Assembly: GCF_044324875.1 (NCBI RefSeq) | Contig: NZ_CP172185.1 | DNA: 64,000 bases | Origin: Escherichia coli | GTDB lineage: Bacteria > Pseudomonadota > Gammaproteobacteria > Enterobacterales > Enterobacteriaceae | Direction: 5' to 3' (one strand) | Part shown: in pieces, positions 1-64,000 of the stretch | Position numbering within the stretch: the first letter of the stretch is position 1 | Layout: every line of letters starts with the position of its first letter | The notes under the pieces: generated by a model | Databases searched by the model: none | Told to the model about the DNA's origin: nothing | The model's input: the letters and a program-made list of their open reading frames with translations, nothing else | Program-made: the position numbers and the translations under genes

Positions 1-111
1 TTCCAGGCCGTCCAGCATATGGTCGGGTAACTCCACCACATGCGTACGAAAATTTGGTTTCTCGTCAATCGACACCAGTTTTGCGGTGCCCTGTACAATC
101 CCCGTAAACAT
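1..111 (-). CDS. ribC: riboflavin synthase, N-terminal part only (gene runs off window start)
   Basis: Reverse complement of 1..111 translates [37 protein letters not shown], a riboflavin synthase N-terminus; ATG at 111..109. Confidence 0.7.
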
Positions 112-304
112 ACTTACAACTCCTGAAATCAGTTAAGACATTCTGTTCAGCACAATAGCAGGTGGCAAACGCCCTTACCAGTGAAGGGGTAAGAATGGCT
201 ATTTTTTCACTGGAGAATTAATAAATCCTCGCTACAATAGACTGAATTTCCCCTGCTTCTTCTTTTTGCTGCCCATTCAGGCGGCTTTTTAGTCTCTCAT
301 ATAA

Positions 305-1699
<1,395 letters not shown>

Positions 1700-1708
1700 T
1701 AAAGACAA

Positions 1709-1742
1709 GGCGCAACCTTCACGGGTTGCGCCTGTGTTTTTA
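1709..1742. terminator. GC hairpin between convergent mdtK and ydhQ, likely bidirectional terminator
   Basis: ggcgcaacc / ggttgcgcc stem followed by tgtgttttt. Confidence 0.45.
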
Positions 1743-2996
1743 CGCAGGCTGGAGCGTTGCGCCAATCCCGTCTTCGTCTGGCTGTAGTTTCAGTGCGTTA
1801 CACAGAGTTTGCCGACTGGCATCTGTTATCTCAACGTGTATATCACCAGTAACTTCCCCTTTCACATTGATGAAGTCAGGTGAAATTTCTTTCGCACTGG
1901 TTTGCAGGCAAATCGCTCCCTCTCCGCGCAGGCGTTTCACTTTCAGTTGCACATGCGTTGCCGCACCAGTGATTAGCCACAGTTTTCCGCCATTGAGATT
2001 GATGTTACCAACACTGAAAGTGACACTGTCACCTTTTACCGTACTGCCGTCGAGAATCAATACACCGCCCTGCTGTACAGTAATCGTTGATTGTTGCAGA
2101 TCTGCGCCATAGCCAATAATCATTGAAGCGCCGTCCAGTAATGCAACACTACCGGTCAGTTCAACCGGTGCGCGATCTTCCTCTACGACAAAATTTTCGT
2201 CCGCGCTGGTGGGTGACAACAGGATGACTGTCCCACCTTGTATTACCGCATTTTCCAGCGTACCGGCATGCACTTCAGCCCGCCCCCCCACATTAACGGA
2301 CAGGTTTTGCGTCTTACCGGAACTGTAGAGCTGAAGACCATCCGTACCCAGACGATAGATGCCTCCATTCTCAACAATAGTGTCAGAGTCTTCACCACCG
2401 AGATTATTCATGGTGCCACCAGCAAGCAATGTATCACTGGCTTTCCCCGCCAGCATAAAAACGCCGCCCTGATTAATCTCACAATTGCTGGCTTCCCCAC
2501 CTGGATACACCAACAATTCACCACCTTCATCTACCACGACCGCTGAGGTTGTCCCATTGACCAACAGGCCACCCTCTTGATCGAGAATAATTTTTTCCGC
2601 GCGATGGCCTTCCAGTACACGCAGGTTACCGCCATTTTCCAGCAACAAACCGCAGGCATAACCTTTATCAACGCTGAATTCACCTTCGGGATGGCGGCCA
2701 TTAACCGTAGCGAGCGTAGAGAGACTAATTGCGCCTCCCTCGGACTGAACAATATCTGTGGCAATGGCACCGTCGCTGACCGATAGCGTGCCATTGTTGC
2801 CGTACTGTGTGCATTTGGCGATCCCACCGGTTGCCACTTTCAACCAGCCAGCCCCCGTGACCACGGTATTTTCGGCTCTTCCGCCAGCTTCAACAATTAA
2901 CTCACCTTCAGTAAGTTGCGTCGCGCCAATGACCTCGCCGGTCTTAACAATTTGCACGTTCCCGTCGCTCATCAAGTTTTTCGCATCAGATCCCAT
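1740..2996 (-). CDS. ydhQ: autotransporter-adhesin-related protein
   Basis: 418-aa ORF, Gly/Thr/Asn-rich beta-helix-like repeats; position between mdtK and the tRNA-Val pair. Confidence 0.8.
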   Translation of the reverse strand: MGSDAKNLMSDGNVQIVKTGEVIGATQLTEGELIVEAGGRAENTVVTGAGWLKVATGGIAKCTQYGNNGTLSVSDGAIATDIVQSEGGAISLSTLATVNGRHPEGEFSVDKGYACGLLLENGGNLRVLEGHRAEKIILDQEGGLLVNGTTSAVVVDEGGELLVYPGGEASNCEINQGGVFMLAGKASDTLLAGGTMNNLGGEDSDTIVENGGIYRLGTDGLQLYSSGKTQNLSVNVGGRAEVHAGTLENAVIQGGTVILLSPTSADENFVVEEDRAPVELTGSVALLDGASMIIGYGADLQQSTITVQQGGVLILDGSTVKGDSVTFSVGNINLNGGKLWLITGAATHVQLKVKRLRGEGAICLQTSAKEISPDFINVKGEVTGDIHVEITDASRQTLCNALKLQPDEDGIGATLQPA

Positions 2997-3304
2997 GATT
3001 TATTCCTTTGCTGCATCTGTGTGCCTTTATTGCTACCTAAGTGTAAAGGCTACGGAGGATTTATCCACGACAGATTTTGAGATGGTGGCAAACAACTCTG
3101 TTTAAACTCTGATACACGGATTATTGGGTTGTATCTGATGTAAATGCGATCCTGAATAAAAATCGCCCTTGCAAATCAACAAAATATAGCCAATTTGCTT
3201 AAAAGCTCTGCAAACGGTCGAAATAGCGCAGAAAATTACGTTTTGCCTCTTGCCACCTTCCCACTCTGCCGCTAATATTCGTCCCCGTTGTCACCTACAA
3301 CGTT

Positions 3305-3381
3305 GCGTTCATAGCTCAGTTGGTTAGAGCACCACCTTGACATGGTGGGGGTCGTTGGTTCGAGTCCAATTGAACGCACCA
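3305..3381 (+). tRNA. valV: tRNA-Val (GAC)
   Basis: GCGTTCATAGCTCAGTTGGTTAGAGCACCACCTTGACATGGTGG...CGCACCA; cloverleaf with GAC anticodon and CCA end. Confidence 0.93.
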
Positions 3382-3385
3382 TCCT

Positions 3386-3462
3386 GCGTCCGTAGCTCAG
3401 TTGGTTAGAGCACCACCTTGACATGGTGGGGGTCGGTGGTTCGAGTCCACTCGGACGCACCA
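3386..3462 (+). tRNA. valW: tRNA-Val (GAC), tandem copy
   Basis: GCGTCCGTAGCTCAGTTGGTTAGAGCACCACCTTGACATGGTGG...CGCACCA; 4-nt spacer after valV. Confidence 0.93.
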
Positions 3463-3570
3463 GATTTTCTTAATCTGGTCTTCTCCTTTTTTCCCTCTGT
3501 TTCTTCTCTGTATCCAATACGTTAAAAGATTTACACTGTCTTCGTATGCGTTATCAGAAGGAGAATCGCT

Positions 3571-3876
3571 ATGGCAACTTTGTTACAACTTCATTTTTCT
3601 TTCAATGGCCCATTTGGCGACGCAATGGCTGAGCAGCTTAAACCGCTTGCTGAGTCGATTAATCAGGAACCTGGTTTTCTGTGGAAGGTATGGACAGAAA
3701 GTGAAAAGAACCACGAAGCCGGTGGGATCTACCTTTTTACTGATGAAAAAAGCGCCCTTGCCTATCTGGAAAAACATACTGCCCGACTGAAAAATCTCGG
3801 CGTTGAGGAAGTTGTCGCCAAAGTTTTCGATGTCAATGAGCCACTTAGTCAAATCAGTCAGGCAAAACTCGCCTGA
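3571..3876 (+). CDS. ydhR: small conserved protein (putative monooxygenase-like)
   Basis: 101-aa ORF with GGAG-type RBS; synteny. Confidence 0.8.
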
Positions 3877-4001
3877 CAGAATTTAATCAAGGGCGGTTAG
3901 CGCCCTTTTCATCCCTGTCTGAAATTTCTCAAATTCTAAAAATCTCAACCAAACTTATCTGATAACACTAAATTCGAAAGAATGCGTACAGGTAAGTAAC
4001 A

Positions 4002-5612
4002 ATGAAAAAAATTGCTATTGTGGGTGCCGGGCCTACGGGGATCTACACCTTATTCTCGCTTCTAAAGCAACAAACTCCACTTTCTATTTCTATCTTCGAG
4101 CAGGCTGATGAAGCCGGTGTCGGGATGCCATACAGTGATGAGGAAAACTCAAAACTGATGCTGGCAAATATTGCCAGTATTGAAATACCGCCGATTTATT
4201 GTACGTATCTCGAATGGCTACAAAAGCAAGAAGCCAGCCATCTCCAGCGTTATGGCGTCAAAAAAGAAACCTTGCACGATCGTCAGTTTTTACCGCGAAT
4301 TCTGCTGGGCGAATATTTCCGCGATCAATTTTTACGATTAGTAGACCAGGCACGACAGCAAAAATTTGCGGTGGCTGTTTATGAATCATGCCAGGTTACC
4401 GATCTGCAAATTACAAATGCTGGCGTCATGCTCGCTACAAATCAGGATTTACCCAGCGAGACGTTTGATTTAGCAGTGATCGCCACGGGTCACGTCTGGC
4501 CTGATGAAGAAAAAGTAACCAGAACGTACTTTCCCAGCCCGTGGTCAGGCCTGATGGAAGCAAAGGTCGATGCGTGTAACGTGGGTATTATGGGAACATC
4601 CTTGAGCGGACTGGATGCGGCAATGGCAGTGGCTATTCAGCATGGTTCGTTCATTGAAGATGATAAACAACACGTCATTTTTCACCGCGATAACGCAAGT
4701 GAAAAGCTAAATATTACGTTAATGTCGCGCACAGGTATTTTACCCGAAGCCGATTTCTATTGCCCTATTCCCTACGAGCCCTTACACATCGTCACTGATC
4801 AGGCATTAAATGCTGAGATTCAAAAAGGCGAATATGGCCTTTTGGATCGGGTATTTAGATTGATAGTAGAGGAAATCAAGTTTGCTGATCCAGGCTGGAG
4901 CCAACGCATAGCCTTAGAGAGCCTGAATGTCGATTCCTTTGCTCAAGCCTGGTTTGCCGAGCGCAAACAACGCGCCCCATTCGACTGGGCAGAAAAAAAT
5001 CTCCAGGAAGTCGAACGCAATAAACGAGAAAAACATACTGTTCCCTGGCGTTATGTCATTCTGCGCCTGCATGAAGCAGTACAGGAAATTGTTCCACATC
5101 TGAATGAACACGACCATAAACGGTTCAGTAAAGGCCTTGCCCGGGTTTTCATCGATAATTATGCGGCAATCCCTTCAGAGTCTATTCGTCGACTACTGGC
5201 CTTACGTGAAGCGGGAATCATTCATATTCTCGCCCTCGGTGAAGACTACGAAATGGAAATTAATGAGTCGCGCACCGTCCTGAAAACGGAAGACAATAGC
5301 TACTCGTTTGACGTTTTTATTGATGCCCGCGGGCAGCGTCCGCTTAAAGTGAAAGATATTCCTTTCCCTGGACTACGCGAACAATTACAGAAAACAGGGG
5401 ATGAAATCCCTGATGTTGGCGAAGATTATACGCTACAGCAACCCGAAGAAATTCGTGGGCGCGTAGCGTTCGGCGCGTTGCCCTGGTTGATGCACGACCA
5501 GCCATTCGTACAGGGACTTACGGCATGTGCAGAAATTGGTGAGGCGATGGCTCAGGCGGTCGTAAAGCCTGCATACCGTGCTCGTCGGCGTCTTTCGTTT
5601 AATCAAATGTAA
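4002..5612 (+). CDS. ydhS: FAD/NAD(P)-binding protein
   Basis: 536-aa ORF; N-terminal IAIVGAGPTGIY dinucleotide-binding motif. Confidence 0.8.
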   Translation: MKKIAIVGAGPTGIYTLFSLLKQQTPLSISIFEQADEAGVGMPYSDEENSKLMLANIASIEIPPIYCTYLEWLQKQEASHLQRYGVKKETLHDRQFLPRILLGEYFRDQFLRLVDQARQQKFAVAVYESCQVTDLQITNAGVMLATNQDLPSETFDLAVIATGHVWPDEEKVTRTYFPSPWSGLMEAKVDACNVGIMGTSLSGLDAAMAVAIQHGSFIEDDKQHVIFHRDNASEKLNITLMSRTGILPEADFYCPIPYEPLHIVTDQALNAEIQKGEYGLLDRVFRLIVEEIKFADPGWSQRIALESLNVDSFAQAWFAERKQRAPFDWAEKNLQEVERNKREKHTVPWRYVILRLHEAVQEIVPHLNEHDHKRFSKGLARVFIDNYAAIPSESIRRLLALREAGIIHILALGEDYEMEINESRTVLKTEDNSYSFDVFIDARGQRPLKVKDIPFPGLREQLQKTGDEIPDVGEDYTLQQPEEIRGRVAFGALPWLMHDQPFVQGLTACAEIGEAMAQAVVKPAYRARRRLSFNQM

Positions 5613-5617
5613 AGCTA

Positions 5618-6430
5618 TCAGCACTCAACAAACTGATGCTGTTCATTAAGGTGATAGCGGACTCCGGCTCGAATATTGTTTTCACCTTCAATGGCGACGG
5701 CGAAGCGAACTCTTTCGCCGTCATGATATGCCAGTGCGGCGCTTCCTCCTGGCCCGAGAATAATTGAGTCGACCACGCCCGTGCTCACTACCGTTGAATT
5801 TTCACCGCTGGCAATGATGTGTACATTGTCGCCGCTGTTGGCAATTCTGGCGTTTGCGCCAAAGCTGGCGATTTGCACCAGGTCACCATTACTGGCGACA
5901 TGACATCGTTCACCCAATGTACAAACGCGTACTCGCATTCCGGTATTCGCAATCCGACTACTATCTCCAGCGCTGCTTATCCGCGAAGAATTACCGGTTA
6001 CAGCAACCCGTGCGCGTTCACCGGAGCTGCCAATGTGACTGTTAAAGCCGACACTTCCAATCCGCACGCTATAACCCATACTGGCAATTTGCGCGGCATA
6101 CCCAGCAGTTGCGATTCTGGCATTATCCTCACAACAGCCGATGCGAGCATGATCGTCGCTGCGGGCAAACTGACTGCAAAATGGTCTCTCTCCGGGATCT
6201 GTGGCCAGTTTTTGCATAGAAGAAACTTCCTGATGCGCGAAGTTTTCATCCGCCAGCCATTTTTTCCACGCATACTCAACCAGACTCTCCGCCCAGTCCG
6301 TATATCCTTCCTCAATCAGTGCATGATGAATATCGGCATAACTACCGCCGCGTGGGAAATGGCGCAGGAACCAGCGATACATCACCGCTCCGATACGCCA
6401 TTCTCGCAGGTCTGCTCGTGTAATGATCAT
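5618..6430 (-). CDS. ydhT: uncharacterised protein of the ydhYVWXUT cluster
   Basis: 270-aa ORF with repetitive Gly/Ser/Asn-rich segments; synteny. Confidence 0.75.
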   Translation of the reverse strand: MIITRADLREWRIGAVMYRWFLRHFPRGGSYADIHHALIEEGYTDWAESLVEYAWKKWLADENFAHQEVSSMQKLATDPGERPFCSQFARSDDHARIGCCEDNARIATAGYAAQIASMGYSVRIGSVGFNSHIGSSGERARVAVTGNSSRISSAGDSSRIANTGMRVRVCTLGERCHVASNGDLVQIASFGANARIANSGDNVHIIASGENSTVVSTGVVDSIILGPGGSAALAYHDGERVRFAVAIEGENNIRAGVRYHLNEQHQFVEC

Positions 6431-6433
6431 TCG

Positions 6434-7219
6434 TTAGTGCCGGTGATAGCCATCGACCATGCTTTTAAAGGTTTCGTGTGGCGTACGCCCCGTGGTGCAA
6501 AGATAAAGATGACCGAAGATAAAAAAGAGGCTTATAAATGCCAGAGCAAAATGCGCCTGCAATAACCAGTATCTTACACCAGGAAACACATCTCCCACGG
6601 CTTGCGGATAGAGACACAGCAGCCCCGTCAATAGTAACAACGGCAGCAATCCATACATGACACCAATATAGGCAACCTGCTGTAAGGGATTAAATTTAGA
6701 CTGGGTTGTTGCCGGGAAAGGATGTTCTTCCCCCTGCATAATGCCAAACAAATAAAATCGCGTTTGTTTTGCCGCTCGCTCCAGCCACCCCTGACGACGA
6801 ATGCGATAGTGGTGACCATTACCCCCAACGGCATTGATCAGAACAAAGCCGAGCCAACATGCCAGTAACAAAAATCCGCAAACTTCATGCACCGCAACCA
6901 GACTTTTAACCGCAGTTGCGCCCACCAGCGCAAAGTGATTTATCAGCCCACTTGCCAGCAACAATACAAAGAGTAACGCATTCGACCAGTGCCATAATCT
7001 GACCGCTTTGCTGTAAAGATAAACCTTCTCACCATGGTCGGTGGCTGATTTCTTCACGCCACGAGCACGAAGCAAGGCATGCAGCCCCAGCACAAACCAC
7101 ATCCCTACCAGCAATAGTCCGGCAATGATCAACCACACCGGCCAAAATTGGGGAGTGAACTGTGGCACATAGTTCGCCAACTGGCTCTGAAACTGTTCAG
7201 CATGTTGCGACGGGTTCAT
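6434..7219 (-). CDS. ydhU: membrane b-type cytochrome-like subunit
   Basis: 261-aa ORF with several hydrophobic helices; 4-bp overlap with ydhX. Confidence 0.8.
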   Translation of the reverse strand: MNPSQHAEQFQSQLANYVPQFTPQFWPVWLIIAGLLLVGMWFVLGLHALLRARGVKKSATDHGEKVYLYSKAVRLWHWSNALLFVLLLASGLINHFALVGATAVKSLVAVHEVCGFLLLACWLGFVLINAVGGNGHHYRIRRQGWLERAAKQTRFYLFGIMQGEEHPFPATTQSKFNPLQQVAYIGVMYGLLPLLLLTGLLCLYPQAVGDVFPGVRYWLLQAHFALAFISLFFIFGHLYLCTTGRTPHETFKSMVDGYHRH

Positions 7220-7884
7220 ACATTTTCCTTTTTAATCAAATGTTGACCGAACCGGCGATACAGGTGCGGTTTCCCAGCACCAGGTAGCTGATATTGATAG
7301 TATTTATTTTCCTGCAACCACGCCTGAATTTCTGGGCTATCTTCGCGACCAAAGATCAATGCGTGTTCCGGACAGGCGCTGACGCAAATGGGCGGAAAGC
7401 CTTTTGCCAGTCGGGACTCAGCGCAGAAATCACATTTATCTGCCACTTTAGTGACAGGGTTAAGGTAGCGAACCTGGTAAGGACAAGCGCCAATGCAATA
7501 ACTGCAGCCGATGCACTGCGATTTTTCTACCCGCACGATCCCCTGCTCATCACGCCACGACGCCCCTGTCGGGCATACGTCGATGCAAGGAGCATCTTCA
7601 CAGTGCTGGCATGACTGGCGAAAATAGTGATACTGCGTTTCGTTGTCGTTATCGGTGACTGGAATGTGTGCTATCGATAAACGGCTTCCCTGAGCGGGGA
7701 CGTGGTTAGTTTTACGGCATGCGCGGGCGCAAATATTACAGCCATTGCACCGTGACTCGTCATGAATCATGGCATACCGAACTTTCTTTTCTTGCCTCGT
7801 GTTCGCTAACAGAGAAGACGCAGAACCAGTAAAAAAGATTACTGTTCCCATCCCCAGAACAAATTTGCGTCGAGTGAAGGACAT
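7216..7884 (-). CDS. ydhX: ferredoxin-like 4Fe-4S protein with Tat signal
   Basis: Twin-arginine motif RRKFVLG after the internal Met; several CxxCxxCxxxCP clusters; start chosen at the internal Met (222 aa). Confidence 0.75.
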   Translation of the reverse strand: MSFTRRKFVLGMGTVIFFTGSASSLLANTRQEKKVRYAMIHDESRCNGCNICARACRKTNHVPAQGSRLSIAHIPVTDNDNETQYHYFRQSCQHCEDAPCIDVCPTGASWRDEQGIVRVEKSQCIGCSYCIGACPYQVRYLNPVTKVADKCDFCAESRLAKGFPPICVSACPEHALIFGREDSPEIQAWLQENKYYQYQLPGAGKPHLYRRFGQHLIKKENV

Positions 7885-7947
7885 CTGATTATCCCCTAAT
7901 GCAGTGGCTGCAACTGTCCACCCTATCCATGACATCTCCCTGAAATT

Positions 7948-8595
7948 TCAGGGGTTCTGAAACTGCTCTACCTCGAACCATTCGCATAAGCCATACGCCT
8001 TGCCATAGGTCATAAATCGCTCGCTAAACAAGTACAACACCGCCGTCGATGACTCCACCTGCCGTATATCAGCATATTCAGGTGCAATATCCATCGCGGC
8101 GATCGCGGATTCGATCTGCGCTTCCTGGAAGTAATATGGCGCTTGCATCAGCATGGCGACTTTGTAAGGACGAGGATACGTCTGGCACTCAAAACGAACG
8201 GCGTGTGCAATGGCGCGACAAATGTCCTGCTCCACAACTTGCAAAGACATCGCCGCGTAGTTTTCACTCATGGCCTGAGTTGAGTAATAGTAATCATCCT
8301 GGCTTCCCGTCAAACAAGCGATATCCGCGTGGTCTCCGTTCTGCTTAATGCTTTCCAGCAAAACTGACAGTTCCTCTTCTGCAACCGAATAGGGTGGCGA
8401 AAGAAACACGGCGCGCGCCACCAGCTGCCCAGCCGCAGAATGCTGACGAATGAACTCTGCCAGGATTTCAGCAGGTTCTGGTTCGGTTACCGTATCAACG
8501 GGGTGACGCATCCCCTGCAACCATTGCCGCTTCGCCTCATCAACTTCGCTGACTTTCGCTAACGGCAATTCATCCTGATGGTTCATCTCACCCAT
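7948..8595 (-). CDS. ydhW: uncharacterised protein
   Basis: 215-aa ORF between ydhX and ydhV. Confidence 0.7.
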   Translation of the reverse strand: MGEMNHQDELPLAKVSEVDEAKRQWLQGMRHPVDTVTEPEPAEILAEFIRQHSAAGQLVARAVFLSPPYSVAEEELSVLLESIKQNGDHADIACLTGSQDDYYYSTQAMSENYAAMSLQVVEQDICRAIAHAVRFECQTYPRPYKVAMLMQAPYYFQEAQIESAIAAMDIAPEYADIRQVESSTAVLYLFSERFMTYGKAYGLCEWFEVEQFQNP

Positions 8596-8598
8596 TCC

Positions 8599-11348
<2,750 letters not shown>

Positions 11349-11803
11349 TTATTTCGCATCCTCTTCGCAAACACAGTGCTGACAATTCAGCAGACTGATA
11401 TTAAGCATTCAACTAATACGCTGCTGACTCTGTCCCCAACACCAGATATTTTCCCTAACCCGATAGTGTATGAGAAAAGATTTAACGCTGATAAACTAAT
11501 CCTTTATGGTTAGGAGAAAAAATAATGTGATTATTCTGAGCTCTTAACATTGATCGTTATCAATTAAAATCACTAAGCAAGAAATTATAAGTGAACTGAT
11601 ATTTATTATCATTTGAAATAAATTTAACTTAAACGACAATTATTTGTGACGTTCATTGCAGAAAATAAAAATAACATTATCGTTATAAATTAAAATACAT
11701 ACCGAAATTCGTATAATTTCAGCAGTTGTTATTTAGAATGATTAACTGGACCACAACTAAACTAACAATATCAGGATGAAGCTTACCGCCTCATCCTGAA
11801 TGG

Positions 11804-12013
11804 TCATTTTACCAGTGCGTTAATGACGGTTTCCATCGCCTGCTTTTCTAGCTCACTGCGCTGAATGCGTTTATTGGCTAATGCTGTACGTAACACGCCT
11901 GCGATAACAATATGCTTTGGTTCCTGCCCCAGATCGCGCATTTCCAGCACAACTTTACCGACAACTCTGCACATTTCTCGGTACAGTTCATCCTCTTTTG
12001 TCCGGTTTCCCAT
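11804..12013 (-). CDS. fumD: small protein (fumarase D)
   Basis: 69-aa ORF; position between ydhY and pykF. Confidence 0.65.
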   Translation of the reverse strand: MGNRTKEDELYREMCRVVGKVVLEMRDLGQEPKHIVIAGVLRTALANKRIQRSELEKQAMETVINALVK

Positions 12014-12283
12014 TCTTTATACCTATTTATCATGCCAACTATCAGCATATATCAATCTAACCAATTAAACAAAAACCAAACAAAATCAGACAAATAACGC
12101 GATAAATTATTTTAACTGTAGCAATTGAGCGATGATGTATTTATACACCGGATGAACTTTCACTTATCTTCACACTGACAACTTCGGCACCAGACGTTGC
12201 GCAAACAGCGAAGTTTTTGCGTAACCTTTTCCCTGGAACGTTAAATCTTTGATAACAATTTATTGTCTTACAAGTTGTATATT

Positions 12284-12298
12284 TTTTGAAACGCTGTT
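12284..12298. promoter_or_regulatory. possible Cra (FruR)-type box upstream of pykF
   Basis: tgaaacgctg motif in the pykF upstream region; weak by-eye match. Confidence 0.25.
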
Positions 12299-12569
12299 TT
12301 TGTTTTCCTTTTGGATTAATTTCAGCGTATAATGCGCGCCAATTGACTCTTGAATGGTTTCAGCACTTTGGACTGTAGAACTCAACGACTCAAAAACAGG
12401 CACTCACGTTGGGCTGAGACACAAGCACACATTCCTCTGCACGCTTTTTCGATGTCACCTATCCTTAGAGCGAGGCAACACCACTTTCGTAATACCGGAT
12501 TCGCTTTCCGGCAGTGCGCCCAGAAAGCAAGTTTCTCCCATCCTTCTCAACTTAAAGACTAAGACTGTC

Positions 12570-13982
12570 ATGAAAAAGACCAAAATTGTTTGCACCATCG
12601 GACCGAAAACCGAATCTGAAGAGATGTTAGCTAAAATGCTGGACGCTGGCATGAACGTTATGCGTCTGAACTTCTCTCATGGTGACTATGCAGAACACGG
12701 TCAGCGCATTCAGAATCTGCGCAACGTGATGAGCAAAACTGGTAAAACCGCCGCTATCCTGCTTGATACCAAAGGTCCGGAAATCCGCACCATGAAACTG
12801 GAAGGCGGTAACGACGTTTCTCTGAAAGCGGGTCAGACCTTTACTTTCACCACTGATAAATCTGTTATCGGCAACAGCGAAATGGTTGCGGTAACGTATG
12901 AAGGTTTCACTACTGACCTGTCTGTTGGCAACACCGTACTGGTTGACGATGGTCTGATCGGTATGGAAGTTACCGCCATTGAAGGTAACAAAGTTATCTG
13001 TAAAGTGCTGAACAACGGCGACCTGGGTGAAAACAAAGGTGTGAACCTGCCTGGCGTTTCCATTGCCCTGCCAGCACTGGCTGAAAAAGACAAACAGGAC
13101 CTGATCTTTGGTTGCGAACAAGGCGTAGACTTTGTCGCTGCTTCCTTTATTCGTAAGCGTTCTGACGTTATCGAAATCCGTGAGCACCTGAAAGCGCACG
13201 GCGGCGAAAACATCCACATCATCTCCAAAATCGAAAACCAGGAAGGCCTCAACAACTTCGACGAAATCCTCGAAGCCTCTGACGGCATCATGGTTGCGCG
13301 TGGCGACCTGGGTGTAGAAATCCCGGTAGAAGAAGTTATCTTCGCCCAGAAGATGATGATCGAAAAATGTATCCGTGCACGTAAAGTCGTTATCACTGCG
13401 ACCCAGATGCTGGATTCCATGATCAAAAACCCACGCCCGACTCGCGCAGAAGCCGGTGACGTTGCAAACGCCATCCTCGACGGTACTGACGCAGTGATGC
13501 TGTCTGGTGAATCCGCAAAAGGTAAATACCCGCTGGAAGCGGTTTCTATCATGGCGACCATCTGCGAACGTACCGACCGCGTGATGAACAGCCGTCTCGA
13601 GTTCAACAATGACAACCGTAAACTGCGCATTACCGAAGCGGTATGCCGTGGTGCCGTTGAAACTGCTGAAAAACTGGATGCTCCGCTGATCGTGGTTGCC
13701 ACCCAGGGCGGTAAATCTGCTCGCGCAGTACGTAAATACTTCCCGGATGCCACCATCCTGGCACTGACCACCAACGAAAAAACGGCTCATCAGTTGGTAC
13801 TGAGCAAAGGCGTTGTGCCGCAGCTGGTTAAAGAGATCACTTCTACTGATGATTTCTACCGTCTGGGTAAAGAACTGGCTCTGCAGAGCGGTCTGGCACA
13901 CAAAGGCGACGTCGTAGTTATGGTTTCTGGTGCACTGGTACCGAGCGGCACTACTAACACCGCATCTGTTCACGTCCTGTAA
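12570..13982 (+). CDS. pykF: pyruvate kinase I
   Basis: [38 protein letters not shown]...; 470 aa from the ATG at 12570; the longer 12354 ORF is an upstream extension. Confidence 0.95.
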
Positions 13983-14011
13983 TATTGCTTTTGTGAATTA
14001 ATTTGTATATC

Positions 14012-14038
14012 GAAGCGCCCTGATGGGCGCTTTTTTTA
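14012..14038 (+). terminator. rho-independent terminator of pykF
   Basis: aagcgccc tgat gggcgct followed by a T-run. Confidence 0.6.
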
Positions 14039-14280
14039 TTTAATCGATAACCAGAAGCAATAAAAAATCAAATCGGATTTCACTATATAATCTCACTTTA
14101 TCTAAGATGAATCCGATGGAAGCATCCTGTTTTCTCTCAATTTTTTTATCTAAAACCCAGCGTTCGATGCTTCTTTGAGCGAACGATCAAAAATAAGTGC
14201 CTTCCCATCAAAAAAATATTCTCAACATAAAAAACTTTGTGTAATACTTGTAACGCTACATGGAGATTAACTCAATCTAG

Positions 14281-14529
<249 letters not shown>

Positions 14530-14545
14530 TAGTACCTGTGAAGTG

Positions 14546-14577
14546 AAAAATGGCGCACATTGTGCGCCATTTTTTTT
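14546..14577 (+). terminator. rho-independent terminator of lpp
   Basis: aaaaatggcgcac attg tgcgccatttttttt. Confidence 0.75.
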
Positions 14578-14592
14578 GCCTGCCATTTACCG

Positions 14593-15597
14593 CTACTGCG
14601 TCGCGCGTAACATATTCCCTTGCTCTGGTTCACCATTCTGCGCTGACTCTACTAAAGGCGCATTGCTGGCTGCGGGAGTTGCTCCACTGCTCACCGCAAC
14701 CGGATACCCTGCCCGACGATACAACGCTTTATCGACTAATTTCTGATCTACACCCTTATTGTCTTTAAATTGCGTAAAGCCTGCTGGCAGTGTGTATGGC
14801 ATTGTCTGAACGTTCTGCTGTTCTTCTGCTGATAGTGGTCGATGTACTTCAACATAACGCATCCCGTTCGGTTCCACGGAATATTTCACCGGTTCGTTGA
14901 TCACTTTCACCGGCGTTCCCGTCCGCACGCTGGAGAATAAGGCTTTAATATCCGGCGCATTCATGCGAATACAGCCCGAACTGACGCGCAAACCGACGCT
15001 GTCCGGCGCACTGGTGCCATGAATGAGGTATTCGCCATTACCATGCGCGAGGCGCAGTGCGTAACGTCCTAGTGGGTTATTTGGCCCGGCAGGAACGACT
15101 GGCGGTAATTTAATGCCACGCTCCAACGAACGCTGACGAATGCCCGCCGTAGGCGTCCAGGTTGGGTTAGGGATTTTCTGCCCCACACGCGTTTCCATCA
15201 CTGGCGTTTCCAGCCCCTGCAAACCAATACCTATCGGATAGACCTGCACGATATTTTCTCCCGGCGGATAATAATAAAGGCGCAGCTCTGCCAGGTTAAC
15301 GATAATCCCCTGACGCGGCGCATCAGGTAATAACAGTTGCGAAGGAATAGTTATCGTCGTACCAGGTTTTGGCACCGGGGCGATAGTGTTATTGGCTTCA
15401 AGGATCAACATTGCCGCAGTATCAAAACGTCGGGCGATGGCCTGAAGGTTTTTATCCCCTTCTTGCACCGTATACGTTTGATTTTGCCCAACCAGTCGGC
15501 TTCCGGTTGGAGGTAGCGGATAATCAACCGCCCAGGCAGCCTGGATGGCGCTAAAAGCGCCGATAAGCGTGAGTGTAAGCAAAGACGCGCGTTTCAT
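14593..15597 (-). CDS. ldtE: L,D-transpeptidase (LysM + YkuD domains)
   Basis: 334-aa ORF with signal peptide and catalytic [20 protein letters not shown] motif. Confidence 0.85.
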
Positions 15598-15745
15598 TGT
15601 AAACCTCCTGTATTTGCCGGAGACTCACGCTGAAACGTCGGATGGCACTTATGTTCACCTGAAACCGAAACACTCCTGTGCAGGTCAGTGTAAACATTGA
15701 CCATCCGGCAATGTGAGCCAACCGGATGAAAGCTGTCCCTTTAGT

Positions 15746-16162
15746 TTAGCTAAGTGCAGCGGCTTTGGCGCGAATTGCGCGAATCATCGCTTCCAGACCT
15801 TGTGAACGAGATGGGGTGAGATGTTGGGTGAGCGCCATTTTTTCAAACCACGGACGCACATCGAAATTGACAATATCCTGCGGCGTCATTTGATCATAGA
15901 GAATAAAGACGACCGCAATAAGCCCTTTCACAATCGCCGCATCGCTATCGCCCTGTAATTCAATAATTCCCTGGGCATTCTGACGCATCACAATCCACAC
16001 CTGACTCTGGCAACCCTGAATGCTATTTTGTGGGCTTCGGTCTTCGTCGCGTAATTCTGGCAGACGCTGGCCCAGCTCAATAATGTAGAGATATTTCTCT
16101 TCCCAGTTGGCGCAGCGTAAAAAATTACGCAGCAATTTTTCTTTATCCGGCAATAAAGCCAT
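15746..16162 (-). CDS. sufE: cysteine desulfuration protein SufE
   Basis: 138-aa ORF at the distal end of the suf operon. Confidence 0.85.
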
Positions 16163-16174
16163 AGTGCCTCCCTG

Positions 16175-17395
16175 TTATCCCAGCAAACGGTGAATACGTT
16201 GCAGGCCGGTCACCAGACGATCCACTTCTTCATGGGTGTTATACATGGCCAGCGACGCCCGACACATAGCAGGAACGTTGTAATAGGCCATTAATGGCAT
16301 AGCGCAGTGATGTCCGGTACGCACAGCAATGCCGTAGTTATCGAGAAAACTGCCAACATCATAGGCGTGGTGTTTACCGAGATTAAAAGCAATAACGCCA
16401 AGCCTGTTCTGCGGGCCATAGAGAGTGAGATCCGGTACAGATTCCAGCTGTGATAGCGCGTAGTGCATCAGATTCTGTTCATACTCGGCTATGTTATTAA
16501 GCCCCAGCGCCGAAACATACTCCAGCGCCGCGCCAAGACCAATGATGCCCCCGGTATTGGGTGTACCGGCTTCAAACCGCCAAGGTGCTTTGGTCCAGGT
16601 AGTGCCTTCACTCAGGCTGACGGTGGCGATCATAGAACCGCCCCCTTCCCACGGCGGCATCTCCTGCAACAAGGCTTCTTTGACATAAAGAATGCCAATC
16701 CCGGTGGGGCCATACAGTTTATGCCCGGAAAACACGTAAAAATCGCAATCCAGCGCCTGAACATCCACCGGATGATGCATCACCGCCTGAGCGCCATCCA
16801 CCAGCACTTTTGCGCCATGCTGGTGCGCAAGCGTGATCATTTCCGCCAGCGGATTTTCCGTTCCCAGCACGTTGGAGACATGAGTAATTGCCAGCAGGCG
16901 AGTTTTCTCATCGAACAGATTAGGTAGCATCTCCAGTTGCAGCGTACCGTCGGGGTTGAGCGGGATCACACGCAGCTCTGCGCCAACGCGTGCGCAAAGC
17001 ATCTGCCAGGGTACAATGTTAGCGTGGTGCTCCATCTGACTGATGATGATGTTATCGCCCGCCCGCACATTGCTGTTACCCCAGCTATTGGCGACCAGAT
17101 TGATCCCTTCCGTCGTGCCGCGGACGAACACCAGCTCTTCCGCCGAACGGGCATTAATAAACAGCGATGCCCGCTTGCGCACGTTCTCCATTTTCTCGGT
17201 CGCCTGGGCGCTTAAGGTATGAATACCGCGATGCACCGCGGCGTAGCCGTGACGATAAAACTCGGCCTCGGCGTCAATTACCTGGCTCGGTTTCTGCGCA
17301 CTGGCGGCGCTGTCGAGATAAGCCAGCGGCAAACCGTTTACCTCACGAGAAAGCACCGGAAAGTCGGCCCGCACTTTGTCGACGGAAAAAGTCAT
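16175..17395 (-). CDS. sufS: cysteine desulfurase SufS (PLP-dependent)
   Basis: 406-aa aminotransferase class V-like ORF; 4-bp overlap with sufD. Confidence 0.9.
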
Positions 17396-18663
17396 CTTGC
17401 ACCTCCTGGCAGTCGTTGACCGATTCGGGCCAGCACCTGCTGTTTAAGCCCCTCATCACGCAGTGCTTCCGTCAGTTCAGCAGCAAAGGCGTAGATGATC
17501 ATCTGCTGGGCATCCTGCTGATTGATCCCGCGCGAGCGCAGATAAAACATCTGTTCGTCATCAATACGCCCCACCGTCGCGCCGTGGCTGCATTTCACAT
17601 CATCTGCATAGATTTCCAGCTGCGGTTTCGTATCCACTTCCGCCAGTTTGCCCATCAGCAGATTATTGTTGGTCATCTGACCATCCGTTTTGATGGCGTG
17701 CTGCGCGACGTTGATCAAACCGTTAAATACCGCGCGGCCTTTGTCGCTGACGATAGTTTTGTGCAACTGTCGGCTGTTACAAAAACCTTTATTGTGTTCC
17801 AGCCAGGTACGAGTATCACACACCTCGTTTTTCACCGGCATCGCCAGGCTATTGATCCGCAGCGTGCTGTTTTCGCCATTGAGTTGCGTACTGGTGTTGT
17901 GTCGTAACACTGCGCCACCCAGCAGGAAACTGTGGCTAAATGCGGTGGCATCGTCAGCCAGCAACAAATCGTTATGAGCAAAGTGGTGACTGAGCGGGTT
18001 TTCAAACGCCAGCTTGATATGCTGCAAGTGGGCGTTCGCTGCGACGTTGATAGTGAACCGTGCGCCGGTGAAGTGACGAGCATCATTAAGGCTGACAAAA
18101 TGTTCGATCACCGTTGCTTCGGCACCTTCCGCCAGATCCAGATGATGTCGGTAATGGGCAGTGTTCACCTCTTCACCTGCCACGCCCTGGGTGATATGCA
18201 TTAACAGCAATGGCTTTGCCGGTCGTTGACCGCGCTTCACGACGATATGCGTCACGCTTTGTGCCAGGCTTTCCGTCAAATGCAGAAACACTTCCGCCTG
18301 AATAGCGTCGGGTAACCCCTGGCGGTCATCGTTAATGCTCACTTCATATCCGCTACCTTCAGTTGCATCGCTCAGTGCTGACACGTAACGTCCATCGACA
18401 AACACCAGCCGCACAGCGTCTAACGTTAACGCTAAGGCATCTCGCTGCTGTGGGGATATCTCTCCCGCAATGCAGACAAACTGGCTATTGGTCAGCCCTT
18501 CCAGCGGCGTATATTTCCAGTTTTCATGTTTCCGTGTCGGCAGTCCGGTACGCAGCAATTGTTGTAAATGCTGCTGTGCTTGCGGGGAGCGTTTTGCACC
18601 CTCGGCTTCAAACAAATGATGCCACTGTTGCAGCGCGTTACTACTGTTCGGTAAGCCAGCCAT
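17392..18663 (-). CDS. sufD: Fe-S cluster assembly protein SufD
   Basis: 423-aa ORF beginning [18 protein letters not shown]. Confidence 0.9.
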
Positions 18664-19384
18664 AACCCTGCTCCTCCAGTTGTTTGACCAACGTGAAATC
18701 TCCGGATTTCACAATTCGTCCCTGATACAGCACATGGACGTAATCAGGCTTGATGTAGTCGAGAATGCGTTGGTAGTGCGTAACAATGATGAATGAACGC
18801 TTGCCGTCACGCAGCGAGTTCACGCCATCGGCAACCACTTTTAATGCGTCAATATCCAGCCCGGAGTCCGACTCATCAAGAATGCATAACTCCGGTTCCA
18901 GCACCGCCATTTGCAAAATATCGTTGCGCTTTTTCTCGCCGCCGGAAAAACCAACGTTTACCGAACGGGTTAATAAATCCTCCGGCATCTTCAGGAGAGC
19001 GATTTTCTCTTCCATCAAATCCTGAAAATCAAAGCGGTCGAGCGTTTCCTGGCCGCGATAGCTGCGCACCGCATTAAGTGCCGTTTGCAGGAAAAACTGG
19101 TTACTGACGCCGGGAATTTCCACCGGATACTGGAAGGCCATAAAGATGCCTTCACCTGCACGATCTTCCGGCGACAGCGCAAGCAAATCTTTGCCTTTGA
19201 ACTCAACTGCGCCGCCCGTCACCTCATAATCTTCTCGCCCGGCAAGCGTTGCCGATAAGGTACTTTTGCCAGAACCGTTTGGCCCCATAATGGCGTGAAC
19301 TTCGCCGGGACGAACGTCGAGGCTTAATCCACGCAGGATAGCTTTATCTTCCACGCTGACGTGTAAATCTTTAATACTTAACAT
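18641..19384 (-). CDS. sufC: Fe-S cluster assembly ATPase SufC
   Basis: Walker A GPNGSGKST and ABC signature; overlaps sufD start. Confidence 0.9.
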   Translation of the reverse strand: MLSIKDLHVSVEDKAILRGLSLDVRPGEVHAIMGPNGSGKSTLSATLAGREDYEVTGGAVEFKGKDLLALSPEDRAGEGIFMAFQYPVEIPGVSNQFFLQTALNAVRSYRGQETLDRFDFQDLMEEKIALLKMPEDLLTRSVNVGFSGGEKKRNDILQMAVLEPELCILDESDSGLDIDALKVVADGVNSLRDGKRSFIIVTHYQRILDYIKPDYVHVLYQGRIVKSGDFTLVKQLEEQGYGWLTEQ

Positions 19385-19393
19385 GTTTATTCC

Positions 19394-20881
19394 TTATCCG
19401 ACGCTGTGTTCAAGACTGATGGCGAGGAGTTTTTGTGCTTCAACGGCAAATTCCAGCGGCAGTTCTGAGAACACGTCTTTGCAGAAACCGTTAACAATCA
19501 TCGAGATGGCGTCTTCTTCGCTGATCCCGCGTTGCAGGCAGTAAAACAGTTGATCTTCACCAATACGTGATGTCGTTGCCTCGTGCTCCAGTTGTGCGCT
19601 GTTATTGCGACATTCGACATACGGGAAGGTATGCGCCCCACAATTAGCGCCAATCAGCATTGAGTCGCACTGAGTGAAATTGCGCGCATTGGTTGCCGTC
19701 GGCATGATTTTCACTAAGCCGCGATAACTGTTCTGACTATGTCCGGCAGAGATCCCTTTCGAGATAATGGTCGATTTGGTGTTTTTACCGATGTGGATCA
19801 TCTTGGTGCCGGTATCCGCTTGCTGATGACCGCTGGTCAGTGCCACTGAGTAAAACTCACCAATGGAGTTATCGCCGCGCAAAATGCAGCTGGGATATTT
19901 CCACGTAATCGCTGACCCGGTTTCTGATTGCGTCCATGACATTTTGCTGTTTTCGCCTTCGCACAAAGCACGCTTGGTGACGAAGTTGAGAATACCGCCG
20001 GTGTTGTTATCGCCAGGGAACCAGTTTTGTACCGTGGAATATTTCACCTCGGCGTTTTTATGGATGATGACTTCCACCACCGCCGCGTGTAACTGATAGC
20101 TGTCACGCACCGGAGCGGAACAGCCTTCAATGTAGCTGACGTAGCTGTCTTCGTCGGCCACCAGAATGGTGCGCTCAAACTGCCCGGTTTTTTCCGCGTT
20201 AATACGAAAATAGGTGGAAAGTTCCATCGGGCAGCGCACGCCTTTAGGCACATAAATAAACGTACCGTCAGAGGCTACCGCCGCATTAAGTGCGGCAAAG
20301 AAGTTGTCATTCCCCGGCACCACGGTGCCGAGATATTTACGCACCAGTTCCGGGTGATCGTGGATCGCCTCGCCAAAGGAACAGAAAATAATTCCCTGCT
20401 CCGCCAGTTTTTCGCGATAAGTGGTGGCAACCGAAACAGAGTCGAAAATGGCATCCACCGCCACCTCTTTGCCTTCCCGCACGGGAACGCCCAACTGCTC
20501 AAACGCCGCCTCCACCTCTTTACTTAAAAAGGCGTTCGCGCCAGTTTGCTGCACCGCGCCGGGTTCAGACGCGCAGTTGTCGTCACAATTACCGCACGAT
20601 GGTGCTGAGTAGTAGCTGTAATCCTGATAATTCAGCTTGTCGTAGTGCGCTTTCAACCAGTGCGGCTCTTCCATCTCCAGCCATGCGCGATAGGCGTTGA
20701 GACGAAACTCCAGCATCCACTCCGGCTCATTACGCTTCGCCGAAATTGCGCGCACCACCTCTTCGTTTATCCCCTTTGCCAGCTCATCGGTGGCTAACTG
20801 GGTGAAGAATCCTTCTTTATAATTCAGCGGGCCGCCGGTCCAGGTTTTGACATCGTCAGTTGCTTCAGTATTACGAGACAT
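19394..20881 (-). CDS. sufB: Fe-S cluster assembly scaffold SufB
   Basis: Start set at [10 protein letters not shown] (495 aa) inside the 508-aa ORF. Confidence 0.9.
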
Positions 20882-20889
20882 AGTACCGC

Positions 20890-21258
20890 CTATACCCCAA
20901 AGCTTTCGCCACAGCCACATTCATTCTGGGCTTTAGGGTTGTGAAATTTGAATATCTGATTAAGTCCTTCACGAACGAAATCGACTTCCGTGCCATCAAT
21001 AAACGGCATCGCTTGCAGCGGGACAAACAGCTTCGCGCCGTCGTGTTCAAACAGCAGATCGTCTTTGTCCGGCTCGCTAACACTGTCGAGCACATAGCCA
21101 AAGCCCGCGCAGCCCGTTTGCTTCACGCCTAAGCGCACGCCGACCATACCCGGCTGCTTTGCCACCAGCTCGCGTATGTGGACAGCGGCTGCGGGTGTCA
21201 GCGTTAAGCCCTGCCAGGCGAAATCCTGTGGATTAAAGGTTCCTGAATGCATGTCCAT
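20890..21258 (-). CDS. sufA: Fe-S cluster A-type carrier SufA
   Basis: 122-aa ORF with the C-terminal CGCGESF motif. Confidence 0.9.
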
Positions 21259-21300
21259 CGATTTACCTCACTTCATCGCTTTCAGCGTATAACAGCATGT

Positions 21301-21320
21301 TAGTGATAATGATTATCAGT
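21301..21320. promoter_or_regulatory. Fur box in the suf promoter region
   Basis: tagtgataatgattatcag, a GATAATGATTATC-type Fur iron box just upstream of sufA. Confidence 0.5.
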
Positions 21321-21430
21321 TCAACCCAGCAAACGCAGGGGCTTTACCGTAAAACATGCTTTTTTCCTGCTTTTAATAAGCATAGACCCTGATGTGTGGG
21401 TTAACAGGCACGCTAAGAATTAGGTATCTC

Positions 21431-21453
21431 ATTGTTAGATAATGATTATTATC
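21431..21453. promoter_or_regulatory. second Fur-like AT-rich repeat (gttagataatgattattatcta)
   Basis: Resembles a Fur box; unverified. Confidence 0.25.
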
Positions 21454-21539
21454 TAAGGAGCATTAAGGCTGTGATGAAAAAGAAAAAGTTGTATTGAAAA
21501 TGACTATTTAAGAGATAGGTAAAAAAGTGCAGCGTTCAG

Positions 21540-21610
21540 AAATAAGAAAACCCTTAAGTCTGTGCGACACAGGCTTAAGGGTTTCTACCCCATCCGGCGC
21601 TTATCTCCGG
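21540..21610 (-). ncRNA. rydB: small RNA, probably RydB, with its terminator
   Basis: Minus-strand hairpin aacccttaag...cttaagggtt followed by a U-run between sufA and ydiH; identity from remembered synteny, boundaries approximate. Confidence 0.35.
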
Positions 21611-21806
21611 CACTCTCAGTGGCTTAGCTCTTGAAGGGGCGATAAGAATAATCTCATAAAGCTAACCCGCCGTTTTAACACAAACTGCGATTAGTATTAT
21701 TTTTGAACAATATCAGGCGGGTAGATAAGCAGTATTAAGAAGGTCATCGAACCTGGACGGAGGTTAATCCAGGTCGATTTGGCGAAATTGCGGCATTAAG
21801 TCAGGA

Positions 21807-21995
21807 TCAATGCACGCCCAGACGCCAGGCAAAGTAGATTTCTTCTTTTAATTCAGCAGAAGAGAGAGTAAGCAGGTCAGCAAATTCAAGTTCTAGTTGT
21901 TTCAGACGTTTGAGATATTGGGCAGGTGAAAGATTGCTCTGGTCACGGCGTAAAAATTCAATGGCCAGCTGGGTGGGATCAAGTTGAGTAGACAT
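21807..21995 (-). CDS. ydiH: small conserved protein
   Basis: 62-aa reading from the internal Met MSTQLDPTQLAIEF of the 89-aa ORF. Confidence 0.55.
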   Translation of the reverse strand: MSTQLDPTQLAIEFLRRDQSNLSPAQYLKRLKQLELEFADLLTLSSAELKEEIYFAWRLGVH

Positions 21996-22094
21996 AGCAT
22001 CCTCGCTTTTAGACAAGACCTGCACAGTATACCACCGTTTACTGTGCAGATAATGACCAAAAGCAATATGCGTCACACTTTTCTGGTGACAACG

Positions 22095-22505
22095 TCACAA
22101 AATGGCGGTCGTCAATCGTGACGAACAGCACAAACGCCCTTTCTCATCGAAGATTTCAATCTGCCAGACCTGGTGACGCGAACCGAGATGCAACGGTTTG
22201 CATACGCCGCGCACCCGCCCTTCTCGTGCCGAGCGGACGTGGTTAGCATTGATTTCCAGACCAACCACCTTTTGCTCACCTTCGGTACATAAATAACCGG
22301 CAACGGAACCGATACTTTCGGCCAGTACCACGGATGCCCCTCCATGCAGCAACCCGAAAGGCTGCTTTGTCCGCGAGTCTACTGGCATTGTCGCTTCAAG
22401 GGTGTCATCACCAATATGTTCAAAGCGAATATCCAGCAACCCCACCATGTTTCCTTCACCCATGGCATTCAGTGCTTCCAGGGTGATTTTTCGTTTCCAT
22501 ATCAT
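22095..22505 (-). CDS. menI: hotdog-fold thioesterase (1,4-dihydroxy-2-naphthoyl-CoA hydrolase)
   Basis: 136-aa PaaI-type ORF; 4-bp overlap with ydiJ. Confidence 0.8.
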   Translation of the reverse strand: MIWKRKITLEALNAMGEGNMVGLLDIRFEHIGDDTLEATMPVDSRTKQPFGLLHGGASVVLAESIGSVAGYLCTEGEQKVVGLEINANHVRSAREGRVRGVCKPLHLGSRHQVWQIEIFDEKGRLCCSSRLTTAIL

Positions 22506-25500
22506 TTAATAATCTCCAGTAAAGCCTGCACAGGATGGCGTACCCCCGTGCCTTCGACCCGTTTTACCTGGCTACGGCAGGAATATCCGGTCGCCAGACA
22601 GCGATTACGCGGCAGTCGCTGCATCGCCTGATGCCAGGATAACTCATAGATCCCGAGCGAATTTTTATGGTTTTTCGCTTCATGTCCGTAAGTCCCTGCC
22701 ATGCCGCAGCAACCCACGCTGACATTTTCCAGTTTCGCGCCAAAACGGGCAAATATCGCGGCCCATTGTGCTGGCGCGCCCGGCAAAGCGGTAACTTCGG
22801 TACAGTGACCAAAGAAATACCATGATTCACCGCTGACTGTAGCCACTGGCTGTGAGTCAAGTGCGCTTGCCAGCCATTCATTCGCCAGTAAGACGTTAAA
22901 CTCGCCACGTTCCTCGCCCAGCGCCAGTTTATATTCATCGCGATAACAAAGTACCAGCGCCGGATCGACGCCCACCATTGGCATCCCCAGCTTCGCCATA
23001 CGGTTGAGGAAATCCGCCGTCTTTTTCGCCGTCTTCGCAAAACGATTAAGAAAGCCTTTGATATGCTGGGCTTTGCCATTTGGCGAAAATGGCAGTAACA
23101 CAGGCTGGAAACCTAATTTTTCGACCAGACGGACAAAATCCGCCACCACTTGCGCATCGTAATAGCTGGTAAAGGGGTCCTGCACCACCAACACCGTGCG
23201 CGCTTTCTGCTCTGCATTGAGAGCTTCAAGCTGTTCCAGCGTCATATTCGCCGAGCGATGCCCCACCATTTGTTGTTGCAGCGAGGGGACCGACAGCAGC
23301 GGCAAATCAACCATGCCAATATGTTTTTCCGAGAGTTTGCGCACCAGCGGCTGGTTAATGAAGAAGTTAAAGGTTTTCGGCGCGCGTGCCATCAGCGGTG
23401 CGTAGCTCTCGACCGTAGCGACAAGGTGGTCGCGCAGAGGGCGTAAATAACGGGTGTGATAGAGCTGCAGAAAACGAGAGCGAAACTCCGGCACATCAAT
23501 TTTGATGGGGCACTGGGTCGAACAAGCTTTACAGGCCAGACAGCCCGACATCGCCTCTTTGACTTCGTGGGAGAAGTCATATTCGCCTTTATTCGCATGC
23601 CAGCTATTGCGCGTGCGGGCAATTAACGTCCGCAAACTGACGCCGGATTCAGGCAGTTCTTGTTCCAGTTTGAGTGGGTCAACGCCGCGATCCGCCAACA
23701 AGCGCAGCCATTCACGCACCAGCGTTGCGCGCCCTTTCGGTGAATGAATCCGGTTCTGGGTGATCTTCATCGACGGACACATCGGACTACGGACATCAAA
23801 GTTGAAGCATAAACCGTTGCCGTTACACTCCATCGCACCGCGCCACTGCTGGCGTACCGCAATGGGGATCTGCCGATCGAATGTACCGCGCTTCACCGCG
23901 TCCACTTTCATCATCGGCGCATCGAGACCTTCTGGCGGGCAAATCTTCCCAGGGTTGAGTCGGTTATGCGGGTCAAATGCCGCTTTCACTTTGCGCAGTT
24001 CTGCAAAAAGTTCCTCACCGAAAAACGCCGGGCTGTATTCAGCGCGAAAACCTTTGCCGTGCTCGCCCCACAACAAACCACCGTATTTCGCGGTAAGCGC
24101 CACTACGTCATCAGAGATTTGCTTCATCAAAATCTCTTGTTGCGGATCGCACATATCCAGCGCAGGACGGACGTGCAAGACACCTGCGTCGACGTGACCG
24201 AACATACCGTAGCTTAAGCCGTGGCTGTCGAGCAGCGCGCGAAATTCAGCAATATAATCGGCCAGATGTTCCGGCGGTACGCAGGTATCCTCAGCAAACG
24301 GAATTGGCTTGGCTGCTCCTTTGGCATTACCGAGCAGGCCGACAGCTTTTTTGCGCATCGCATAAATACGCTCAACACCTGCCAGCTCACTGCATACCTG
24401 CCAGCCGATCACACCTGCCTGTTGGCTGGCGATAAGTTCATCCAGCCGCGCACAGAGTGCATTTACTCGCTCATCAATCAGCGTCTCATCATCACCAGCA
24501 AATTCCACAATGTTCAGCCCGAGCATCTCTTTGTCTGGCACATCGGTAATCAACTCGCTGACGGAATGCCAGACGATATCTTCCCGCGCCAGATTCAGCA
24601 CTTTTGAGTCCACCGTCTCTACCGACAGCGCCCGCGCCTCAACCATAAACGGCGCGTTACGCAGCGCGGAGTCAAAAGAGTCATATTTGACGTTCACCAG
24701 ACGGCGCACTTTAGGCAAGGGCGTAATATCCAGCCGCGCTTCGGTAATAAAGGCCAGCGTCCCTTCTGAACCCGTCAGAATGCGCGTCAGGTCGAACTCG
24801 GTCATCTCATCGTTAAAGACATGACGCAGATCGTAACCGGTAAGAAAGCGGTTAAGTTTGGGGAAGTTGTCGATGATTAACTGGCGTTGCTGACGGCAAC
24901 GTTGATAAACCGTGTTATAAATTCGCCCGATTGTGGTATTGGATTTACCCAGCGTTTCCGCCAGCTCGACGGGTAAAGGTTGCGTATCGAGAATATCGCC
25001 CCCCAACAATACCGCACGTAGGCCAAGTACGTGATCTGACGTTTTGCCATAGACCAGCGATCCCTGACCGGATGCATCGGTATTGATCATCCCGCCGAGC
25101 GTTGCCCGGTTGCTGGTCGAAAGCTCCGGCGCAAAAAAGTAGCCGAACGGTTTCAGGTACTGATTGAGTTGGTCTTTTATCACCCCGGCCTCAACGCGCA
25201 CCCAGCCCTCTTCAGGGTTAATTTCGATGATGCGGTTCATATGGCGGGACATATCAACAATAATCCCCTGGTTGAGCGCCTGACCGTTAGTGCCGGTGCC
25301 GCCGCCGCGGGGGGTAAAGATCAGCGATGAATAGCGTTCCTGCGCGGCAAGACGGGCGATCAGCGCCACATCTGCGGTTGAACGCGGAAATACCACCGCA
25401 TCGGGGAGAAGTTGGTAAATACTATTGTCGGTCGACATTGTCAGACGATCGGCATAACTTGTCGCCGTATCGCCGGTAAACCCCTGTTGCTCCAGCTCTT

Positions 25501-25558
25501 GCAAAAAATTAAGCACCAGTTGAACGACGCCGGGTGCCTGGGAAATCTGTGGAATCAT
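22502..25558 (-). CDS. ydiJ: FAD-linked oxidase fused to Fe-S/CCG domains
   Basis: 1018-aa ORF with FAD-binding N-terminal region and Cys-rich C-terminal region. Confidence 0.9.
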   Translation of the reverse strand: MIPQISQAPGVVQLVLNFLQELEQQGFTGDTATSYADRLTMSTDNSIYQLLPDAVVFPRSTADVALIARLAAQERYSSLIFTPRGGGTGTNGQALNQGIIVDMSRHMNRIIEINPEEGWVRVEAGVIKDQLNQYLKPFGYFFAPELSTSNRATLGGMINTDASGQGSLVYGKTSDHVLGLRAVLLGGDILDTQPLPVELAETLGKSNTTIGRIYNTVYQRCRQQRQLIIDNFPKLNRFLTGYDLRHVFNDEMTEFDLTRILTGSEGTLAFITEARLDITPLPKVRRLVNVKYDSFDSALRNAPFMVEARALSVETVDSKVLNLAREDIVWHSVSELITDVPDKEMLGLNIVEFAGDDETLIDERVNALCARLDELIASQQAGVIGWQVCSELAGVERIYAMRKKAVGLLGNAKGAAKPIPFAEDTCVPPEHLADYIAEFRALLDSHGLSYGMFGHVDAGVLHVRPALDMCDPQQEILMKQISDDVVALTAKYGGLLWGEHGKGFRAEYSPAFFGEELFAELRKVKAAFDPHNRLNPGKICPPEGLDAPMMKVDAVKRGTFDRQIPIAVRQQWRGAMECNGNGLCFNFDVRSPMCPSMKITQNRIHSPKGRATLVREWLRLLADRGVDPLKLEQELPESGVSLRTLIARTRNSWHANKGEYDFSHEVKEAMSGCLACKACSTQCPIKIDVPEFRSRFLQLYHTRYLRPLRDHLVATVESYAPLMARAPKTFNFFINQPLVRKLSEKHIGMVDLPLLSVPSLQQQMVGHRSANMTLEQLEALNAEQKARTVLVVQDPFTSYYDAQVVADFVRLVEKLGFQPVLLPFSPNGKAQHIKGFLNRFAKTAKKTADFLNRMAKLGMPMVGVDPALVLCYRDEYKLALGEERGEFNVLLANEWLASALDSQPVATVSGESWYFFGHCTEVTALPGAPAQWAAIFARFGAKLENVSVGCCGMAGTYGHEAKNHKNSLGIYELSWHQAMQRLPRNRCLATGYSCRSQVKRVEGTGVRHPVQALLEIIK

Positions 25559-25946
25559 TATATTGACCCTTTCCTGCGGTCTGTGATGTAGGTCGATACA
25601 CTATTCTTTCAGGCGGCTGCAATAGCGCACTGAAAGGTGATGTTTATTTACTCTATGGATTTCGAGTTGCAGGAAGGCGGCAAGCGAGTGAACTCCAGGA
25701 GCTTACAATAGTAAGTGACTGGGGTGAACGAACGTAGCCGCAGCACATGCAACTTGAAATACGACGAGTAAATCGTTTGCGTGTTGCCTGAGTTGTTGTA
25801 CCACATTTTTTTCTAACACGCCCATCAGAATTAAGGGCAGAATCGGCCTGTTAAAAACCGCTGAAATTGCTCATCATTATGCAGGTGAGTTTCGCGTGTT
25901 CACGTCGCGTCGACGATTTGACGCACAAAAAAGGTGAAAAGTTGTT

Positions 25947-27059
25947 ATGGTAAATGTTCGTCAGCCCAGGGATGTCGCACAAATTCTGCTTTCGGTGCTC
26001 TTTTTAGCCATCATGATTGTGGCATGTCTGTGGATTGTACAACCCTTTATTCTCGGCTTTGCATGGGCTGGTACGGTGGTTATCGCCACCTGGCCGGTAT
26101 TGTTACGTTTGCAAAAGATCATGTTTGGTCGCCGCTCTCTCGCCGTTCTGGTGATGACGCTGTTATTAGTGATGGTGTTTATCATCCCTATTGCCTTGCT
26201 GGTTAACAGTATCGTCGACGGCAGCGGCCCGCTAATTAAAGCCATTTCCAGCGGTGACATGACGTTACCCGATCTGGCGTGGCTTAATACCATTCCGGTG
26301 ATTGGCGCGAAGCTATATGCAGGCTGGCACAACTTGCTGGATATGGGGGGGACGGCGATCATGGCGAAAGTCCGCCCTTATATTGGCACCACCACCACCT
26401 GGTTCGTTGGGCAAGCGGCGCATATCGGGCGCTTTATGGTGCATTGTGCGCTGATGCTTCTCTTCAGTGCCCTGCTGTACTGGCGCGGTGAACAGGTGGC
26501 ACAAGGCATTCGCCATTTTGCAACCCGTCTGGCAGGCGTTCGTGGAGATGCCGCCGTGCTGCTGGCGGCACAAGCTATCCGCGCGGTGGCGCTGGGTGTT
26601 GTGGTGACAGCGTTAGTACAGGCAGTGCTTGGCGGTATCGGGCTCGCCGTATCCGGCGTACCTTATGCAACTTTGCTCACGGTGTTAATGATCCTCTCCT
26701 GCCTTGTCCAGCTTGGACCGTTGCCGGTACTGATTCCGGCGATTATCTGGCTCTACTGGACTGGCGATACCACCTGGGGAACGGTACTGTTAGTTTGGAG
26801 CGGTGTGGTTGGCACGCTGGATAACGTCATCCGCCCAATGTTAATTCGCATGGGTGCCGATTTACCGCTGATCCTGATTCTCTCTGGCGTTATTGGTGGT
26901 TTGATTGCTTTCGGGATGATCGGCCTGTTTATTGGTCCGGTTCTGTTAGCCGTTTCCTGGCGTCTTTTTGCCGCGTGGGTGGAAGAAGTCCCACCGCCGA
27001 CGGACCAACCGGAAGAAATTCTCGAAGAACTTGGCGAAATCGAGAAATCGAATAAGTAA
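25947..27059 (+). CDS. ydiK: AI-2E-family (PerM-like) inner-membrane transporter
   Basis: 370-aa polytopic ORF. Confidence 0.85.
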   Translation: MVNVRQPRDVAQILLSVLFLAIMIVACLWIVQPFILGFAWAGTVVIATWPVLLRLQKIMFGRRSLAVLVMTLLLVMVFIIPIALLVNSIVDGSGPLIKAISSGDMTLPDLAWLNTIPVIGAKLYAGWHNLLDMGGTAIMAKVRPYIGTTTTWFVGQAAHIGRFMVHCALMLLFSALLYWRGEQVAQGIRHFATRLAGVRGDAAVLLAAQAIRAVALGVVVTALVQAVLGGIGLAVSGVPYATLLTVLMILSCLVQLGPLPVLIPAIIWLYWTGDTTWGTVLLVWSGVVGTLDNVIRPMLIRMGADLPLILILSGVIGGLIAFGMIGLFIGPVLLAVSWRLFAAWVEEVPPPTDQPEEILEELGEIEKSNK

Positions 27060-27244
27060 TTTCTCATCAGGCGGCTCTGCCGCCTGATTGTTAACCCCTG
27101 CTAATTGATATTTGCTTGCTCTTCCCCATATTTTCCTGCTTACCGCCATTCAGCTGGTAGTACCTGTCGCAAATTCTTTACAGTTTTTAAACTAATGAGA
27201 CGAATCTGATCGACACAAAAAGTCCGTATGCCTACTATTAGCTC

Positions 27245-27349
27245 ACGGTTATAAATCAACTTATTGATTTATAAGCATGGAAATCCCCTGAGTGAAACAA
27301 CGAATTGCTGTGTGTAGTCTTTGCCCATCTCCCACGATGGGCTTTTTTT
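27245..27349 (+). ncRNA. rprA: RprA small regulatory RNA
   Basis: ACGGTTATAAATCAAC...CCCATCTCCCACGATGGGCTTTTTTTT matches the RprA sequence as remembered, including its terminator. Confidence 0.9.
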
Positions 27350-27487
27350 TAACATTTTTCCGCTTCGCTATCTCGCCCCTCACTCTTTCCAATAATGTTG
27401 CACAAGATACTGTGACTCTCTTCAAGCCGTCAGCAGGCTGATAATGTTATTTATATTTTATTGTTTATTTCATGCAGCCATTACACG

Positions 27488-27844
27488 ATGAACGCTTATG
27501 AACTCCAGGCACTCCGCCATATTTTTGCCATGACTATTGATGAATGCGCGACCTGGATTGCCCAGACCGGTGACAGTGAAAGCTGGCGTCAATGGGAAAA
27601 TGGCAAATACGCCATTCCTGATCGTGTAGTCGAGCAACTGTTGGCTATGCGTCAGCAAAGAAAAAAACATCTTCATGCCATCATAGAGAAAATAAATAAC
27701 CGCATCGGCAACAACACCATGCGTTTTTTCCCCGACTTAACCGCGTTTCAACAAGTCTACCCTGATGGCAATTTTATTGACTGGAAGATCTATCAATCGG
27801 TAGCCGCTGAATTATATGCACACGATCTGGAGCGCCTTTGTTAA
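27488..27844 (+). CDS. ydiL: uncharacterised protein
   Basis: Start at MNAYELQALRH (118 aa). Confidence 0.7.
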   Translation: MNAYELQALRHIFAMTIDECATWIAQTGDSESWRQWENGKYAIPDRVVEQLLAMRQQRKKHLHAIIEKINNRIGNNTMRFFPDLTAFQQVYPDGNFIDWKIYQSVAAELYAHDLERLC

Positions 27845-27942
27845 TTTTCCAAAGAAAGGAATTGTCGTTGTTACAACAATAATGAACGGATGCTGACACA
27901 ACATCGCTTCACTTTTTAAAGCACCTTTGCTAAGTAGAACCT

Positions 27943-29157
27943 ATGAAAAATCCCTATTACCCTACCGCACTGGGGTTGTATTTTAATTACCTGGTGCATG
28001 GTATGGGCGTCATTTTGATGAGCCTGAATATGGCCTCGCTGGAGACGCTTTGGCAGACTAATGCCGCGGGCGTCTCGATAGTTATCTCATCACTGGGCAT
28101 TGGTCGATTAAGTGTCTTGCTTTTTGCAGGATTATTATCCGATCGCTTTGGTCGCCGCCCTTTTATCATGCTCGGGATGTGCTGCTATATGGCCTTCTTT
28201 TTTGGCATCCTGCACACCAATAACATCATTATCGCTTATGTTTTTGGCTTTCTGGCGGGAATGGCAAACAGTTTTCTCGATGCAGGCACCTATCCCAGTT
28301 TGATGGAAGCTTTTCCACGCTCACCGGGTACAGCCAATATTTTAATTAAAGCATTTGTTTCCAGCGGGCAATTTTTATTACCGCTAATCATTAGCCTGTT
28401 AGTGTGGGCTGAACTGTGGTTCGGTTGGTCCTTTATGATTGCCGCAGGCATTATGTTTATTAACGCTCTGTTTTTATGCCGTTGTACGTTCCCACCCCAT
28501 CCGGGTCGTCGCTTACCTGTCATAAAGAAAACCACCAGCTCTACGGAACATCGCTGTTCAATTATCGATTTAGCCAGTTATACCTTATATGGCTATATCT
28601 CAATGGCAACGTTTTATCTGGTTAGCCAGTGGCTGGCACAGTACGGACAATTTGTTGCAGGCATGTCATACACTATGTCGATCAAACTACTTAGTATCTA
28701 CACCGTGGGTTCGCTGCTTTGTGTATTTATTACCGCTCCACTCATTCGTAATACCGTTCGCCCAACAACATTACTGATGCTGTACACCTTTATCTCATTT
28801 ATTGCTCTGTTTACCGTCTGCCTGCATCCCACATTTTATGTGGTGATAATATTTGCTTTTGTCATTGGTTTTACCTCTGCTGGAGGTGTTGTGCAAATTG
28901 GCCTGACGTTAATGGCTGAACGTTTCCCCTATGCTAAAGGTAAAGCTACAGGGATCTATTACAGTGCGGGCAGTATTGCAACATTTACCATTCCGTTGAT
29001 TACGGCTCATCTGTCCCAAAGAAGTATTGCCGATATTATGTGGTTCGATACCGCCATCGCTGCCATCGGCTTTTTACTGGCACTGTTTATCGGCTTACGC
29101 AGCCGCAAAGAAACGCGGCATCACTCGCTAAAGGAAAATGTCGCTCCGGGTGGGTAA
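27943..29157 (+). CDS. ydiM: MFS transporter
   Basis: 404-aa 12-TM-like ORF. Confidence 0.85.
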   Translation: MKNPYYPTALGLYFNYLVHGMGVILMSLNMASLETLWQTNAAGVSIVISSLGIGRLSVLLFAGLLSDRFGRRPFIMLGMCCYMAFFFGILHTNNIIIAYVFGFLAGMANSFLDAGTYPSLMEAFPRSPGTANILIKAFVSSGQFLLPLIISLLVWAELWFGWSFMIAAGIMFINALFLCRCTFPPHPGRRLPVIKKTTSSTEHRCSIIDLASYTLYGYISMATFYLVSQWLAQYGQFVAGMSYTMSIKLLSIYTVGSLLCVFITAPLIRNTVRPTTLLMLYTFISFIALFTVCLHPTFYVVIIFAFVIGFTSAGGVVQIGLTLMAERFPYAKGKATGIYYSAGSIATFTIPLITAHLSQRSIADIMWFDTAIAAIGFLLALFIGLRSRKETRHHSLKENVAPGG

Positions 29158-29383
29158 TGCAATATTCTTTTCAGGTCATGCAAGATCTTACGGATAAATA
29201 ACTCTTTCTGCGCTAACTAAGGAAAATCGCGATCAAAAACAAACTATGACATGCAATATTCCTGGAAACATAAACTTTATGCCATGTACCCAGGGAAAAT
29301 CATCTTCAGTATAGTAATTATGTAAACCGTCGGAGAACAATACGTACGGTAACGAAATTATCTTTCAGCAAGGAGCTGTGAAA

Positions 29384-30649
29384 ATGTCTCAAAATAAGGC
29401 TTTCAGCACGCCATTTATCCTGGCTGTTCTTTGTATTTACTTCAGCTATTTCCTGCACGGCATTAGTGTTATTACGCTTGCCCAAAATATGTCATCTCTG
29501 GCAGAAAAGTTTTCCACTGACAACGCGGGCATTGCCTATTTAATTTCCGGTATCGGTTTGGGGCGATTGATCAGTATTTTATTCTTCGGTGTGATCTCCG
29601 ATAAGTTTGGTCGTCGGGCGGTAATATTAATGGCAGTAATAATGTATCTGCTATTCTTCTTTGGTATCCCTGCTTGCCCGAATTTAACTCTCGCCTACTG
29701 TCTGGCAGTGTGCGTAGGTATCGCTAACTCAGCGCTGGATACGGGTGGCTACCCCGCGCTCATGGAATGCTTTCCGAAAGCCTCTGGTTCGGCGGTCATA
29801 CTGGTTAAAGCGATGGTGTCATTCGGGCAAATGTTCTACCCAATGCTGGTGAGCTATATGTTGCTCAATAACATCTGGTACGGCTATGGGCTGATTATTC
29901 CGGGTATTCTGTTTGTACTGATCACACTGATGCTGTTGAAAAGCAAATTCCCCAGCCAGTTGGTGGACGCCAGCGTAGCTCATGAATTACCGCAAATGAA
30001 CAGCAAACCGTTAGTCTGGCTGGAAGGTGTTTCATCGGTACTGTTCGGTGTAGCCGCATTCTCGACCTTTTATGTGATTGTGGTGTGGATGCCCAAATAT
30101 GCGATGGCTTTTGCTGGTATGTCAGAAGCTGAAGCATTAAAAACCATCTCTTATTACAGTATGGGCTCGTTGGTCTGTGTCTTTATTTTTGCCGCACTAC
30201 TGAAAAAAATGGTCCGGCCCATCTGGGCTAATGTATTTAACTCTGCACTGGCCACAATAACAGCAGCCATTATCTACCTGTACCCTTCTCCACTGGTGTG
30301 TAATGCCGGAGCCTTTGTTATCGGTTTCTCAGCAGCTGGCGGCATTTTACAGCTCGGCGTTTCGGTCATGTCAGAGTTTTTCCCCAAAAGCAAAGCCAAA
30401 GTCACCAGTATTTATATGATGATGGGTGGACTGGCTAACTTTGTTATTCCGCTGATTACCGGTTATCTGTCGAACATCGGCCTGCAATATATCATTGCTC
30501 TCGATTTTACTTTCGCGCTGCTGGCCCTGATTACCGCAATTATTGTCTTTATCCGCTATTACCGCGTTTTCATTATTCCTGAAAATGATGTGCGGTTTGG
30601 CGAGCGTAAATTTAGCACCCGGTTAAACACAATTAAGCATAGAGGTTAA
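29384..30649 (+). CDS. ydiN: MFS transporter
   Basis: Paralogous to ydiM; start at MSQNKAF. Confidence 0.8.
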
Positions 30650-30660
30650 AGGAGTTAATT

Positions 30661-31527
30661 ATGGATGTTACCGCAAAATACGAATTGATTGGGCTGATGG
30701 CCTATCCCATCCGCCACAGTTTATCGCCTGAAATGCAGAATAAAGCCTTAGAAAAAGCGGGATTGCCATTTACCTATATGGCCTTTGAAGTGGATAACGA
30801 TAGTTTTCCCGGAGCAATTGAAGGATTAAAAGCCCTCAAAATGCGCGGAACTGGTGTATCAATGCCGAACAAACAACTGGCGTGTGAATATGTTGATGAA
30901 TTAACGCCAGCGGCCAAACTGGTGGGTGCCATCAACACCATCGTTAATGATGATGGCTATCTGCGTGGCTATAACACCGACGGCACGGGCCATATTCGCG
31001 CCATTAAAGAGAGCGGTTTTGATATCAAAGGCAAAACAATGGTGCTGCTGGGTGCCGGCGGTGCCTCAACGGCAATTGGCGCGCAGGGGGCAATTGAAGG
31101 TTTAAAAGAAATTAAACTCTTTAACCGTCGGGATGAGTTCTTCGATAAAGCCCTCGCCTTCGCGCAGCGGGTTAATGAAAACACCGATTGTGTCGTCACG
31201 GTCACCGATCTCGCCGATCAGCAAGCCTTTGCTGAAGCCCTGGCTTCCGCCGACATTTTAACCAATGGCACAAAAGTGGGCATGAACCCCCTTGAGAATG
31301 AATCATTGGTTAATGATATCAGTCTGTTACATCCGGGACTTCTGGTCACTGAATGCGTGTATAACCCGCATATGACGAAGTTATTGCAGCAGGCGCAACA
31401 AGCTGGTTGCAAAACGATTGATGGATACGGCATGTTGTTGTGGCAAGGGGCTGAACAGTTCACGTTATGGACTGGCAAAGATTTCCCTCTGGAATATGTT
31501 AAACAGGTCATGGGGTTCGGTGCCTGA
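30661..31527 (+). CDS. ydiB: quinate/shikimate 5-dehydrogenase
   Basis: 288-aa AroE-like ORF with LGAGGAS Rossmann motif. Confidence 0.9.
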
Positions 31528-31557
31528 CAGGCTGACCGCGTGCAGAAAGGGTAAAAA

Positions 31558-32316
31558 ATGAAAACCGTAACTGTAAAAGATCTCGTCATTGGTACGGGCG
31601 CACCTAAAATCATCGTCTCGCTGATGGCGAAAGATATCGCCAGCGTGAAATCCGAAGCTCTCGCCTATCGTGAAGCGGACTTTGATATTCTGGAATGGCG
31701 TGTGGACCACTATGCCGACCTCTCCAATGTGGAGTCTGTCATGGCGGCAGCAAAAATTCTCCGTGAAACCATGCCAGAAAAACCGCTGCTGTTTACCTTC
31801 CGCAGTGCCAAAGAAGGCGGCGAGCAGGCGATTTCCACCGAGGCTTATATTGCACTCAATCGTGCAGCCATCGACAGCGGCCTGGTTGATATAATCGATC
31901 TGGAGTTATTTACCGGCGATGATCAGGTTAAAGAAACCGTCGCCTACGCCCACGCGCATGATGTGAAAGTTGTCATGTCCAACCATGACTTCCATAAAAC
32001 GCCGGAAGCCGAAGAAATCATTGCCCGTCTGCGCAAAATGCAGTCCTTCGATGCCGATATTCCTAAGATTGCGCTGATGCCGCAAAGTACCAGCGATGTG
32101 CTGACGTTGCTTGCTGCGACCCTGGAGATGCAGGAGCAGTATGCCGATCGTCCAATCATCACGATGTCAATGGCAAAAACTGGCGTAATTTCTCGTCTGG
32201 CTGGTGAAGTATTTGGCTCGGCGGCAACTTTTGGTGCGGTAAAAAAAGCCTCTGCACCAGGGCAAATCTCGGTAAATGATTTGCGCACAGTATTAACTAT
32301 TTTACATCAGGCATAA
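31558..32316 (+). CDS. aroD: 3-dehydroquinate dehydratase, type I
   Basis: [27 protein letters not shown]...; 252 aa. Confidence 0.92.
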
Positions 32317-32460
32317 GCAATAATATTTCGGCGGGAATATCCTCCCCCGCCGAACTAAAAAAATATATTTAACCGTATTTAATAAAAATATTTCGTGAGT
32401 CTCTGTGCGCTAATTCTCCATCTGGCGTAGGGAAAATCACATCTGAATCAGGAATTAACA

Positions 32461-34056
32461 ATGAAACCTGTAAAACCACCTCGTATTAATGGACGAGTGC
32501 CGGTCCTGTCGGCACAGGAAGCGGTGAATTATATTCCCGACGAAGCAACACTTTGTGTGTTAGGCGCTGGCGGCGGTATTCTGGAAGCCACCACGTTAAT
32601 TACAGCTCTTGCTGATAAATATAAACAGACTCAAACGCCACGTAATTTATCGATTATTAGTCCGACAGGGCTTGGCGATCGCGCCGACCGTGGTATTAGT
32701 CCGCTGGCGCAAGAAGGTCTGGTGAAATGGGCATTATGCGGTCACTGGGGACAATCGCCGCGTATTTCTGATCTCGCAGAACAAAATAAAATTATTGCTT
32801 ATAACTATCCACAAGGTGTACTTACACAAACCTTACGCGCCGCCGCAGCCCACCAGCCTGGTATTATTAGTGATATTGGCATCGGGACATTTGTAGATCC
32901 ACGCCAGCAAGGCGGCAAACTGAATGAAGTCACTAAAGAAGACCTGATTAAACTGGTCGAGTTTGATAACCAAGAATATCTCTATTACAAAGCGATTGCG
33001 CCAGATATCGCCTTCATTCGCGCTACCACCTGCGACAGCGAAGGCTACGCCACTTTTGAAGATGAGGTGATGTATCTCGACGCATTGGTTATTGCCCAGG
33101 CGGTGCACAATAACGGCGGTATTGTGATGATGCAGGTGCAGAAAATGGTTAAGAAAGCCACGCTGCATCCTAAATCTGTCCGTATTCCGGGTTATCTGGT
33201 GGATATTGTGGTGGTCGATCCGGATCAAACCCAACTGTATGGCGGTGCGCCGGTTAACCGCTTTATTTCTGGTGACTTCACCCTTGATGACAGCACCAAA
33301 CTTAGCCTGCCCCTAAACCAACGTAAATTAGTTGCACGGCGCGCATTATTCGAAATGCGTAAAGGCGCGGTGGGGAATGTCGGCGTCGGTATTGCTGACG
33401 GCATTGGCCTGGTCGCCCGGGAAGAAGGTTGTGCTGATGACTTTATTCTGACGGTAGAAACAGGTCCGATTGGCGGAATTACTTCACAGGGTATCGCCTT
33501 TGGCGCGAACGTGAATACCCGCGCCATTCTGGATATGACGTCCCAGTTTGATTTTTATCACGGTGGTGGTCTGGATGTTTGTTATTTGAGTTTTGCTGAA
33601 GTCGACCAGCACGGTAACGTCGGCGTGCATAAATTCAATGGCAAAATCATGGGCACCGGTGGATTTATTGATATCAGTGCCACTTCGAAGAAAATCGTTT
33701 TCTGCGGCACATTAACTGCGGGCAGTTTAAAAACAGAAATTACCGACGGCAAATTAAATATCGTCCAGGAAGGACGGGTGAAGAAATTTATTCGGGAACT
33801 ACCGGAAATTACTTTCAGCGGAAAAATCGCTCTCGAGCGAGGGCTGGATGTTCGTTATATCACTGAGCGCGCAGTATTCACGCTGAAAGAAGACGGCCTG
33901 CATTTAATCGAAATCGCCCCTGGCGTCGATTTACAAAAAGATATTCTCGACAAAATGGATTTCACCCCAGTGATTTCGCCAGAACTCAAACTGATGGACG
34001 AAAGATTATTTATCGATGCGGCGATGGGTTTTGTCCTGCCTGAAGCGGCTCATTAA
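32461..34056 (+). CDS. ydiF: fused CoA-transferase (alpha/beta)
   Basis: 531-aa ORF. Confidence 0.85.
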   Translation: MKPVKPPRINGRVPVLSAQEAVNYIPDEATLCVLGAGGGILEATTLITALADKYKQTQTPRNLSIISPTGLGDRADRGISPLAQEGLVKWALCGHWGQSPRISDLAEQNKIIAYNYPQGVLTQTLRAAAAHQPGIISDIGIGTFVDPRQQGGKLNEVTKEDLIKLVEFDNQEYLYYKAIAPDIAFIRATTCDSEGYATFEDEVMYLDALVIAQAVHNNGGIVMMQVQKMVKKATLHPKSVRIPGYLVDIVVVDPDQTQLYGGAPVNRFISGDFTLDDSTKLSLPLNQRKLVARRALFEMRKGAVGNVGVGIADGIGLVAREEGCADDFILTVETGPIGGITSQGIAFGANVNTRAILDMTSQFDFYHGGGLDVCYLSFAEVDQHGNVGVHKFNGKIMGTGGFIDISATSKKIVFCGTLTAGSLKTEITDGKLNIVQEGRVKKFIRELPEITFSGKIALERGLDVRYITERAVFTLKEDGLHLIEIAPGVDLQKDILDKMDFTPVISPELKLMDERLFIDAAMGFVLPEAAH

Positions 34057-34069
34057 CAGGAGTATCACG

Positions 34070-35212
34070 ATGGATTTTTCTTTAACTGAAGAACAAGAAC
34101 TGCTGCTGGCCAGTATTCGCGAACTGATTACGACTAACTTTCCGGAAGAGTATTTCCGCACCTGCGATCAAAACGGGACATACCCGCGTGAATTTATGCG
34201 GGCACTGGCGGATAACGGTATTTCCATGCTTGGCGTGCCGGAAGAATTTGGTGGTATCCCTGCGGATTACGTCACCCAAATGCTGGCGCTGATGGAAGTG
34301 TCAAAATGCGGTGCCCCGGCATTTTTGATCACCAACGGTCAATGTATTCACAGTATGCGCCGTTTCGGTTCTGCAGAGCAGCTACGTAAAACGGCGGAAA
34401 GCACCCTGGAAACGGGTGATCCCGCCTATGCCCTGGCATTGACGGAACCAGGCGCAGGCTCAGATAACAACAGCGCCACCACCACTTACACGCGTAAAAA
34501 CGGCAAGGTTTACATCAACGGCCAGAAAACCTTTATTACCGGTGCGAAAGAGTACCCGTATATGCTGGTGCTGGCGCGCGATCCGCAACCGACAGATCCC
34601 AAAAAAGCCTTCACCCTGTGGTGGGTCGACTCCAGTAAGCCCGGCATTAAGATTAACCCGCTGCATAAAATCGGCTGGCATATGCTCAGCACCTGCGAAG
34701 TCTATCTCGACAACGTGGAAGTTGAAGAGAGCGACATGGTGGGCGAAGAAGGAATGGGTTTCCTCAATGTGATGTATAACTTTGAGATGGAGCGCCTGAT
34801 CAACGCCGCGCGCAGCACCGGCTTTGCCGAGTGTGCCTTTGAAGATGCCGCCCGCTATGCCAACCAGCGTATCGCTTTTGGTAAACCCATTGGTCATAAC
34901 CAGATGATCCAGGAAAAACTGGCGCTGATGGCGATTAAGATCGACAACATGCGCAACATGGTGTTGAAAGTGGCATGGCAAGCCGATCAGCATCAGTCAC
35001 TGCGCACCAGCGCGGCGCTGGCAAAACTGTACTGCGCACGTACCGCAATGGAAGTTATTGATGATGCGATTCAAATCATGGGCGGTCTGGGCTATACCGA
35101 TGAGGCGCGCGTCTCTCGCTTCTGGCGTGATGTCCGTTGTGAACGTATCGGCGGCGGTACAGACGAAATTATGATTTACGTAGCGGGTCGGCAGATCCTG
35201 AAAGATTATTAG
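34070..35212 (+). CDS. ydiO: acyl-CoA dehydrogenase
   Basis: Start at MDFSLTEEQELL (383 aa); ACAD-family sequence. Confidence 0.85.
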   Translation: MDFSLTEEQELLLASIRELITTNFPEEYFRTCDQNGTYPREFMRALADNGISMLGVPEEFGGIPADYVTQMLALMEVSKCGAPAFLITNGQCIHSMRRFGSAEQLRKTAESTLETGDPAYALALTEPGAGSDNNSATTTYTRKNGKVYINGQKTFITGAKEYPYMLVLARDPQPTDPKKAFTLWWVDSSKPGIKINPLHKIGWHMLSTCEVYLDNVEVEESDMVGEEGMGFLNVMYNFEMERLINAARSTGFAECAFEDAARYANQRIAFGKPIGHNQMIQEKLALMAIKIDNMRNMVLKVAWQADQHQSLRTSAALAKLYCARTAMEVIDDAIQIMGGLGYTDEARVSRFWRDVRCERIGGGTDEIMIYVAGRQILKDY

Positions 35213-35263
35213 AACAAATAATCTGCAGGCGGCGCAGCTTCTTAACAAACTGCGCCGCCAGAT

Positions 35264-36175
35264 TTATCCAACAAGACTTACCGGTTGAGGAAATTCAGAT
35301 AAGATTTCTTGTTCCGCAAAACAGTTTTTAAATTGCCTGCGGTAATCGCTGGGCGAACAGCCGACATGGCGCAAAAACAGTTTGGCAAAGTGATCGACAT
35401 TTTCATAACCCACACGCCAGGAGATCTCTGCCTGTGATAATTCAGTATTAGTGAGTGACCATTTCGCTTCCGTCATACGCCGTTGAATAACATAGTTAAT
35501 AGGGGAAATGCGATACTCTTTGGTAAATTCATGGCAAATATAACTGACGCTGGCACGAAACTTTTTCGATAACTGCTCTAAAGTGATTTTTTCGCGATAG
35601 TTATTATTCAGATAGAAAAGAATATCTTTTATCAGAACATCTTTTTTAATATATCCCTGCTCCGAACGATAAGCATTTTTAAAGTTTTCGTAGTAAAGAA
35701 TTGCTAACGTATAGGCAAAGGCGTCCCATAACGAAGATGTTTGGCTATTTTTACTTTGCGGCAAAATCACACTTAGCTCATTAAATAAGGTTTTAATGAC
35801 TTCTTTTCCCTGCCCTGCGGCAATTACCGGGCAAGAATGCGGTTGCAGTAGCTGATTTTCCTCAGCCCCCTGAAACTGAAAGCCGTACAGCGCACAGGTA
35901 CACGTCGTTGCCGGATCGTTAACGTCAGAGGCCACCGCATGCAGCCTGCCACGTTCTATCACCACAATGTCATCGGCGTGCGCGACATATAACGAAGAAT
36001 CGATGGTAAACCTTGCTACCCCTTTCTTGACGTAAATCAACTCAGTTTCATTGTCATGAACGTGATGTCCGGACTCCCATTTTGGATCATCGCTAAATGC
36101 AAAACGTGAAAGCCGTGGCGTTTTACCGGCGACAAACAGCGTTTCGCTGGCGTTATCAAAACAGTGTTGATACAT
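35264..36175 (-). CDS. ydiP: AraC-family transcriptional regulator
   Basis: 303-aa ORF with C-terminal AraC HTH. Confidence 0.85.
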   Translation of the reverse strand: MYQHCFDNASETLFVAGKTPRLSRFAFSDDPKWESGHHVHDNETELIYVKKGVARFTIDSSLYVAHADDIVVIERGRLHAVASDVNDPATTCTCALYGFQFQGAEENQLLQPHSCPVIAAGQGKEVIKTLFNELSVILPQSKNSQTSSLWDAFAYTLAILYYENFKNAYRSEQGYIKKDVLIKDILFYLNNNYREKITLEQLSKKFRASVSYICHEFTKEYRISPINYVIQRRMTEAKWSLTNTELSQAEISWRVGYENVDHFAKLFLRHVGCSPSDYRRQFKNCFAEQEILSEFPQPVSLVG

Positions 36176-36490
36176 GACAACCTCCCTATTCCATGAGCAA
36201 GCAAAAACAATATATGCCGGATAAAATACGGCGTGTATTGCGGTTATACAACCGCGTTTAGCGAGAGCTAAACAAGATTATTTACACTGAATGCAAGATT
36301 GTACGGTCATGGAATAACTATATTGCCGCAAATTGTACTTTTGTTTTAGCGATCGCATTTTTTTTGCAAGATTGTTGGCAAGGAAAACAGCTTGCTCCGT
36401 CGAAAACCCCGCACCGCTATCGCACACTATTTTCAGACCATTTTTACCTTCCATCGGAGATGGTTCCGTATGCGACTCACAGGAGAAATC

Positions 36491-37255
36491 ATGAAAATAA
36501 TAACCTGCTTTAAGCTGGTGCCTGAAGAACAGGACATTGTTGTCACTCCAGAATATACCCTGAATTTCGACAATGCCGACGCCAAAATCAGCCAGTTCGA
36601 TCTCAATGCCATTGAAGCTGCAAGCCAGATTGCAACAGATGACGATGAGATAGCCGCGCTGACCATTGGCGGCTCATTGTTGCAGAACTCGAAAGTGCGT
36701 AAAGACGTGCTATCCCGCGGGCCGCACAGCCTGTATTTGGTGCAGGATGCGCAACTTGAACATGCACTACCTCTCGATACCGCAAAAGCACTGGCGGCAG
36801 CAGTTGAAAAGATCGGCTTCGATTTACTGATCTTTGGTGAAGGTTCCGGCGACCTTTATGCCCAGCAGGTTGGCTTGCTGGTCGGAGAAATTCTGCAACT
36901 TCCGGTGATTAATGCAGTGAGTGCTATTCAGCGTCAGGGCAATACACTGGTGATTGAACGCACGCTTGAAGATGATGTTGAAGTTATTGAGCTCTCTGTT
37001 CCAGCCGTGCTCTGCGTCACCTCCGATATTAACATGCCACGCATTCCTTCGATGAAAGCCATTCTCGGCGCGGGTAAAAAACCGATAAATCAGTGGCAGG
37101 CAAGTGACATTGGCTGGAGCCAGAGCGCGCCACTTGCTGAACTGACCGGCATTCGCGTACCGCCGCAAACAGAACGTAAGCACATCATTCTCGATAACGA
37201 TTCGCCGGAGGCCATTGCCGAGCTGGCGGAACATCTGAAAAAAGCCCTGAACTGA
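36491..37255 (+). CDS. ydiQ: electron-transfer flavoprotein beta subunit (FixA-like)
   Basis: Start at MKIITCFKLVPEE (254 aa). Confidence 0.85.
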   Translation: MKIITCFKLVPEEQDIVVTPEYTLNFDNADAKISQFDLNAIEAASQIATDDDEIAALTIGGSLLQNSKVRKDVLSRGPHSLYLVQDAQLEHALPLDTAKALAAAVEKIGFDLLIFGEGSGDLYAQQVGLLVGEILQLPVINAVSAIQRQGNTLVIERTLEDDVEVIELSVPAVLCVTSDINMPRIPSMKAILGAGKKPINQWQASDIGWSQSAPLAELTGIRVPPQTERKHIILDNDSPEAIAELAEHLKKALN

Positions 37256-37274
37256 AGCCTACGGAGAAGAAACG

Positions 37275-38213
37275 ATGAGTCAATTAAACAGCGTCTGGGT
37301 CTTTAGCGATAATCCTGAACGTTATGCTGAACTGTTTGGCGGCGCTCAGCAATGGGGCCAACAGGTGTATGCCATTGTACAAAATACCGACCAGGCGCAG
37401 GCAGTTATGCCTTATGGTCCAAAATGTATTTATGTTCTTGAGCAAAATGATGCGCTGCAACGTACTGAAAATTACGCCGAAAGCATTGCTGCCCTGCTGA
37501 AAGATAAACATCCTTCTATGTTGCTGCTGGCCGCGACGAAACGCGGTAAAGCTCTGGCAGCACGGTTAAGTGTGCAACTGAATGCGGCGCTGGTGAACGA
37601 TGCCACTGCGGTGGATATTGTCGATGGTCACATTTGCGCCGAACACCGGATGTATGGCGGGTTAGCGTTCGCACAGGAAAAGATCAATAGCCCGCTGGCG
37701 ATCATTACCCTTGCGCCCGGTGTTCAGGAACCGTGCACCAGTGATACCTCTCATCAGTGCCCGACAGAAACGGTACCTTATGTTGCCCCGCGTCATGAAA
37801 TTCTCTGTCGCGAACGCCGTGCGAAAGCGGCAAGCAGCGTGGACCTGAGCAAAGCAAAACGTGTGGTTGGCGTCGGTCGTGGTCTGGCAGCGCAGGATGA
37901 CCTGAAAATGGTCCACGAACTGGCGGCGGTGCTGAATGCTGAAGTCGGCTGTTCACGTCCAATTGCCGAAGGCGAGAACTGGATGGAGCGTGAACGTTAT
38001 ATCGGTGTCTCCGGCGTGTTGCTGAAATCCGATCTCTACCTGACGCTGGGGATCTCCGGGCAGATCCAGCATATGGTTGGCGGCAACGGCGCAAAAGTGA
38101 TTGTCGCCATCAATAAAGATAAAAATGCGCCAATCTTCAACTATGCCGACTACGGTCTGGTGGGCGATATCTACAAAGTCGTCCCTGCCCTGATTAGCCA
38201 GTTGAGCCGCTAA
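37275..38213 (+). CDS. ydiR: electron-transfer flavoprotein alpha subunit (FixB-like)
   Basis: 312-aa ORF. Confidence 0.85.
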   Translation: MSQLNSVWVFSDNPERYAELFGGAQQWGQQVYAIVQNTDQAQAVMPYGPKCIYVLEQNDALQRTENYAESIAALLKDKHPSMLLLAATKRGKALAARLSVQLNAALVNDATAVDIVDGHICAEHRMYGGLAFAQEKINSPLAIITLAPGVQEPCTSDTSHQCPTETVPYVAPRHEILCRERRAKAASSVDLSKAKRVVGVGRGLAAQDDLKMVHELAAVLNAEVGCSRPIAEGENWMERERYIGVSGVLLKSDLYLTLGISGQIQHMVGGNGAKVIVAINKDKNAPIFNYADYGLVGDIYKVVPALISQLSR

Positions 38214-38268
38214 TTCCCCTTTCAACCACATCTCCCGCTGTAAACGCAGCGGGAAGGGAGCATAACGC

Positions 38269-39558
38269 ATGTCGGATGACAAATTTGATGCCATTGTGGT
38301 CGGTGCGGGCGTTGCTGGTAGCGTTGCCGCACTGGTCATGGCGCGAGCCGGGCTGGATGTCCTGGTGATAGAACGCGGCGACAGTGCCGGATGTAAAAAC
38401 ATGACCGGCGGGCGTCTTTATGCCCACACACTTGAAGCGATTATTCCAGGCTTTGCAGCATCAGCGCCGGTAGAACGCAAGGTCACACGCGAGAAAATCT
38501 CCTTCTTAACCGAAGAGAGTGCCGTTACCCTCGATTTTCACCGCGAGCAACCAGATGTTCCGCAACACGCGTCTTATACCGTATTGCGTAATCGTCTGGA
38601 CCCGTGGTTGATGGATCAAGCCGAACAGGCTGGCGCGCAGTTTATCCCGGGCGTTCGTGTCGATGCGCTGGTTCGTGAAGGAAACAAGGTCACTGGCGTG
38701 CAGGCCGGGGATGATATTCTCGAAGCGAATGTGGTGATTCTGGCTGATGGCGTTAACTCGATGCTTGGCCGCTCGCTGGGAATGGTTCCCGCTTCCGATC
38801 CGCATCATTACGCTGTTGGTGTTAAAGAGGTTATTGGCCTCACACCAGAACAGATCAACGATCGCTTTAATGTTACGGGCGAGGAAGGTGCCGCCTGGCT
38901 GTTTGCCGGTTCCCCTTCGGACGGCCTGATGGGTGGCGGATTCCTCTATACCAACAATGATTCCGTATCGTTGGGGCTGGTTTGTGGATTGGGTGATATC
39001 GCCCATGCGCAAAAAAGTGTGCCGCAAATGCTGGAAGATTTTAAACAACACCCCGCCATTCGCCCGCTGATTAGCGGCGGCAAACTGCTTGAATACTCCG
39101 CGCATATGGTACCGGAAGGCGGTCTGGCGATGGTGCCGCAGCTGGTTAACGATGGCGTGATTATCGTTGGTGACGCCGCAGGCTTCTGCCTGAATTTGGG
39201 TTTTACGGTCCGCGGCATGGATTTAGCCATTGCATCGGCTCAGGCTGCCGCCACAACGGTGATCGCCGCCAAAGAACGCGCGGATTTCTCCGCCAGCAGT
39301 CTTGCGCAATACAAACGTGAGCTGGAACAAAGCTGCGTCATGCGTGATATGCAGCATTTTCGCAAGATCCCGGCGCTGATGGAAAATCCGCGCCTGTTTA
39401 GTCAGTATCCGCGCATGGTCGCCGACATCATGAACGATATGTTCACCATTGACGGCAAACCAAACCAGCCGGTACGCAAAATGATCATGGGACACGCGAA
39501 GAAAATTGGGCTGATCAACTTGCTGAAAGATGGCATTAAGGGAGCAACCGCGCTATGA
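38269..39558 (+). CDS. ydiS: ETF-quinone oxidoreductase-like flavoprotein (FixC-like)
   Basis: N-terminal AIVVGAGVAGS FAD motif; 429 aa. Confidence 0.85.
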   Translation: MSDDKFDAIVVGAGVAGSVAALVMARAGLDVLVIERGDSAGCKNMTGGRLYAHTLEAIIPGFAASAPVERKVTREKISFLTEESAVTLDFHREQPDVPQHASYTVLRNRLDPWLMDQAEQAGAQFIPGVRVDALVREGNKVTGVQAGDDILEANVVILADGVNSMLGRSLGMVPASDPHHYAVGVKEVIGLTPEQINDRFNVTGEEGAAWLFAGSPSDGLMGGGFLYTNNDSVSLGLVCGLGDIAHAQKSVPQMLEDFKQHPAIRPLISGGKLLEYSAHMVPEGGLAMVPQLVNDGVIIVGDAAGFCLNLGFTVRGMDLAIASAQAAATTVIAAKERADFSASSLAQYKRELEQSCVMRDMQHFRKIPALMENPRLFSQYPRMVADIMNDMFTIDGKPNQPVRKMIMGHAKKIGLINLLKDGIKGATAL

Positions 39559-39848
39559 GCCAGAACGCTACGGTTAACGTCGACATCAAATTAGGCGTCA
39601 ATAAATTCCATGTTGATGAGGGCCACCCGCATATCATTTTGGCGGCAAATCCCGATATCAATGAATTCCGTAAATTAATGAAAGCCTGCCCTGCCGGACT
39701 TTATAAGCAGGATGATGCCGGCAACATTCATTTTGATTCTGCCGGTTGTCTGGAGTGCGGCACCTGTCGGGTGCTGTGCGGTAACACTATTCTCGAACAG
39801 TGGCAATATCCCGCAGGCACCTTCGGTATTGATTTTCGCTACGGCTAA
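39555..39848 (+). CDS. ydiT: ferredoxin-like protein (FixX-like)
   Basis: 97-aa ORF with CLECGTCRVLC motif; 4-bp overlap with ydiS. Confidence 0.85.
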   Translation: MSQNATVNVDIKLGVNKFHVDEGHPHIILAANPDINEFRKLMKACPAGLYKQDDAGNIHFDSAGCLECGTCRVLCGNTILEQWQYPAGTFGIDFRYG

Positions 39849-39904
39849 TCATGCATCCCACAGGCCCGCATCTCGGGCCTGATGCTCTGTTTCGAGAGTC
39901 CAAA

Positions 39905-41551
39905 ATGAAAGTGACATTAACGTTTAACGAACAACGTCGTGCGGCGTATCGTCAGCAAGGGCTATGGGGCGATGCTTCGCTGGCCGATTACTGGCAGCAG
40001 ACCGCTCGTGCGATGCCAGACAAAATTGCCGTGGTCGATAATCATGGTGCATCGTACACCTATAGCGCGCTCGATCACGCCGCGAGCTGTCTGGCAAACT
40101 GGATGTTAGCGAAGGGTATTGAATCAGGCGATCGCATCGCATTTCAACTGCCTGGCTGGTGTGAATTTACCGTTATCTATCTTGCCTGCCTGAAAATCGG
40201 TGCGGTTTCCGTGCCGCTGTTGCCTTCCTGGCGAGAAGCAGAACTGGTGTGGGTGCTCAATAAGTGTCAGGCAAAAATGTTCTTTGCACCGACGTTGTTT
40301 AAACAAACGCGTCCGGTAGATTTAATCTTGCCGCTGCAAAATCAGCTTCCACAACTACAACAAATTGTCGGCGTGGACAAACTGGCTCCCGCCACCTCTG
40401 CTCTCTCATTAAGTCAGATTATCGCCGACAATACTCCTCTGACCACGGCGATAACGGTCCACGGCGATGAATTAGCCGCGGTGCTGTTTACCTCCGGAAC
40501 CGAGGGTCTGCCAAAGGGCGTGATGCTAACGCATAACAATATTCTCGCCAGTGAGCGGGCTTATTGCGCGCGGTTGAATCTGACCTGGCAGGATGTCTTT
40601 ATGATGCCTGCGCCACTTGGTCATGCAACGGGCTTTCTGCATGGCGTAACGGCACCATTTTTAATTGGTGCTCGCAGCGTGTTGTTAGATATTTTCACTC
40701 CTGCTGCGTGTCTCGCGCTGCTTGAGCAGCAGCGTTGCACCTGTATGCTCGGCGCAACGCCGTTTGTCTATGATCTTTTGAATTTACTGGAGAAACAGCC
40801 CGCTGACCTTTCAGCGCTGCGTTTCTTTCTTTGCGGCGGTACCACAATCCCCAAAAAAGTGGCGCGTGAATGCCAGCAGCGCGGCATTAAATTATTAAGT
40901 GTTTATGGTTCCACAGAAAGTTCGCCGCACGCAGTGGTGAATCTCGATGATCCTTTGTCGCGCTTTATGCATACCGATGGTTACGCTGCCGCAGGAGTTG
41001 AGATTAAAGTGGTCGATGACGCACGCAAGACCTTACCGCCAGGTTGCGAAGGTGAAGAAGCCTCGCGTGGCCCCAATGTGTTTATGGGGTATTTTGATGA
41101 ACCTGAATTAACCGCCCGTGCGCTGGATGAAGAAGGCTGGTATTACAGCGGCGATCTCTGCCGCATGGATGAAGCTGGCTATATAAAAATAACCGGGCGC
41201 AAGAAAGATATTATTGTCCGCGGCGGCGAAAATATTAGCAGCCGTGAAGTAGAAGATATTTTATTGCAGCATCCTAAAATTCACGATGCCTGTGTGGTTG
41301 CGATGCCCGATGAACGTTTAGGTGAACGCTCATGCGCTTATGTCGTGCTGAAAGCCCCGCATCATTCATTATCGCTGGAAGACGTGGTGACTTTTTTTAG
41401 CCGTAAACGGGTCGCGAAATATAAATATCCTGAACATATCGTGGTAATCGAAAAACTACCTCGCACTGCCTCAGGTAAAATACAAAAGTTTTTGTTAAGG
41501 AAAGATATTATGCTGCGATTAACTCAGGATGTCTGTGAAGAGATTGAATAA
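39905..41551 (+). CDS. fadK: short-chain acyl-CoA synthetase
   Basis: Start at MKVTLTFNEQ (548 aa); AMP-binding TSGTEGLPKG motif. Confidence 0.85.
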   Translation: MKVTLTFNEQRRAAYRQQGLWGDASLADYWQQTARAMPDKIAVVDNHGASYTYSALDHAASCLANWMLAKGIESGDRIAFQLPGWCEFTVIYLACLKIGAVSVPLLPSWREAELVWVLNKCQAKMFFAPTLFKQTRPVDLILPLQNQLPQLQQIVGVDKLAPATSALSLSQIIADNTPLTTAITVHGDELAAVLFTSGTEGLPKGVMLTHNNILASERAYCARLNLTWQDVFMMPAPLGHATGFLHGVTAPFLIGARSVLLDIFTPAACLALLEQQRCTCMLGATPFVYDLLNLLEKQPADLSALRFFLCGGTTIPKKVARECQQRGIKLLSVYGSTESSPHAVVNLDDPLSRFMHTDGYAAAGVEIKVVDDARKTLPPGCEGEEASRGPNVFMGYFDEPELTARALDEEGWYYSGDLCRMDEAGYIKITGRKKDIIVRGGENISSREVEDILLQHPKIHDACVVAMPDERLGERSCAYVVLKAPHHSLSLEDVVTFFSRKRVAKYKYPEHIVVIEKLPRTASGKIQKFLLRKDIMLRLTQDVCEEIE

Positions 41552-41576
41552 GTTTCATCTTCGGGGATCACATAAA

Positions 41577-41612
41577 CCCGGCGACAAAACGCCGCCGGGT
41601 ATTTATTTTATT
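41577..41612 (+). terminator. rho-independent terminator after fadK, convergent with ppsA
   Basis: cccggcg...cgccggg stem followed by tatttattttatttc. Confidence 0.55.
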
Positions 41613-43986
41613 TCTTCAGTTCAGCCAGGCTTAACCAGGTTTGCACCACGGTATCCGGGTTCAGAGACAGGCTATCGATCCCTTCTTCCATCAACCATGC
41701 GGCAAAGTCTTCGTGGTCGGACGGGCCCTGACCGCAAATCCCGACATATTTGCCCTGTTTCTTCGCGGCACGAATCGCCATCGACAGCAGTGCTTTCACC
41801 GCATCGTTGCGCTCATCGAACAGTTCAGACACCACGCCGGAGTCACGATCCAGACCGAGCGCCAGCTGTGTCATGTCGTTTGAGCCAATTGAGAAGCCGT
41901 CGAAATATTCGAGGAACTGCTCTGCCAGTAAGGCGTTGGACGGAATTTCACACATCATGATGATTTTCAGTCCGTTCTCACCACGTTTCAGCCCCTGACG
42001 CGCCAGTTCGTCAACCACCGCTTTCGCCTGATCTACGGTACGCACGAACGGGATCATGATCTCAACGTTGGTCAGCCCCATATCGTTGCGCACACGTTTC
42101 ACTGCTTCACACTCCAGCGCGAAGCAGTCGCGGAAGCTGTCGGAAACATAGCGGCCCGCGCCACGGAAGCCGAGCATCGGGTTCTCTTCATCTGGCTCGT
42201 AACGCTCACCACCGACCAGGTTGGCATATTCGTTCGATTTAAAATCAGAGAGACGGACAATGACGCGCTTCGGATAAAACGCGGCACCCAGCGTCGCGAT
42301 CCCTTCAGTCAGACGACCAACGTAAAATTCACGCGGAGAATCAAAACCTTTCATCATCTCGCGGATTTCGTTTTGCAACTGCGGTTCCTGATCGTCAAAC
42401 TCAAGCAGTGCGCGTGGGTGGACGCCAATCATACGGTTGATGATAAATTCCAGACGCGCAAGGCCGACGCCTTCGTTCGGCAGGCAGGCGAAGTCGAAAG
42501 CACGGTCCGGGTTACCGACGTTCATCATTACTTTCAACGGCAGATCCGGCATCGTTTCTACGCTGGAGCTTTTCACGCTAAATTCCAGCAACTCCGCATA
42601 GACATAACCGGTATCACCTTCGGCACAAGAAACAGTGACGTTCTCACCGTCTTTCATCCGTTCTGTTGCATCACCACAGCCCACTACCGCCGGAATGCCG
42701 AGTTCACGAGCGATGATCGCCGCGTGACAGGTACGCCCCCCACGGTTGGTGACGATGGCAGATGCCTTCTTCATGATCGGTTCCCAGTCCGGGTCGGTCA
42801 TGTCAGTAACCAGCACGTCGCCAGGTTCGATGCGGTTCATTTCGCTGATGTCATGGATGACTTTCACCGGACCCGCGCCGATGCGATGACCGATAGCACG
42901 GCCTTCGGCGATAATCTTACCCTGTGAATGCAGCGTATAACGCTCCATGACCTGACCGCGTGAGCGCACGGTTTCCGGACGCGCCTGCACAATGAACAGT
43001 TTGCCGGTGTGGCCATCTTTCGCCCACTCAATATCCATTGGGCGACCGTAGTGTTTCTCAATTTGTACGGCCTGTTTTGCCAGTTCCTGCACTTCTTCGT
43101 TGGTCAGCGAGAAGATGTCACGCTGTTCCTGCGGTACGTCTTCGATTTTAACCTGCTTGCCGTGCTCCTGGGTCGGCGCGTAAACCATGCGGATTTTTTT
43201 CGACCCCATGGTGCGGCGCACGATAGCCGGGCGATTCGCCGCCAGTGTCGGTTTGTGCACGTAAAACTCATCCGGGTTAACCGCACCCTGCACGACCATT
43301 TCACCAAGGCCCCATGCGGAAGTGATAAACACCACCTGGTCAAAGCCGGATTCGGTATCAATGGAGAACATCACGCCAGAAGATGCGAGGTCGGAGCGCA
43401 CCATCCGCTGAACACCGGCGGAGAGCGCCACGCCACGGTGATCGTAACCCTGGTGCACACGATAAGAGATGGCGCGATCGTTAAACAGAGAAGCAAATAC
43501 ATGTTTCACTGCCACGAGAACGGCGTCAAAACCCTGAACGTTGAGGAAAGTTTCCTGCTGACCGGCAAAAGAAGCGTCCGGCATATCTTCTGCAGTAGCG
43601 GAGGAACGCACCGCAAACGAGGCGTTTTCGTCATCGGCGGAAAGCTGTGCATAGGCTTCGCGGATGGCGTTTTCCAGCTCAGGCTGGAAGGGAGTGTCGA
43701 TAATCCACTGGCGGATTTGCGCGCCCGCTTTCGCAAGCTGGGTAACATCGTCAATATCCGTTTTATCCAGCAGTTCATAAATGCGCTGGTTTACGCCGCT
43801 TTGGTCCAGAAACTGGTTAAACGCGTCGGCGGTTGTGGCGAAACCATTCGGAACGGAAACACCCATTCCGGAAAGGTTAGTAATCATTTCACCCAGGGAG
43901 GCATTTTTGCCCCCAACCCTGTCTACATCATTCATGCCGAGTTGGTTATACCAAAGCACCAGCGGTGACGAGCCATTGTTGGACAT
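41608..43986 (-). CDS. ppsA: phosphoenolpyruvate synthase
   Basis: 792-aa ORF beginning [21 protein letters not shown]. Confidence 0.95.
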
Positions 43987-44317
43987 CGAACAATCCTTTT
44001 GTGATAAATGAACGGTTTGAGAAACACATTTCTGCGCATTTATCTTTGCATATTTAACCGGATGAAAAAAACGGTGAATCGTTCAAGCAAATATATTTTT
44101 TTACTTTTTAAGACTGATCCCAGCGTTGCGCAAATCTGCTCTCTTCGACAATTTCCACATAAACCATCGGTATAAACGAAACCATAAAAATGAAATGCTG
44201 TTTTCATAAAAAATAAAATTGAAGGTTCATTTATAAACCAGACATAACGTTCTACGCTTCTGTGCGTTTTTAATTTATGCTTTCATAGAATTATGTCTGC
44301 ATCACGGGAAGAACAAA

Positions 44318-45151
44318 ATGGATAATGCTGTTGATCGCCACGTTTTTTATATTTCTGATGGTACGGCAATAACTGCGGAGGTATTAGGACACGCAGTAAT
44401 GTCACAATTTCCCGTCACTATCAGCAGCATTACGCTGCCGTTTGTCGAAAATGAGAGCCGTGCACGGGCAGTGAAGGATCAGATTGACGCAATTTATCAC
44501 CAGACAGGTGTGCGCCCGCTGGTCTTCTACTCCATCGTGTTGCCGGAGATTCGCGCCATCATCTTGCAAAGTGAGGGCTTTTGCCAGGATATCGTTCAGG
44601 CGCTGGTTGCCCCGCTACAACAAGAGATGAAACTGGATCCAACGCCGATTGCTCATCGTACCCATGGCCTGAACCCTAATAACCTCAATAAATATGACGC
44701 GCGTATTGCGGCGATTGATTACACCCTCGCCCACGATGATGGCATTTCGTTGCGCAATCTGGACCAGGCTCAGGTGATCCTGCTCGGTGTTTCTCGCTGT
44801 GGTAAAACCCCCACCAGTCTGTATCTGGCAATGCAATTTGGTATCCGCGCGGCAAACTACCCCTTTATTGCCGACGATATGGATAATCTGGTGCTACCCG
44901 CGTCGCTCAAACCGCTTCAGCATAAATTGTTCGGCCTGACTATCGACCCGGAACGTCTGGCGGCGATTCGCGAGGAACGTCGGGAGAACAGTCGCTATGC
45001 CTCGCTTCGTCAGTGCAGGATGGAAGTCGCGGAAGTGGAAGCATTGTACCGTAAAAATCAGATCCCGTGGATTAACAGTACCAATTATTCGGTAGAAGAG
45101 ATTGCTACCAAGATCCTCGATATCATGGGCCTTAGCCGCCGAATGTACTAG
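44318..45151 (+). CDS. ppsR: PEP synthase regulatory kinase/phosphorylase
   Basis: 277-aa ORF divergent from ppsA. Confidence 0.9.
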
Positions 45152-45165
45152 AGAACTAGTGCATT
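45145..45165. promoter_or_regulatory. TrpR operator of aroH
   Basis: gtactagagaactagtgcat, a GTACTAG-n-CTAGT palindrome upstream of aroH. Confidence 0.55.
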
Positions 45166-45307
45166 AACTTGTTTTTTTGTTATCATGCTAACCACCCGGC
45201 GAGGTGTGACACACCTCGCACTTGAAATCAGCTGCGATTGGTTTATCGTGATGCGCATCACTTCCCGGTAGTCCTGCCGTAGAAGCAACAAATTTCTGAG
45301 ACTTGTA

Positions 45308-46354
45308 ATGAACAGAACTGACGAACTCCGTACTGCGCGTATTGAGAGCCTGGTAACGCCCGCCGAACTCGCGCTACGGTATCCCGTAACGCCTGGCGTC
45401 GCCACCCATGTCACCGACTCCCGCCGCAGAATTGAAAAAATACTGAATGGTGAAGATAAGCGACTGTTGGTCATTATTGGCCCCTGCTCGATCCACGATC
45501 TCACCGCTGCAATGGAGTACGCCACCCGTCTGCAGTCGCTGCGCAACCAGTACCAGTCACGGCTGGAAATCGTAATGCGCACCTATTTTGAAAAACCACG
45601 AACTGTTGTCGGCTGGAAAGGGCTAATCTCCGATCCGGATTTAAACGGCAGCTATCGGGTAAATCACGGTCTGGAGCTGGCGCGCAAATTACTTTTACAG
45701 GTAAATGAGCTGGGCGTCCCCACCGCGACTGAGTTCCTCGATATGGTGACCGGTCAGTTTATTGCTGATTTAATCAGTTGGGGCGCGATTGGCGCACGTA
45801 CTACCGAAAGTCAGATCCACCGTGAAATGGCTTCGGCACTCTCCTGTCCGGTAGGTTTTAAAAATGGTACCGATGGCAACACGCGGATTGCTGTGGATGC
45901 TATCCGCGCAGCCCGCGCCAGCCATATGTTCCTCTCGCCAGACAAAAATGGTCAGATGACCATCTATCAGACCAGCGGCAACCCGTATGGCCACATTATT
46001 ATGCGTGGCGGCAAAAAACCGAATTATCATGCCGATGATATCGCCGCAGCCTGCGATACGCTGCACGAATTTGATTTGCCTGAACATCTGGTGGTGGATT
46101 TCAGCCACGGTAACTGCCAGAAGCAGCACCGTCGCCAGTTAGAAGTTTGTGAGGATATTTGTCAGCAAATCCGCAATGGCTCTACGGCGATTGCTGGAAT
46201 TATGGCGGAAAGTTTCCTGCGCGAAGGAACGCAAAAAATCGTCGGCGGTCAGCCGCTCACTTACGGTCAATCCATTACCGACCCGTGTCTGGGCTGGGAA
46301 GATACAGAACGCCTGGTCGAAAAACTCGCCTCTGCGGTTGATACCCGCTTCTGA
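45308..46354 (+). CDS. aroH: DAHP synthase, Trp-sensitive
   Basis: 348-aa ORF. Confidence 0.92.
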   Translation: MNRTDELRTARIESLVTPAELALRYPVTPGVATHVTDSRRRIEKILNGEDKRLLVIIGPCSIHDLTAAMEYATRLQSLRNQYQSRLEIVMRTYFEKPRTVVGWKGLISDPDLNGSYRVNHGLELARKLLLQVNELGVPTATEFLDMVTGQFIADLISWGAIGARTTESQIHREMASALSCPVGFKNGTDGNTRIAVDAIRAARASHMFLSPDKNGQMTIYQTSGNPYGHIIMRGGKKPNYHADDIAAACDTLHEFDLPEHLVVDFSHGNCQKQHRRQLEVCEDICQQIRNGSTAIAGIMAESFLREGTQKIVGGQPLTYGQSITDPCLGWEDTERLVEKLASAVDTRF

Positions 46355-46435
46355 ATGCGTGCCCATTCCTGACGGAATGGGCATTTCTGCGCAACTTGTT
46401 GTCTCCTCAACAAATTACTGCTTGCTCTGGTTCGC

Positions 46436-46472
46436 CATAATATTGATAATAAGAATCATTGTTATATCAATT
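46436..46472. promoter_or_regulatory. Fur-box-like AT-rich repeats upstream of ydiE
   Basis: gataataagaatcattgttatatcaattattatt. Confidence 0.4.
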
Positions 46473-46485
46473 ATTATTAATTTTT

Positions 46486-46677
46486 ATGCGTTATACGGAT
46501 AGCAGAAAACTCACGCCTGAAACGGATGCCAATCACAAGACCGCTTCCCCGCAGCCCATCCGGCGAATTACCAGCCAGACACTGTTAGGTCCGGATGGCA
46601 AACTGATTATCGATCATGACGGGCAAGAATATCTGCTCCGTAAAACTCAGGCTGGCAAGCTGCTGTTGACCAAGTAG
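46486..46677 (+). CDS. ydiE: HemP-like small protein
   Basis: 63-aa reading from [10 protein letters not shown] inside the 72-aa ORF. Confidence 0.7.
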
Positions 46678-46680
46678 CCT

Positions 46681-48156
<1,476 letters not shown>

Positions 48157-48179
48157 TTAAACACCAGCAAACAGGAGGG

Positions 48180-48893
48180 TTATCGCTGAACCAACGTCGT
48201 TATCTGATTTATGGGAACGGCAGGCCACAGGCATCCCTGGAGAGCATGGAAATCAAAGGGGGTAATCTGTGCCATTATTTCTAGCGTATCAATGCCCCCC
48301 GCGATGATGCAATTGCAACATGGGGAAATTTGCGCCTGGATCGCACGAATAAACGGTTCGAAGGAGCGATGCGTGATTTGTTGCTGAATAAAACTTTTAT
48401 CCAGCATGACGCGGGTGAAAAGACCATCAAAAACCGCTTTCATTGTGCTATTGCCTGCGCCCAAATTACCTAACACAAGGGGATACATTTGCGATAAGGA
48501 AAAAAGATCGCGATTATCTTTTCCTTCATCGAGATGCGGGTAATTCTCATTAATCAACAGTTCAATAAACGGATATTTTAATAGTTCGCCTGCGTAATTA
48601 TCCCTGTCTAATAATAAAGTAGCCACTTGTGGCGTTAAATTAAGCCAGGCAAAGAGTTTATGTTGAATAAAAAAGTGTTGGCATGATTTTAGTAATTCCA
48701 ACTGCTCTGAAAATAATTGCCAATGTTGCTCCTCGGTAAGTTGCGCTATAACCCGACTCGTCGGGATACGAACCGTACCATCTTCACTGGAGAAATGGGT
48801 AATTAACTCAACGCCGACAAGGTCTTGCTGGTTATCTCTTATCGGCAGGAAATAGCAATCAGAATGATAAAGATTCTCCAAAAAAATCTTCAT
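48180..48893 (-). CDS. ydiV: EAL-like anti-FlhDC factor
   Basis: 237-aa ORF. Confidence 0.85.
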   Translation of the reverse strand: MKIFLENLYHSDCYFLPIRDNQQDLVGVELITHFSSEDGTVRIPTSRVIAQLTEEQHWQLFSEQLELLKSCQHFFIQHKLFAWLNLTPQVATLLLDRDNYAGELLKYPFIELLINENYPHLDEGKDNRDLFSLSQMYPLVLGNLGAGNSTMKAVFDGLFTRVMLDKSFIQQQITHRSFEPFIRAIQAQISPCCNCIIAGGIDTLEIMAQITPFDFHALQGCLWPAVPINQITTLVQR

Positions 48894-49139
48894 GGTAACC
48901 GTCCCTCTCGAAGGATGTTTTTCAGTATCCGGCTAAAAGGGATGAGGCCATAAGACATAACAATTACAGAAGGAGTAACTTTCATTTGTTCCATGTTAAC
49001 CACTTTTTCAGGGGTCCTTTTTTTAGATTATCCTGATTATAAACGAATAATCCATTTACGGAATTTTTGTCTGCAAAATACTACCGTATTCTGGAGTAAA
49101 TTGACGGCGATGTATCATCGCCGTCAATTTTTCGACATA

Positions 49140-49604
49140 CTAGATTCGTCTCGCCTGCCAGAAATTTTTCTGCCAATAGACATTATCAAGTGAGGAACGC
49201 ATCACTCCCTTGCTGGTAGAGGCGTGGATAAATTGGTTGTTGGTATCGTAAATACCTACATGCAAACCATTTTGTCCGGAGCCCGTTTTGAAAAAGACCA
49301 GGTCACCTGGCAGCAACTCGTCTTTATCAATTTGCGTGCCGATAGAGGCTTGTTCTTTAGTTTCTCGGGGCAGCTGCAAATCGAAACGATCGCGCATCGT
49401 CACAACCACAAACCCCGAACAGTCCACACCGCGCCGCGTCATGCCACCATAACGATACGGCGTGCCATGCCAGCTCTGTAGCTGGTCGTTCAAACCGGCA
49501 ATAACGGTAATCGAATCAGAAAGTCTGGCATTTGGCGGCGGTGCTTTATGGTGGCTACACCCGGCCAGAAACAGTGCTGTGATCAAAATAAGGCAGAAAC
49601 GCAT
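49140..49604 (-). CDS. nlpC: NlpC/P60-family lipoprotein
   Basis: 154-aa ORF with lipobox LFLAGC and NlpC/P60 Cys motif. Confidence 0.9.
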   Translation of the reverse strand: MRFCLILITALFLAGCSHHKAPPPNARLSDSITVIAGLNDQLQSWHGTPYRYGGMTRRGVDCSGFVVVTMRDRFDLQLPRETKEQASIGTQIDKDELLPGDLVFFKTGSGQNGLHVGIYDTNNQFIHASTSKGVMRSSLDNVYWQKNFWQARRI

Positions 49605-49681
49605 TCCGTACGGTTCCTCTGTTTTTTATTCTTGCATTAATTTAGCGTCGTAATTACCCGATTTTCAAGATACTAATGAAA

Positions 49682-50431
49682 TCAGATGGTCGAAATCAGC
49701 ATTCTGTGACCTTCGATATCCAGACGGCGAAAATTCATCCCATAGGCCTGCGCCAGATTTGGCGGCGTGAGCACCTCTTCCCTGCGTCCACTGGCCAGCA
49801 TTTTTCCACCTTTTAGCAACCACGCCCGATGCGCATGACGCAATGTATGGTTGAGATCGTGACTGCTCATCACAATCGCCAGTCCTTGCTGACACAGCGC
49901 GCTCAGAATTTTGTCTAATGCACTTTGTTGCGCAACATCAAGACTGTTCATCGGCTCATCAAGAAGCAGCAATTGGCCTGCGGGATTGGCTTGTGGTGTG
50001 ATTTGCAGCACCACCGCAGCAAGACGTACGCGTTGCCATTCGCCGCCGGAAAGTTGATTGGTGCTACGTCCGAGTTTGTCATCAAGAGTCAGCGCCCCTG
50101 CGACATCATTCAGTAGTTCGGTACGCGTTTTATCGTGCTGATGCAGTGTCAGGTAGTGCCAGACCGGCATTGCAAACGGTGGCGTCTGTTGTTGTGAAAG
50201 ATAGGCGCGATGCAGCGCGAGTTTTGTTGCGGACCATGCTTCCAGTGGTTGCCCCGCGAACTGAATGCTTCCCTTACCGCTGGTCATTCCGGCCATTCGC
50301 GCCAGTAAGGTACTCTTACCCGCGCCATTCGGCCCCACCAGGTGCAGGATCTCCCCAGCCCGAACCTCGCCAGAAAGCGGCCCCAGGCGGGTAGACTCCG
50401 CAACATCCTGTAACTGCATCACAATAGACAT
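49682..50431 (-). CDS. btuD: vitamin B12 ABC transporter ATPase
   Basis: Walker [10 protein letters not shown]; 249 aa. Confidence 0.92.
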
Positions 50432-50982
50432 TATTTTGCCAACGCCAGTTTAATGCTTTCCATCACAATGGGATCTTCCGGCGTCATATCCGGGGAAAAA
50501 CGCTGGATGACCAATCCGTCCCTGCCAACTAAAAATTTCTCAAAATTCCATAAGATATCATCAGGGTACAGCGGTGCACGACCTTTGCTGACCATACGGG
50601 CATAGAATCCGCTCTCTTCCGGCGCGACTGCGGTCGGCGCTGCGGCAATCAATTTTTGATACAGCGGATGGCGTCCTTCACCATTAACTTCAATCTTACT
50701 GAACATCGGGAACGTCACCCCCCATGTAGTGGTGCAGTAAGTTTTAATCTCTTCATCGCTGCCCGGTTCTTGCTCCAGAAACTGGTTGCACGGGAATCCC
50801 AGCACCACAAAACCACGATCGGCCCAGGCTTTCTGAATATTCTCCAACTGCTCATATTGCGGCGTTAAGCCACACTTTGAGGCGACATTGACAATCAACA
50901 GCACATTACCGGCGTACTTCTCCAGCGTGGTCACTTCACCGTCGATATCTTTCACTACGGTCGTCAGAATGGAATCTTGCAT
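50431..50982 (-). CDS. btuE: glutathione peroxidase-like BtuE
   Basis: 183-aa ORF. Confidence 0.9.
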
Positions 50983-51044
50983 CGTTTCTCCTGGGTGTGG
51001 TCAGTAAAAATCTTAGCTTTTAATCATAGACCGTCTTTTTGCGG

Positions 51045-52025
51045 CTAACGTCCTGCTTTTAACAATAACCAGATAAACACCGGCGCACCCAACGTTGCGG
51101 TGACCACGCCAATAGGCAGCTCTGCGGCAGCTAATGCCAGGCGCGCTACAACATCGGCCAGCAGCAATGCGCTCGCCCCTGCCAGCGCGCAGCCGGGAAG
51201 TAATACGCGATGATCGGTCAAACCACATAACCGGAGAATATGTGGGATCACCAGACCAATAAAGCCGATAGCACCCGCCAACGCCACACTGACGCCAACC
51301 ATCCAGCCGGTCGCTGCCACCAGCACATTGCGCCAGAACCACAGGGGTAAACCCAGTTGCCGCGCCGAGATCTCGCCAAGTGCTAACATATTCATCGGCC
51401 TGGACTGACAACAGATCCACAACAACACGGGGATCAATGCCAGCATCAGCCAGCTTTGCCGCCAGTCTACGCCGCCAAAACCGCCCATCATCCAGTACAT
51501 CAGCTGACGTAAATCAACAGAGGTGGAAAAGTAGATAGCCCACGTCATTAGTGCGCTACAGATAATCCCTAATGCAACGCCAGCCAGCAATAACCGACTG
51601 GTCGAAAGATGACGACGGGCGAAACGTAAGAGTATTAAAGTGATGATAAGCGCGCCAGCAATCGCACACAGCCCCAGCGCCCAGTTGGGGAGTTGCCCTT
51701 GCCCAAGCAATACAGCGGCGATAAGCCCCACGCCTGCGCCATTAGAGACGCCAAGTAGTCCAGGTTCTGCCAGAGGATTTTCAAATAACGCCTGCATTAC
51801 AGCGCCGGATATAGCCAACGCCGCACCAACCAGCAATACAGCCAGCGTACGTGGCAGGCGAATCTGCCAGACGAACAGTTCGCCTCGAGGAGAAAACCAG
51901 TCACCTGGCGAGATCCATTGTTCACCGGCGCAAAGGCTTAAGAGAAGCGCCAGCAGCATCAAAACTGACAGGCATAATAACCAGCGAATATTTTGTCGCT
52001 GTTGTTGGCGGGCAAGTGTCAGCAT
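51045..52025 (-). CDS. btuC: vitamin B12 ABC transporter permease
   Basis: 326-aa polytopic ORF. Confidence 0.92.
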
Positions 52026-52080
52026 GGTATCCGTTCTGCTGAAGTGTCATGGCGTTGATTTTACGGTGACTCTTCGACAG

Positions 52081-52108
52081 TGAAAAGAAAAAAGGCCGCA
52101 GAGCGGCC
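52081..52108 (-). terminator. rho-independent terminator (minus strand) between prophage gene 52215..52610 and btuC
   Basis: Minus strand reads ggccgc tct gcggcc followed by ttttttcttttc. Confidence 0.55.
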
Positions 52109-52214
52109 ATAATTGCAATCAAAAATCAATAATTTAAATACTTATCAATCACTTAAGAACACATTAAAATACAAGCAACCACGCAAAACGACGTGAATGT
52201 GGTCACTTTGTGGA

Positions 52215-52610
52215 TCATTCGTCCCCTTCTTTCTCTTTGTTCTGTTGAACGCTAATTGCGACACACGTAGCAATCAAATCTTTACATTTCTCCATATCTT
52301 CTGTCTTGCGCAACTTGATGCTTGCCACCGATTGTGGATTATCCGCTGTGGCACAATGCATTGTTATTTCAATGTCGTTTCGATGAAAGAGTCCCATAAT
52401 AGCTTTTGCAACCTCCGTCCCTTTTTCCGCGATATCAAAGATCAAAGCAAGTTTATACAAAATATCACCAGAAAAACACTCAACCCTGCTAAGACCAACA
52501 TCACATAATGAAAAATATTGCTCAACGTCCCCCTGGAGTTCGGGAGCACACACAATATCTATTTTTCCGTACTGGCCTGAATAAAAGTCACTATTAACTG
52601 TTTTTTTCAC
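52215..52610 (-). CDS. hypothetical protein coupled to the 3' end of int (unknown function)
   Basis: GTG at 52610 preceded by a perfect AAGGAGG SD; start overlaps the int stop by 17 nt (track ORF begins at an upstream TTG, 52631). Visibly AT-rich relative to flanks. Confidence 0.6.
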   Translation of the reverse strand: MKKTVNSDFYSGQYGKIDIVCAPELQGDVEQYFSLCDVGLSRVECFSGDILYKLALIFDIAEKGTEVAKAIMGLFHRNDIEITMHCATADNPQSVASIKLRKTEDMEKCKDLIATCVAISVQQNKEKEGDE

Positions 52611-53595
52611 AACATCCTCCTTCTTCAGCAATTGGATTAAACCTCACCGCATCCTGCAAATAATCCGGTGCAAGATGGGCATAAATCATCGTTGTCTGAA
52701 TCTTTGCGTGCCCCAGAATTTTCTGGAGCGTCAGAATATTGCCGCCGTTCATCATGAAATGACTGGCGAAAGTGTGGCGCAGCGCGTGAACGGCCTGCCC
52801 GTCAGGAATGGAAGGGGCAACCGCTTTTATCGAATCGCGCACCAGTGAATAATCCAGCGCCGGAAATACCAGCTTTCCGCCCCGTTTTTTAATTTTGTCA
52901 AACAGGCTTTCAGAAATTGGAACAGTCCGGTTTTTACTGTTTTTGGTTCTGGAAAATGTGATCCGGGAATGCAGAACGCGGCGCTGTTCAAGTGCCACCA
53001 CCTCACCCCATCGCGCCCCGGTAGATAAAAGAATTTCAGTAGCTAGCCGTTCGTCGGGATGCTCTACCAGAACGTCAAGCAGCTGGAGGCACTCCTGCCT
53101 GTTCAGATACCCCATTTCGCGCTCGCTGACCTTCATCCCTTTCAGTCCGCTAACAGGGTTATCATTCTGGAAGTGACCGGATGAGATGAGTGCGGAAAAC
53201 ATCGCGCTAAGCGCACCAACCTCGCGGTTTATGGTACTTGGCTGAATCCCCTCCTCCGCTCTTGCCACGCGTAATTCCGTTAACGTGGTGGCGTTGACGT
53301 TGTTAACACGCGGATCCCCCATCGCTTCACACACGCGCTGTAATTTGAGGCGTGTGTTCCACCCCGATTTCATCAGTTGCCCGTGAAACTTCCACCATAA
53401 TTCGATAAGTTCGGACAACGAACGGCGATCGGTCGGCGCACTGTTCCATGCGTTATTTTGGTGTTGAGCTAAAACCCAGCGTTCGAACTGGATAGCCTCC
53501 GACTTTGTTTTGAACTTTTTACGAATGCGTTTACCTTTGCGCCCATCAGGACGCATATCAACCATGTAGCCACCAGGGATTGATTTTATGCTCAT
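52594..53595 (-). CDS. int: tyrosine-type site-specific integrase (P2-like)
   Basis: C-terminal HALRHTFASHF...LGHAKIQTTMIYAHL catalytic region; start set at MSIKSIPGGY. Confidence 0.9.
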   Translation of the reverse strand: MSIKSIPGGYMVDMRPDGRKGKRIRKKFKTKSEAIQFERWVLAQHQNNAWNSAPTDRRSLSELIELWWKFHGQLMKSGWNTRLKLQRVCEAMGDPRVNNVNATTLTELRVARAEEGIQPSTINREVGALSAMFSALISSGHFQNDNPVSGLKGMKVSEREMGYLNRQECLQLLDVLVEHPDERLATEILLSTGARWGEVVALEQRRVLHSRITFSRTKNSKNRTVPISESLFDKIKKRGGKLVFPALDYSLVRDSIKAVAPSIPDGQAVHALRHTFASHFMMNGGNILTLQKILGHAKIQTTMIYAHLAPDYLQDAVRFNPIAEEGGCCEKNS

Positions 53596-53644
53596 TGGCA
53601 TACCCCCAGCGTCACAAGCCCACCGTGCCCCCAGCGTTCCATAA

Positions 53645-53953
53645 TCAGCCGTGCAGTGTGCCAGTCTTGCGGACTTTTTGAGAAGGTGATGTGCTTTCTG
53701 GCCCATCAGGGGAGAGAGTCGGGCTGATCTGCCCAGCAGCCTCGTTTGTTTTTCCCGTCATGAGCCAATTCATGTACTTAAAAAAACGAGGATGATTAAC
53801 AATCTTGACGAGAGCTTCGCCGCCGACATTCTCAATCCGACCTGTCTCATAACGGCGTAGAGTACCGATAGGTACATCAATCAGTTCACAAAACTCTTCA
53901 CGCGTTAACCCTTCCGACTCACGAATTACTCTGATTTTTTCACCAATAAACAT
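53645..53953 (-). CDS. P2 C-type immunity repressor
   Basis: 102-aa HTH protein immediately upstream of and co-oriented with int, divergent from the early operon. Confidence 0.7.
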   Translation of the reverse strand: MFIGEKIRVIRESEGLTREEFCELIDVPIGTLRRYETGRIENVGGEALVKIVNHPRFFKYMNWLMTGKTNEAAGQISPTLSPDGPESTSPSQKVRKTGTLHG

Positions 53954-53975
53954 TGACAGTGTTCCTATCAGTACA

Positions 53976-54018
53976 GTATTCTTGATTTCAAGGTGTACTT
54001 ATAAGTACACAAGAATAC
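53976..54018. promoter_or_regulatory. operator/promoter region between repressor and early operon
   Basis: Perfect 18-bp palindrome GTGTACTTATAAGTACAC (53993..54010) flanked by gtattcttg / caagaatac; TTGACA at 53954..53959. Confidence 0.6.
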
Positions 54019-54050
54019 AAATAGCCACAGACTGGAAAGGTTACCACATC

Positions 54051-54329
54051 ATGACAAAAGTCTTGAACACATACGGGGAGACGGACTTCAACAAGCTGGC
54101 GGCAATGTACCCCTACCGTGATGAGCATGGACTGCCAGTTCTTGAGGAAAGCCTTGAGGACTACGCCAAACGAACCAATCAAGCCCTGAACACTGTTAAA
54201 AAACAGGTCGACAGAGCGCAGATCCCTATAAATCAGCATAAAAAAGGCGGGAAACGCACAGTAAATCTCTACGCAATTTTTCTGAAAACCATCATAAACG
54301 CAGAGAAATATGTACTCATGACGAAATAA
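54051..54329 (+). CDS. first early-operon gene in the Cox/Apl position (putative small DNA-binding regulator)
   Basis: 92-aa ORF from the ATG at 54051 with ggaaagg RBS; function by position only. Confidence 0.5.
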   Translation: MTKVLNTYGETDFNKLAAMYPYRDEHGLPVLEESLEDYAKRTNQALNTVKKQVDRAQIPINQHKKGGKRTVNLYAIFLKTIINAEKYVLMTK

Positions 54330-54359
54330 CTATTTTCCGCAAATAACGAGGGCAACAAC

Positions 54360-54575
54360 ATGACCCCAAGACAAAAATTAACTACCAGCAATAATGATGT
54401 ATTAATCTGTTCAAATAAACACGTAGTGGCTGCAACAAAGGTCGGCTCATTAATCACTATTCACTTTGCTAATTTCAGCCTGGAGATACAGACCAATAAC
54501 GAGGGAGAAGCCGCAGCATACATGAATGTATTGAAAAACTCCCTGCGAGAAAAAAGAAACACCGAGGTGCAATAA
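54360..54575 (+). CDS. hypothetical early protein
   Basis: 71-aa ORF with acgaggg RBS. Confidence 0.5.
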   Translation: MTPRQKLTTSNNDVLICSNKHVVAATKVGSLITIHFANFSLEIQTNNEGEAAAYMNVLKNSLREKRNTEVQ

Positions 54576-54883
54576 TGCGAAAACATTATTCACAACCATA
54601 TATCCGTAACAGTGCGCCACGCAGCAATAACCGCTGGAGCCTGCGCGAAACACACGCAACACCGGGCGGTCACGTTGTAAAACAAACTGGCGAACACACC
54701 TGGCTGATTGAGCAGGCTGGACTCGTGATCCACAGATGTAACCGCAATCCGTTTACCGGAAACCGCATCTTTGCGCTGAGCAGCGGCGACAACCAGTTCG
54801 GGCAGGATTTCACGCTACACGAAGCCCTGCGAACTGCCGACCGCTTAATTGCGGGGCGCAGCTTTCAGCACCCGGATTATTAA
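54575..54883 (+). CDS. hypothetical early protein
   Basis: 102-aa ORF whose ATG overlaps the previous stop. Confidence 0.5.
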   Translation: MRKHYSQPYIRNSAPRSNNRWSLRETHATPGGHVVKQTGEHTWLIEQAGLVIHRCNRNPFTGNRIFALSSGDNQFGQDFTLHEALRTADRLIAGRSFQHPDY

Positions 54884-54937
54884 AAGTCGGCTTAATAAGC
54901 CGTGAACCAGTCTTAATAAGACATGAGAGGCGATAAG

Positions 54938-55180
54938 ATGAAAAGAGCCTACAAAGAAATCGCTAACGACATACTTCAGAATTATCACCTAACCCTTGCA
55001 AACGAGGGTGTCGCCTATGATGAGCAATCGTTCCGCGCAATGCAGGGTGGGATTCTTGGGCTGTATATCGCCGCCACAGCCAGCGGCGACCTCGAAGCGC
55101 TGGCAGAATTAAAGGTTATCTATCCGAAAGAACTTGGCGAAGACCTGATTAAACCCTATCTCATTGAGGAGCTGGCATGA
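54938..55180 (+). CDS. hypothetical early protein
   Basis: Start at second ATG (MKRAYKEIAND) with gagagg RBS; longer ORF from 54923 possible. Confidence 0.5.
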   Translation: MKRAYKEIANDILQNYHLTLANEGVAYDEQSFRAMQGGILGLYIAATASGDLEALAELKVIYPKELGEDLIKPYLIEELA

Positions 55181-55302
55181 ATATTCTTATCTCGTGGTTA
55201 ATTCTCATCCTCGCCATTATTTGCGCGGTGGGAATCATGCGAATTATTAACGGCATTAAAACCATCGAATCATTATTTACTGGCGACAAGCGCCATAAAT
55301 AA
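55177..55302 (+). CDS. 41-aa hydrophobic micro-protein
   Basis: ATGA overlap with the preceding stop; MNILISWLILILAIICAVGIMRIINGIKTIESLFTGDKRHK; not in the ORF track (below length cut-off). Confidence 0.4.
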   Translation: MNILISWLILILAIICAVGIMRIINGIKTIESLFTGDKRHK

Positions 55303-55382
55303 ATAACCGGAAATTACCAGAAAGCAAGAAAACATCCGCAACGGCGGAGGGATTCCCTTACGCCTGAAATAAGGAGCAGCGA

Positions 55383-55598
55383 ATGAGTAAACCACTAACC
55401 AGCATTGAGCGAAAAATTGTTTTTATGAATGTGGCAGGCGTGCAGTTCGAAGTGGATAAGCAGGTCATCGTCTCCGAAACGAGATGCCCGGCAGCAGGTG
55501 AGCAATGCACCTACCTGACACTGGCAGACGGCACGCAAATAACCGCCGTCACCGACACCATTCGCGAGCTTGTGATTATCAGAGGGGTTAAACGATGA
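55383..55598 (+). CDS. hypothetical early protein
   Basis: 71-aa ORF with aaggag RBS. Confidence 0.55.
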   Translation: MSKPLTSIERKIVFMNVAGVQFEVDKQVIVSETRCPAAGEQCTYLTLADGTQITAVTDTIRELVIIRGVKR

Positions 55599-55807
55599 CC
55601 AGCAAATACACCACCAACGCACGCAAGCCAGGCAAGGAGGCACGTCATCACATTGCCGTTCTGCGCAATCTCATCATGTGCGAAATCGACGACTTTGTGG
55701 CGGGACTGGGCCAGCCGGGCGAGCCAGCAACACCGGGCGAAATACACAAAGAACTACGCCGCCGCATAGAAAGCGCGGTGGATTACGTCATGAACCCGAA
55801 CGACTGA
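55595..55807 (+). CDS. hypothetical early protein
   Basis: 70-aa ORF, ATGA overlap with previous gene. Confidence 0.5.
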   Translation: MTSKYTTNARKPGKEARHHIAVLRNLIMCEIDDFVAGLGQPGEPATPGEIHKELRRRIESAVDYVMNPND

Positions 55808-55847
55808 CCAGAACGCGAGCGCGCGCCGGATGACGCACGCATAACGC

Positions 55848-56333
55848 TTAGCGGGAAGCGCCAACCGTAAGGCTGGCAATGATTTTTTCGGAGAGTGAGA
55901 GAGATTCGCGATGATTAAGACCAAGAGCAGCACAAGCTTTATTGCGCGCCGGGTTGTCCATGCATTCAAGCACCGGAGAGTCCTGCTTCTCAATTTCCAC
56001 CAGTCGCGCCAGCAACACCTCCGTGCTGAGACCGTCGCTTTCAGTAATCAGGACGTTATAGCGATGAGCCTGTTCTTTTGCAGCCTGAGCGCGTCGCCCA
56101 AATTTCCAGGCGATATTGCAGCCACTAAGCACAGCCACGATACCACCCAGCAACCAACTGAAATTGCTGTCTGCAAACACAGTAGCCCCAGACGTAAGGA
56201 TGACAGCATTAATCACCGTATCCATACGGCGGTTAAACACCTCCGAAATATGTTCAAGCCAGTAACTGTTCCAGAGACGAAACATGACCTCGTGTCGCCG
56301 TTCGGCATGATTTTCAGTTGGTTGTCTGTTCAT
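55848..56333 (-). CDS. 2-TM hairpin membrane protein encoded antisense to the early operon
   Basis: 161-aa ORF with AGGAGGG SD 10 nt upstream of the ATG; two adjacent hydrophobic helices (TVINAVILTSGATVFA / WLLGGIVAVLSGCNIAW) flanked by charged helices. Confidence 0.6.
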   Translation of the reverse strand: MNRQPTENHAERRHEVMFRLWNSYWLEHISEVFNRRMDTVINAVILTSGATVFADSNFSWLLGGIVAVLSGCNIAWKFGRRAQAAKEQAHRYNVLITESDGLSTEVLLARLVEIEKQDSPVLECMDNPARNKACAALGLNHRESLSLSEKIIASLTVGASR

Positions 56334-56576
56334 TGCGGTTTAACCCTCCTCATCATCTCGCCCCTGCCCTTTTTCAGGCGCGGGAGCCGGTTGCCGTGGC
56401 ACATGAAATTTATCGCTATCAGACATTTATTTTTTCCCGTGTGTTGTTGAACAAAGTGCCCGCACAGTTTTGACGGAACGGCGGGCGCTTCAAGCGTAAC
56501 ACACCCTTCTTTTCCGGTTGAAGGCGAAAAAAACCGGACAGCTACCCGACACAAACCAGACCAGCGGAGAACTGCC

Positions 56577-57131
56577 ATGTACGCACTTAAACCTATGGGG
56601 ATACCAGGCAAAGCCCCGGCGCATGTGAAAGCCTGGACACAGCAGGAAGATGATTTGCTGATCACCCTGTACCCGCAGCACACAGCACGAGATATCGCCG
56701 GGCGTCTGGGGCGCAGCCACGAAGGCGTGAAGAGCCGCATTTGTCGTCTGCGTGAACAGGGCAGGATTGGCATCAAGCAGCAAAGACTAAGCGATGAGAT
56801 GATCGCCACGCTCATCAGGAACCGCCACACCAGGTCCCTCAAGGAACTGGCACACATGGCGAAAGTTTCGACACGCACGGTAACCAACCGATTGAGGGCG
56901 CTGGGCTACAGCCTGATCAAATGCGGGGATCTGCATAAAAACACCGTCTACAGCGACCGCATCGTTGAGATTATCAGACAGTTACACGACGAGCAGGGCC
57001 TGACGTTCAGGGAAATCGCACAGCGCCTTAGCCACGAACTACAGCCGAACCCTACCCCGACACTGGCTCAACGTCTCTACTGGCGGTGCACAGCATCCGA
57101 CGCCGTATTCCGTGAACTGTTACCAGATTGA
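56577..57131 (+). CDS. DNA-binding protein with three tandem HTH (Myb/SANT-like) repeats
   Basis: 184-aa ORF with ggaga RBS; three ~45-aa repeats each containing an HTH-like segment. Confidence 0.55.
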   Translation: MYALKPMGIPGKAPAHVKAWTQQEDDLLITLYPQHTARDIAGRLGRSHEGVKSRICRLREQGRIGIKQQRLSDEMIATLIRNRHTRSLKELAHMAKVSTRTVTNRLRALGYSLIKCGDLHKNTVYSDRIVEIIRQLHDEQGLTFREIAQRLSHELQPNPTPTLAQRLYWRCTASDAVFRELLPD

Positions 57132-57454
57132 GCAATCACCATGTACACACAAAAAAACCGCTTGCAACAACAAACCGGAACAGGGTACGCTTCCCCCGCA
57201 CCTCATAAAGCGGGTGCCGGGTTTCGCAGCCTGCTGACTAGCAAAGCGCACAACCGCGCCAGCGGTTTTTTTGTGCGTACTGTATTGCCACGTCTTTTTC
57301 GCATCAGAATTATGGTGGGGCGTACGGGGCCGACTTCGGTCGGGCCGGTTTCTTCGTTTGCCGGTGTTGAGAACCCCGTACGTCTCGCCACCCCGAGATT
57401 CTCAACTCTGGTTGGTGAGTATCCAAAAACTCACAAACGAAGAGGCCAAACACC

Positions 57455-57673
57455 ATGGCAAACCGCAAACAGCGCCGCGCTATCGCTGCGCAGCGTCACA
57501 TCCAGACCGAAATCAACCGCAGACTCTTCCGCGCCCACAACATCGCGCGAATCATGCACGCCAACATGCTGCATGAACGCAGTAACGCGTTATCAAACCT
57601 CTATTCCGCTTCCGTTTTCAGCTATCTGGCGGACGACCTGCGCGAGCTGCAAGACCTCATTAACCAGCACTGA
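57455..57673 (+). CDS. hypothetical protein
   Basis: 72-aa ORF with aagagg RBS. Confidence 0.5.
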   Translation: MANRKQRRAIAAQRHIQTEINRRLFRAHNIARIMHANMLHERSNALSNLYSASVFSYLADDLRELQDLINQH

Positions 57674-57745
57674 TAAACAACCCGAAGCCATCCTGCGCCC
57701 GTTCGCGGGAGGCTTCCGCACATCTGTAGTCGGGAGGATTGCGCC

Positions 57746-58114
57746 ATGATTCTGGCTGACGATTTTCTGGAGTACCTGAACAACACCGAGCGCGACCTGT
57801 ACGCGCGCGTTCTCACCCGTTACGAGAAATACAAACTTTCGCTGCCAGAACATCAACTCCGCGAAGGCGATATCGACATTGAAGGGCGCTACATCGTCAG
57901 GCACCTCATAGCGGGCTACGGCATCTGGCGTGTCACCGGACGTGAGCATTCATTGCTGACCATCTGCCAGAGTCCGTCCGGCGTGATAACGGAGATCGTC
58001 GCTGATAGTCTGCGACTCACCCATCACAGCGCCACCCCGGAAGAAACGCTGGCAGAAACCCAGCGTCTGTGTCGCGTCATTGCCAACGCCGCCCTCCGCG
58101 CAGACAGGAGGTAA
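57746..58114 (+). CDS. hypothetical protein immediately upstream of gene A
   Basis: 122-aa ORF with gggagg RBS; 3-nt gap to the A start. Confidence 0.55.
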   Translation: MILADDFLEYLNNTERDLYARVLTRYEKYKLSLPEHQLREGDIDIEGRYIVRHLIAGYGIWRVTGREHSLLTICQSPSGVITEIVADSLRLTHHSATPEETLAETQRLCRVIANAALRADRR

Positions 58115-58117
58115 GCG

Positions 58118-60292
58118 ATGGAGTTCGTCAGAGACTGGCAAAAACCGCGCCCCGCTATCGGGCGCGAAGGCTTACCCGTACCTGAAACCGCACTGGATAC
58201 CATCCTGAAGTGTTACCGCGCGGACGAAGAGCGCGCCCTGAACGCTGAAGAGCAGGGTCATCCGCTTGCGGGCACAACCATCGGTAACGCGATCGACAAG
58301 TGGGAAGGCGCACAGGAGCGCCAGGAAGAGGCCATCACGCTCACACAGGAAGCGAAGAGACGCCCACCCACCCTCATTGAGGAAACCCTCAAAGAGCTGG
58401 ACACCCTGCCAAAGTGGTTGAGGCTGCCACTGATTAAGTACCTGAACTTCTTAAGGCGCAAACAGGAGGACGAACAGCAGAAAGGCAAGCGCGGCAAGGA
58501 CACCCGCAAATATGAGCGCTTCCTGAAAAACGGCATCCCCGCACGTCTTCGCCGTATTCGTGAGATTAACGCTCGCTTTGCACCGTTAAGTTTTCAGGCC
58601 GCTGCCATGCGCGAGAGTCTGGAAGAGTTAATCACACTGCCGAACCTGAGCCGTGAACGCATCCAGAAAATAGCCGTACTGCTTGCCAGCGCCGTTAAAA
58701 TGCATCTTGCCGACGCAATGGACAAGGCCCGCGAAATAACAGGGAACGACAAAGACGACAACCTGAACAACTGGCTGATTGCCTACCAGTATATTGGTCG
58801 CCGTGTCCTGAAGCTGGGGATCACCCCACCATACTGGAGCGCCCTTGAACTCCGTCCCGACCGCAGAAGCCCCCCGGACCTGACACTGGTACCGGGCGCT
58901 GTTTTGCGCCTGAACGACGCCGAATGGTGGAATAAAAAACTTCGCCAGATGCACGACGTCTGGCGTGAGGAACTTTTACGTGCAGCGGGCCTTGTATCCC
59001 GCCAGACCTCCATTTATGTGAGCCGGGAAGCGCTGGCAGACTTCCGCGAGAAACAGGCCCGTACCCGCGATTTTCTCAAAGCGCACGACGTGGAGAACGA
59101 AGACGGCGAACGCATCAGCCTGGAAGATATCTACTACGCCAGTACATCCAACCCGCATAACCGCCGCAACGAGATGATGGCGTGCGTCAAGGGAATGGAG
59201 CTTATCGCACAGGAACGTGGCGACGTGGCCTTCTTCGTCACGGTCACAGCCCCGTCTCGTTTTCACAGCGTCACCGACGCCGGTACCCTTAACCCGAAAT
59301 ACAAAGGCACAACAGTAAAAGACGCCAGCGACTATCTGGTTTATAACTTCTTCGCCTCCGCCCGCAAACTCATCAAAAAAGAGAAGCGGGGCTGGTACGG
59401 CATTCGCACCGTGGAGCCTCACCACGACGGCACGCCCCACTGGCACATGCTGGTATTCACAAGCCCCGAGAACGAAGCGCGCATCACGGAAATCATGTGC
59501 AATGCCGCCATCCGTGAAGACCGTGCAGAGCTGGGCGACGACATTACCCCGCGCTTCAAGTGCGAGAAGATAGACCCCGAAAAAGGTACGCCAACCAGCT
59601 ACATCGCCACCTACATCGGCAAAGGCATTGACGCCGCCGCATTCGGCGACACGGATCCCAAAACAGGCAAACCGCCCGTTGACCACGAAAGCGGAAAACC
59701 TATGGCGGACACCGTGGAAAACGCCGTCGCCTGGGCACGCCTGCATCGCATTCGCCAGTTCCAGTTCTTTGGCCTTCCCTCACGTCAGGTGTGGCGCGAG
59801 TTCCGCCGCCTTGCCGGACAAATGGCACGCAACCCGAAGGGGCCGCAGGCACTGACCAACCCCAAAGCCGACGCCCTCCTTGTTGCAGCCGATACGGGGT
59901 GTTTTGCCAGCTACATCATGCATCAGGGCGGTGTGCTCATTCCCCGCAGTGAATATCTGGCCCGCACGGCCTACGTCACCGCAGAAGAGCCGAACAACTA
60001 CGGCGAGTTCCCCGACCGTATTTACGGTGTACGGATGCCGGAACTGGGCGATGAGTTCACGTTATGTACCCACCCGGAAGAGTGGAAAATCGTCAGAAAG
60101 GAACCGGAACCAGACAACCGCACGGGCGAGGGTTTTGACCTTCAGGGCGACCCCGTCGCCCCTTGGACTCGTGGCAATAACTGTCACCCTGACGAAAAAA
60201 ACAACCAACAACAGCACACAAACAGAACAGTCAGAGTGGGCAAAACTGCCCCCCTTACCCCCATCGTCGGACGGTTTTGTGAGCTGGTTTAA
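58118..60292 (+). CDS. replication initiation endonuclease (P2 gpA / 186 A family, rolling-circle)
   Basis: 724-aa ORF with caggagg RBS; HDGTPHWHMLVF metal-binding motif and YIATYIGKG active-site tyrosine region. Confidence 0.85.
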   Translation: MEFVRDWQKPRPAIGREGLPVPETALDTILKCYRADEERALNAEEQGHPLAGTTIGNAIDKWEGAQERQEEAITLTQEAKRRPPTLIEETLKELDTLPKWLRLPLIKYLNFLRRKQEDEQQKGKRGKDTRKYERFLKNGIPARLRRIREINARFAPLSFQAAAMRESLEELITLPNLSRERIQKIAVLLASAVKMHLADAMDKAREITGNDKDDNLNNWLIAYQYIGRRVLKLGITPPYWSALELRPDRRSPPDLTLVPGAVLRLNDAEWWNKKLRQMHDVWREELLRAAGLVSRQTSIYVSREALADFREKQARTRDFLKAHDVENEDGERISLEDIYYASTSNPHNRRNEMMACVKGMELIAQERGDVAFFVTVTAPSRFHSVTDAGTLNPKYKGTTVKDASDYLVYNFFASARKLIKKEKRGWYGIRTVEPHHDGTPHWHMLVFTSPENEARITEIMCNAAIREDRAELGDDITPRFKCEKIDPEKGTPTSYIATYIGKGIDAAAFGDTDPKTGKPPVDHESGKPMADTVENAVAWARLHRIRQFQFFGLPSRQVWREFRRLAGQMARNPKGPQALTNPKADALLVAADTGCFASYIMHQGGVLIPRSEYLARTAYVTAEEPNNYGEFPDRIYGVRMPELGDEFTLCTHPEEWKIVRKEPEPDNRTGEGFDLQGDPVAPWTRGNNCHPDEKNNQQQHTNRTVRVGKTAPLTPIVGRFCELV

Positions 60293-60608
60293 GTCGCTTA
60301 AGAGGCCGGACAGGAAAAAACTACAAAGATTGCTCAAAAAACGCACCGAAGAGAGTCGCCAGAACGCCAGCGGCGGCACCGACACACCCACCGACACCAT
60401 TAACCTGGGCGTTGTGCTGCCGGAACTGCCGGAAATCGTGCAAGTCCGCCGCGATCTGGAAGCGCTGGGCGCGGACTTCCCCGAAGCAATGGCCCATTCC
60501 GTCTTTATGGGTGCCCGCGTTCGTCTGGGTGACGGTCGCACCGTTCACCGCGACGAGCAGACCGGGCGCATCACCGTCACCAGTCTGCAACCGGAGGCGA
60601 AACCATGA
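60279..60608 (+). CDS. possible small protein coupled to the A stop (start uncertain)
   Basis: In-frame GTG at 60279 overlapping the A stop; C-terminal part looks coding and ends in an ATGA overlap with the next gene. The upstream part of track ORF 59880..60608 lies inside A in another frame. Confidence 0.35.
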   Translation: MSWFKSLKRPDRKKLQRLLKKRTEESRQNASGGTDTPTDTINLGVVLPELPEIVQVRRDLEALGADFPEAMAHSVFMGARVRLGDGRTVHRDEQTGRITVTSLQPEAKP

Positions 60609-61015
60609 ACCGTTATCATTGTGTACTGCCGCGCCACTACTTCGGTCAGATTATGCGCTCGCGTATTCCGGCGGTCACGCTGCGAAACCTGAGCACGGTA
60701 CCGCAGCCGGGCGATGAGCTGGAAATCGCCGTAGCAGGCCCTGACCGTTCAGCCAGCTGCGTGACCGCCGACGTGCTGAACGCCGTGCCCGTAGGTGGTG
60801 ACTGGCTGGTTGCCATCCGCTTCCGCCAAGACCCGTTCGCACCTGAACCGCTCACCCCCGCAGGCCGCATCATGCAGAACTGGCGGGATGAAGGCGCGAA
60901 GGCGAACTGCGAAAAACTGATTAACAGGATTGCCACGACAAACCGACATGCCGCGCTGGCGCGCCGGATATACCCCGCAAAATCAACACAACCAACAGGA
61001 GTAAAAGGCCCATGA
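60605..61015 (+). CDS. ASCH/PUA-like domain protein
   Basis: 136-aa ORF; N-terminal pattern YHCVLPRHYFGQIMRSRIPAVTLRN...GDELEI resembles ASCH domains. Confidence 0.5.
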   Translation: MNRYHCVLPRHYFGQIMRSRIPAVTLRNLSTVPQPGDELEIAVAGPDRSASCVTADVLNAVPVGGDWLVAIRFRQDPFAPEPLTPAGRIMQNWRDEGAKANCEKLINRIATTNRHAALARRIYPAKSTQPTGVKGP

Positions 61016-61278
61016 AAAGAATCGCCGGAACTGACTACCAGGAGCTGCTTAAAGCGGTGGAAAACTACCGTTCAGCGCTGGTGTGGTGTGAGATTAAGCC
61101 CTGTGACCCGGGAGCAGTTAAGGATTGCAACCGGGCGCGTGAGGACATTCAGCGCGTAATTGGCTACCGCTATGTAGCAGCCATTATTGACCTTGTGAAT
61201 GAACTGGAGGAAGCAAAAGAGCGCATCGCAGAACTGGAAACCCAGAATAACCCCAACCAGCAGGAGCAGAAGCCATGA
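61012..61278 (+). CDS. hypothetical protein
   Basis: 88-aa ORF, ATGA overlap on both sides. Confidence 0.5.
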   Translation: MKRIAGTDYQELLKAVENYRSALVWCEIKPCDPGAVKDCNRAREDIQRVIGYRYVAAIIDLVNELEEAKERIAELETQNNPNQQEQKP

Positions 61279-61856
61279 AAAAAAGAGACCTTAAAAAACA
61301 CCTCCGTAGTCAGATTGAATATTTTGAAGATAAGGCTGCAAAAACAGGGCTTTCCGGTAAAGAGAACATGAACTTCAGGGCACACCTCCTGACGTGGAGA
61401 ATACTTAATATCACGAGAGATGGACTTGAGCCGCTAGCCTACCTGATGGAAGATGGCGAGACCCTCATACAGGATCCCAATGTGGAAATGGAGAAGAAAG
61501 AGATGGACCTGCCGATAATCGGGCTGTTTGAGATCCCTGAACTAATAGGACGTTATGAACACGAAAACCGCCAGCTTGCCGCCTTTTTATCCGTGACAAT
61601 CGAACGACTGGAAGCCGTGAAACACGATATTCCGTTCGGTTTTGATGAGCGCACCGAGGGTGATTTGCTCAGCTTTCAGATTGCCCTGAACGTGCTCACC
61701 GCAGAGCCTTCTGCGTGGCTACGCCCGGAACGGCACCACAACACGTTCGCATTTACCGTAATTCCCTACGATGCCGCACAGGAAGAGGATAACTTCGAGA
61801 CCAGGCTTGTTCCCCTGTATCAGATTGCGGATTTCTATACGTTGATTCGCTGGTAA
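61275..61856 (+). CDS. hypothetical protein, last gene of the coupled block
   Basis: 193-aa ORF followed by a strong terminator. Confidence 0.55.
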   Translation: MKKRDLKKHLRSQIEYFEDKAAKTGLSGKENMNFRAHLLTWRILNITRDGLEPLAYLMEDGETLIQDPNVEMEKKEMDLPIIGLFEIPELIGRYEHENRQLAAFLSVTIERLEAVKHDIPFGFDERTEGDLLSFQIALNVLTAEPSAWLRPERHHNTFAFTVIPYDAAQEEDNFETRLVPLYQIADFYTLIRW

Positions 61857-61870
61857 TCCCCCACAGTAAA

Positions 61871-61895
61871 ACAGCCCGACCGGGCTGTTTTTTTA
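61871..61895 (+). terminator. rho-independent terminator ending the early/replication operon
   Basis: acagcccg ac cgggctgt followed by ttttttt. Confidence 0.8.
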
Positions 61896-61951
61896 TCTGA
61901 TATTTTTGATAACGTTGACCGGCTCATTAGCAAAAAAGCAAAGAGGAAAAC

Positions 61952-62338
61952 ATGAAAGCCCGTATCGGGATCATCCCGGAAAAAGCCCTGCGCCAGCACC
62001 TGATTGATATTGCCAGAGGGAAGCGAAAACCACAGCCCGACGAGCCAAAGGTATGGTTTTCATCCATCAATGCGGCAGGCCAGACGCTGAGCAATGAAAA
62101 TATCGCCCTTCTGCGTCTTATGAATGAGGAGAAGCCGCAGACCATGACCGCACTTGCGGAGTTATCCGGCAGAAAACTGAGCAACCTGTCTGTAACCCTG
62201 AAAATGCTGAGCAGCTACGGTTTTGTCAGTCTGGAAAAGAAAGGGAATACTGTACACCCGAAAGCACTTTTTACCGATTTTGAAATCATCGTTGATCCGT
62301 CCGTGGGTTCAGTACATCGCGCCACCGCCCGGCCCTGA
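61952..62338 (+). CDS. putative winged-helix transcriptional regulator
   Basis: 128-aa ORF with aagagga RBS; HTH-like segment MTALAELSGRKLSNLSVTLKMLSSYGFVS. Confidence 0.55.
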   Translation: MKARIGIIPEKALRQHLIDIARGKRKPQPDEPKVWFSSINAAGQTLSNENIALLRLMNEEKPQTMTALAELSGRKLSNLSVTLKMLSSYGFVSLEKKGNTVHPKALFTDFEIIVDPSVGSVHRATARP

Positions 62339-62350
62339 AGTGCGCAATAA

Positions 62351-62375
62351 ACAGCCCCGTTCGGGGCTGTTATTT
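62351..62375. terminator. bidirectional terminator between convergent genes
   Basis: acagcccc gttc ggggctgt with T-rich flanks on both strands. Confidence 0.7.
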
Positions 62376-62748
62376 ATTCCAGAATCAGCTGTTCAGGTGT
62401 GCAGCCGTACAGTCTGGCAAGGCGCTCAATATTTGCCCTGCGCGGGCGTTCCGTTCTTTCGAATTCGGACACGGTAGCCTGCCTGATACCCAGCGCATCC
62501 GCCACCTGCTTTTGCGTCATTCCGCGATAGATTCGCCACGCCGCCTGCATTGTGCAGCCACGCTCCGAGAGAATGTTAACCACCTCGTTGGGATACAGCG
62601 TATCAGGCGATGCACACGGTTCGTTCTGGACGTCCTCGTAGAGTTCGTCAAGGTCGCTGTCTCCTGCCAGTTTTTCAAACAACGCCACTGGCAGAATGAC
62701 GGACACCCTGTTACCCGCACCGTCAGTAATAAACTGAATCTGACTCAT
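62374..62748 (-). CDS. HigA-like antitoxin (XRE-family HTH at C-terminus)
   Basis: 124-aa ORF with aggaggg RBS; C-terminal MTQKQVADALGIRQATVSEFERT HTH. Confidence 0.65.
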   Translation of the reverse strand: MSQIQFITDGAGNRVSVILPVALFEKLAGDSDLDELYEDVQNEPCASPDTLYPNEVVNILSERGCTMQAAWRIYRGMTQKQVADALGIRQATVSEFERTERPRRANIERLARLYGCTPEQLILE

Positions 62749-62802
62749 TTACCCCTCCTGCTAAACATCGGTTTATTTTTTAATTTGCTGCCGGTGATAA
62801 AA

Positions 62803-62821
62803 AACGGCGGGTCGCCCCGCC
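62803..62821 (-). terminator. intrinsic-terminator-like hairpin between toxin and antitoxin ORFs
   Basis: Minus strand reads taa-ggcggg gcga cccgcc-GTTTTTT immediately after the toxin stop. Confidence 0.5.
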
Positions 62822-63073
62822 TTAGTATGTTGTCGAGGTTCTCCGCTGAATACGGAGGATCCTGATAACCACTATCTGCCCTCCCTCAATCGTGAACCTG
62901 ACACGGTAATGATTTACCCTGAGTCTGTACTCCCCGCCCGAGTCAGTGAGCTTTTTAATATCCAGATTCTGGAACTTCGGATAGCCATAAAGCGCGTTAA
63001 CTTTCTCGCGTAAGGATTTCTGATCCCTCGCTGGCAAAACCCGTAAATCTTTGATTGCCCGAGGGGTCCACAT
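62822..63073 (-). CDS. RelE/ParE-superfamily toxin (HigB-like)
   Basis: ...KKLTDSGGEYRLRVNHYRVRFTIEGGQIVVIRILRIQRR pattern; start may be 63073 (MWTPRAIKDL) or 63094. Confidence 0.65.
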   Translation of the reverse strand: MWTPRAIKDLRVLPARDQKSLREKVNALYGYPKFQNLDIKKLTDSGGEYRLRVNHYRVRFTIEGGQIVVIRILRIQRRTSTTY

Positions 63074-63139
63074 GATTTCAGTCGTCATAAACACACCGGA
63101 AGCAAATTATTAAAGAGCCGTGCCCGCTGGCACACCTTA

Positions 63140-63183
63140 AATATAGGTTTTAACCCCTATATTGTCAAACAAAATCCCTATAT
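63140..63183. promoter_or_regulatory. repeat cluster upstream of the toxin gene, putative operator
   Basis: Inverted repeat AATATAGG-n8-CCTATATT plus a third CCCTATAT copy 13 bp further. Confidence 0.45.
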
Positions 63184-63677
63184 CATGAAGTAAAAAAGCA
63201 CCTCCCGCGACCTCCCTTTCCGGTGCACGAAAGTGCACAAATTTGCACAATTTTTTTGAACGACTTTTTGCCCTTCCGGCCCGTGTGGCGTCTGGATCCG
63301 TCGGGGATCCGTGCGTGCACGAAAAAAGGCCTTTTTCTGCGCGCAGGTGACGGGGGAACAGCCCGCGTTTCAGGGGGTAAATAGCATTCCCTGAACGATG
63401 TTGCAGTGACACAACAGAATGGCTGTATTTCTCACGCTGAGCGTGAAAAAGACGTAAGGGCTTTTGATTTGATGGGGTGAAAGATAAGGCCGTCAAAATC
63501 GCACTGAGGCAGCGAGAATATGTCGTCAGAGTTGCGGGGTTGCGTAAGCATCCGCCCGGCGATGATGGCTACAGGGCTGGAGATGTTGTGAAATTATCTG
63601 AAGGAATAACCAGCTTGCAGGAGAACCCGGGCAAAGTCAGAATAGCGGCAGGCATCAACTCAAAAGAGGATAATGTC

Positions 63678-64000
63678 ATGAGCCACTTTAATGATTTATG
63701 CCAGATCAATCGTGAAGCTGAAGAAAAACGCGCTGAGGCAGCTCAAATTTTGCGGGATGAAGCGGCAAGGCTGATTGATTTCTATGAAGAATGGCTGGGG
63801 CTTCCATCCATGTACTGGGAAGACGATGATGGCGACCTGCACCGCTACGTGGAGACAGGCTTGCCATGTAAGACAGCGGCGGATTTTAGTCCTCTTTCAG
63901 TCCACAATATCGCATCTGCACCAGACAATATTTTCCGCATGGCCGTGCGAACCTGGGTTAAGTCATCTGACAGCAGCTACCCGGTAAGCGTGGTTATTGC
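63678..64000 (+). CDS. hypothetical protein, 5' part only (runs off window end)
   Basis: ATG at 63678 with aaagagga RBS; frame open to 64000. Not in the ORF track because no stop is reached; in-frame GTG/TTG alternatives up to 63477. Confidence 0.5.
   Translation, partial: MSHFNDLCQINREAEEKRAEAAQILRDEAARLIDFYEEWLGLPSMYWEDDDGDLHRYVETGLPCKTAADFSPLSVHNIASAPDNIFRMAVRTWVKSSDSSYPVSVVI

Follow-up and report, generated by a model that had tools for sequence, protein, structure and literature searches.

The window analysed here is a 64,000-nucleotide stretch of Escherichia coli DNA in which ydiJ and ydiK are divergent, on the minus and plus strands respectively, with a spacer between them (Table 1). 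The K-12 RefSeq record has no annotated feature in the ydiJ-ydiK spacer. A sequence-only reading of the window had singled out the spacer for a motif resembling the 3′ region of 16S rRNA, and had offered three possible origins for it: coincidence, an ancient fragment of rRNA or a structured RNA. On the far side of ydiK, the rprA small RNA gene is located just downstream, at about 27245-27350 by the K-12 annotation offset.

Table 1. Genes, repeat-related segments, mapped 5′ ends and candidate control elements of the ydiJ-ydiK region (window coordinates)
Feature	Position	Strand	Remarks
ydiJ CDS, D-2-hydroxyglutarate dehydrogenase	22502..25558	-
ydiK 5′ end	25430	+	4 reads; 517-nt leader; within the ydiJ coding sequence
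Conserved proximal ydiJ leader, with ribosome-binding region	25559..25588	-	100% identical across the Escherichia species compared
57-bp single-copy companion segment	25589..25645	.	confined to genomes with the ERIC at this locus
Second ydiJ 5′ end	25638	-	25 reads; 80-nt leader; 8 nt past the ERIC left end
Full-length ERIC/IRU (RU-1)	25646..25773	-	basis: inverted arms, consensus identity, profile score, paralogue span
ERIC2 PCR primer site (AAGTAAGTGACTGGGGTGAGCG)	25709..25730	+	2 mismatches
13-mer TGACTGGGGTGAA	25716..25728	+	identical to rrsH 1481-1493
ydiK 5′ end	25717	+	3 reads; 230-nt leader; ERIC centre; TACAAT of the ERIC loop precedes
PurR-like 16-mer AGTAAATCGTTTGCGT	25767..25782	+	left 7 nt, ERIC terminus; right 9 nt, conserved Enterobacteriaceae box
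Main ydiJ start	25787	-	49 reads; 229-nt leader; 14 nt beyond the ERIC right end
Extended -10-like TGgTACAAC, putative main ydiJ promoter	25795..25803	-	most conserved spacer block, kept in 70 species
ydiK 5′ end	25885	+	2 reads; 62-nt leader; right of the ERIC
ydiK CDS, AI-2E family transporter	25947..27059	+

A full-length ERIC in the ydiJ-ydiK spacer

ERICs have been known since 1990-91, and ERIC-PCR typing is in worldwide use; the elements are non-autonomous, MITE-like imperfect palindromes of 127 bp, of which E. coli genomes hold about 10-30 copies. To our knowledge, no mechanism has been established in the literature by which a transposase would mobilise them in trans. The published view of ERICs as non-autonomous and MITE-like includes TA termini and TA target duplications (PMC2759123, PMC2229807, PMC3184786). 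On the evidence of its sequence, the spacer segment at 25646-25773 is a full-length copy of this ERIC/IRU (RU-1) repeat. The segment forms a 128-bp imperfect palindrome with inverted arms at 25646-25671 and 25748-25773. When compared with the ERIC/RU-1 sequences published by Delihas 2007 (Table 1a of PMC2759123), the minus strand was found to be 86% identical to the E. coli ERIC consensus over 110 columns and 88% identical to SeRU-1, a Salmonella copy, over 122/127 positions; this strand is the orientation printed by Delihas 2007, and the plus strand that of Wilson and Sharp (ERIC2-sense). An nhmmer profile built from nine ERIC sequences scored the segment at 127 bits (E 7e-38, positions 2-126), compared with 19 bits for the other orientation.

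The copy number was also that of an ERIC. Searched against 5426 complete E. coli genomes, a 141-nt query detected 51,894 ERIC-like places; 5425 of the genomes had at least one, the median was 11 per genome, and the paralogous copies aligned to exactly 25646-25773. Such copies were located at ilvN-uhpA and ybhJ-ybhI in E. coli and at loci of Enterobacter, Buttiauxella and Yersinia, while no further ERIC copy was found in the 64-kb window. Both tests of family identity thus came out on the side of the ERICs, as the consensus match was better than that of shuffled sequences and the segment was multi-copy rather than single-copy. The ERIC2 primer site, named and printed as AAGTAAGTGACTGGGGTGAGCG in PMC6905247, was readily recognised on the plus strand. 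The site of its partner, ERIC1R, showed 2 mismatches and a 1-nt deletion in the consensus alignment (7 mismatches if ungapped); the two primers are named together in 233 papers. The terminal inverted repeats are present in the window copy, and the canonical TA ends are absent: instead of TATAC...GTATA the element ends in TTTAC...GTAAA, a paired change. Apart from the canonical TA termini and a readable target duplication, all sequence-level hallmarks of an ERIC/IRU were found. As a member of this family, the segment is an already known element.

Position of the ERIC in the ydiJ leader

Published 5′ ends were used to relate the element to the transcripts of the two genes. Kim et al. 2012 (PMC3415461) mapped the 5′ ends of K-12 RNA after terminator-exonuclease (triphosphate) enrichment and retained reads only if they were unique and appeared in two replicates. 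The 51-nt strings upstream of these ends, listed in Table S1 of PMC3415461, were placed on the window by sequence; the K-12 spacer and that of the window differ at four positions, and the string of the main ydiJ start mapped with 0 substitutions. As this start is at 25787, the entire ERIC falls within the 229-nt ydiJ leader, and the minus strand of the ERIC is part of that leader in this one K-12 dataset of modest read numbers (49 and 25 for the two ydiJ ends). The ERIC is not included in ydiK mRNA made from the proximal start (25885). The published K-12 5′ ends thus place the segment inside the ydiJ leader; its description as upstream of ydiK is correct by position, but by function the segment belongs to the divergent ydiJ transcript. 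Based on position and sequence, we infer that TGgTACAAC serves as the ydiJ promoter element. A sigma-70 scan of the spacer returned no promoter at the threshold of the tool, and a terminator scan returned none adjoining the element.

Folding of the 229-nt leader predicted two hairpins, one formed by the ERIC (leader nt 15-142) and the other by the 57-nt segment (nt 152-182). The second 5′ end, at 25638, corresponds to leader nt 150, in the linker between the two hairpins, and would derive either from a promoter in the ERIC arm or from a processing site. The transcribed (minus) strand of the element is the weaker folder, with a predicted energy of -43.3 kcal/mol (z -5.4) vs -61.1 kcal/mol (z -7.6) for the plus strand. 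The hairpin was further examined in an alignment of 14 sequences, composed of 12 genomic copies (about 9 distinct insertions) and two published references. The consensus hairpin had 33 pairs with compensatory changes in 10, and 95.9% of the cells were paired, compared with 90.7% after shuffling of the columns (0/500 shuffles reached the observed value) and 28-39% in slid controls. Of the cells without a Watson-Crick pair, 41 were G-U when read in the plus orientation and 8 when read in the minus orientation, and a further 11 were mismatches of other kinds. The excess of 41 over 8 G-U cells favours the plus strand as the better RNA hairpin, although the counts include many cells that share ancestry and so are not independent, and the structure prediction was made for the plus strand. 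The suggestion of a structured RNA therefore stands as far as the hairpin and its place in the ydiJ 5′ leader are concerned, while the sense in which it holds, that of an ERIC/IRU repeat, had gone unnamed.

Filled and ERIC-free alleles of the locus

The locus was found to be cleanly biallelic in E. coli, with 4255 of 5426 genomes carrying the filled allele and 1168 an uninterrupted junction; the ERIC insertion is absent from 22% of the genomes. The two alleles differ by 175 bp instead of 127, which leaves the target-site duplication unreadable. A 57-bp companion segment to the left of the ERIC is present in exactly the same 4255 genomes as the element. This segment forms a hairpin of its own (CTTTCAG at 25606-25612 and CTGAAAG at 25630-25636). 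Its similarity to intact ERICs was not significant; its minus strand matched the 5′ end of an ERIC remnant in Enterobacter sp. JUb54 (0/3000 dinucleotide shuffles), with non-significant results for the orthologues of E. albertii and E. whittamii. As a single-copy sequence, the 57-bp segment was ruled out as a repeat. A GTGATG occurs near each of its ends, at 25583-25588 and 25637-25642.

The filled allele was also detected in E. albertii, E. whittamii and Escherichia sp. E1V33. An ERIC-free spacer of 213 bp, identical in length and layout, occurs in one other Escherichia lineage and in many Citrobacter species, and this match indicates that the ERIC-free state is ancestral. The ydiJ leader of the ERIC-free allele is 54 nt long and unstructured (-6.3 kcal/mol, z 0.1).

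Between the window ERIC and that of E. albertii there are 6 differences in 128 nt (95% identity), compared with 64-72% identity at flanking third codon positions. Third-position (synonymous) identity to other Escherichia (L007, L010 and L009) was 88-94% in the first 150 nt of ydiJ and ydiK (25408-25558 and 25947-26096) and 38-92% further into the two genes. Such a distribution points either to a short recombination tract with the spacer at its centre or to genes whose 5′ ends are strongly constrained. As either would account for the identity of the ERICs as well as selection on the element does, no claim of constraint on the ERIC is made. Purifying selection on the element, considered on the basis of 6/128 nt vs 32% third-position divergence, was dropped when the 5′ 150 nt of both flanks were found to behave alike.

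Repeated insertion into one segment of the leader

At its right end, the ERIC directly adjoins (A)ATCGTTTGCGT, a box conserved from genus to genus that was located in 70 species. The spacing between this box and the ydiJ -10 block was 25-26 nt in 57 of the 70 species, and the distance from the promoter block to ydiK was nearly constant across them. The interval from the ydiJ ATG to the box measured 30-45 nt in 41 species and 25 nt in one, and was expanded to 54-237 nt in the remaining 28. Thus, one short leader segment repeatedly took insertions across the Enterobacteriaceae, while the spacing of promoter and operator stayed fixed.

Several of the expanded leaders were found to contain ERICs. 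In Enterobacter genomosp. O, a clean ERIC insert of about 125 bp with TATA...TATA junctions occupies the same site in the opposite orientation. The leader of Enterobacter sp. JUb54 (L044) has an internally deleted ERIC remnant beside a full ERIC, the two in opposite orientation, and that of Raoultella planticola (L029) has a rearranged and expanded ERIC; the JUb54 and Raoultella inserts are significantly ERIC-derived (0/500 shuffles). Two ERIC copies, one of them at the Escherichia ERIC site, were present in a spacer labelled Chryseobacterium sp. 18061 (L054); its ydiJ and ydiK are enterobacterial, with 83% YdiK identity, and the assembly is probably mislabelled or contaminated. In Citrobacter amalonaticus S646 (L021, 1144-1347), ERIC-like ends flank an internal segment of about 85 bp; the insert is shifted rightward by about 20 bp from the usual site and separates the conserved box from the -10 block.

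Hairpin-forming inserts of unrelated sequence occupy this leader site in still other lineages. Salmonella enterica subsp. arizonae and diarizonae (L019 and L023) have a GC-rich, non-ERIC insert of 50 bp with a predicted hairpin of about -27 kcal/mol. In Citrobacter spp. (L012, L026 and L028) the insert is about 87 bp, with a predicted hairpin of -37 to -45 kcal/mol, and could represent a further palindromic mobile element. The most economical interpretation is that the leader tolerates inserts in this segment because they leave the promoter, the operator and the ribosome-binding site undisturbed; a target preference for the AT-rich sequence of the site is also possible.

A PurR-like box at the ERIC junction

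The junction between the ERIC terminus and the conserved box was examined for its relationship to the PurR operator, for which the 16-bp pattern ACGNAAACGTTTGCNT served as reference. A position weight matrix was built from 14 PurR sites given by Cho et al. 2011 (PMC3159470), and these sites themselves score 14.7-24.6 bits. The junction 16-mer AGTAAATCGTTTGCGT scored 17.1 bits, within the training range, and was the only site of at least 14 bits in the window; the 16-mer of the ERIC-free allele (GATTAATCGTTTGCGT) scored 9.3 bits with the same matrix. Relative to the ydiJ start, the PurR-like box is positioned at +6 to +21. In K-12, the PurR ChIP-chip region assigned to ydiJ/ydiK (1,766,545-1,767,225, old coordinates) covers the spacer (PMC3159470). 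The FIMO scan of Cho et al. found no motif there at its cutoff of P < 1e-4 (PMC3159470). The fixed spacing of box and -10 block suggests that ydiJ may be purine-regulated across the Enterobacteriaceae.

Overall, we favour, with a probability of roughly 85%, the reading that the segment is an ERIC/IRU copy in the ydiJ 5′ leader, that its 16S-like word is coincidental, and that it is a largely tolerated selfish insertion. The ERIC and the 57-bp segment follow immediately after the conserved promoter and the PurR-like operator and precede the ribosome-binding site, and transcription from 25787 copies the minus strand of the ERIC into the ydiJ leader. By this route, an ancestral, unstructured leader of 54 nt has become one of 229 nt with two predicted hairpins. 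The element would be mostly a tolerated passenger in a permissive leader site, and it may modulate the processing or stability of ydiJ mRNA or its control by PurR.

The strongest alternative is that the ERIC was exapted as a regulatory part of ydiJ, in which its terminus completes the left half of a PurR operator, a second promoter or a processing site is provided by its arm or by the linker next to it, and the two hairpins set mRNA stability. The gain in matrix score at the junction is consistent with this proposal, as are the ChIP-chip signal over the spacer of K-12, which has the same 16-mer, the second triphosphate-enriched 5′ end (25 reads) located 8 nt past the hairpin, and the close identity of the ERIC to the E. 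albertii copy. However, the matrix was derived from 14 sites and the motif scan of the ChIP-chip authors called no PurR site; the ERIC junctions of other genera leave the box unimproved (8.9-13.4 bits); more than one in five E. coli genomes live without the insertion; and the low divergence reaches about 150 nt into both genes, which a recombination tract fits equally well. Exaptation is thus considered unlikely. It would be similarly unexpected if the locus, as a recurrent landing site for ERICs and other hairpin-forming inserts, had in Escherichia co-opted its ERIC, together with the 57-nt hairpin, for an operator half-site, a second 5′ end and a structured leader that tunes D-2-hydroxyglutarate dehydrogenase, with the two alleles maintained or exchanged across Escherichia species.

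The locus details are minor additions to what is known of the family, namely the location in a leader, the biallelic polymorphism, the PurR-like junction and the repeated use of the site. In addition, the 4255 filled and 1168 ERIC-free genomes constitute a natural comparison for whether an ERIC in the 5′ leader alters the expression of a metabolic gene.

Relationship to other ERICs, small RNAs and palindromic repeats

The window copy resembles other members of the ERIC family in (i) its length, its full-length identity of 86-88%, its core with ERIC1R and ERIC2 sites and its long imperfect hairpin; and (ii) its multi-copy intergenic spread and its co-transcription with a neighbouring gene. It is unlike them in that its TA ends have changed symmetrically, and in that the 57-bp single-copy neighbour leaves no clean empty site or TA duplication visible. 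The Yersinia ERICs that were studied functionally are located at gene 3′ ends or between genes, in contrast to the 5′ leader position of the window copy (PMC2229807, PMC10969869). In passages of PMC2229807 and PMC10969869 that summarise De Gregorio et al. 2005, co-transcribed Yersinia ERICs are described as altering mRNA stability in an orientation-dependent manner, by means of an RNase E site that their terminal repeat contains.

A scan against Rfam returned sub-threshold matches alone, to V_AS5 (RF02818; 42.7 vs a gathering threshold of 96 bits), Ysr49 (RF02766; 29.5 vs 95 bits) and STnc70 (RF02069; 18.6 vs 40 bits). The window element aligns to these models over its full length or at its outer stem, but with scores well below the thresholds it belongs to none of the three families, and it resides in an mRNA leader instead of forming a discrete small RNA. 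Judging from the alignments, the three models appear to describe transcribed ERICs of Vibrio, Yersinia and Salmonella. An independent small RNA gene with its own promoter, comparable to these families, would be in keeping with the full-length matches to V_AS5 (E 7.5e-8) and Ysr49 and with the weak plus-strand 5′ end at 25717, which TACAAT precedes. Yet that internal end has 3 reads, the scores are far below the gathering thresholds, the element is not followed by a terminator-like site, the dominant 5′ end on its upstream side is that of ydiJ, and the Rfam families themselves are most likely transcribed ERIC copies; a small RNA gene is therefore very improbable. Still less credible is that the element encodes a small peptide, as in the RU-1 ORF noted by Delihas: an ORF of 52 aa (25806..25648, minus strand) does cross the element in the SeRU-1f frame, but its ATG at 25806 is upstream of the mapped ydiJ start, and the RU-1 frame, which a 1-nt deletion interrupts, lacks a start codon within the leader.

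The ERIC in the ydiJ leader can also be compared with the Correia/NEMIS elements of Neisseria, which share with ERICs a small size, a palindromic, MITE-like make-up and co-transcription with their neighbours. Correia/NEMIS elements may contain promoters, and their hairpins are cleaved by RNases. They differ in being an unrelated sequence family of another host clade, and in that cleavage by RNase III is documented for Correia/NEMIS.

Resemblance of the ERIC core to 16S rRNA

The two words on which the comparison with 16S rRNA had been founded were present in the spacer exactly as described, with GCTTAC at 25701-25706 and TGACTGGGGTGAA at 25716-25728 of the plus strand, and the 16S 3′-terminal string that the sequence-only reading had given was correct according to rrsH of K-12. 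In rrsH, GCTTAC is found at 1461 and the 13-mer at 1481-1493. The likeness of the segment to the 3′ region of the 16S gene (rrsH 1461-1494) consists of this exact 13-mer and the nearby GCTTAC, and it differs in the spacing of the two words (9 nt in the window vs 14 nt in 16S), in the lack of any further alignment and in having no match to an rRNA model. The best local alignment of the element with rrsH was the bare 13-mer, with a score of 26 that was equalled by 5 of 300 shuffles, so that pairwise alignment to rrs yielded nothing past this word. The rRNA covariance models, included in the Rfam scan of the segment, gave no match even at E ≤ 10.

Chance was found to be sufficient for a match of this length. 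About 2.9 common 13-mers are expected between the 64-kb window and the 1.5-kb 16S gene when both strands are counted, and words of at least 13 bases common to the window and rrsH were detected at three sites. One of these, ACGGTGAATACGTT at 16187-16200, is an exact 14-mer match to rrsH and hence longer than the 13-mer that had been flagged, which indicates that such matches arise by chance in the window. Similarity to 16S rRNA is thus not above chance. Furthermore, conservation within the ERIC family is highest at the 16S-like word, which forms its central core: the first 12 nt of TGACTGGGGTGAA are ERIC core, and the 13th base is a variant seen in some other copies. The identity of 13 bases between the ERIC core and 16S 1481-1493 is a coincidence, as one of the options offered had it and as the bare alignment and the three window sites bear out. 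Capture of an ancient 16S rRNA gene fragment in the spacer, for which the exact 13-mer and the GCTTAC near it in both sequences could be cited, has a negligible probability and is already refuted, given that no alignment extends past the 13-mer, the word spacing differs, a longer chance match occurs elsewhere in the window, no rRNA family matches, and a different, well-defined family of repeats has this word as its conserved core. With the false lead of an rRNA relic removed, the segment receives its correct name, ERIC. Elsewhere in the window, TGACTGGGGTGAA recurs with 1 mismatch at two minus-strand sites, 33961-33973 and 46708-46720, where 0.06 matches were expected; neither site is an ERIC copy.

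Follow-up and report, generated by a model that had tools for sequence, protein, structure and literature searches.

Results

Genes and control elements between btuC and the early region

The window is a stretch of Escherichia coli DNA of 64,000 nucleotides (contig NZ_CP172185.1). Its last host gene before the prophage is btuC (51045..52025, minus strand; from the list of open reading frames, and named btuC in relatives). The following features lie beyond it, up to position 57131:

52084..52108, no strand: attL crossover core, 25 bp AAAGAAAAAAGGCCGCAGAGCGGCC (from aligning the window with K-12 and with the two prophage ends of strain 23CRST011)
52124..52136 and 52143..52155, plus strand: two perfect, predicted IHF-consensus sites in the int-proximal att arm
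52198..52217, plus strand: two direct Int arm-type repeats, TGTGGTCA and TGTGGATCA (sequence and pattern search)
52215..52610, minus strand: cargo gene between int and attL, 131 aa (PHROG 14142, E 2.9e-52)
52594..53583, minus strand: P2-type tyrosine integrase, 329 aa (PHROG 1, E 1.7e-73)
53645..53953, minus strand: P2 C-type immunity repressor, 102 aa (PHROG 147, E 4.5e-31)
53953..54010, plus strand: candidate early promoter Pe (TTGACA, 18 nt, TATTCT) with operators O1 and O2
54051..54329, plus strand: first early gene, tentatively Cox-like, 92 aa (PHROG 11533, E 1.5e-47)
54360..55807, plus strand: small early ORFs (PHROGs 2492, 2549 and 4144; annotations in relatives)
54575..54883, plus strand: DUF4761 homolog (78% identical to the P88 DUF4761 protein)
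54935..55180, plus strand: DUF4754 homolog (annotations in relatives)
55848..57131, no strand: insert in the early region (PHROG 6315 and PHROG 323)
55848..56333, minus strand: 161-aa protein in the insert (weak match to a membrane-protein family)
56577..57131, plus strand: 184-aa HTH protein in the insert (PHROG search)

A preliminary description of this DNA had placed an integrase, a C-type repressor, an operator palindrome and an early operon upstream of btuC, followed by a rolling-circle A protein. The phage origin of int, C and A was upheld by PHROG, Pfam, PDB and tblastn searches. The integrase (tblastn identities of 45% to P2 Int over 315 aa, 42% to the integrase of P88 and 39% to that of 186) stood as described, except that the 370-aa frame assigned to it was too long, relatives annotating 329 aa. 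The repressor is 38.5% identical to P2 C and 36% to P88 C, and it matches PDB entries 2XCJ and 2L49 (“C protein”) over its full length (E 3.8e-15), in full agreement with its description as a C-type repressor. From the gene order, the C gene is oriented towards int and stands face to face with the early operon, whose presence beside the repressor was confirmed by early ORFs with PHROG matches. The operator palindrome was likewise found, and proved to be one of two copies spaced 34 bp apart: O2 (53993..54010) is a perfect 18-bp palindrome, GTGTACTTATAAGTACAC, and O1 (53959..53975) is a degenerate second copy within the Pe spacer. This is the geometry of WΦ, for which a 34-nt operator spacing has also been described. 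The two copies change together in relatives that have a different C protein, and the C repressor would be expected to bind both. The first early gene has the right position and size for cox and a weak match to PHROG 575, “Cox-like excisionase and repressor” (E 2e-6); no match was obtained among solved structures, Cox included, and we make the Cox assignment only weakly.

The IHF consensus WATCAANNNNTTR occurs 7 times in the 64 kb, compared with 2.8 expected, and two of the matches fall in the att arm, where IHF may bind both sites. The direct repeats TGTGGTCA and TGTGGATCA fit the P2-type arm consensus tgTGGaCa (PMC3448106), and TTGTGGATCA was found again in the opposite att arm of a relative. 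The 131-aa cargo gene has a GTG start preceded by AAGGAGG and a 17-nt overlap with the int stop; it probably shares a transcript with C and int. Its product is very rare (12 representatives only among 1.84 billion proteins), and its homologs occupy the same slot between int and attL. No match was obtained for it in Pfam, NCBIfam or PADLOC; its AlphaFold model reached a pLDDT of 69 only, and Foldseek searches of the PDB with this model gave only non-significant ferredoxin-like (PII/ACT) matches (E above 5e-3). The insert lies at the int-GpA hotspot of a bioRxiv preprint, and for its 161-aa protein Pfam yielded a weak ATP-synt_I match only.

Antisense RNA module ahead of the replication gene

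Between the insert and gene A we found two structured RNAs and a short reading frame:

57198..57272, plus strand: isrK-like RNA with intrinsic terminator (Rfam RF01394, 64.7 bits; gathering score 50)
57223..57229 and 57239..57246, plus strand: upstream C4 targets a1 and b1, inside the isrK-like RNA (comparison of relatives)
57308..57395, plus strand: C4-type antisense RNA (Rfam RF01695, 79.2 bits; gathering score 45)
57399..57406 and 57434..57445, plus strand: downstream C4 targets a2, TTCTCAAC, and b2, CAAACGAAGAGG (complementarity read from the sequence)
57455..57673, plus strand: epsilon-like “derepression protein”, 72 aa (Pfam PF25738 Derepression, E 2.1e-8)

The elements of the C4 RNA are a b' loop (57349..57360) and a single-stranded a' (57366..57373), and in the window a' and b' form Watson-Crick matches of 8 nt and 10 nt with a2 and b2, the latter spanning the Shine-Dalgarno sequence of the epsilon-like gene. 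The protein encoded there is 80% identical to P88 gp14 and has the same PGAP name in relatives. Loops and targets covary over 29 haplotypes, which include 5 a' and 14 b' variants, with mean complementary runs of 7 and 8.6 compared with 4.4 and 4.7 in shuffles. The upstream pair in the window is mismatched, the longest runs of a' and b' with a1 and b1 being just 3 and 4 nt; these targets have the specificity ACTGCGAA/GTTCTTTGCTAG and not that of the resident C4. Among the haplotypes checked, the only other clear a1/b1 mismatch was in L015. An automated a1/b1 parse had returned 41 “mismatched” contigs, which on manual reading were regex failures, leaving the window and L015. The C4/isrK module is widespread and its specificities are diverse: in P2-family phages it precedes an epsilon-like gene and gene A in 1,121 of 5,426 E. 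coli genomes.

We raise as a tentative possibility, which we do not favor, that P88-type P2-family phages hold a second, RNA-based layer of immunity with combinatorial specificity (at least five a' and at least 14 b' variants and four covarying targets), and that the window copy is a rare recombinant whose isrK and a1/b1 are of other specificity than its own C4. An anti-antisense decoy role for isrK-type RNA is suggested by the work on Gifsy-1 IsrK; if this role applies here, the prophage could be locked, with no means of lifting the block imposed by its own C4, or alternatively it could derepress a heterologous co-resident prophage. The module may merit a separate look with regard to prophage cross-talk and P2/P4 derepression.

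Gene A, its origin and the region up to cos

58118..60608, plus strand: gene A, rolling-circle replication endonuclease (PHROG 91, E 7.7e-216)
60158..60184, plus strand: ori-like sequence within gene A (aligned to the annotated origins of P2 (29892) and 186)
60605..63094, no strand: cargo block between A and cos (PHROG matches; PGAP names in a relative)
60605..61856, plus strand: three overlapping ORFs, function unassigned (PHROG matches)
61952..62338, plus strand: HVO_A0114-type wHTH gene of the cargo block
62374..62748 and 62822..63094, minus strand: HTH antitoxin and RelE toxin pair (RelE_StbE TIGR02385)
63224..63601, plus strand: cos-proximal segment conserved in P88-like phages (sequence matches)

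The rolling-circle A protein of the preliminary description was recovered (Pfam PF05840 Phage_GPA, E 1.9e-100 for the repaired frame; 51% identical to GpA of P88, 37% to that of 186 and 31% to that of P2), with the qualification that its gene has a +1 frameshift. One extra A in an A7 run (60195..60201) swaps the last ~137 residues for 32 out-of-frame residues; all 9 close relatives are one base shorter, A6, and in frame. Programmed frameshifting at the run was judged unlikely, since the downstream frame needs +1 and every relative is A6 in frame. The HUH (PHWHMLVF) and YxxxY (YIATY) motifs lie upstream of the frameshift. The ori-like sequence shares 22 of 27 bases with P2, CAATAACTGT being invariant, and from the P2 analogy nicking is predicted between 60164 and 60165.

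The frameshift may have cost the prophage its ability to replicate, or the extra base may be a sequencing error. We considered if the element is a defective or cryptic remnant, with gene A inactivated and other parts possibly lost. The frameshift, set against nine in-frame relatives, and the mismatch of the upstream target pair to the element's own C4 RNA both point this way; however, the frameshift leaves the GPA domain, the catalytic motifs and the ori upstream of it, a one-base difference in a homopolymer is what a sequencing error typically looks like, and the remaining 8.8 kb are 99.5% identical to an apparently complete prophage. We regard a remnant as doubtful, although it is the strongest of the alternatives to an ordinary prophage.

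In the cargo block, the RelE_StbE match scored 22.6 bits, under the curated cut-off of 27.9. Pfam searches were empty for a 193-aa cargo ORF and for the 131-aa protein; none of ten cargo and accessory proteins had a significant defence model in PADLOC, which gave weak generic HTH matches only, and NCBIfam gave generic recombinase, HTH and sub-cut-off RelE matches and nothing more. The cos-proximal segment matches P88 until just before the portal gene, and also matches the start of the phage 500465-2 record. Similarity to P2 cosL is limited to the flank (CTGCGCGC..GACGG), and cos is given here as a region, not a site.

Junction with the host chromosome

K-12 MG1655 is collinear with the window over 1..52108 at 98% identity, as expected from the K-12 gene order reported up to btuC, and homology ends at 52108; genomes with an empty site also align only as far as this position. 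The interval 52026..52214, in which no IHF-alpha-like frame had been noticed, indeed has no ihfA-like frame and consists of the btuC leader, the att core and the phage arm. The preliminary description held that neither the integration site nor the fate of ihfA could be resolved from the window. This was too cautious: the alignment with the uninterrupted K-12 btuC-ihfA region, which had been proposed as a check, set the breakpoint at 52108, and the 25-bp core at 52084..52108, which K-12 attB, the window attL and the two ends of the 23CRST011 prophage have in common, can be seen in the window itself. A terminator scan identified the minus strand of the core as the rho-independent terminator of ihfA, GGCCGCTCTGCGGCC, followed by a T-run; in K-12 the ihfA stop codon lies 22 bp before the start of the core, which contains the hairpin in full. 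No tRNA gene was found at the integration site, and the insertion is intergenic.

The source genome's attR, ihfA and late genes lie beyond the window, and the evidence for the far end comes from relatives. The direct repeat to be sought at that end was found in them: in two close relatives a second copy of the core lies ~37 kb off and adjoins an intact ihfA, the protein being identical in both (WP_001229265.1). We infer the same arrangement for the source genome. As the core is the ihfA terminator, 22 bp past the stop codon, ihfA would be displaced and not disrupted; on these alignments the prophage sits in the terminator hairpin just downstream of ihfA, with the gene moved by ~37 kb and not broken.

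That the insertion disrupts ihfA or its expression could be argued from the lack of an ihfA frame after btuC in the window, and from the splitting of Rfam STnc540 (the ihfA 3' end, terminator and btuC leader), which scores 29 bits here vs 67 in K-12. Against this, the hairpin is regenerated at both junctions, the core lies beyond the stop codon by the distance given above, and the protein is identical and intact in two lysogens of the same phage type; disruption is thus very improbable.

The btuC/prophage junction is present in 301 of 5,426 complete E. coli genomes in RefSeq. PP_SE11-4 of E. coli SE11 was described as P2-like, located “between btuC and ihfA”, with a 25-nt duplication and a length of ~36 kb (Oshima et al. 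2008, PMC2608844). The prophage at this site is therefore real but already known, its attachment site being documented in E. coli.

Phage type

Among complete genomes, the nearest relative matches 90% of the arm (99.2% identity); a full P2 late-gene set (capsid and tail; Q, P, O, N, M and L through FI, FII, T, D and ogr) is present, within 36-37 kb, in relatives with 99% identity along the arm. No exact copy of the prophage was found among 5,426 complete genomes. A “pseudogene” annotation of the tape-measure gene in relatives was an annotation artefact, an intact ORF of 1185 aa being found. Phage P88 is the closest match for both the early region and gene A; the switch is P2/WΦ-like and the early region P88-like.

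The term “P2/186-family” used in the preliminary description holds for its P2 part (C-like repressor, Int and GpA) and fails for 186, since tblastn of all arm proteins against 186 matched Int and A only and gave no match to cI, apl, cII, fil, dhr or tum. A 186-type (Eganvirus) prophage or a P4-like satellite in place of a P2-type helper would suit a GpA slightly nearer 186 A (37%) than P2 A (31%) and an isrK/C4 and epsilon-like module resembling the P4 immunity region, but this is the least probable alternative of all, given the lack of similarity to those 186 genes, a repressor that fits the P2 C structure, integration outside a tRNA gene, relatives of 36-37 kb with full P2 capsid and tail genes, and a GpA replication protein with the P4-type one absent among the region's PHROG annotations. 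A 186-like phage was rejected for the visible arm.

Discussion

We conclude with high confidence that the element is the left (int-proximal) arm of an ordinary P2-family (Peduoviridae) prophage that replaces the btuC-ihfA adjacency. In the life cycle we propose, 52084..64000 is the attL-to-cos arm of a temperate phage of ~36-37 kb, whose P2-type Int recombined attP with the 25-bp chromosomal core and thereby duplicated it. Through this duplication a complete terminator and flanks would remain on both sides, beside ihfA at the distal end and beside the btuC leader and its candidate promoter at the near end, so that no host gene is broken. Lysogeny would be kept by the P2 C-type repressor acting on the two operator copies that bracket the early promoter, and the C-int-cargo transcript would run into the attL copy of the ihfA terminator. 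The lytic phase may use the Cox-like protein and then an RNA-gated distal operon, in which isrK and C4 would control the epsilon-like protein and then A; GpA would nick the origin within its own gene.

The element is a routine strain-specific prophage at a published site, and it accounts for ihfA not following btuC in the window. For annotation, the junction is now placed with single-base precision, neither ihfA nor btuC should be marked as disrupted, and gene A should be checked as a possible pseudogene.

PP_SE11-4 and the 301 RefSeq lysogens are of the same P2-like type, with the same site, 25-nt duplication and size of ~36 kb (PMC2608844); they differ in the int-attL cargo, the C/operator type and the A-cos cargo, which are mosaic.

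P88 (Xuanwuvirus, Peduoviridae) has the same early gene order, with identities of 51% for GpA, 78% for the DUF4761 protein, 80% for the derepression protein and 50% for orf122, and it also has isrK and C4 RNAs upstream of the derepression gene. It differs in that Int is just 42% and C just 36% identical, and in that ParM and partition genes follow A where the window has uncharacterised ORFs and the RelE pair. Nucleotide similarity to P88 extends over 14% of the arm only, at ~80%, the usually conserved late region lying outside the window; for membership of one genus, ICTV asks for about 70% nucleotide identity genome-wide.

With P2 and WΦ (Peduovirus) the element shares a C homologous to P2 C over its full length, an Int of 45% identity, P2-type arm repeats and a core-to-arm distance of ~100 bp, and with WΦ two operator copies 34 bp apart with O1 within the Pe spacer. 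Each operator copy here is a near-perfect palindrome, whereas the P2/WΦ half-sites are described as non-palindromic direct repeats; further differences are that int and the arm sites have a cargo gene between them, that a second, RNA-controlled operon stands ahead of A, and that no homolog of P2 gene B was detected in the arm.

The RNA module resembles P1/P7 immI (c4 RNA acting on icd-ant), the P4 CI RNA with epsilon, and Gifsy-1 IsrK-AnrP, which likewise have a C4-family RNA with two single-stranded elements complementary to one target pair on each side, of which the downstream one lies over the ribosome-binding site of an anti-repressor-type gene, and an isrK-type RNA with a leaky terminator upstream. 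Unlike these systems, the module here lies within a P2-family helper-type phage directly before replication gene A, the protein it would control is short and epsilon-like (72 aa), and the a1/b1 pair in the window copy is mismatched to the resident C4.

Attachment of the prophage between btuC and ihfA

51045..52025, minus strand: btuC, the last host gene before the prophage
52124..52136 and 52143..52155: two candidate IHF sites with perfect consensus
52198..52217: putative Int arm-type direct repeats, TGTGGTCA and TGTGGATCA, which fit the P2-type consensus

Local BLAST of the whole window gave a single collinear alignment to K-12 MG1655 (1..52108, 98% identity) that ended at 52108, in keeping with the K-12-like order up to btuC of the preliminary description; bases 52109..64000 were foreign to K-12. 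The gene next to btuC in K-12, 100 bp off, is ihfA, and no ihfA-like frame was present in window 52026..52214, as had been noted. Database searches upheld the phage content described beyond btuC, namely an integrase, a C repressor (the P2-type immunity repressor), an operator palindrome, an early operon and an A protein.

We aligned the junction in four sequences: the window, the uninterrupted K-12 btuC–ihfA spacer, and both prophage ends of 23CRST011 (NZ_AP045770.1), whose prophage is the most similar one. A 25-bp block, AAAGAAAAAAGGCCGCAGAGCGGCC, at window 52084..52108 was common to all four. The integration site, earlier held not to be resolvable from the window, is resolvable to the base. 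The minus strand of this core reads GGCCGCTCTGCGGCC, then a T-run, and a terminator scan called it an intrinsic terminator; in K-12 the core starts 22 bp past the ihfA stop codon. A 161-nt junction probe was run by megablast against 5,426 complete E. coli genomes; its match crossed the prophage junction into the phage arm in 301 and ended at probe position 69 (base 52108) in the empty-site genomes. This puts occupancy of the btuC/ihfA attachment site at about 5.5% of complete E. coli genomes. Attachment site and core length are already published (a prophage at the same site is PP_SE11-4 of E. coli SE11, PMC2608844); the element is a new mosaic of a well-known kind, and the finding as such is already known.

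The two candidate IHF sites follow the core, ahead of the first phage gene, and the whole 64 kb holds 7 IHF-consensus sites vs 2.8 expected. The putative arm repeats agree with tgTGGaCa, the consensus for P2-type Int arm sites (Nilsson and colleagues, PMC3448106), and lie at a distance from the core like that of the P' arm of P2, about 100 bp; TTGTGGATCA recurs in the opposite arm of a relative. From these matches we infer that protein would bind at the IHF-consensus sites and the arm repeats.

Very probable displacement of ihfA

The preliminary description had considered it undecidable from the window whether ihfA was displaced or disrupted. Its fate in the source genome is indeed not directly visible, the window stopping short of the far prophage end; two lysogens show displacement with an intact gene. 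In isolate F374 and in 23CRST011, which matches 90% of the arm at 99.2% identity, both being lysogens of the same phage type, the order is btuC, near junction attL, a 36-37 kb prophage, far junction attR, intact ihfA (WP_001229265.1), pheT and pheS. The hairpin lies entirely within the core, and the core is restored at each junction, and therefore ihfA keeps its terminator; the 58 bp from the core to the btuC start codon, with a promoter-like site at 52086..52058, stay with btuC. Thus ihfA is displaced and not disrupted in these relatives, and we infer the same for the source genome, where an intact ihfA almost certainly lies at the far prophage end.

The Rfam STnc540 model runs from the ihfA 3' end through the terminator into the btuC leader (67 bits at 5154..5312 of the K-12 locus, L003), and the prophage splits this region, leaving 29 bits at attL (window 52026..52147, minus strand) and 43 bits at attR of a relative (L014). 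A HicA/HicB toxin-antitoxin pair lies between ogr and attR, adjoining ihfA, in relatives (L002, 8852..9452; L014, 38227..38827), the ogr–attR interval being a further cargo slot at the prophage end outside the window. PGAP calls the tape-measure gene an "incomplete pseudogene" in two relatives (L014, 29779..33336; L001, about 46024..49600); we rejected decay of this gene, the 1185-aa ORF being intact and the call an annotation artefact.

Integrase and immunity switch

52594..53583, minus strand: integrase (PHROG 1, E 1.7e-73)
53645..53953, minus strand: C-type repressor, 102 aa, 38.5% identical to P2 C
53959..53975: second, degenerate palindrome copy (O1), within the promoter spacer
53993..54010: operator-like palindrome GTGTACTTATAAGTACAC (O2)
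54051..54329: first early gene, Cox-like by position, its only profile match being weak

The integrase is 45% identical to that of P2, 42% to that of P88 and 39% to that of 186. The repressor matched the solved P2 C structure (2XCJ/2L49) over its full length (E 3.8e-15), and no arm protein matched cI, apl, cII, fil, dhr or tum of 186. The P2 part of the earlier P2/186 assignment therefore stood and the 186 part did not: the switch is P2-type, not 186-type.

The palindrome described earlier is real, and the degenerate second copy lies in the spacer of a promoter predicted to be good (TTGACA, 18 nt, TATTCT) and directed into the early operon; the spacing of the two copies is 34 bp. Both are conserved where relatives share the 102-aa C protein, and in relatives with another C protein both are swapped together for another repeat, with positions unchanged. 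This comparison supports an operator function for the two copies. In WΦ, O1 lies in the spacer of the early promoter Pe, with 34-nt spacing (PMC1904263), and the geometry here is the same; each copy here is itself palindromic, unlike in P2 and WΦ.

The immunity segment 53752..54247 (C N-terminus, operators and Cox-like gene) is unlike the otherwise 99%-identical 23CRST011, and therefore the phage is a mosaic. The DUF4754 segment 54871..55174 is likewise unlike 23CRST011; both segments match other lysogens (L009, L010), an immunity-type mosaic.

Accessory genes

52215..52610, minus strand: att–int gene, 131 aa, flanked by int and the attL arm sites
55848..57131: int–GpA block, a 161-aa protein (reverse strand) and a 184-aa HTH protein
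60605..63094: GpA–cos block, three overlapping uncharacterised ORFs, an HVO_A0114-type winged-helix gene and a RelE/HTH pair

Accessory hotspots of P2-like phages lie at att–int, int–GpA and GpA–portal (preprint 10.64898/2026.02.27.708500), and the three accessory-gene positions in the arm correspond to these. The 131-aa gene overlaps the int stop, has its own AAGGAGG-GTG start and is probably in the lysogenic C–int transcript. Its family is very small, 1.84 billion proteins yielding 12 representatives, and P2-like phages have homologs in the same int–att slot. The protein had no match in Pfam, PADLOC or NCBIfam; the predicted model suggests a long helix joined to a ferredoxin-like domain of generic type (pLDDT 69), and a structural search with it gave no significant match.

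The 161-aa protein belongs to PHROG 6315 and weakly matches a membrane-protein family (Pfam ATP-synt_I). Its block breaks into the early operon after the small early ORFs and ahead of the isrK/C4 module. The three overlapping ORFs appear translationally coupled to A, and in relatives a DUF6516 gene replaces two of them. Cargo at all three positions gave no significant PADLOC defence model. By nucleotide, the nearest sequenced phages are P88 and its relatives, whose match, at ~80% identity, extends over only about 14% of the arm.

Gene A and the replication origin

58118..60608: gene A (Pfam Phage_GPA, E 1.9e-100)
60158..60184: origin-like sequence within gene A

The A protein, 51% identical to that of P88, 37% to that of 186 and 31% to that of P2, bears HUH (PHWHMLVF) and YxxxY (YIATY) motifs. 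The origin-like sequence can be aligned to the origins annotated in P2 and 186; 22/27 bases are as in P2, and CAATAACTGT is invariant. About 30 bp past the origin, the run at 60195..60201 is A7 in the window vs A6 in 23CRST011, and match lengths in eight other close relatives are consistent with one base fewer over this stretch. The extra A gives a +1 frameshift that swaps the last ~137 GpA residues for 32 others, the catalytic domain and the origin lying upstream of it. It is either a homopolymer sequencing error or a genuine defect.

An isrK/C4 RNA module with a mismatched upstream target

57198..57272: isrK-type RNA (Rfam, 64.7 bits vs gathering score 50)
57223..57229 and 57239..57246: upstream C4 target pair, a1 (TTCGCAG) and b1 (TAGCAAAG)
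57308..57395: C4 antisense RNA (Rfam, 79.2 bits vs gathering score 45)

Both RNAs, a putative second control layer absent from the preliminary description, lie within a 320-bp gap before a gene at 57455 whose 72-aa product Pfam places in "Derepression" (E 2.1e-8), a family that would also include the epsilon protein of P4. The C4 hairpin loop b', UUUCUUCGUUUG, is complementary to CAAACGAAGA (57434..57443), which extends into the AGAGG Shine-Dalgarno of the 72-aa gene, and the single-stranded a', GUUGAGAA, is complementary to TTCTCAAC (57399..57406). From 120 viral contigs sharing the invariant C4 part, the window and relatives we obtained 29 haplotypes, with 5 a' and 14 b' variants, and the downstream targets were complementary to the resident C4 in every case. 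The mean longest Watson-Crick run was 7 (a) and 8.6 nt (b) vs 4.4 and 4.7 when C4 RNAs and targets were permuted among haplotypes. The module is present in 1,121/5,426 E. coli genomes. One IMG/VR contig (L126, about 244..340) carries a C4 variant with an extra hairpin and a second, differing b' loop (ATTCTTTGCTCT and GTTCTTGTGTAG), resembling a fusion of two specificities.

The upstream pair of the window does not match its own C4 and belongs to another specificity class, ACTGCGAA / GTTCTTTGCTAG. In the other haplotypes checked a1/b1 match the resident C4, a viral contig (L015) being the only other clear mismatch. The hybrid is found in none of the 5,426 complete E. coli genomes, the best being 96.9% identical, with which the ten substitutions of the a1/b1 patch vs 23CRST011 are consistent. 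The patch may have arisen by gene conversion over a short stretch, or may be an artefact of assembly or polishing.

The C4 and isrK RNA families were already known (Weinberg et al. 2010); of the whole arm, only the module and the mismatched element upstream in it might merit more study. In P88 both RNAs occur at the same position, and P2 and 186 are without them there. The upstream part resembles the IsrK-AnrP arrangement of Gifsy-1 (PMC4825925), and by analogy the control logic would be that of P1/P7 immI and the P4 CI RNA.

Follow-up and report, generated by a model that had tools for sequence, protein, structure and literature searches.

The DNA next to the integrase gene (int) of a P2-like prophage in Escherichia coli raises the question of what a small reading frame is doing between int and the attachment site, a site that int itself normally abuts in P2-type phages. 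A first-pass annotation, made from the letters of the DNA, had regarded this frame as cargo that should be expressed in lysogens, the usual setting for superinfection-exclusion, anti-phage or anti-defence genes. The window analyzed here is the whole stretch of 64,000 nucleotides from contig NZ_CP172185.1 (assembly GCF_044324875.1), and the frame in question is called the cargo ORF throughout. The coordinates of all features are collected in Table 1.

A P2-like prophage next to btuC

From base 52109 onward, the window belongs to a P2-like prophage, of which it contains the end with the lysogeny and early genes. This assignment (Peduoviridae-type) follows the arrangement of a C-type repressor and a tyrosine integrase facing a Cox-like gene and a gpA replication nickase, and several small early genes lie together with the latter two on the strand opposite to C and int. 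The closest deposited relative of the window Int belongs to a Klebsiella P2-like element (58% identity). The prophage continues past base 64000, with its late genes and attR beyond the window, and in two other prophages at the same att site, those of O26 and MEI7BO1-21, the genes ogr, D, sheath and tube were found. The MEI7BO1-21 prophage is a 15-kb defective remnant in which the C-int-ORF stretch is still intact.

Table 1. Coordinates of the cargo ORF and the features around it in the window
Feature	Position	Strand	Remarks
btuD	49682-50431	minus	host gene
btuE	50431-50982	minus	host gene
btuC	51045..52025	minus	first host gene past the junction
att core AAAGAAAAAAGGCCGCAGAGCGGCC	52084..52108		identical to the ihfA intrinsic terminator hairpin; terminates minus-strand reading after the cargo ORF
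attL arm, phage side	52109..52214	minus	106 nt, 30% GC, from the cargo ORF stop to the core
Cargo ORF	52215..52610	minus	131 aa, GTG start; phrog_14142 member, A-type (int-linked)
Alternative TTG start of the cargo ORF	52631	minus	52215..52631, 138 aa
Shine-Dalgarno AAGGAGG	52622-52616	minus	5 nt upstream of GTG, within the last int codons
P2-type tyrosine integrase (int)	52594..53598	minus	phrog_1; 46% identity to P2 Int; probable start at the Met of MSIKS
C-type HTH immunity repressor (C)	53645..53953	minus	phrog_147, E 4.5e-31; heads the presumed C-int-ORF unit
Cox-like gene	53982-54329	opposite to C/int	phrog_575/11533
gpA replication nickase	58118-60292	opposite to C/int	phrog_91

Similarity to prophage-free genomes such as K-12 ends at base 52108, and the core is common to the attB of K-12, the attL of the window and the attR of O26:H11. 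Because this core is identical to the ihfA terminator in the K-12 attB, the alignment places the prophage in the ihfA terminator of the host, between ihfA and btuC. The same comparison bears on the claim that the cargo ORF is followed by a terminator of its own before the host junction, which has to be abandoned: the sole strong terminator after the ORF (52108..52094, minus strand, made of GGCCGCTCTGCGGCC and TTTTTTCTTT) lies inside the att core, duplicates the ihfA terminator of the host and is repeated at the attR of O26:H11. Transcription running out of int and the cargo ORF would end at this copy, and between the ORF and the core only a weak hairpin was found (52196..52179, minus). Directly 3' of the stop codon TGA, at 52214-52197 on the minus strand, stand TCCACAAAGTGACCACAT repeats. 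These attP-arm repeats have the form TCCACA-N5-GACCACAT, which also occurs close to the att core at no fewer than five further integration sites, where it stands upstream of the B-type ORFs described below, and they are probably arm-type sites of Int.

A protein-coding gene overlapping the end of int

The first-pass annotation had described an ORF of 131 to 138 aa with an AAGGAGG Shine-Dalgarno sequence (SD) and a start within the end of int, and this description stands, with GTG at 52610 and TTG at 52631 as the two candidate start codons. The supported start is GTG, because the phrog_14142 profile covers residues 8-135 of the longer form and all homologues begin there. The match runs over the full length of that PHROGs v4 profile (positions 1-128 of 128; E 2.9e-52, 176.9 bits), and by this match the cargo ORF belongs to phrog_14142, a catalogued PHROG without assigned function. 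It was also correctly seen as AT-rich, with 40% GC (GC3 37%) as compared with 50% in int and 55% in btuC.

The window carries a rare, divergent allele that shares 71% identity with the common E. coli allele, and no near-identical allele was found among complete E. coli genomes. Judged by its substitutions (dN/dS 0.17-0.25 against two other alleles, at dS 0.97-1.26), the cargo ORF is a genuine protein-coding gene under purifying selection. An antisense ORF of 103 aa (52197-52508, plus strand) was rejected as a real gene, as it belongs to no family and the substitutions fit the minus-strand frame.

Predicted transcription and translation of the cargo ORF

The genes C and int and the cargo ORF share one strand and are tightly packed, with a gap of 46 nt between C and int, and a consensus scan of this stretch found a single weak terminator-like site, inside int (53215..53203, minus), which is at chance level. 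These observations agree with the earlier placement of the cargo between int and att in the same transcription unit as the repressor and the integrase. No Pc promoter was convincingly located by consensus scan or by eye. In P2 lysogens, transcription from Pc covers both C and int. If the P2 pattern applies here, the cargo ORF would be the third cistron of the C-int mRNA, and its product would then be made in lysogens.

Translation of the cargo ORF was proposed in the first-pass annotation to be coupled to that of int, a claim that was not confirmed in that form. A C-terminal comparison with O26 revealed that the int allele of the window has lost its stop codon (TAA to GAA), which adds nine residues to Int and hence creates the 17-nt overlap between the two genes. 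This overlap is specific to the allele; in relatives, the int TAA lies inside the SD and a gap of 10-11 nt separates the genes, and in O26:H11 the TAA forms the first three letters of TAAGGAGG, the homologue of the SD, and is followed by a gap of 10 nt. Ribosomes completing int would pass over the cargo ORF start, and coupling is plausible from this geometry, but it is not required, because the start region is predicted to be free of sequestering structure (z = 0.04). By the same prediction, the SD is not buried in folded mRNA, an arrangement that would make coupling obligatory. The strong, unstructured SD should instead make the cargo ORF translatable independently of int and, since it is not predicted to be buried, the cargo protein could be made in larger amounts than Int.

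Distribution and arrangements of phrog_14142

The family is small and confined in its named members to one bacterial order. An exhaustive phmmer search of 1.84 billion representatives gave, at E <= 0.001, 12 proteins, including a repetitive one of 1083 aa whose match is spurious, and a profile search of 5.8 billion clusters gave about 64 clusters (90% identity), of which all named ones are from Enterobacterales, annotated as hypothetical and without a Pfam domain. The genera named are Escherichia, Salmonella, Citrobacter, Enterobacter, Klebsiella/Raoultella, Yersinia, Pectobacterium, Kosakonia, Pantoea and Yokenella, and a wider profile built from 45 sequences added zero relatives beyond Enterobacterales. 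Within E. coli, phrog_14142 is present in about 3% of complete genomes, including O26, O104:H4, O111 and O55:H7 lineages, and it is common among pathogenic strains. A tblastn search with A-type and B-type proteins gave zero matches in 50,697 phage records, zero members were found among 72,556 plasmid records, and a literature search under the RefSeq protein accessions of family members returned nothing.

In all genomic contexts examined, members of phrog_14142 lie beside the attP of a P2-like prophage and point the same way as int, and two arrangements can be distinguished. A-type members (131 aa, with 45-71% identity to the window protein) follow the order C-int-ORF-att-host and were found at btuC, in E. 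coli and a related assembly, and at greA. B-type members (about 128 aa) share 28-37% identity with the window protein and follow the order host gene-att-ORF, after which come a convergent hok and/or ogr-D or tail genes, and they occupy at least eight sites (fabF, raiA, dsbB, a U32-peptidase gene, mlaA, rph, a tamB-region gene and a prp-region gene). When the phage map is drawn as a circle, either type falls between int and ogr and reads in the direction of int, and the two differ in the crossover point alone. The B-type gene moves with the att-hok module despite different adjacent structural genes. Prophages at the ihfA/btuC site can hold both types, with an intact A-type gene beside int and a decayed B-type gene at the ogr end, where a stop lies upstream and about 18 codons are lost from the interior, so that an ORF of 57 aa is left; in O26, the B-type copy is wholly deleted.

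An exchangeable slot between int and att

The integrase type of the window occurs in 298 of 5426 complete E. coli genomes, about 151-158 of which carry the cargo ORF; in the remainder, the alignment runs only from the 3' end of int onward. All three non-carriers examined (BUCT2930, O145:H28 12E115 and 2013C-3033) have phrog_4293 and phrog_9415 there, flanked by int on one side and by the same att arm and core on the other. This cassette occupies the same slot as the cargo ORF, after or overlapping the same integrase stop and before the same attP arm, but consists of two genes for unrelated proteins where the cargo ORF is a single gene. The product of phrog_4293 has 120-132 aa, and its gene abuts or overlaps the int stop; that of phrog_9415 has 134-145 aa. 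The possibility that either is a distant homologue of the cargo ORF was discarded (hhalign probability below 1%), and PADLOC found no convincing match for the pair (one marginal LmuB, E 0.0075). A phrog_4293 gene also lies 3' of int in the Klebsiella P2-like element mentioned above (CP052639). As judged from the unrelated genes that stand between shared, conserved flanks, the int-att slot is exchangeable, and a check proposed in the first-pass annotation, that related prophages might carry different cargo at this position, thus found such cargo with the same integrase type and att site.

The reading of the int-att position as a place for cargo is likewise in line with the literature, which counts it as a minor hotspot for defence genes in P2-like prophages, with 3% of the P2 defence systems located there (Moura de Sousa et al. 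2026 preprint, bioRxiv 10.64898/2026.02.27.708500). A third P2 hotspot lies between tail protein and CI (Egorov & Atkinson 2024 preprint, bioRxiv 10.1101/2024.10.15.618418), and P2-related phages of Vibrio have a cI-int hotspot (Rousset et al. 2022, PMC9122126). Both the int-att region as a minor P2 hotspot (2024 and 2026 preprints) and phrog_14142 as a catalogued family are therefore already known. The slot has been recognized just recently, and its usual occupants, phrog_14142 and the pair of phrog_4293 and phrog_9415, are all uncharacterized.

Protein features and predicted fold

The cargo protein has a mass of 14.6 kDa and a pI of 4.8, with a family median of 5.7 and values up to 9.9. It lacks the signal peptide or transmembrane segment that marks membrane or secreted exclusion proteins of the Sie/Imm/Cor type: the highest Kyte-Doolittle value of a 19-residue window is at most 1.28 in 45 of 45 family members, none of which has a hydrophobic N-terminus. 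The absence of a recognizable domain, remarked on from the beginning, was borne out by searches of Pfam (no domain in the cargo protein or in 45 family members), NCBIfam (no match), PADLOC-DB v2.0.0 (0 defence families at E <= 1) and the PDB sequences, with the single protein and with a profile (no match). The profile and structure-prediction searches that had been proposed with that remark returned the match to phrog_14142, no functional annotation and no informative structural neighbour.

An AlphaFold2 model built with 45 family sequences (pLDDT 80.8, pTM 0.74) has ten disordered residues at its N-terminus and the element order beta-alpha-beta-beta-alpha-beta-beta-alpha-beta; the predicted fold is a ferredoxin/ACT-like alpha/beta sandwich core with a beta-alpha-beta extension. 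Structural searches gave no match in BFVD and, in AFDB50, the family itself and about 20 uncharacterized proteins of 110-140 aa from other Proteobacteria at a TM of about 0.6, none of them informative. When the protein was compared with ferredoxin-like domains of the ACT/RAM type, which bind small molecules, neither a significant Pfam ACT match nor a strong structural match was obtained, and when it was examined for excisionase relationships (Cox, Apl, Xis), there was no Pfam or PHROG excisionase match, the predicted fold being the alpha/beta sandwich.

The invariant or near-invariant residues of the family include His10, Cys21, Cys45, Arg77, Asp79, Glu81, Cys109 and Asp105, and the three Cys with one His suggest a putative metal site. 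His10 is present in 96% of the family; the window protein, which otherwise matches the profile along its full length, differs in having Tyr at this position, so that the window allele may be functionally altered. Going by the model, the cargo protein is most likely a soluble, mostly acidic protein without catalytic motif or DNA-binding fold that acts by binding a partner and not by catalysis.

Likeness to known phage accessory genes

The P2 genes old, tin and Z/fun and the cargo of the P2/P4 hotspots (PMC9122126; 2024 and 2026 preprints) are, like the cargo ORF, AT-rich accessory genes of P2-like elements. Hotspot cargo and the cargo ORF also share the kind of slot they occupy, in which one unrelated cassette can take the place of another while the flanks stay conserved. 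The cargo ORF differs from these genes in that it shares no sequence or fold similarity with them, has no PADLOC match and encodes one small, predicted non-enzymatic protein; moreover, it lies in the presumed C-int operon, whereas P2/P4 hotspot cargo lies beside cos or among tail genes.

In phage lambda, rexAB is co-transcribed with cI, and Rex is a two-component, membrane-linked system. By extension from P2 biology, the cargo ORF would resemble rexAB and other exclusion genes of repressor operons in riding on the transcript of the immunity repressor. Homology to Rex is absent, however, and in place of two membrane-linked components the cargo ORF encodes one soluble protein.

Possible roles of the cargo ORF

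Weighing these observations, we lean, by a modest degree of confidence, toward the cargo ORF being an accessory "moron" in the exchangeable int-attP slot of a P2-like prophage, an apparent lysogeny-operon gene for a soluble binder that probably serves in conflict. What that conflict would be is a more tentative matter: a role between phages or between phage and host, with protection against superinfecting phages as the first guess, is suggested by the location and by the usual content of P2 accessory loci, and since neither a PADLOC match nor an informative structural neighbour was obtained, it is the location that speaks for it. Our guess places exclusion or defence first and counter-defence second. 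Two considerations temper the defence guess, in that a single syntenic position across genera and att sites is more what one expects of a function intrinsic to the phage than of defence cargo in rapid exchange, which counts against it, and in that stand-alone defence by a soluble protein of 131 aa without an enzymatic domain would be unusual. Counter-defence or the inhibition of a host protein during takeover, in which a small soluble protein of the Pc operon, made early and in the lysogen, would neutralize a host immune or other host protein, seems to us rather unlikely. The protein does have traits typical of phage inhibitors (small, soluble, mostly acidic, without enzymatic motif and of orphan fold), and by P2 biology its operon would be active at once after infection; yet anti-defence genes were found in just 28 of 1511 P2 elements, where defence genes dominate the accessory loci (bioRxiv 10.64898/2026.02.27.708500), the range of pI in the family leaves no conserved charge of the DNA-mimic kind, and solved anti-defence proteins in the PDB show no sequence or fold similarity to it.

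The constant company of attP could also mean that the gene is a life-cycle factor of the integration module, modulating the level or activity of Int, the architecture of attP or the lysogeny decision. Its orientation with int at 10 or more att sites in several genera, its travel with the int-att-hok module though adjacent structural genes differ, the packing of A-type genes against or over the int stop and a stop codon that abuts the probable Int arm sites are all consistent with such a role. We nevertheless consider it improbable, given that the cargo ORF is dispensable, with an unrelated cassette in its stead in about half of the prophages that share its int and att type, that no member occurs in the deposited phage records, that B-type genes are decayed or deleted in prophages at the ihfA site, and that a separate Cox-like directionality factor is present and the predicted fold is not that of a known DNA-binding protein or excisionase. 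Slightly less probable still is a lysogenic-conversion factor that acts on host physiology or virulence, for example as a small-molecule-sensing ACT-like regulator, with no part in phage conflict. The least credible reading, to which we give very little weight, is a non-functional or decaying ORF kept by chance beside int. The Tyr at the near-invariant His10 in a rare, divergent allele and the decay of paralogous B-type copies would fit it, but the gene is intact with a strong SD, its dN/dS is low at a dS of about 1, and it is intact even in the 15-kb remnant prophage.

Returning to the accessory gene with a probable conflict role, few mobile elements of Enterobacterales carry anti-phage genes as commonly as P2-like prophages do, and a phenotype of the cargo ORF would add a new small-protein, orphan-fold mechanism to the catalogue of defence and counter-defence. 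An effect on Int or att function would make it a new accessory factor of site-specific recombination, and no measurable effect would leave it as one more ordinary prophage moron. A bolder proposal, which we regard as speculative, is that phrog_14142 constitutes a new single-protein immunity or counter-immunity factor of the lysogeny operon, with an undescribed fold and a Cys3(His) metal site, carried in a mobile int-attP-(hok) module. Were this so, the two paralogous positions would be of consequence: the A-type gene remains joined to int once the phage has integrated, the crossover severs the B-type gene from int and puts it behind a host gene, and the expression of the B-type gene would then differ between the free and the integrated state. 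B-type copies show no evident promoter and carry a terminator-like hairpin about 20 nt before the start codon.

Integrase 3′ end and the cargo ORF allele

In the window prophage, the usual integrase stop has been lost (GAA here versus TAA in its O26 relatives), and the integrase C-terminus is consequently nine residues longer, ending in …IAEEGGCCEKNS. The loss of the stop, together with this extension, accounts for the overlap of int with the 131-aa cargo ORF (phrog_14142) that lies between int and the att core. The cargo ORF itself is present here as a rare allele: the codon-10 position is occupied by His in 96% of the phrog_14142 family and by Tyr in the window, while the preceding residue, a near-invariant Leu in the family, is Phe. 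No near-identical copy was found among 5426 complete E. coli genomes, and the sole near-identical match (99%) lies in a 774-nt ENA contig.

Features noted in the window and in comparison loci from other genomes (L-numbers; locus-internal coordinates)
Feature	Location	Strand	Remark
Altered integrase 3′ end	window 52594-52623	-	comparison with O26 relatives
Cargo ORF codon 10	window 52581-52583	-	Tyr in place of family His
Direct-repeat motif TCCACA-N5-GACCACAT	window 52195-52214	-	also upstream of B-type ORFs in L003, L005, L009, L012, L015, L018, L030
Decayed B-type paralogue / retained A-type gene in ihfA/btuC-site prophages	L030 4880-5174; L033 1207-1380 and 15521-15916
phrog_4293 + phrog_9415 cassette	L023 3785-4584; L024 1684-2483; L025 1558-2473; L002 3973-4362
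hxsDBCA and hok/gef regions of O26:H11 11368 prophage	L021 6125-9522 and 10226-10366
Perfect 18-bp palindrome GTGTACTTATAAGTACAC	window 53990-54010	-	C/Cox intergenic switch region
isrK	window 57198-57272	+	Rfam gathering-level match
C4 antisense RNA	window 57308-57395	+	Rfam gathering-level match
Two tRNA-Val(GAC) genes, rydB sRNA, RprA sRNA	window 3305-3462, 21580-21640, 27245-27352

Paralogues and alternative cargo around att

Family members occur beside int (A-type) and at the other att side (B-type). At the ihfA/btuC site, which the window prophage also occupies, the ogr/hok end of P2-like prophages (L030, L033) carries a decayed B-type paralogue, with an upstream stop, an internal deletion and a 57-aa C-terminal ORF left, and the A-type gene beside int is intact in the same prophages. 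The prophage of strain MEI7BO1-21, a 15-kb remnant, still keeps C-int-ORF.

Across many distinct integration sites, the direct repeats adjoin the att core; they are probably Int arm-type binding sites. Downstream of them, B-type loci have a terminator-like hairpin only ~20 nt upstream of the start codon, leaving no obvious promoter.

Other prophages fill the same int-att slot with a cassette of two genes: phrog_4293, which has CxxC-type motifs, and phrog_9415. PADLOC returned a marginal match for one of the two only (LmuB, E 0.0075) and none for the other. In the related O26:H11 11368 prophage, a His-Xaa-Ser radical-SAM system (hxsDBCA) separates D from ogr, and a hok/gef gene separates ogr from attR, indicating that cargo is carried on the ogr side of att as well.

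Putative regulatory features of the early region

The C/Cox palindrome is likely an operator. In the P2-like early operon, the isrK and C4 matches (57198-57395) fall within ORF 57141-57749, a 202-aa ‘regulator’ (phrog_6928/995); the arrangement resembles a c4/ant-like immunity module of the P1/P7 type, here carried by a P2-like prophage. Elsewhere in the window, the tRNA-Val(GAC) pair, rydB and RprA are ordinary host features.

Follow-up and report, generated by a model that had tools for sequence, protein, structure and literature searches.

In the switch region of this Escherichia coli prophage, the neighboring P2 C-type repressor most probably shuts off the early promoter Pe by way of two operator sites, and the 18-bp palindrome GTGTACTTATAAGTACAC would be the downstream one, O2. 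A sequence-only reading of the same DNA had put forward this one palindrome as a candidate operator that could define the immunity of the prophage. That proposal gains support from the conservation of the site beside homologous repressors and from the way in which it tracks the repressor recognition helix, but the operator is very probably bipartite, being made up of O1 (53959-53976) and O2 (53993-54010). Positions are those of the window, i.e., the whole stretch of 64,000 nucleotides that was analyzed. The operator function is ordinary and the type of switch is already known; the notable departure from that kind of switch is the dyad symmetry of the operator, which is of moderate specialist interest.

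Organization of the Locus

The palindrome had been placed between a divergent repressor and an early operon, and this location was borne out, as positions 53954-54050 are exactly the 97-bp spacer that separates, in the list of open reading frames, the repressor (minus strand) from a cox-like gene (plus strand). The genes concerned are the following:

52594-53706, minus strand: integrase gene, 3' of the repressor gene (maximal ORF; Pfam Int_N and Phage_integrase)
53645-53953, minus strand: immunity repressor of the P2 C family (102 aa, helix-turn-helix, recognition helix IGTLRRYET)
54051-54329, plus strand: cox-like gene, the first of the early operon (ORF of 92 aa)

Judged from its sequence, the 102-aa protein belongs to the P2 C family of immunity repressors. 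It matched HTH_31/HTH_3 in Pfam and PHROG 147 (E 4.5e-31), and its residues 3-98 aligned with the P2 C structure 2XCJ/2L49 over the full length (E 3.8e-15). The C proteins of P2, Wphi, L-413C and SEN5 are 38-54% identical to it (38.5% for P2 C and 39% for Wphi C), 54% being its top match among deposited phage genomes. The repressor gene opens a leftward operon in which a P2-type integrase gene comes next, and the true start of the latter is probably internal to the maximal ORF. The product of the cox-like gene matched PHROG 575, "Cox-like excisionase and repressor" (E 2e-6), and PHROG 11533 (E 1.5e-47), and gave a weak BLASTP match of only 25 aa to P2 Cox (E 2e-4); a Pfam search with the 92-aa protein returned no match, Phage_Cox included.

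A 685-bp segment spanning repressor to cox was 100% identical in a prophage of NZ_OY754371.1 (E. coli F374), a complete P2-like element adjoining btuC that encodes a gpA-like replication endonuclease, portal, terminase, GPO scaffold, P2-family capsid and other P2-type genes. The RefSeq annotation of this genome backs the integrase call for ORF 52594-53706. It was the only complete E. coli genome with an identical switch. The two prophages are not colinear to the left of the integrase gene: positions 52026-52640 of the window and 17658-18975 of NZ_OY754371.1 (locus L001) differ by about 724 bp between btuC and the integrase gene, an interval holding one ORF in the window (52215-52631, PHROG 14142) and two hypothetical genes in NZ_OY754371.1. 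The window therefore derives from a different strain. Ordinary E. coli chromosome (the ydiO-btuC region) surrounds the prophage, with host RNA genes at 3305-3462, 21580-21640 and 27245-27352 (two tRNA-Val(GAC), rydB and RprA).

Additionally, an antirepressor module resembling P1 immI and P4 epsilon was located within the early operon of this P2-like prophage. It consists of isrK (57198-57272, 64.7 bits) and a C4 antisense RNA (57308-57395, 79.2 bits), both on the plus strand, followed directly 3' by an ORF of 72 aa (57455-57673) that matched the Pfam "Derepression protein family" (PF25738, E 1.9e-8) and whose homologue is named "derepression protein" in RefSeq. Through this module, the C repressor may be subject to an additional level of control.

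The Palindrome, Its Second Copy and the Early Promoter

The spacer and its left border contain the following elements:

53953-53958, plus strand: -35 hexamer of Pe, TTGACA, overlapping the repressor start codon (CAT, 53951-53953)
53959-53976: O1, an imperfect copy of the palindrome, GTGTTCCTATCAGTACAG, both a direct and an inverted repeat
53977-53982, plus strand: -10 hexamer of Pe, TATTCT (TAnnnT in all lineages)
53993-54010: O2, the perfect palindrome GTGTACTTATAAGTACAC, at about +4 to +21 of Pe as predicted
53976-53984 and 54010-54018: private inverted repeat with 9-bp arms, GTATTCTTG and CAAGAATAC, probably not functional

The palindrome was confirmed as perfect over 18 bp and loop-less, and no other loop-less palindrome in the 64-kb window is as long. 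By itself it is unremarkable, because a first-order Markov model puts the expected number of palindromes with 9-bp arms at 0.31 per 64 kb, and at least one occurred in 28% of the simulations. Its significance comes from its placement in the spacer (at the same Markov rate, the chance of a 9-bp-arm palindrome within the 97 bp is about 5e-4), from the second copy and from conservation.

This second copy, O1, was missed by the sequence-only reading. It lies upstream of O2, 34 bp away from start to start, and occupies the 18-bp spacer between the -35 and -10 hexamers of Pe exactly. The motif GTGTNC-N6-GNACAC, with at most one mismatch allowed, matched the 64 kb at O1 and O2 only, and the 12 kb of prophage that the window contains held no further, distal copy of the operator. 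O2 is self-complementary at 18/18 positions, O1 at 10/18 here and at 14/18 in most relatives. Two substitutions in O1 are private to this prophage, 53969 A>C and 53976 C>G, relative to the GTGTTCCTATAAGTACAC of the E. coli (89%) and Salmonella relatives; they bring the self-complementarity down to 10/18 and leave four mismatches to O2. They may result in weaker repression or in more spontaneous induction.

Pe (TTGACA-18-TATTCT) matches the consensus at 10 of 12 positions and is the sole good sigma-70-type promoter of the region, with a predicted start site at about 53989-53990. The TTGACA that the palindrome had been said to overlap is indeed present, but the palindrome is off both hexamers and begins 11 bp 3' of the -10. 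The "extended flanking symmetry" that had also been claimed corresponds to the separate 9-bp inverted repeat, which is absent from all relatives and is centered at 53997, 4.5 bp off the center of the palindrome at 54001.5. Since it is off-center and not conserved, this repeat is not part of the operator.

To the right of O2, the plus strand carries phased (A/C)(T/C)ACA motifs (ATACA at 54015-54019, CCACA at 54025-54029 and CCACA at 54044-54048) with spacings of 10 and 19 bp, and the 89%-identity E. coli class has such motifs at identical spacings (TCACA/CCACA/TCACA). These are possible Cox-protein boxes or elements of the repressor promoter, Pc.

Conservation among Repressor Lineages

The site was sought both by its own sequence and independently of it. 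An exact scan of IMG/VR for the 18-mer gave 45 contigs, and in 38 of them a repressor homologue (68-100% identity) was directly adjacent and a copy of O1 was present. In the other seven (L002, L003, L016, L019, L028, L036 and L045) the 18-mer fell inside long unrelated ORFs encoding ...RVLISTP... or ...GCTYKYT...; these matches lie in coding sequence by coincidence and are not operators. For the palindrome-independent sample, repressor homologues with identities of 82, 73, 68, 68, 66 and 65% were taken from the protein database (from Salmonella, Yersinia, Edwardsiella, Klebsiella and Providencia) and their loci were fetched. Both O1 and O2 were found in all six lineages. A DNA-level search of the phage collection gave essentially nothing, with one 80-bp match.

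Eight diverged lineages from six genera (E. coli, Salmonella, Klebsiella, Yersinia, Edwardsiella and Providencia), whose repressors are 65-100% identical, were aligned. The mean pairwise identity of each segment was as follows:

Start codon and -35: 0.97
O1: 0.85, with 12 of 18 columns invariant
-10 of Pe: 0.71, with TAnnnT invariant
DNA between O1 and O2: 0.41
O2: 0.93, with 13 of 18 columns invariant
27 bp to the right of O2: 0.27

The sequence-only reading had named a lack of conservation in phages with homologous repressors as grounds for rejecting the operator, and the palindrome withstood this check: it is kept beside homologous repressors in six genera while the spacer DNA around it has diverged. 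The O1-O2 spacing is 33-34 bp in all eight lineages, and Pe is the best-scoring plus-strand promoter, at the identical position, in 8/8. The dyad of O2 is perfect in six of the eight; in Yersinia (GTGTTCTTATAAGAACAC), the mirror positions 5 and 14 have changed as a pair, so that the dyad stays perfect and is extended to 22 bp. O1 retains its right arm, with AGTACA invariant, and has a degenerate left arm in which GTGT-C is kept. The cox-like proteins of the carriers of the site are merely 37-74% identical.

These data bear on two readings in which the repressor plays no part. The first supposes either that the Cox-like protein or some host protein binds the site, or that the palindrome arose by chance and has no function. 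The expected number of such palindromes per 64 kb and the exact 18-mers within unrelated ORFs of seven viral contigs are in keeping with chance, which is nevertheless ruled out by conservation together with duplication. As to another binding factor, Cox and Apl proteins bind phased direct repeats and not dyads (PMC7498355, PMC3936717), and the presence of the site follows the recognition helix of the repressor (see below) rather than the poorly conserved cox-like gene. The 97-bp spacer contains no LexA box either, and direct SOS control of the region was accordingly dismissed. Taken together, this first reading is very improbable.

In the second reading the palindrome functions as RNA, forming a hairpin in the repressor mRNA leader or at the start of the early transcript, with a role in stability or in sense-antisense control. 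The predicted Pe transcript does fold into a 7-bp stem with a 4-nt loop at the palindrome, and the double substitution in Yersinia keeps the RNA stem as well as the DNA dyad. Nevertheless, the folding is unremarkable (z -1.43), and a stronger fold on the minus strand needs the private inverted repeat, which the relatives lack. The palindrome was also rejected as a terminator, since there is no T-run, and no intrinsic terminator was found in the spacer region. Furthermore, O1 is conserved at positions that break the pairing and lies in the untranscribed spacer of Pe, and a hairpin would leave the correlation with the recognition helix of the repressor unexplained. An RNA function is very improbable, and a DNA operator for the C repressor is the preferred reading.

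The Recognition Helix Tracks the Sites

The recognition helix of P2 C comprises residues 31-39 (P2 numbering), as determined by alanine scanning (PMC2995052). In every repressor that accompanies O1 and O2, the corresponding helix 3 reads GT[L/M]RRYET, and homologues of at most 60% identity have different helices and different repeats. Among viral loci selected through the protein, both sites were present in 20/20 with GT[L/M]RRYET and in 0/53 with other helices, although the 20 former loci are nearly identical and the independent sample is really of about eight lineages.

Three repressors with the helix GTLKRYET, one residue off (viral contigs L084, L090 and L091), adjoin a related, shifted dyad, GGTACTTACAAGCACC, and their spacers have no GTGTAC-N6-GTACAC sites. 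These loci may be a natural intermediate in a switch of specificity.

Dyad Symmetry versus Direct Repeats

C-family operators were described as non-palindromic direct repeats in all seven immunity classes then known (PMC2995052), and the use of asymmetric direct repeats by a symmetric dimer has been called puzzling (PMC2995052, PMC4752584). The characterized members P2, P2 Hy dis and Wphi read direct repeats (PMC2995052), and symmetric recognition at the present sites is an extrapolation.

It is conceivable that the repressor recognizes nothing but an asymmetric element occurring as a direct repeat, such as the shared right-hand 11-mer TA(T/C)AAGTACA(C/G), with specific contacts from one monomer per dimer, as proposed for P2 C, and that the symmetry of O2 is incidental. 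The published descriptions of the P2, Hy dis and Wphi operators (PMC2995052, PMC1904268) are in line with this, as is O1, with its invariant right-arm AGTACA and a left arm unlike that of O2. On the other hand, the perfect dyad of O2 has been maintained among lineages whose repressors are 65-100% identical, the mirror positions changed together in Yersinia, and the left-arm GTGT-C is invariant in O1 and O2 alike. The symmetric P2 C dimer, moreover, superimposes (RMSD 1.9 A) on P22 c2 in complex with its palindromic operator (PMC2995052), and strong dyads recur in the spacers of other C-family members. Reading of a direct repeat alone is, for these reasons, unlikely, and recognition of each dyad by a repressor dimer remains the favored interpretation.

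The wider family was compared in the same respect. The spacer dyad beat 95% of shuffles in 10 of the 22 helix-3 classes, P2 and Wphi not being among them. In the GT[L/M]RRYET subfamily, the perfect dyad measures 18-22 bp across the six enterobacterial genera. Near-perfect dyads of 14-22 bp were also seen at the O2 position in L051 (L-413C), L052, L062, L099, L124, L126 and L138, and some of these other dyad-bearing classes are from Klebsiella. The L-413C dyad TGGAACCTATATAGGTTACA has a second copy, CCTATATAG, 34 bp away, and the spacer dyad of L124 is GGTTCATAATTATGAACC. It can be suggested, tentatively and with somewhat more doubt than confidence, that the C family mostly uses dyad-symmetric operators and that the asymmetric half-sites of P2 are a degenerate, derived state.

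Proposed Mechanism

In the preferred model, each 18-bp dyad GTGTNC-N6-GNACAC would take one repressor dimer, and helix 3 (IGTLRRYET) of each monomer would enter successive major grooves. With O1 in the spacer of Pe and O2 on about +4 to +21, two dimers would exclude RNA polymerase from Pe. By analogy with P2 and Wphi C (PMC1904263, PMC1904268), binding to O1 and O2 is probably cooperative and accompanied by DNA bending. The cox gene and the early (replication) operon would thereby be silenced and lysogeny kept, and the lysogen would be immune to any incoming phage carrying the same operators.

Silencing of the strong Pe would also relieve a weak, facing Pc from convergent transcription, for which P2 provides the precedent. 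Pe and Pc face each other in P2 and Wphi, with transcripts overlapping by about 35 and 82 nt, respectively (PMC1904263), and by analogy the two promoters are probably face-to-face here too, although the genes are divergent. A consensus promoter scan of the region gave no match for a minus-strand Pc. A position-weight scan of the eight lineages yielded two candidates, both weak:

54067-54062 (-35, TTCAAG) and 54043-54038 (-10, TAACCT), minus strand: Pc candidate 1, 18-bp spacer, low confidence
54057-54052 (-35, TTGTCA) and 54034-54029 (-10, CAGTCT), minus strand: Pc candidate 2, 17-bp spacer

Leftward transcription from Pc is predicted to start at 54022-54031, and from either candidate, the convergent transcripts would overlap by 33-42 nt. 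The TAnCCT of candidate 1 recurs in all lineages, but its conservation is confounded because the same bases, read on the other strand, form the cox ribosome-binding site, AGG(T/A)TA. A -10 within O2 (TATAAG) was also considered for Pc and dropped, as it lacks a conserved -35. Since Pc was not located, the model takes its autoregulatory component from analogy.

Comparison with Known Switches

The sequence-only reading had recommended a comparison with the operators of P2, 186 and related phages. The layouts of P2 and Wphi matched the present one, whereas 186 is not the relevant comparison, as its CI belongs to a different repressor family. The 186 switch relies on a two-domain CI of about 190 aa and on cII (PMC1904263, PMC3448106). 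A 186-type (CI/Apl/CII) switch was rejected here, the repressor being a C-family protein of 102 aa with no CI-type match.

The closest layout is that of Wphi, whose C operator consists of two repeats, TATTGGTGAC, that are 34 bp apart and flank the -10 of Pe, as here (PMC1904268). In both switches, O1 is in the promoter spacer and O2 downstream, and a TTGACA -35 is found at the start codon of C, which it abuts in Wphi and overlaps here. The Wphi repeats are 10 bp long and described as non-palindromic, whereas the present sites are 18-bp dyads with a perfect O2. O1 of Wphi has a weak dyad character (6/7 arm positions paired) and O2 of Wphi has none. The recognition helices also differ, LGTVKNYES in Wphi and IGTLRRYET here.

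P2 shares with this prophage the leftward int-C and rightward cox arrangement and, according to the annotated P2 genome, the overlap of the -35 of Pe with the C start codon. Its two operator repeats, GTTTAGAT, are likewise located in the promoter spacer (O1) and after the -10 (O2), but 22 bp apart instead of 34. They are 8 bp long and non-palindromic (PMC2995052), in contrast to the 18-bp dyads, and the P2 spacer has no significant dyad. Pc has been mapped in P2, while here there are candidates only. Thus, as in P2-type switches, Pe carries two repeated sites that flank its -10; these are direct repeats, but each is itself a dyad. The dyads lower the case for an operator of the same type as that of P2, not the case for a switch that works like that of P2.

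A dyad site matching a symmetric helix-turn-helix dimer is shared with the lambdoid operators (P22 c2, 434 and lambda cI). The P22 operator is also 18 bp long. The lambdoid switches, nevertheless, have three adjacent operators and back-to-back promoters, against two sites 34 bp apart here, and the 102-aa repressor, unlike theirs, has no separate C-terminal domain for oligomerization or RecA cleavage. No family membership was apparent at the sequence level. Directly repeated palindromic sites are also found in C.Esp1396I, which binds them cooperatively with one dimer each and has been cited as a structural neighbor of P2 C (PMC2995052). Its sites are 15 bp apart from center to center, versus 34 here, and it is the controller of a restriction-modification system, i.e., a different biological system.

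Implications for Immunity and for the C Family

The two sites and the helix GT[L/M]RRYET would together represent an immunity specificity so far uncharacterized, since the operator sequence is absent from the literature searched and the best phage repressor match is 54%. Immunity classes I-VII are reportedly defined in Karlsson et al. 2006, which lies outside that search. The immunity determinant would be GTGTNC-N6-GNACAC, present twice at 33-34 bp, plus the helix GT[L/M]RRYET. Cross-immunity is predicted within this class of prophage, which is carried by about 114 of 5,426 complete E. coli genomes, E2348/69 included, and also with the relatives in Salmonella, Klebsiella, Yersinia, Edwardsiella and Providencia, despite the limited identity of their repressors (65-89%).

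With regard to the C family, the "direct repeat" rule may, as these data suggest, have been drawn from atypical members. A close homologue with a perfectly symmetric site would offer a simple comparison system for the puzzle of the symmetric dimer, and, if the family does mostly use dyad-symmetric operators, this repressor-operator pair would be the obvious choice for obtaining the co-crystal still missing from work on P2.

Follow-up and report, generated by a model that had tools for sequence, protein, structure and literature searches.

A Conserved, Predicted Membrane Micro-Protein Coupled to a DUF4754 Gene in the Early Operon of P88-Like Prophages

The Locus

The window analysed here, the whole stretch of 64,000 nucleotides of Escherichia coli DNA, contains a P2-family, P88-like prophage (Xuanwuvirus, Peduoviridae) that is inserted beside btuC and carries, among its early genes, a micro-ORF of 41 codons. 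The larger landmarks that place this micro-ORF within the prophage are the following.

51045-52025, minus strand: btuC, which adjoins the prophage
52594-53706, minus strand: integrase gene
53645-53953, minus strand: gene of an HTH repressor, divergent from the early operon
53953-53982, plus strand: promoter-like site TTGACA-18-TATTCT (18-nt spacing), facing the early operon (consensus scan only)
58118-60292: gene of a gpA-like replication endonuclease

The promoter-like site occupies a position analogous to that of Pe of P2 and pR of 186, and rightward of it follow a Cox-like gene (phrog_11533 / phrog_575), a 71-aa ORF, a DUF4761 gene, a DUF4754 gene and the micro-ORF. On the 3' side of the micro-ORF come two small ORFs, a leftward 161-aa gene, a gene for a DNA-binding protein and an isrK/C4 RNA region, after which a gene for a 'derepression protein' and a 122-aa ORF lead up to the gpA-like endonuclease. 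The early operon runs rightward, and the micro-ORF sits in the part of it that separates the Cox-like gene from the replication gene A; gene order and family matches bear out the assignment to an early operon that had been made in an earlier note on this DNA, the operon being of the Pe type found in P2-family prophages. Phage P88, vB_EcoM-705R2, Citrobacter phage Shae_phiSM and the P2-like prophage of O157:H7 TW14359 share this gene order. The DUF4754 gene and the micro-ORF form the last gene pair ahead of the first intergenic gap of the operon, and the region downstream of the pair is a mosaic in which, across the loci compared below, the next gene is of at least five unrelated kinds.

The Micro-ORF and Its Upstream Partner

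The features of the gene pair and of the sequence immediately following it are, in order along the window:

54938-55180, plus strand: upstream partner gene, encoding a divergent DUF4754 / phrog_2549 protein of 80 aa (PHROGs match, AF2 model)
55166-55171, plus strand: Shine-Dalgarno sequence GAGGAG, 5 nt before the ATG and within the last codons of the upstream gene
55177-55180, plus strand: ATGA start/stop overlap, a signature of termination-reinitiation coupling
55177-55302, plus strand: micro-protein gene, ATG, 41 codons, TAA, of the P88 gp07 / WP_029399920.1 family
55183-55239, plus strand: codons 3-21, predicted transmembrane helix ILISWLILILAIICAVGIM (hydropathy, AF2 model)
55240-55299, plus strand: codons 22-41, basic tail RIINGIKTIESLFTGDKRHK, predicted to be cytoplasmic (charge count)
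55335-55348: hairpin TCCGC-AACG-GCGGA with a stem of 5 bp and a loop of 4 nt, conserved and always followed by GG

Translation of the micro-ORF yields the 41-aa peptide MNILISWLILILAIICAVGIMRIINGIKTIESLFTGDKRHK. The Kyte-Doolittle hydropathy of residues 3-21 averages 2.99, the N-terminal 21 residues carry no charge at all, and the last 20 residues contain five K/R and one H versus two D/E. In the AF2 model residues 3-34 constitute one unbroken helix. With fewer than 50 residues and a single predicted transmembrane helix, the micro-protein has the size and build of a small single-pass membrane protein. The earlier note had described a hydrophobic micro-protein of 41 codons with one transmembrane helix; the frame reads from ATG to TAA as described, and hydropathy and structure model agree in predicting a single helix.

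How is the micro-ORF connected to its neighbour? The upstream gene ends in GCA TGA, and the final A of the alanine codon together with the TG of the stop codon makes up the start codon of the micro-ORF, confirming the ATGA overlap that had been claimed for 55177-55180. A purine-rich, Shine-Dalgarno-like run is found at positions -8 to -13 in every DUF4754 subtype, despite the differing C-terminal DUF4754 residues that are encoded there. Ribosomes that end translation of DUF4754 would be expected to reinitiate at the overlapping ATG, aided by the Shine-Dalgarno sequence within the DUF4754 coding sequence. Coupling of the ATGA type has reportedly been described by Huber et al. 2019.

The 80-aa product of the upstream gene matches phrog_2549 with an E-value of 7e-17 and scores 23.2 bits against Pfam DUF4754, which is under the cut-off of 27. 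Its AF2 model (pLDDT 81.8) is a confident three-helix bundle with a floppy C-terminus, the last 20 residues being modelled at low confidence. A Foldseek comparison of this model with the PDB returned generic helical bundles only, all at E > 1, and no informative neighbour.

Conservation and Selection

For a given ATG, a frame of 41 codons remains open by chance with a probability of (61/64)^41 or about 0.14, which is unremarkable alone, and the micro-ORF stands above chance because its frame is conserved across loci and not because of its length. Conservation was evaluated in a set of 107 loci with a DUF4754 gene, drawn from IMG/VR contigs, from phage records and from genomes of E. coli and Salmonella. 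The check that the earlier note had proposed, conservation of the frame in related prophages, comes out in favour of the gene: the micro-ORF is intact and overlaps the DUF4754 gene by four nucleotides in all 107 loci, the overlap being ATGA in 106 of them and GTGA in the remaining one (L062), a swap between valid start codons, and it is the sole frame that is open in all 46 distinct DNA versions. The ratio pN/pS in the micro-ORF frame is 0.31 (44 distinct DNA versions; 0.21-0.43 by bootstrap over codons, with none of 2000 replicates reaching 1) and is similar in its two parts, 0.29 in the helix and 0.33 in the tail. The other two forward frames give values of about 1.0 and 1.7, and 0.43, in line with expectation, is obtained in the antisense frame with shared third positions. 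Between the micro-ORFs of the window and of P88, pS is 0.745 and essentially saturated, and pN is 0.243. In the alignment, the variable columns number 18, 10 and 31 at codon positions 1, 2 and 3, respectively. Comparison of the loci demonstrates purifying selection on the frame, on the start position and on the amino-acid sequence, and the micro-ORF very probably encodes a real, translated membrane micro-protein.

Which residues are retained? Among 102 distinct family members the most conserved positions are S6, W7, L10, A17, G19 and I20 in the helix and R22 just past it, and the window peptide carries this conserved core, S6-W7 ... A17-x-G19-I20-x-R22. A periodicity of conservation along one helical face, which would have pointed to the binding of a larger membrane protein, did not reach significance (P = 0.09). 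A divergent form from Salmonella, 50/53 aa long and 28% identical, has a longer N-terminus and a different polar tail and keeps the start within an ATGA overlap, the SW...AIxIVR core and the hydrophobic single-helix character. The far end of the tail is variable, and sizeable subfamilies swap the last 5-15 residues via frameshifts at A6 or T6 runs. These C-terminal 5-15 residues behave as dispensable or plastic, and since frameshifts replace them in sizeable subfamilies, the tail is excluded as a precise docking element.

Annotation, Family and Distribution

The reading as an early-operon membrane micro-protein that was put forward in the earlier note stands in that the coding frame is real, coupled by overlap and predicted to encode a single helix; it fails in calling the gene unannotated. 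In RefSeq genomes PGAP annotates precisely this CDS, under the accession WP_029399920.1, a hypothetical protein identical to the window peptide. The exact 41-aa sequence occurs on 995 contigs and has a UniProt entry, and close relatives carry the UniProt name 'Prophage membrane protein'. The homologue gp07 of P88 (YP_009113050.1, 37 aa), annotated 'membrane protein', is 59% identical to the window peptide, and a further homologue, WP_000021655.1, is a hypothetical protein of E. coli P2-like prophages including that of O157:H7. The genes of all three proteins resemble the window gene in following DUF4754 with an ATGA overlap and in the helix-plus-tail build of their products. Compared with P88 gp07, the window peptide falls into a 41-aa subclass with a C-terminal DKRHK extension, and compared with its relatives it has an unusually divergent DUF4754 partner, below the Pfam cut-off. 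In the record of Citrobacter phage Shae_phiSM and in the gene calls on Salmonella CP191473 the micro-ORF is omitted.

A search with a profile of nine members recovered 127 protein clusters, down to E = 1e-5, in length classes of 37, 41 and 45 aa, and an exhaustive HMMER scan of 1.84 billion representative proteins gave 19 matches, all of them to the micro-protein family, which by these searches is real but narrow. A P88-type region of 261 nt matches 1391 of 5426 complete E. coli genomes, about a quarter, versus nine matches for the window's own 41-aa type. At the DNA level a 721-nt region of the window had no match among phage records, where homologues are found at the protein level only. Within the phage collection the micro-protein and DUF4754 are both confined to Xuanwuvirus-like phages of Escherichia and Citrobacter, and copies from Salmonella and Shigella genomes are present in the large protein collection. 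Across these collections, members of the family occur in no prophages other than P88-like ones (Xuanwuvirus), whose hosts are Escherichia, Citrobacter, Salmonella and Shigella. The window gene belongs to an already catalogued family without an assigned role and is at a small distance from known kinds.

The Downstream Hairpin

The hairpin lies 32 nt past the stop codon of the micro-ORF and 34 nt ahead of the next gene, and 98 of 106 loci have it despite differing in the genes that follow it. Its pairing is maintained in 99.4% of cells of the alignment (32 distinct sequences) versus 34-63% in slid controls, and compensatory changes from C-G to U-A are observed at two of the five pairs. Two further changes affect a single side of the stem and give G·U or U·G on the plus strand and mismatches on the minus strand. 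A T-rich run follows the hairpin on the minus strand only, there is no U-run on the plus strand, and a terminator scan reads the hairpin as a weak terminator on the minus strand, in the window as well as in P88. In this respect the element differs from tR1 of phage 186, as the hairpin follows the micro-ORF without a U-run on the plus strand.

The eight loci that lack the hairpin have, in its place, a second small hydrophobic ORF of 31 aa and a canonical hairpin-plus-T-run.

Searches for a Known Function

Profile searches with the micro-protein in Pfam, PHROGs, NCBIfam, PADLOC and PDB sequences gave no match, and nothing relevant was found in the literature searched on DUF4754, P88, Xuanwuvirus, the family accessions or the peptide sequence. 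Neither homology nor a structural match nor a published experiment ties the family to a function, and the earlier note's idea that small membrane peptides of early operons can be regulators or inhibitors is here no more than a suggestion. The micro-protein is absent from the ribosome-profiling supplements for O157:H7 Sakai, which says little because the prophage operon is repressed.

Four resemblances were considered and rejected. TatA and TatE have a similar architecture, a transmembrane helix followed by an amphipathic helix, and the NCBIfam model NF003393 aligns residues 4-33 with TatA positions 6-35 at 13.5 bits versus a cut-off of 104; none of the 19 family members matches Pfam Tat and the FG hinge is absent, and the likeness was treated as compositional similarity. 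A lipoprotein or a cleaved signal peptide was rejected in view of the missing charge before the hydrophobic stretch and the missing n-region, and for a lipoprotein also in view of Cys16, a position at which members of the family also have M, F, S, Y, I or A. Ten residues bear a local likeness to the C-terminal end of 186 Fil (IMRIIHSVKK versus IIRIVHFVIK), for which BLASTP gives no alignment at E <= 100. Finally, the Rfam family STnc250 (RF01409) overlaps the 3' end of the micro-ORF with 23.5 bits versus a threshold of 42; STnc250 is the mRNA of the small ORF ypfM (PMC2515195), and the resemblance is a coincidence because the two small ORFs end alike (...KRHK-TAA versus ...LRK-TAA).

What Might the Micro-Protein Do?

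The explanation towards which we lean, at slightly better than an even chance, is that the gene encodes a 41-aa single-pass inner-membrane micro-protein of a P88-like prophage, coupled to DUF4754, that modulates a host membrane protein during takeover. Modulation of a host membrane protein, considered by itself and argued from analogy, is a plausible assignment of somewhat less than even probability, and any one specific target would be a long shot. Production of the peptide would be confined to times when the C-type repressor is lifted, upon infection or induction, and would keep pace with that of DUF4754. Residues 1-21, which are uncharged, would cross the membrane with the N-terminus outside, leaving R22 and the basic tail in the cytoplasm. 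This N-out/C-in topology is suggested by the positive-inside rule, given an uncharged N-terminus, a nearly invariant R22 at the cytoplasmic boundary and a basic tail. Once inserted, the peptide may bind a larger inner-membrane protein through the helix and the juxtamembrane segment, the weakest step of the proposal and one taken over from analogous systems. The likely purpose would be host takeover early in lytic growth, for example by blocking division or another envelope function, or by excluding rival phages.

The analogous systems are small single-pass regulators of inner-membrane proteins such as AcrZ, MgtS, MgrB and, in Caulobacter, SidA; proteins of this build have reportedly been discussed as a group in more general terms. 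Like the micro-protein they are shorter than 50 residues and lack an enzymatic domain, their single helix sits at the very N-terminus and is followed by a short cytoplasmic tail that is charged, and by analogy theirs is the mode in which the peptide most plausibly works. They have no sequence relationship to the micro-protein, however, and are chromosomal, stress-regulated and expressed from their own promoters, whereas the micro-protein is the product of a coupled phage early gene.

A host-directed accessory role is favoured because the pair stands at the end of the first operon segment, where 186 has fil and dhr followed by tR1, and because the region downstream is mosaic. In 186 the genes fil, encoding a division inhibitor, and dhr, encoding an inhibitor of host replication, are small and mutually overlapping and close the first early-operon segment before tR1, and in P2 the corresponding place, after gene B, is occupied by a terminator. 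In contrast to what is predicted for the micro-protein, neither Fil (75 aa) nor Dhr (66 aa) is a transmembrane peptide, Dhr, which was compared by translation only, being a polar protein without a long hydrophobic stretch. The analogy is positional only, because there is no sequence similarity (for Fil by BLASTP).

A bolder extension, which we consider improbable, is that P88-like phages possess a host-takeover module of two genes that had gone unrecognised, DUF4754 and the micro-protein, whose products coupled translation would supply in constant proportion. The membrane peptide and the helical cytoplasmic protein would in that case target a host inner-membrane machine (for example the divisome, FtsH or a DNA-uptake route), and the downstream hairpin might delimit the first segment of the early operon, be it as a processing site, a termination site or a regulated 3' end of the RNA.

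Could DUF4754 itself be the binding partner? The peptide might serve as its membrane anchor, the tail holding the three-helix protein at the inner membrane, which would be compatible with modulation of a host membrane protein and is perhaps a special case of it. DUF4754 and the micro-ORF are never found apart, in 107 of 107 loci and with the same distribution in phage records; coupled translation favours equimolar synthesis in one place; and the low confidence of the C-terminal 20 residues in the DUF4754 model is what would be expected of a segment that folds on binding. Recombination speaks against an exclusive partnership, as a breakpoint lies exactly at the junction of DUF4754 and micro-ORF and a micro-protein gene of 100% DNA identity is found beside DUF4754 proteins just 38% identical to each other, with further mixed pairings such as that in locus L011. 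Because recombinants pair an identical peptide gene with DUF4754 genes that are only 38% identical, a strictly specific complex of DUF4754 and peptide becomes less likely. An AF2 model of DUF4754 fused to the peptide by a GS linker, computed with a paired alignment, showed no gain in confidence (pTM 0.43), which is a weak test, read from pTM and pLDDT, and in this model confidence at the DUF4754 C-terminus dropped to a pLDDT of about 30. Altogether we regard an anchor function as unlikely, with a chance of perhaps one in several.

Another reading by analogy is that the peptide acts in superinfection exclusion or blocks injection during lytic growth, barring DNA entry by later phages at the inner membrane. 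Early membrane proteins with such a role are Imm and Sp of T4, and a predicted single-pass inner-membrane peptide from an early operon would fit among them. The fast sequence turnover, the several subtypes and the mosaic tail are likewise typical of genes in phage-phage conflict. There is no likeness, however, to known exclusion proteins or PADLOC models, and repression in the lysogen makes the usual prophage-borne protection impossible, leaving this reading with a distinctly small probability.

Even less probable is a membrane-damaging toxin, type I toxin-like or holin-like, whose oligomers would depolarise the membrane and in this way arrest the host or time lysis. In architecture only, size, hydrophobic helix and charged C-terminal tail resemble Fst/Ldr, TisB and Hok. 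The known toxins Hok, Ldr/Fst, TisB, Ibs and ShoB are also small hydrophobic peptides with a charged tail, but without a family match to the micro-protein: none of the 19 family members matches Hok, Ldr, TisB, Ibs or any other Pfam toxin family at E <= 10, and NCBIfam yields nothing either. Nor is the genetic setting that of a toxin, as the micro-ORF is translationally coupled within a long operon and does not form a stand-alone locus. No Rfam antisense family matches, and the sole antisense promoter-like site (55243-55216) scores 9/12, which corresponds to chance frequency, has a -10 hexamer that is not conserved, and has no counterpart in P88. Moreover, early depolarisation would harm phage replication, and P2-family phages carry their lysis genes in the late region.

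It has further to be considered that the act of translation alone matters and that the peptide has no role of its own; ribosomes on the micro-ORF would then guard against Rho-dependent polarity or determine how the downstream hairpin folds. The conserved hairpin 32 nt downstream and the tolerance of the C-terminal residues to frameshifts would be in line with this, but purifying selection on the amino acids is strong and alike in helix and tail, the hydrophobic single helix is kept in the 28%-identical Salmonella form, and the hairpin at 55335 would lie beyond the reach of a ribosome that terminates at 55302, so that this reading is hardly to be believed. That the micro-ORF is open by chance and is no gene, for which it could be said that a 41-codon open frame is not rare in AT-rich sequence, has a negligible probability, being refuted, as far as sequence goes, by its presence in 107/107 loci, a pN/pS of 0.31 and its standing as the sole open frame.

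Significance

As it stands, the micro-ORF is one more conserved hypothetical small phage gene, ordinary but genuine. Gene callers miss it in some phage and Salmonella records, and the invariant four-nucleotide overlap with DUF4754 offers a simple annotation rule. If DUF4754 and the micro-protein were indeed to act as a two-gene module, this would be the first function for the family and would place a membrane-embedded member among the phage early host inhibitors. If it is true that the peptide modulates a host membrane protein, a phage example would join the short list of characterised bacterial membrane micro-proteins, and a role would be given to a gene pair that about one in four complete E. 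coli genomes carries, O157:H7 among them.

Mosaic Breakpoint and C-Terminal Variation of the Micro-Protein Gene

A mosaic breakpoint at 55175-55177 (loci L002 and L001) coincides exactly with the start of the 41-codon micro-ORF (55177-55302, plus strand). In four complete E. coli genomes the match to the window is 98-100% from base 55175 on, but the DUF4754 gene upstream of it is a different one (38% protein identity). Sizeable subfamilies of the micro-protein have frameshifted C-termini (45-aa forms), with the shifts originating at two kinds of homopolymer run, A6 and T6, around codons 28-34. Many database entries of the family are N-terminal fragments of 22-34 aa located at contig ends, suggesting that the micro-protein gene, or the sequence immediately behind it, is a frequent site of assembly breaks.

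Some records overlook the frame. Two related loci contain a homologous micro-ORF without annotation or gene call, and the version found in Salmonella is a divergent 50-aa form:
3250-3363 of the locus: micro-ORF of L005, Citrobacter phage Shae_phiSM
3240-3392 of the locus: micro-ORF of L103, Salmonella CP191473

A Conserved Hairpin Downstream of the Micro-ORF

Between the micro-ORF and the following gene lies a conserved hairpin:
55335-55348 (flanks 55321-55368): TCCGC-AACG-GCGGA followed by GG, with a 5-bp stem and a 4-nt loop

This TCCGC/GCGGA hairpin is kept in 98 of the 106 related loci despite differing downstream genes, and its stem shows compensatory changes from C-G to U-A at two pairs, with pairing in 99.4% of cells. 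On the minus strand the element scans as a weak terminator, but the wobble variants of the hairpin agree with the plus strand. In the locus comparison it was absent from the related loci L092-L099. Members of this subgroup have a second small hydrophobic ORF, MKNVKAIHTIATVWVIFQVSALIWLALKIWE (31 aa), 13 nt past the micro-ORF stop, and a canonical hairpin with a T-run follows this 31-aa ORF.

The region 55282-55357 also matches Rfam STnc250, which is the mRNA of the 19-codon ypfM ORF, albeit at 23.5 bits versus a gathering score of 42. This sub-threshold match comes from the resemblance between the ends of two small ORFs and was judged to be chance.

Other Genes and RNAs of the Prophage

Two further reading frames lie on the minus strand:
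52215-52631, minus strand: 138-aa ORF between btuC and the integrase gene
55848-56333, minus strand: 161-aa gene, phrog_6315, directed against the early operon

The 138-aa ORF overlaps the longest integrase frame, and in related prophages at btuC its position is occupied by two hypothetical genes. The 161-aa gene, which encodes a hydrophobic segment with a weak match to ATP-synt_I and a very weak SLATT-like match, is a candidate moron or accessory gene.

Farther along the window, three Rfam matches are found directly 5' of a gene for a 72-aa 'derepression protein':
57185-57237: c4 a1/b1 target family, weak match, sub-threshold
57198-57272: isrK, strong match, 64.7 bits
57308-57395: C4 antisense RNA, strong match, 79.2 bits
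57455-57673: 72-aa 'derepression protein' gene

Taken as a whole, 57185-57673 appears to be an antirepressor module under RNA control, of the immI type known from P1/P7, residing within a P2-family prophage.

Follow-up and report, generated by a model that had tools for sequence, protein, structure and literature searches.

What does a gene on the opposite strand, in the middle of the co-directional early operon of a prophage, contribute, and does it belong to that operon at all? The question arises in a stretch of 64,000 nucleotides of Escherichia coli contig NZ_CP172185.1 (assembly GCF_044324875.1), referred to below as the window. The element that carries the gene is a P2/P88-like prophage, and the site lies inside its rightward run of early genes. 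In the original prediction, a small membrane protein of 161 aa and a protein with three helix-turn-helix (HTH) units were taken as a divergent cassette of moron or defence type. The features of the region are listed in Table 1.

Table 1. Positions of the features discussed, in window coordinates
Feature	Position	Strand	Basis or remark
int/C repressor/cox-like genes	52594-54329		left of the early run
Conserved 70-aa early gene	55595-55807		left neighbour of the insert
Inserted module, ~754 bp	55823-56576	-	missing from cassette-less relatives; between the 70-aa gene and the HTH gene start
Gene for 161-aa two-TM protein, predicted N-in/C-in	55848-56333	-	ORF; phrog_6315
179-aa plus-strand ORF	55911-56450	+	exact complement of the membrane-gene frame; spans membrane gene and micro-ORF
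28-aa micro-ORF, MSDSDKFHVPRQPAPAPEKGQGRDDEEG	56340-56426	-	conserved ATG and frame in the upstream alignment
GC-rich hairpin GCCCGC...GCGGGC	56458-56486	-	conserved; predicted 5' end of the module transcript
Candidate extended -10 (GTGT TACGCT; TGnTAnnnT)	56493-56502	-	suggested by conservation
Terminator-like hairpin and T-run	56522-56550	-	consensus scan; upstream of the candidate promoter
184-aa protein with three HTH units	56577-57131	+	phrog_323, E 5.9e-29
gpA-type replication gene	58118-60292		right of the early run

The inserted unit and its HTH neighbour

Comparison with relatives, in which it was asked whether the segment is an insertion, gave a positive answer for a unit of ~754 bp that leaves the HTH gene outside. 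In the DNA alignment of the window with loci L011 and L012, homology runs to about position 55822 and returns at 56577, so that the right edge of the insert coincides exactly with the HTH start codon. In L011, 26 bp separate the 70-aa gene from the HTH gene; in the window, ~754 bp do. The whole segment was present in 33 of 5426 complete E. coli genomes, compared to ~980 with the early-region flank. The low count and the clean edges bear out the expectation that the membrane gene is an antisense accessory insertion in a co-directional early operon. A gene that has its own promoter and opposes a prophage lytic operon is an established hallmark of an accessory (moron) locus (10.1101/787010). The membrane gene was antisense to the operon in all temperate-phage contexts examined (P2-like, 186-like, lambdoid, and Mu-like), and its sites differed: it was found between cox and C, in the middle of the operon, within the PL operon of lambdoid phages, and in late regions of Mu-like ones. 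The documented defence hotspot of P2 is situated between gpA and gpQ (PMC9122126); the module lies outside it, inside the early operon. No clear terminator was found after the membrane gene within the insert. Taken from the sequence comparison, the best reading of the insert is a rare, self-contained accessory moron unit of two genes, the micro-ORF and the membrane protein gene.

The 184-aa protein was modeled by AF2 (pLDDT 81) as three consecutive three-helix units (residues 22-60, 73-108, and 127-169), with which the positions of three weak Pfam HTH matches coincide, and the two lines of evidence agree with the predicted three tandem HTH-like units. Only weak generic HTH matches were obtained in PADLOC, and PGAP names the orthologues 'SANT/Myb-like DNA-binding' or 'DNA-binding protein'. 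Consecutive three-helix units are also known from the Pax paired domain, the bipartite HTH of the Tc3/Mos1 transposases, and Myb repeats, but the structural matches to these proteins were weak and not significant (best Foldseek E 6e-3, TM ~0.3), and the 184-aa protein has three units, not two.

The predicted divergent pairing of the two genes was not upheld. A co-acquired cassette of regulator and effector would agree with the divergent layout, 243 bp apart, and with the presence of both genes in the window, in nine near-identical E. coli genomes and in L009, but each gene was also found without the other. In L011 and L012, where the membrane gene is missing, this slot is filled by full-length HTH orthologues of 49% and 37% identity, respectively, and the HTH gene is co-directional with its upstream gene across a 26-bp gap; conversely, the membrane gene occurs with no HTH gene in L013, L006, L003, and L008 and in all non-P88 contexts. 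The insertion edge at the HTH start codon also speaks against joint acquisition, which we regard as very improbable. Only the HTH gene, which immediately precedes the isrK/C4/derepression module, is common at this site in the phage group; the membrane gene is rare there. On these comparative grounds, the HTH gene belongs to the early operon as one of its ordinary genes and is not a partner of the insert.

Coding strand and upstream region of the membrane gene

The ORF, the hydropathy profile, and the AF2 model agree on a 161-aa protein with a two-TM hairpin on the opposite strand of the early operon, as had been predicted. By hydropathy, the TM segments span residues ~39-55 and 58-77 with a 4-residue loop between them, and the pair is flanked by basic residues, RR ahead of TM1 and KFGRR behind TM2. 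The AF2 model (pLDDT 68, a moderate value that drops below 50 in the C-terminal 40 residues) has its helices at 7-54 and 59-101, arranged as a long hairpin, and a further one at 104-116. In the predicted topology, the C-terminal region of ~80 aa is cytoplasmic, and it is conserved in the family. The protein matched phrog_6315 (E 5.6e-51), which is uncharacterised; 24 clusters are close to the query, and at 50% identity the family counts 202 clusters, all of them standalone proteins of 150-180 aa.

The complement of the membrane-gene frame is itself open, and the real gene could in principle be this plus-strand ORF, with the 161-aa ORF as its shadow. All P2/186-like loci have the plus frame open from end to end of the segment, which exceeds the frequency expected from synonymous resampling, and a plus-strand CDS is annotated in NC_070913. 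Against this, substitutions track the codon positions of the minus strand, the third position of the minus frame dominating (e.g., 29/20/68), and not those of the plus-strand ORF. Between the window and L019, the antisense translation is 32% identical compared to 51% for the sense frame; no PHROG match was found for the plus-strand ORFs, and in lambdoid homologues the plus frame is broken by 4 to 11 stops with the minus-strand protein intact. The third-position bias, the 51% versus 32% identity, and the 202 family clusters therefore identify the minus-strand frame as the coding frame, and the reversed assignment is hardly credible.

On the operon strand, it is the openness of the frame that was kept and not its sequence. 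The codons of the sense frame that would place stops there, TTA, CTA, and TCA, were nearly absent in 10 of 10 P2/186-like loci. The frame is not open in antisense genes of such operons in general: L011, L012, and L013 have three further short ones, and these contain two to four stops. Avoidance of the TA dinucleotide is insufficient as the cause, since several loci lacking TTA and CTA do contain ATA and GTA codons.

The gap between the membrane gene and the HTH gene has the predicted length of 243 bp (56334-56576), but it is not simple intergenic DNA, since a conserved 28-aa ORF lies in it, along with a candidate extended -10 element and two hairpins. Similarly, the strong AGGAGG ribosome-binding site described for the membrane gene was confirmed at 11 nt from the ATG (minus strand, ...GAGGAGGGTTAAACCGCAATG) but is located inside this ORF, within its last codons, and the stop of the ORF precedes the membrane-gene ATG by 6 nt. 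In 15 of 16 diverged loci, an ORF of 27-48 aa ends 4-22 nt before the membrane-gene ATG, and the motif [FYL]-H-x-x-[RHK]-x-P-x-P was likewise found in 15 of the 16 loci. Between the window and L003, 10 synonymous and 7 non-synonymous changes were counted in 28 codons by manual reading of the two sequences. The micro-ORF has been called as a gene in L016, L020, L021, and L022, and no PHROG families were found for the micro-peptides.

Farther upstream, the alignment of six otherwise diverged loci retained invariant columns (G99, T100, G101, T103, A104, and T108) that are the key positions of an extended -10 element. Its hexamer TACGCT is weak, matching the consensus at three of six positions, and the sigma-70 consensus scan of the 243-bp gap reported no promoter; we infer from the invariant columns a candidate promoter for the module's own transcript. 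The stem of the GC-rich hairpin is kept with other sequences in L009 (TCCGCC/GGCGGA) and in L003 and L008 (TGCCG/CGGCA). The fold energy of the 150-nt leader was not above that of shuffled sequences (z = -0.65), so that energetic support for a special structure is absent. The terminator-like hairpin was reported by the consensus scan as GTCGGGTAGCTGTCCGGT followed by TTTTTTTCGCC; its CCGG...T-run element is conserved in the upstream alignment, and it may serve as an insulator of the module.

Resemblance to SLATT proteins

The 161-aa protein and its family were compared with the SLATT profiles of NCBIfam (NF033632, SLATT_4; NF033634, SLATT_1) and Pfam (SLATT_1-6). With the NCBIfam profiles, the query scored 12.5 bits (E 0.099), below the cutoff of 55; the best score in the family was 28.9 bits for member P0121 against the same cutoff, and the family consensus reached 22.7 bits. 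A match to SLATT_4 or SLATT_1 with E ~0.1 or better recurred in 18 of 30 members tested and in the consensus. The register was constant, protein residues ~20-100 aligning with model positions ~20-105, past the TM segments. The core layout of SLATT proteins, two TM helices with flanking cytoplasmic helices, is present by hydropathy and in the AF2 model. The top Foldseek matches were family members, and their UniProt names include SLATT and DUF4231.

In Pfam, the query gave no SLATT match and only weak two-TM noise of ATP-synt_I type; the same noise was obtained for 71 family members, apart from a single SLATT_fungal match (i-Evalue 0.095). Searches of the 161-aa protein against PADLOC-DB v2 returned zero matches at E up to 1. 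Only generic helical hairpins were found in PDB, by sequence profile (E >0.1) as well as by Foldseek (E >0.7). A word-indexed homologue search with a broad family alignment added nothing, and there were no precomputed Pfam domains. The suggested SLATT-type topology is supported by recurrent in-register NCBIfam matches, but all of these stay below the cutoff (28.9 vs 55) and Pfam is silent. The resemblance has real but sub-threshold support at the sequence level, and the 161-aa protein would be a distant relative of SLATT proteins, not a member of a curated profile.

To our knowledge, all SLATT systems characterised so far work with an enzyme as sensor or partner, either a CD-NTase or a reverse transcriptase. 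No CD-NTase/SMODS, SLOG, TIR, or reverse-transcriptase gene was found next to the module in 16 neighbourhoods, where the neighbours were ordinary phage early or late genes. SLATT proteins act as effectors in CBASS (PMC11381338) and in DRT10 (10.64898/2026.04.29.721553). With the effectors of type I CBASS and UG17/DRT10, the family shares the size (~150-190 aa), the two-TM hairpin core, preceded by an N-terminal helix and extended at the C terminus by cytoplasmic helices, and carriage on mobile or defence-type elements. It differs from them in three respects: an adjacent CD-NTase, SLOG, TIR, or reverse transcriptase is missing, an upstream ORF of 27-48 aa is conserved, and the gene lies antisense in phage operons and not in a defence island.

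Proposed role in the lysogen

The reading that we prefer, and consider about equally likely to be right or wrong, is that the two-gene mobile moron provides the lysogen with a SLATT-like anti-phage effector acting by abortive infection or exclusion. We infer the promoter, lysogen-specific expression, the anti-phage function, a pore-type mechanism, and a role of the peptide, which would fit together as follows. The module would have entered the early (lytic) operon in reverse orientation, between two of its resident genes, with the minus strand presenting, in order, an insulating hairpin, the extended -10 promoter, the 5' hairpin, the 28-aa ORF, and the coupled 161-aa gene. In the lysogen, the C repressor would silence the early promoter, and the promoter of the module would thereby be free to fire and the protein would be placed in the inner membrane. 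There it would most probably counter incoming phages, either as a gated membrane-disrupting effector of abortive infection or as an exclusion factor. By coupling, the micro-ORF might limit or tune how much membrane protein is translated; alternatively, its peptide might be a small inhibitor of that protein. Upon prophage induction, the module should be silenced by early-operon transcription, which would traverse it from the opposite direction. TM proteins of anti-phage systems are generally seen as suicide effectors (PMC9122126).

An unlikely alternative to a pore or suicide effector is non-lethal superinfection exclusion, in which the protein would block DNA entry at the inner membrane of the lysogen and its likeness to SLATT would be that of any two-TM protein. 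A small inner-membrane protein of predicted N-in/C-in topology, placed as a lysogen-expressed moron would be, fits such a role, as do the sub-threshold SLATT scores, the silence of Pfam, and the absence of a sensor or enzyme partner from the neighbourhoods. It is, however, not expected from exclusion that SLATT_4/SLATT_1 matches recur in a constant register past the TM segments (model positions ~20-105), nor that the family is found in P2-like, lambdoid, and Mu-like phages, whose injection routes differ, and the tightly coupled micro-ORF suggests dosage control of a dangerous product.

We judge it decidedly unlikely that the module serves the prophage itself, either as an addiction pair of unstable peptide and membrane toxin or as a convergent-transcription brake on read-through into C4, the derepression gene, and gpA, which would tune induction. 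The module faces the early promoter head-on, with the isrK/C4 immunity-like RNAs and gpA directly downstream in the operon; this position would suit a brake, and a small ORF coupled to a membrane protein resembles small toxin modules. Nevertheless, the same module occurs at many different sites, from the cox-C interval and mid-operon positions to the PL operon and Mu-like late regions, which disfavours a position-specific regulatory role, and a mere transcriptional brake needs no conservation of 161 aa at the protein level.

As an anti-phage effector of the lysogen, the module can be set beside classical prophage morons, which are built as promoter-gene-terminator units. It resembles them as a discrete insert between otherwise adjacent genes, with a candidate promoter of its own and an orientation opposite to the lytic operon, and in its patchy and rare occurrence in several unrelated phage types. 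In contrast to them, it lies in a P2-like early operon and not in the gpA-gpQ hotspot (PMC9122126), has a two-gene build with a micro-ORF, and keeps the frame on the operon strand open. The 161-aa protein, with its putative anti-phage role, is a small prophage-encoded protein of the inner membrane. Proteins of this kind, expressed by lysogens and acting on other phages through exclusion or abortive infection, include lambda RexB, P22 SieA and SieB, and T4 Imm. The 161-aa protein differs from these four in matching nothing in PADLOC, in Pfam, or among annotated PHROG families, and from RexB, which has four TM segments, and SieA also in topology and size.

If protection of the lysogen is true, a peptide of ~30 aa and a SLATT-like protein of ~160 aa would make up a very compact anti-phage system with no enzymatic sensor, which would prompt the question what gates a SLATT-type membrane effector that stands alone, and defence cargo of P2-like phages would not be confined to the gpA-gpQ hotspot. 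The early operons of P2/186-like phages work without antitermination. A farther-reaching version, offered tentatively and in itself rather doubtful, is that the micro-ORF and the standalone SLATT-like protein form a new sensor-less, two-gene abortive-infection system that spreads as an antisense moron among P2-like, 186-like, lambdoid, and Mu-like temperate phages. In P2/186-like operons, with no antitermination, the insert would then be selected for an open frame on the operon strand, where ribosomes would shield the early mRNA from Rho-dependent polarity before the replication genes. An open opposite-strand frame found only in operons that lack antitermination leads to the testable idea that transcription-translation coupling constrains antisense insertion; such a shielding constraint on the insertion of cargo into phage operons would, if true, be previously undescribed.

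The plus-strand frame is annotated as a CDS, gp08, in Yersinia phage vB_YenM_42.18 (NC_070913). The comparison corrects this gp08 as a likely mis-annotation, along with the micro-ORFs that were left uncalled.

Limits of the inserted unit

The left arm of a P2-like prophage (Peduoviridae, P88/Xuanwuvirus-type) spans window 52.6 to 60.6 kb, with the membrane gene and the HTH gene midway in the rightward early operon, between the cox-like and gpA-type genes (see the table). Both ORFs and the 243-bp gap separating them were confirmed. The original prediction had paired them as a divergent cassette, which is wrong, since each gene was found without the other. Prophages L011 and L012 carry a full-length HTH orthologue (49% and 37% identity to the window protein, respectively, over 181 to 182 residues) in the same slot, co-directional, directly preceding the isrK/C4/derepression-protein module and with no antisense gene there; in L013 and L006, the membrane gene occupies this slot and the HTH gene is absent. 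In the DNA alignment with L011, homology ran through the 70-aa gene, broke off for about 754 bp that L011 lacks, and restarted exactly at the HTH gene start; these boundaries define the inserted unit as the membrane gene with its upstream region. Searched against 5426 complete E. coli genomes, this unit turned up in 33, whose copies fall into three levels of divergence. By megablast, 55600-57300 was recovered in full from nine of the 5426, and its last ~200 bp, covering the HTH gene 3' end and downstream sequence, from ~980; L011 and L012 are two of the prophages that share this end.

Features of the prophage left arm, the insert, and its flanks (window coordinates)
Feature	Position	Strand	Remark
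STnc540-like match	52026-52147	-	29 bits; gathering score 38
Integrase	52594-53706	-	
C-type repressor	53645-53953	-	
cox-like gene	53982-54329	+	
70-aa gene	55595-55807		
Inserted unit	55823-56576		
Membrane gene	55848-56333	-	161 aa
Complementary ORF	55911-56450	+	179 aa
Micro-ORF	56340-56426	-	28 aa, MSDSDKFHVPRQPAPAPEKGQGRDDEEG; stop 6 nt before membrane-gene ATG
GTGnTAnnnT element	56502-56493	-	
HTH gene	56577-57131	+	184 aa
202-aa ORF	57141-57749	+	
Antirepressor module	57185-57673	+	
c4 a1/b1 target-like match	57185-57237		23.3 bits; gathering score 46.7
isrK-like RNA	57198-57272		64.7 bits
C4 antisense RNA	57308-57395		79.2 bits
Derepression protein gene	57455-57673	+	72 aa; phrog_3688
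gpA-type replication endonuclease	58118-60292	+	closes run of small rightward early genes
gpA region with second frame	58118-60608	+	rest of gpA at 59880-60608
Counterpart of E. coli Ch1 11573-13065	61275-63500		3' of gpA

The AlphaFold2 model of the HTH protein (pLDDT 81) comprises three three-helix units in succession, each coinciding with a weak HTH hit. The closest relative, E. coli Ch1 (NZ_CP127316; 99.4% identity), has an intact membrane module, but its HTH gene annotation (6978-7531) is split into pieces of 70 and 91 aa, suggestive of a disrupted gene. In the window, the HTH gene is immediately followed by the isrK-like and C4 RNAs, a sub-threshold c4 a1/b1 target-like match, and next after the C4 RNA the gene for a "derepression protein" (PF25738 in relatives); together, these elements are a P1/P4-type RNA-controlled antirepressor module within a P2-like early operon. 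A 202-aa ORF overlaps both RNA genes and, in another frame, the derepression gene; in relatives it is called "ash family protein" or "transcriptional regulator," or is uncalled.

The gpA gene is apparently frameshifted, with a window ORF of 724 aa and the remainder in another frame. The protein of E. coli Ch1 has 829 aa and is 97.4% identical, with one single 1-nt gap by BLAST, and the prophage may be defective or the sequence in error. In Ch1, the stretch 3' of gpA, which falls in the known P2 cargo hotspot region, has genes for a DUF6516 protein, for two HTH regulators, and for a toxin of the RelE family; the table gives its window counterpart. At the host/prophage junction, the Rfam model of the enterobacterial sRNA STnc540 matches weakly, below threshold, beside a btuC-like gene.

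The antisense membrane protein

The two-helix transmembrane hairpin was borne out by hydropathy, with hydrophobic segments at residues ~39-55 and 58-77 separated by a 4-residue loop, and basic residues on both cytoplasmic flanks. The AlphaFold2 model (pLDDT 68) is a long helical hairpin with helices 7-54 and 59-101. The protein belongs to phrog_6315 (function not annotated; E = 5.6e-51), with 24 close clusters in Enterobacteriaceae, and a profile search extended the family to 202 clusters (50% identity), every one a standalone protein of ~150-180 aa. When the minus-strand frame is compared between homologues, most substitutions fall at the third codon position (e.g., 29/20/68), identifying this frame as the one under protein-level selection.

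A SLATT-type topology had been guessed. Pfam gave no SLATT match, PADLOC had no match for the protein, and PDB sequence and fold searches returned nothing specific. Of 30 members tested, 18 matched the NCBIfam model SLATT_4 or, less often, SLATT_1, as did the family consensus (E = 7e-5), in a constant register (residues ~20-100 on model positions ~20-105), with a best score of 28.9 bits against the curated cutoff of 55. Foldseek against AFDB50 retrieved family members named SLATT or DUF4231 in UniProt, including A0A5H9IHJ1, 77% identical to the query. We take the family to be SLATT-like, probably as a distant homologue, though outside the curated families. The partners by which known SLATT systems are defined, a CD-NTase in type I CBASS (PMC11381338) and a reverse transcriptase with an ncRNA in DRT10 (10.64898/2026.04.29.721553), are absent from the module.

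In all 16 neighbourhoods, the membrane gene was antisense to the surrounding phage operon, at sites including the cox-C interval, several P2/186-like early-operon positions, lambdoid PL operons, and Mu-like regions. Accessory (moron) loci, which a repressed prophage still transcribes, are recognised by this orientation (10.1101/787010). The module is sited outside the gpA-gpQ interval, the known P2 defence hotspot (PMC9122126). The reading of the membrane gene as a SLATT-like moron has support, though not proof. We hold the locus anatomy and moron status to be very likely, and the locus is better named a two-gene moron of micro-ORF and SLATT-like gene. Small antisense genes for hypothetical proteins (60-107 aa) were also seen earlier in the same operon in L011 (2479-2802), L012 (1733-1915), and L013 (2418-2609); antisense cargo may be a recurrent feature of P88-like early operons.

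The micro-ORF and upstream elements

The predicted AGGAGG ribosome-binding site is present, but lies 11 nt from the ATG and within the coding end of another ORF. An alignment of upstream regions from six diverged loci revealed a conserved ATG and reading frame, the micro-ORF. An equivalent ORF of 27 to 48 aa was found at 15 of 16 loci from P2-like, 186-like, lambdoid, and Mu-like prophages, with membrane-protein identities to the query of only 25-60%; the sole exception, L009, is frameshifted. Each comes with a Shine-Dalgarno sequence, contains the motif [FYL]-H-x-x-[RHK]-x-P-x-P, has a tail that is acidic or rich in Pro, and stops 4 to 22 nt ahead of the membrane-gene ATG; other annotators call several as genes. 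In the window ORF compared with that of the diverged locus L003, 10 of 17 changed codons were synonymous (read by eye from the two sequences), which suggests selection on the micro-peptide. The module is thus seen to be a small mobile unit that lies antisense in lytic operons; its two genes encode a micro-peptide and an N-in/C-in two-transmembrane protein, both of them conserved.

Farther upstream, the invariant columns GTGnTAnnnT match key positions of an extended -10, which, judged by conservation, is a candidate module promoter; a strict promoter scan did not report it. On its 3' side is a GC-rich hairpin whose stem is kept with differing sequences, and on its 5' side a minus-strand hairpin with a T-run. 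Leader folding showed no unusual stability.

In the lysogen, with the early promoter repressed, this candidate promoter would express both genes. The membrane protein might target incoming phages, either by excluding them or, as SLATT effectors suggest by analogy, by disrupting the membrane in an abortive-infection-type response, and the micro-ORF could set or gate its level through translational coupling or Pro-rich pausing, or encode an inhibitor. Upon induction, early transcription would collide with the module and silence it. For an anti-phage function we see the chances as evenly balanced.

The open frame on the operon strand

All ten P2/186-like loci keep the exact operon-strand complement of the membrane-gene frame open through both the gene and the micro-ORF, because sense TTA, CTA, and TCA codons are almost absent (0-3 of 27-35 Leu and Ser codons). 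Binomial tests against local codon usage gave P values of 4.8e-8 (L015), 3.3e-5 (L019, Yersinia phage vB_YenM_42.18), 3.6e-4 (L024), and 0.0025 (L009), and of 0.025-0.46 in the remaining loci; as the loci are related, a combined value would overstate the evidence. In the corresponding frame, the three lambdoid loci had 4 to 11 stops. The antisense product is poorly conserved (32% identity versus 51% for the sense product) and matched no PHROG family, and openness alone appears to be under selection.

P2 operons are under Rho-dependent polarity, for whose suppression the P4 protein Psu is named, and lambdoid operons are antiterminated. Hypothetically, an insert with a translatable frame would let ribosomes stay on the early mRNA throughout its length, counteracting polarity. 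Antiterminated lambdoid operons would not need it, which fits the contrast between the two groups; the effect was not seen in three further short antisense genes of related operons, so this ribosome shielding stays hypothetical.

In L006, the open frame continues in-frame into the 202-aa ORF region, totalling 456 aa. L019 (NC_070913) is an isolated and functional phage of the Peduoviridae. Its annotation lists the operon-strand shadow ORF as CDS gp08 (3812-4477) and omits both the conserved membrane-protein gene opposite (4001-4468; protein 51% identical to that of the window) and the 39-aa ORF upstream of it.
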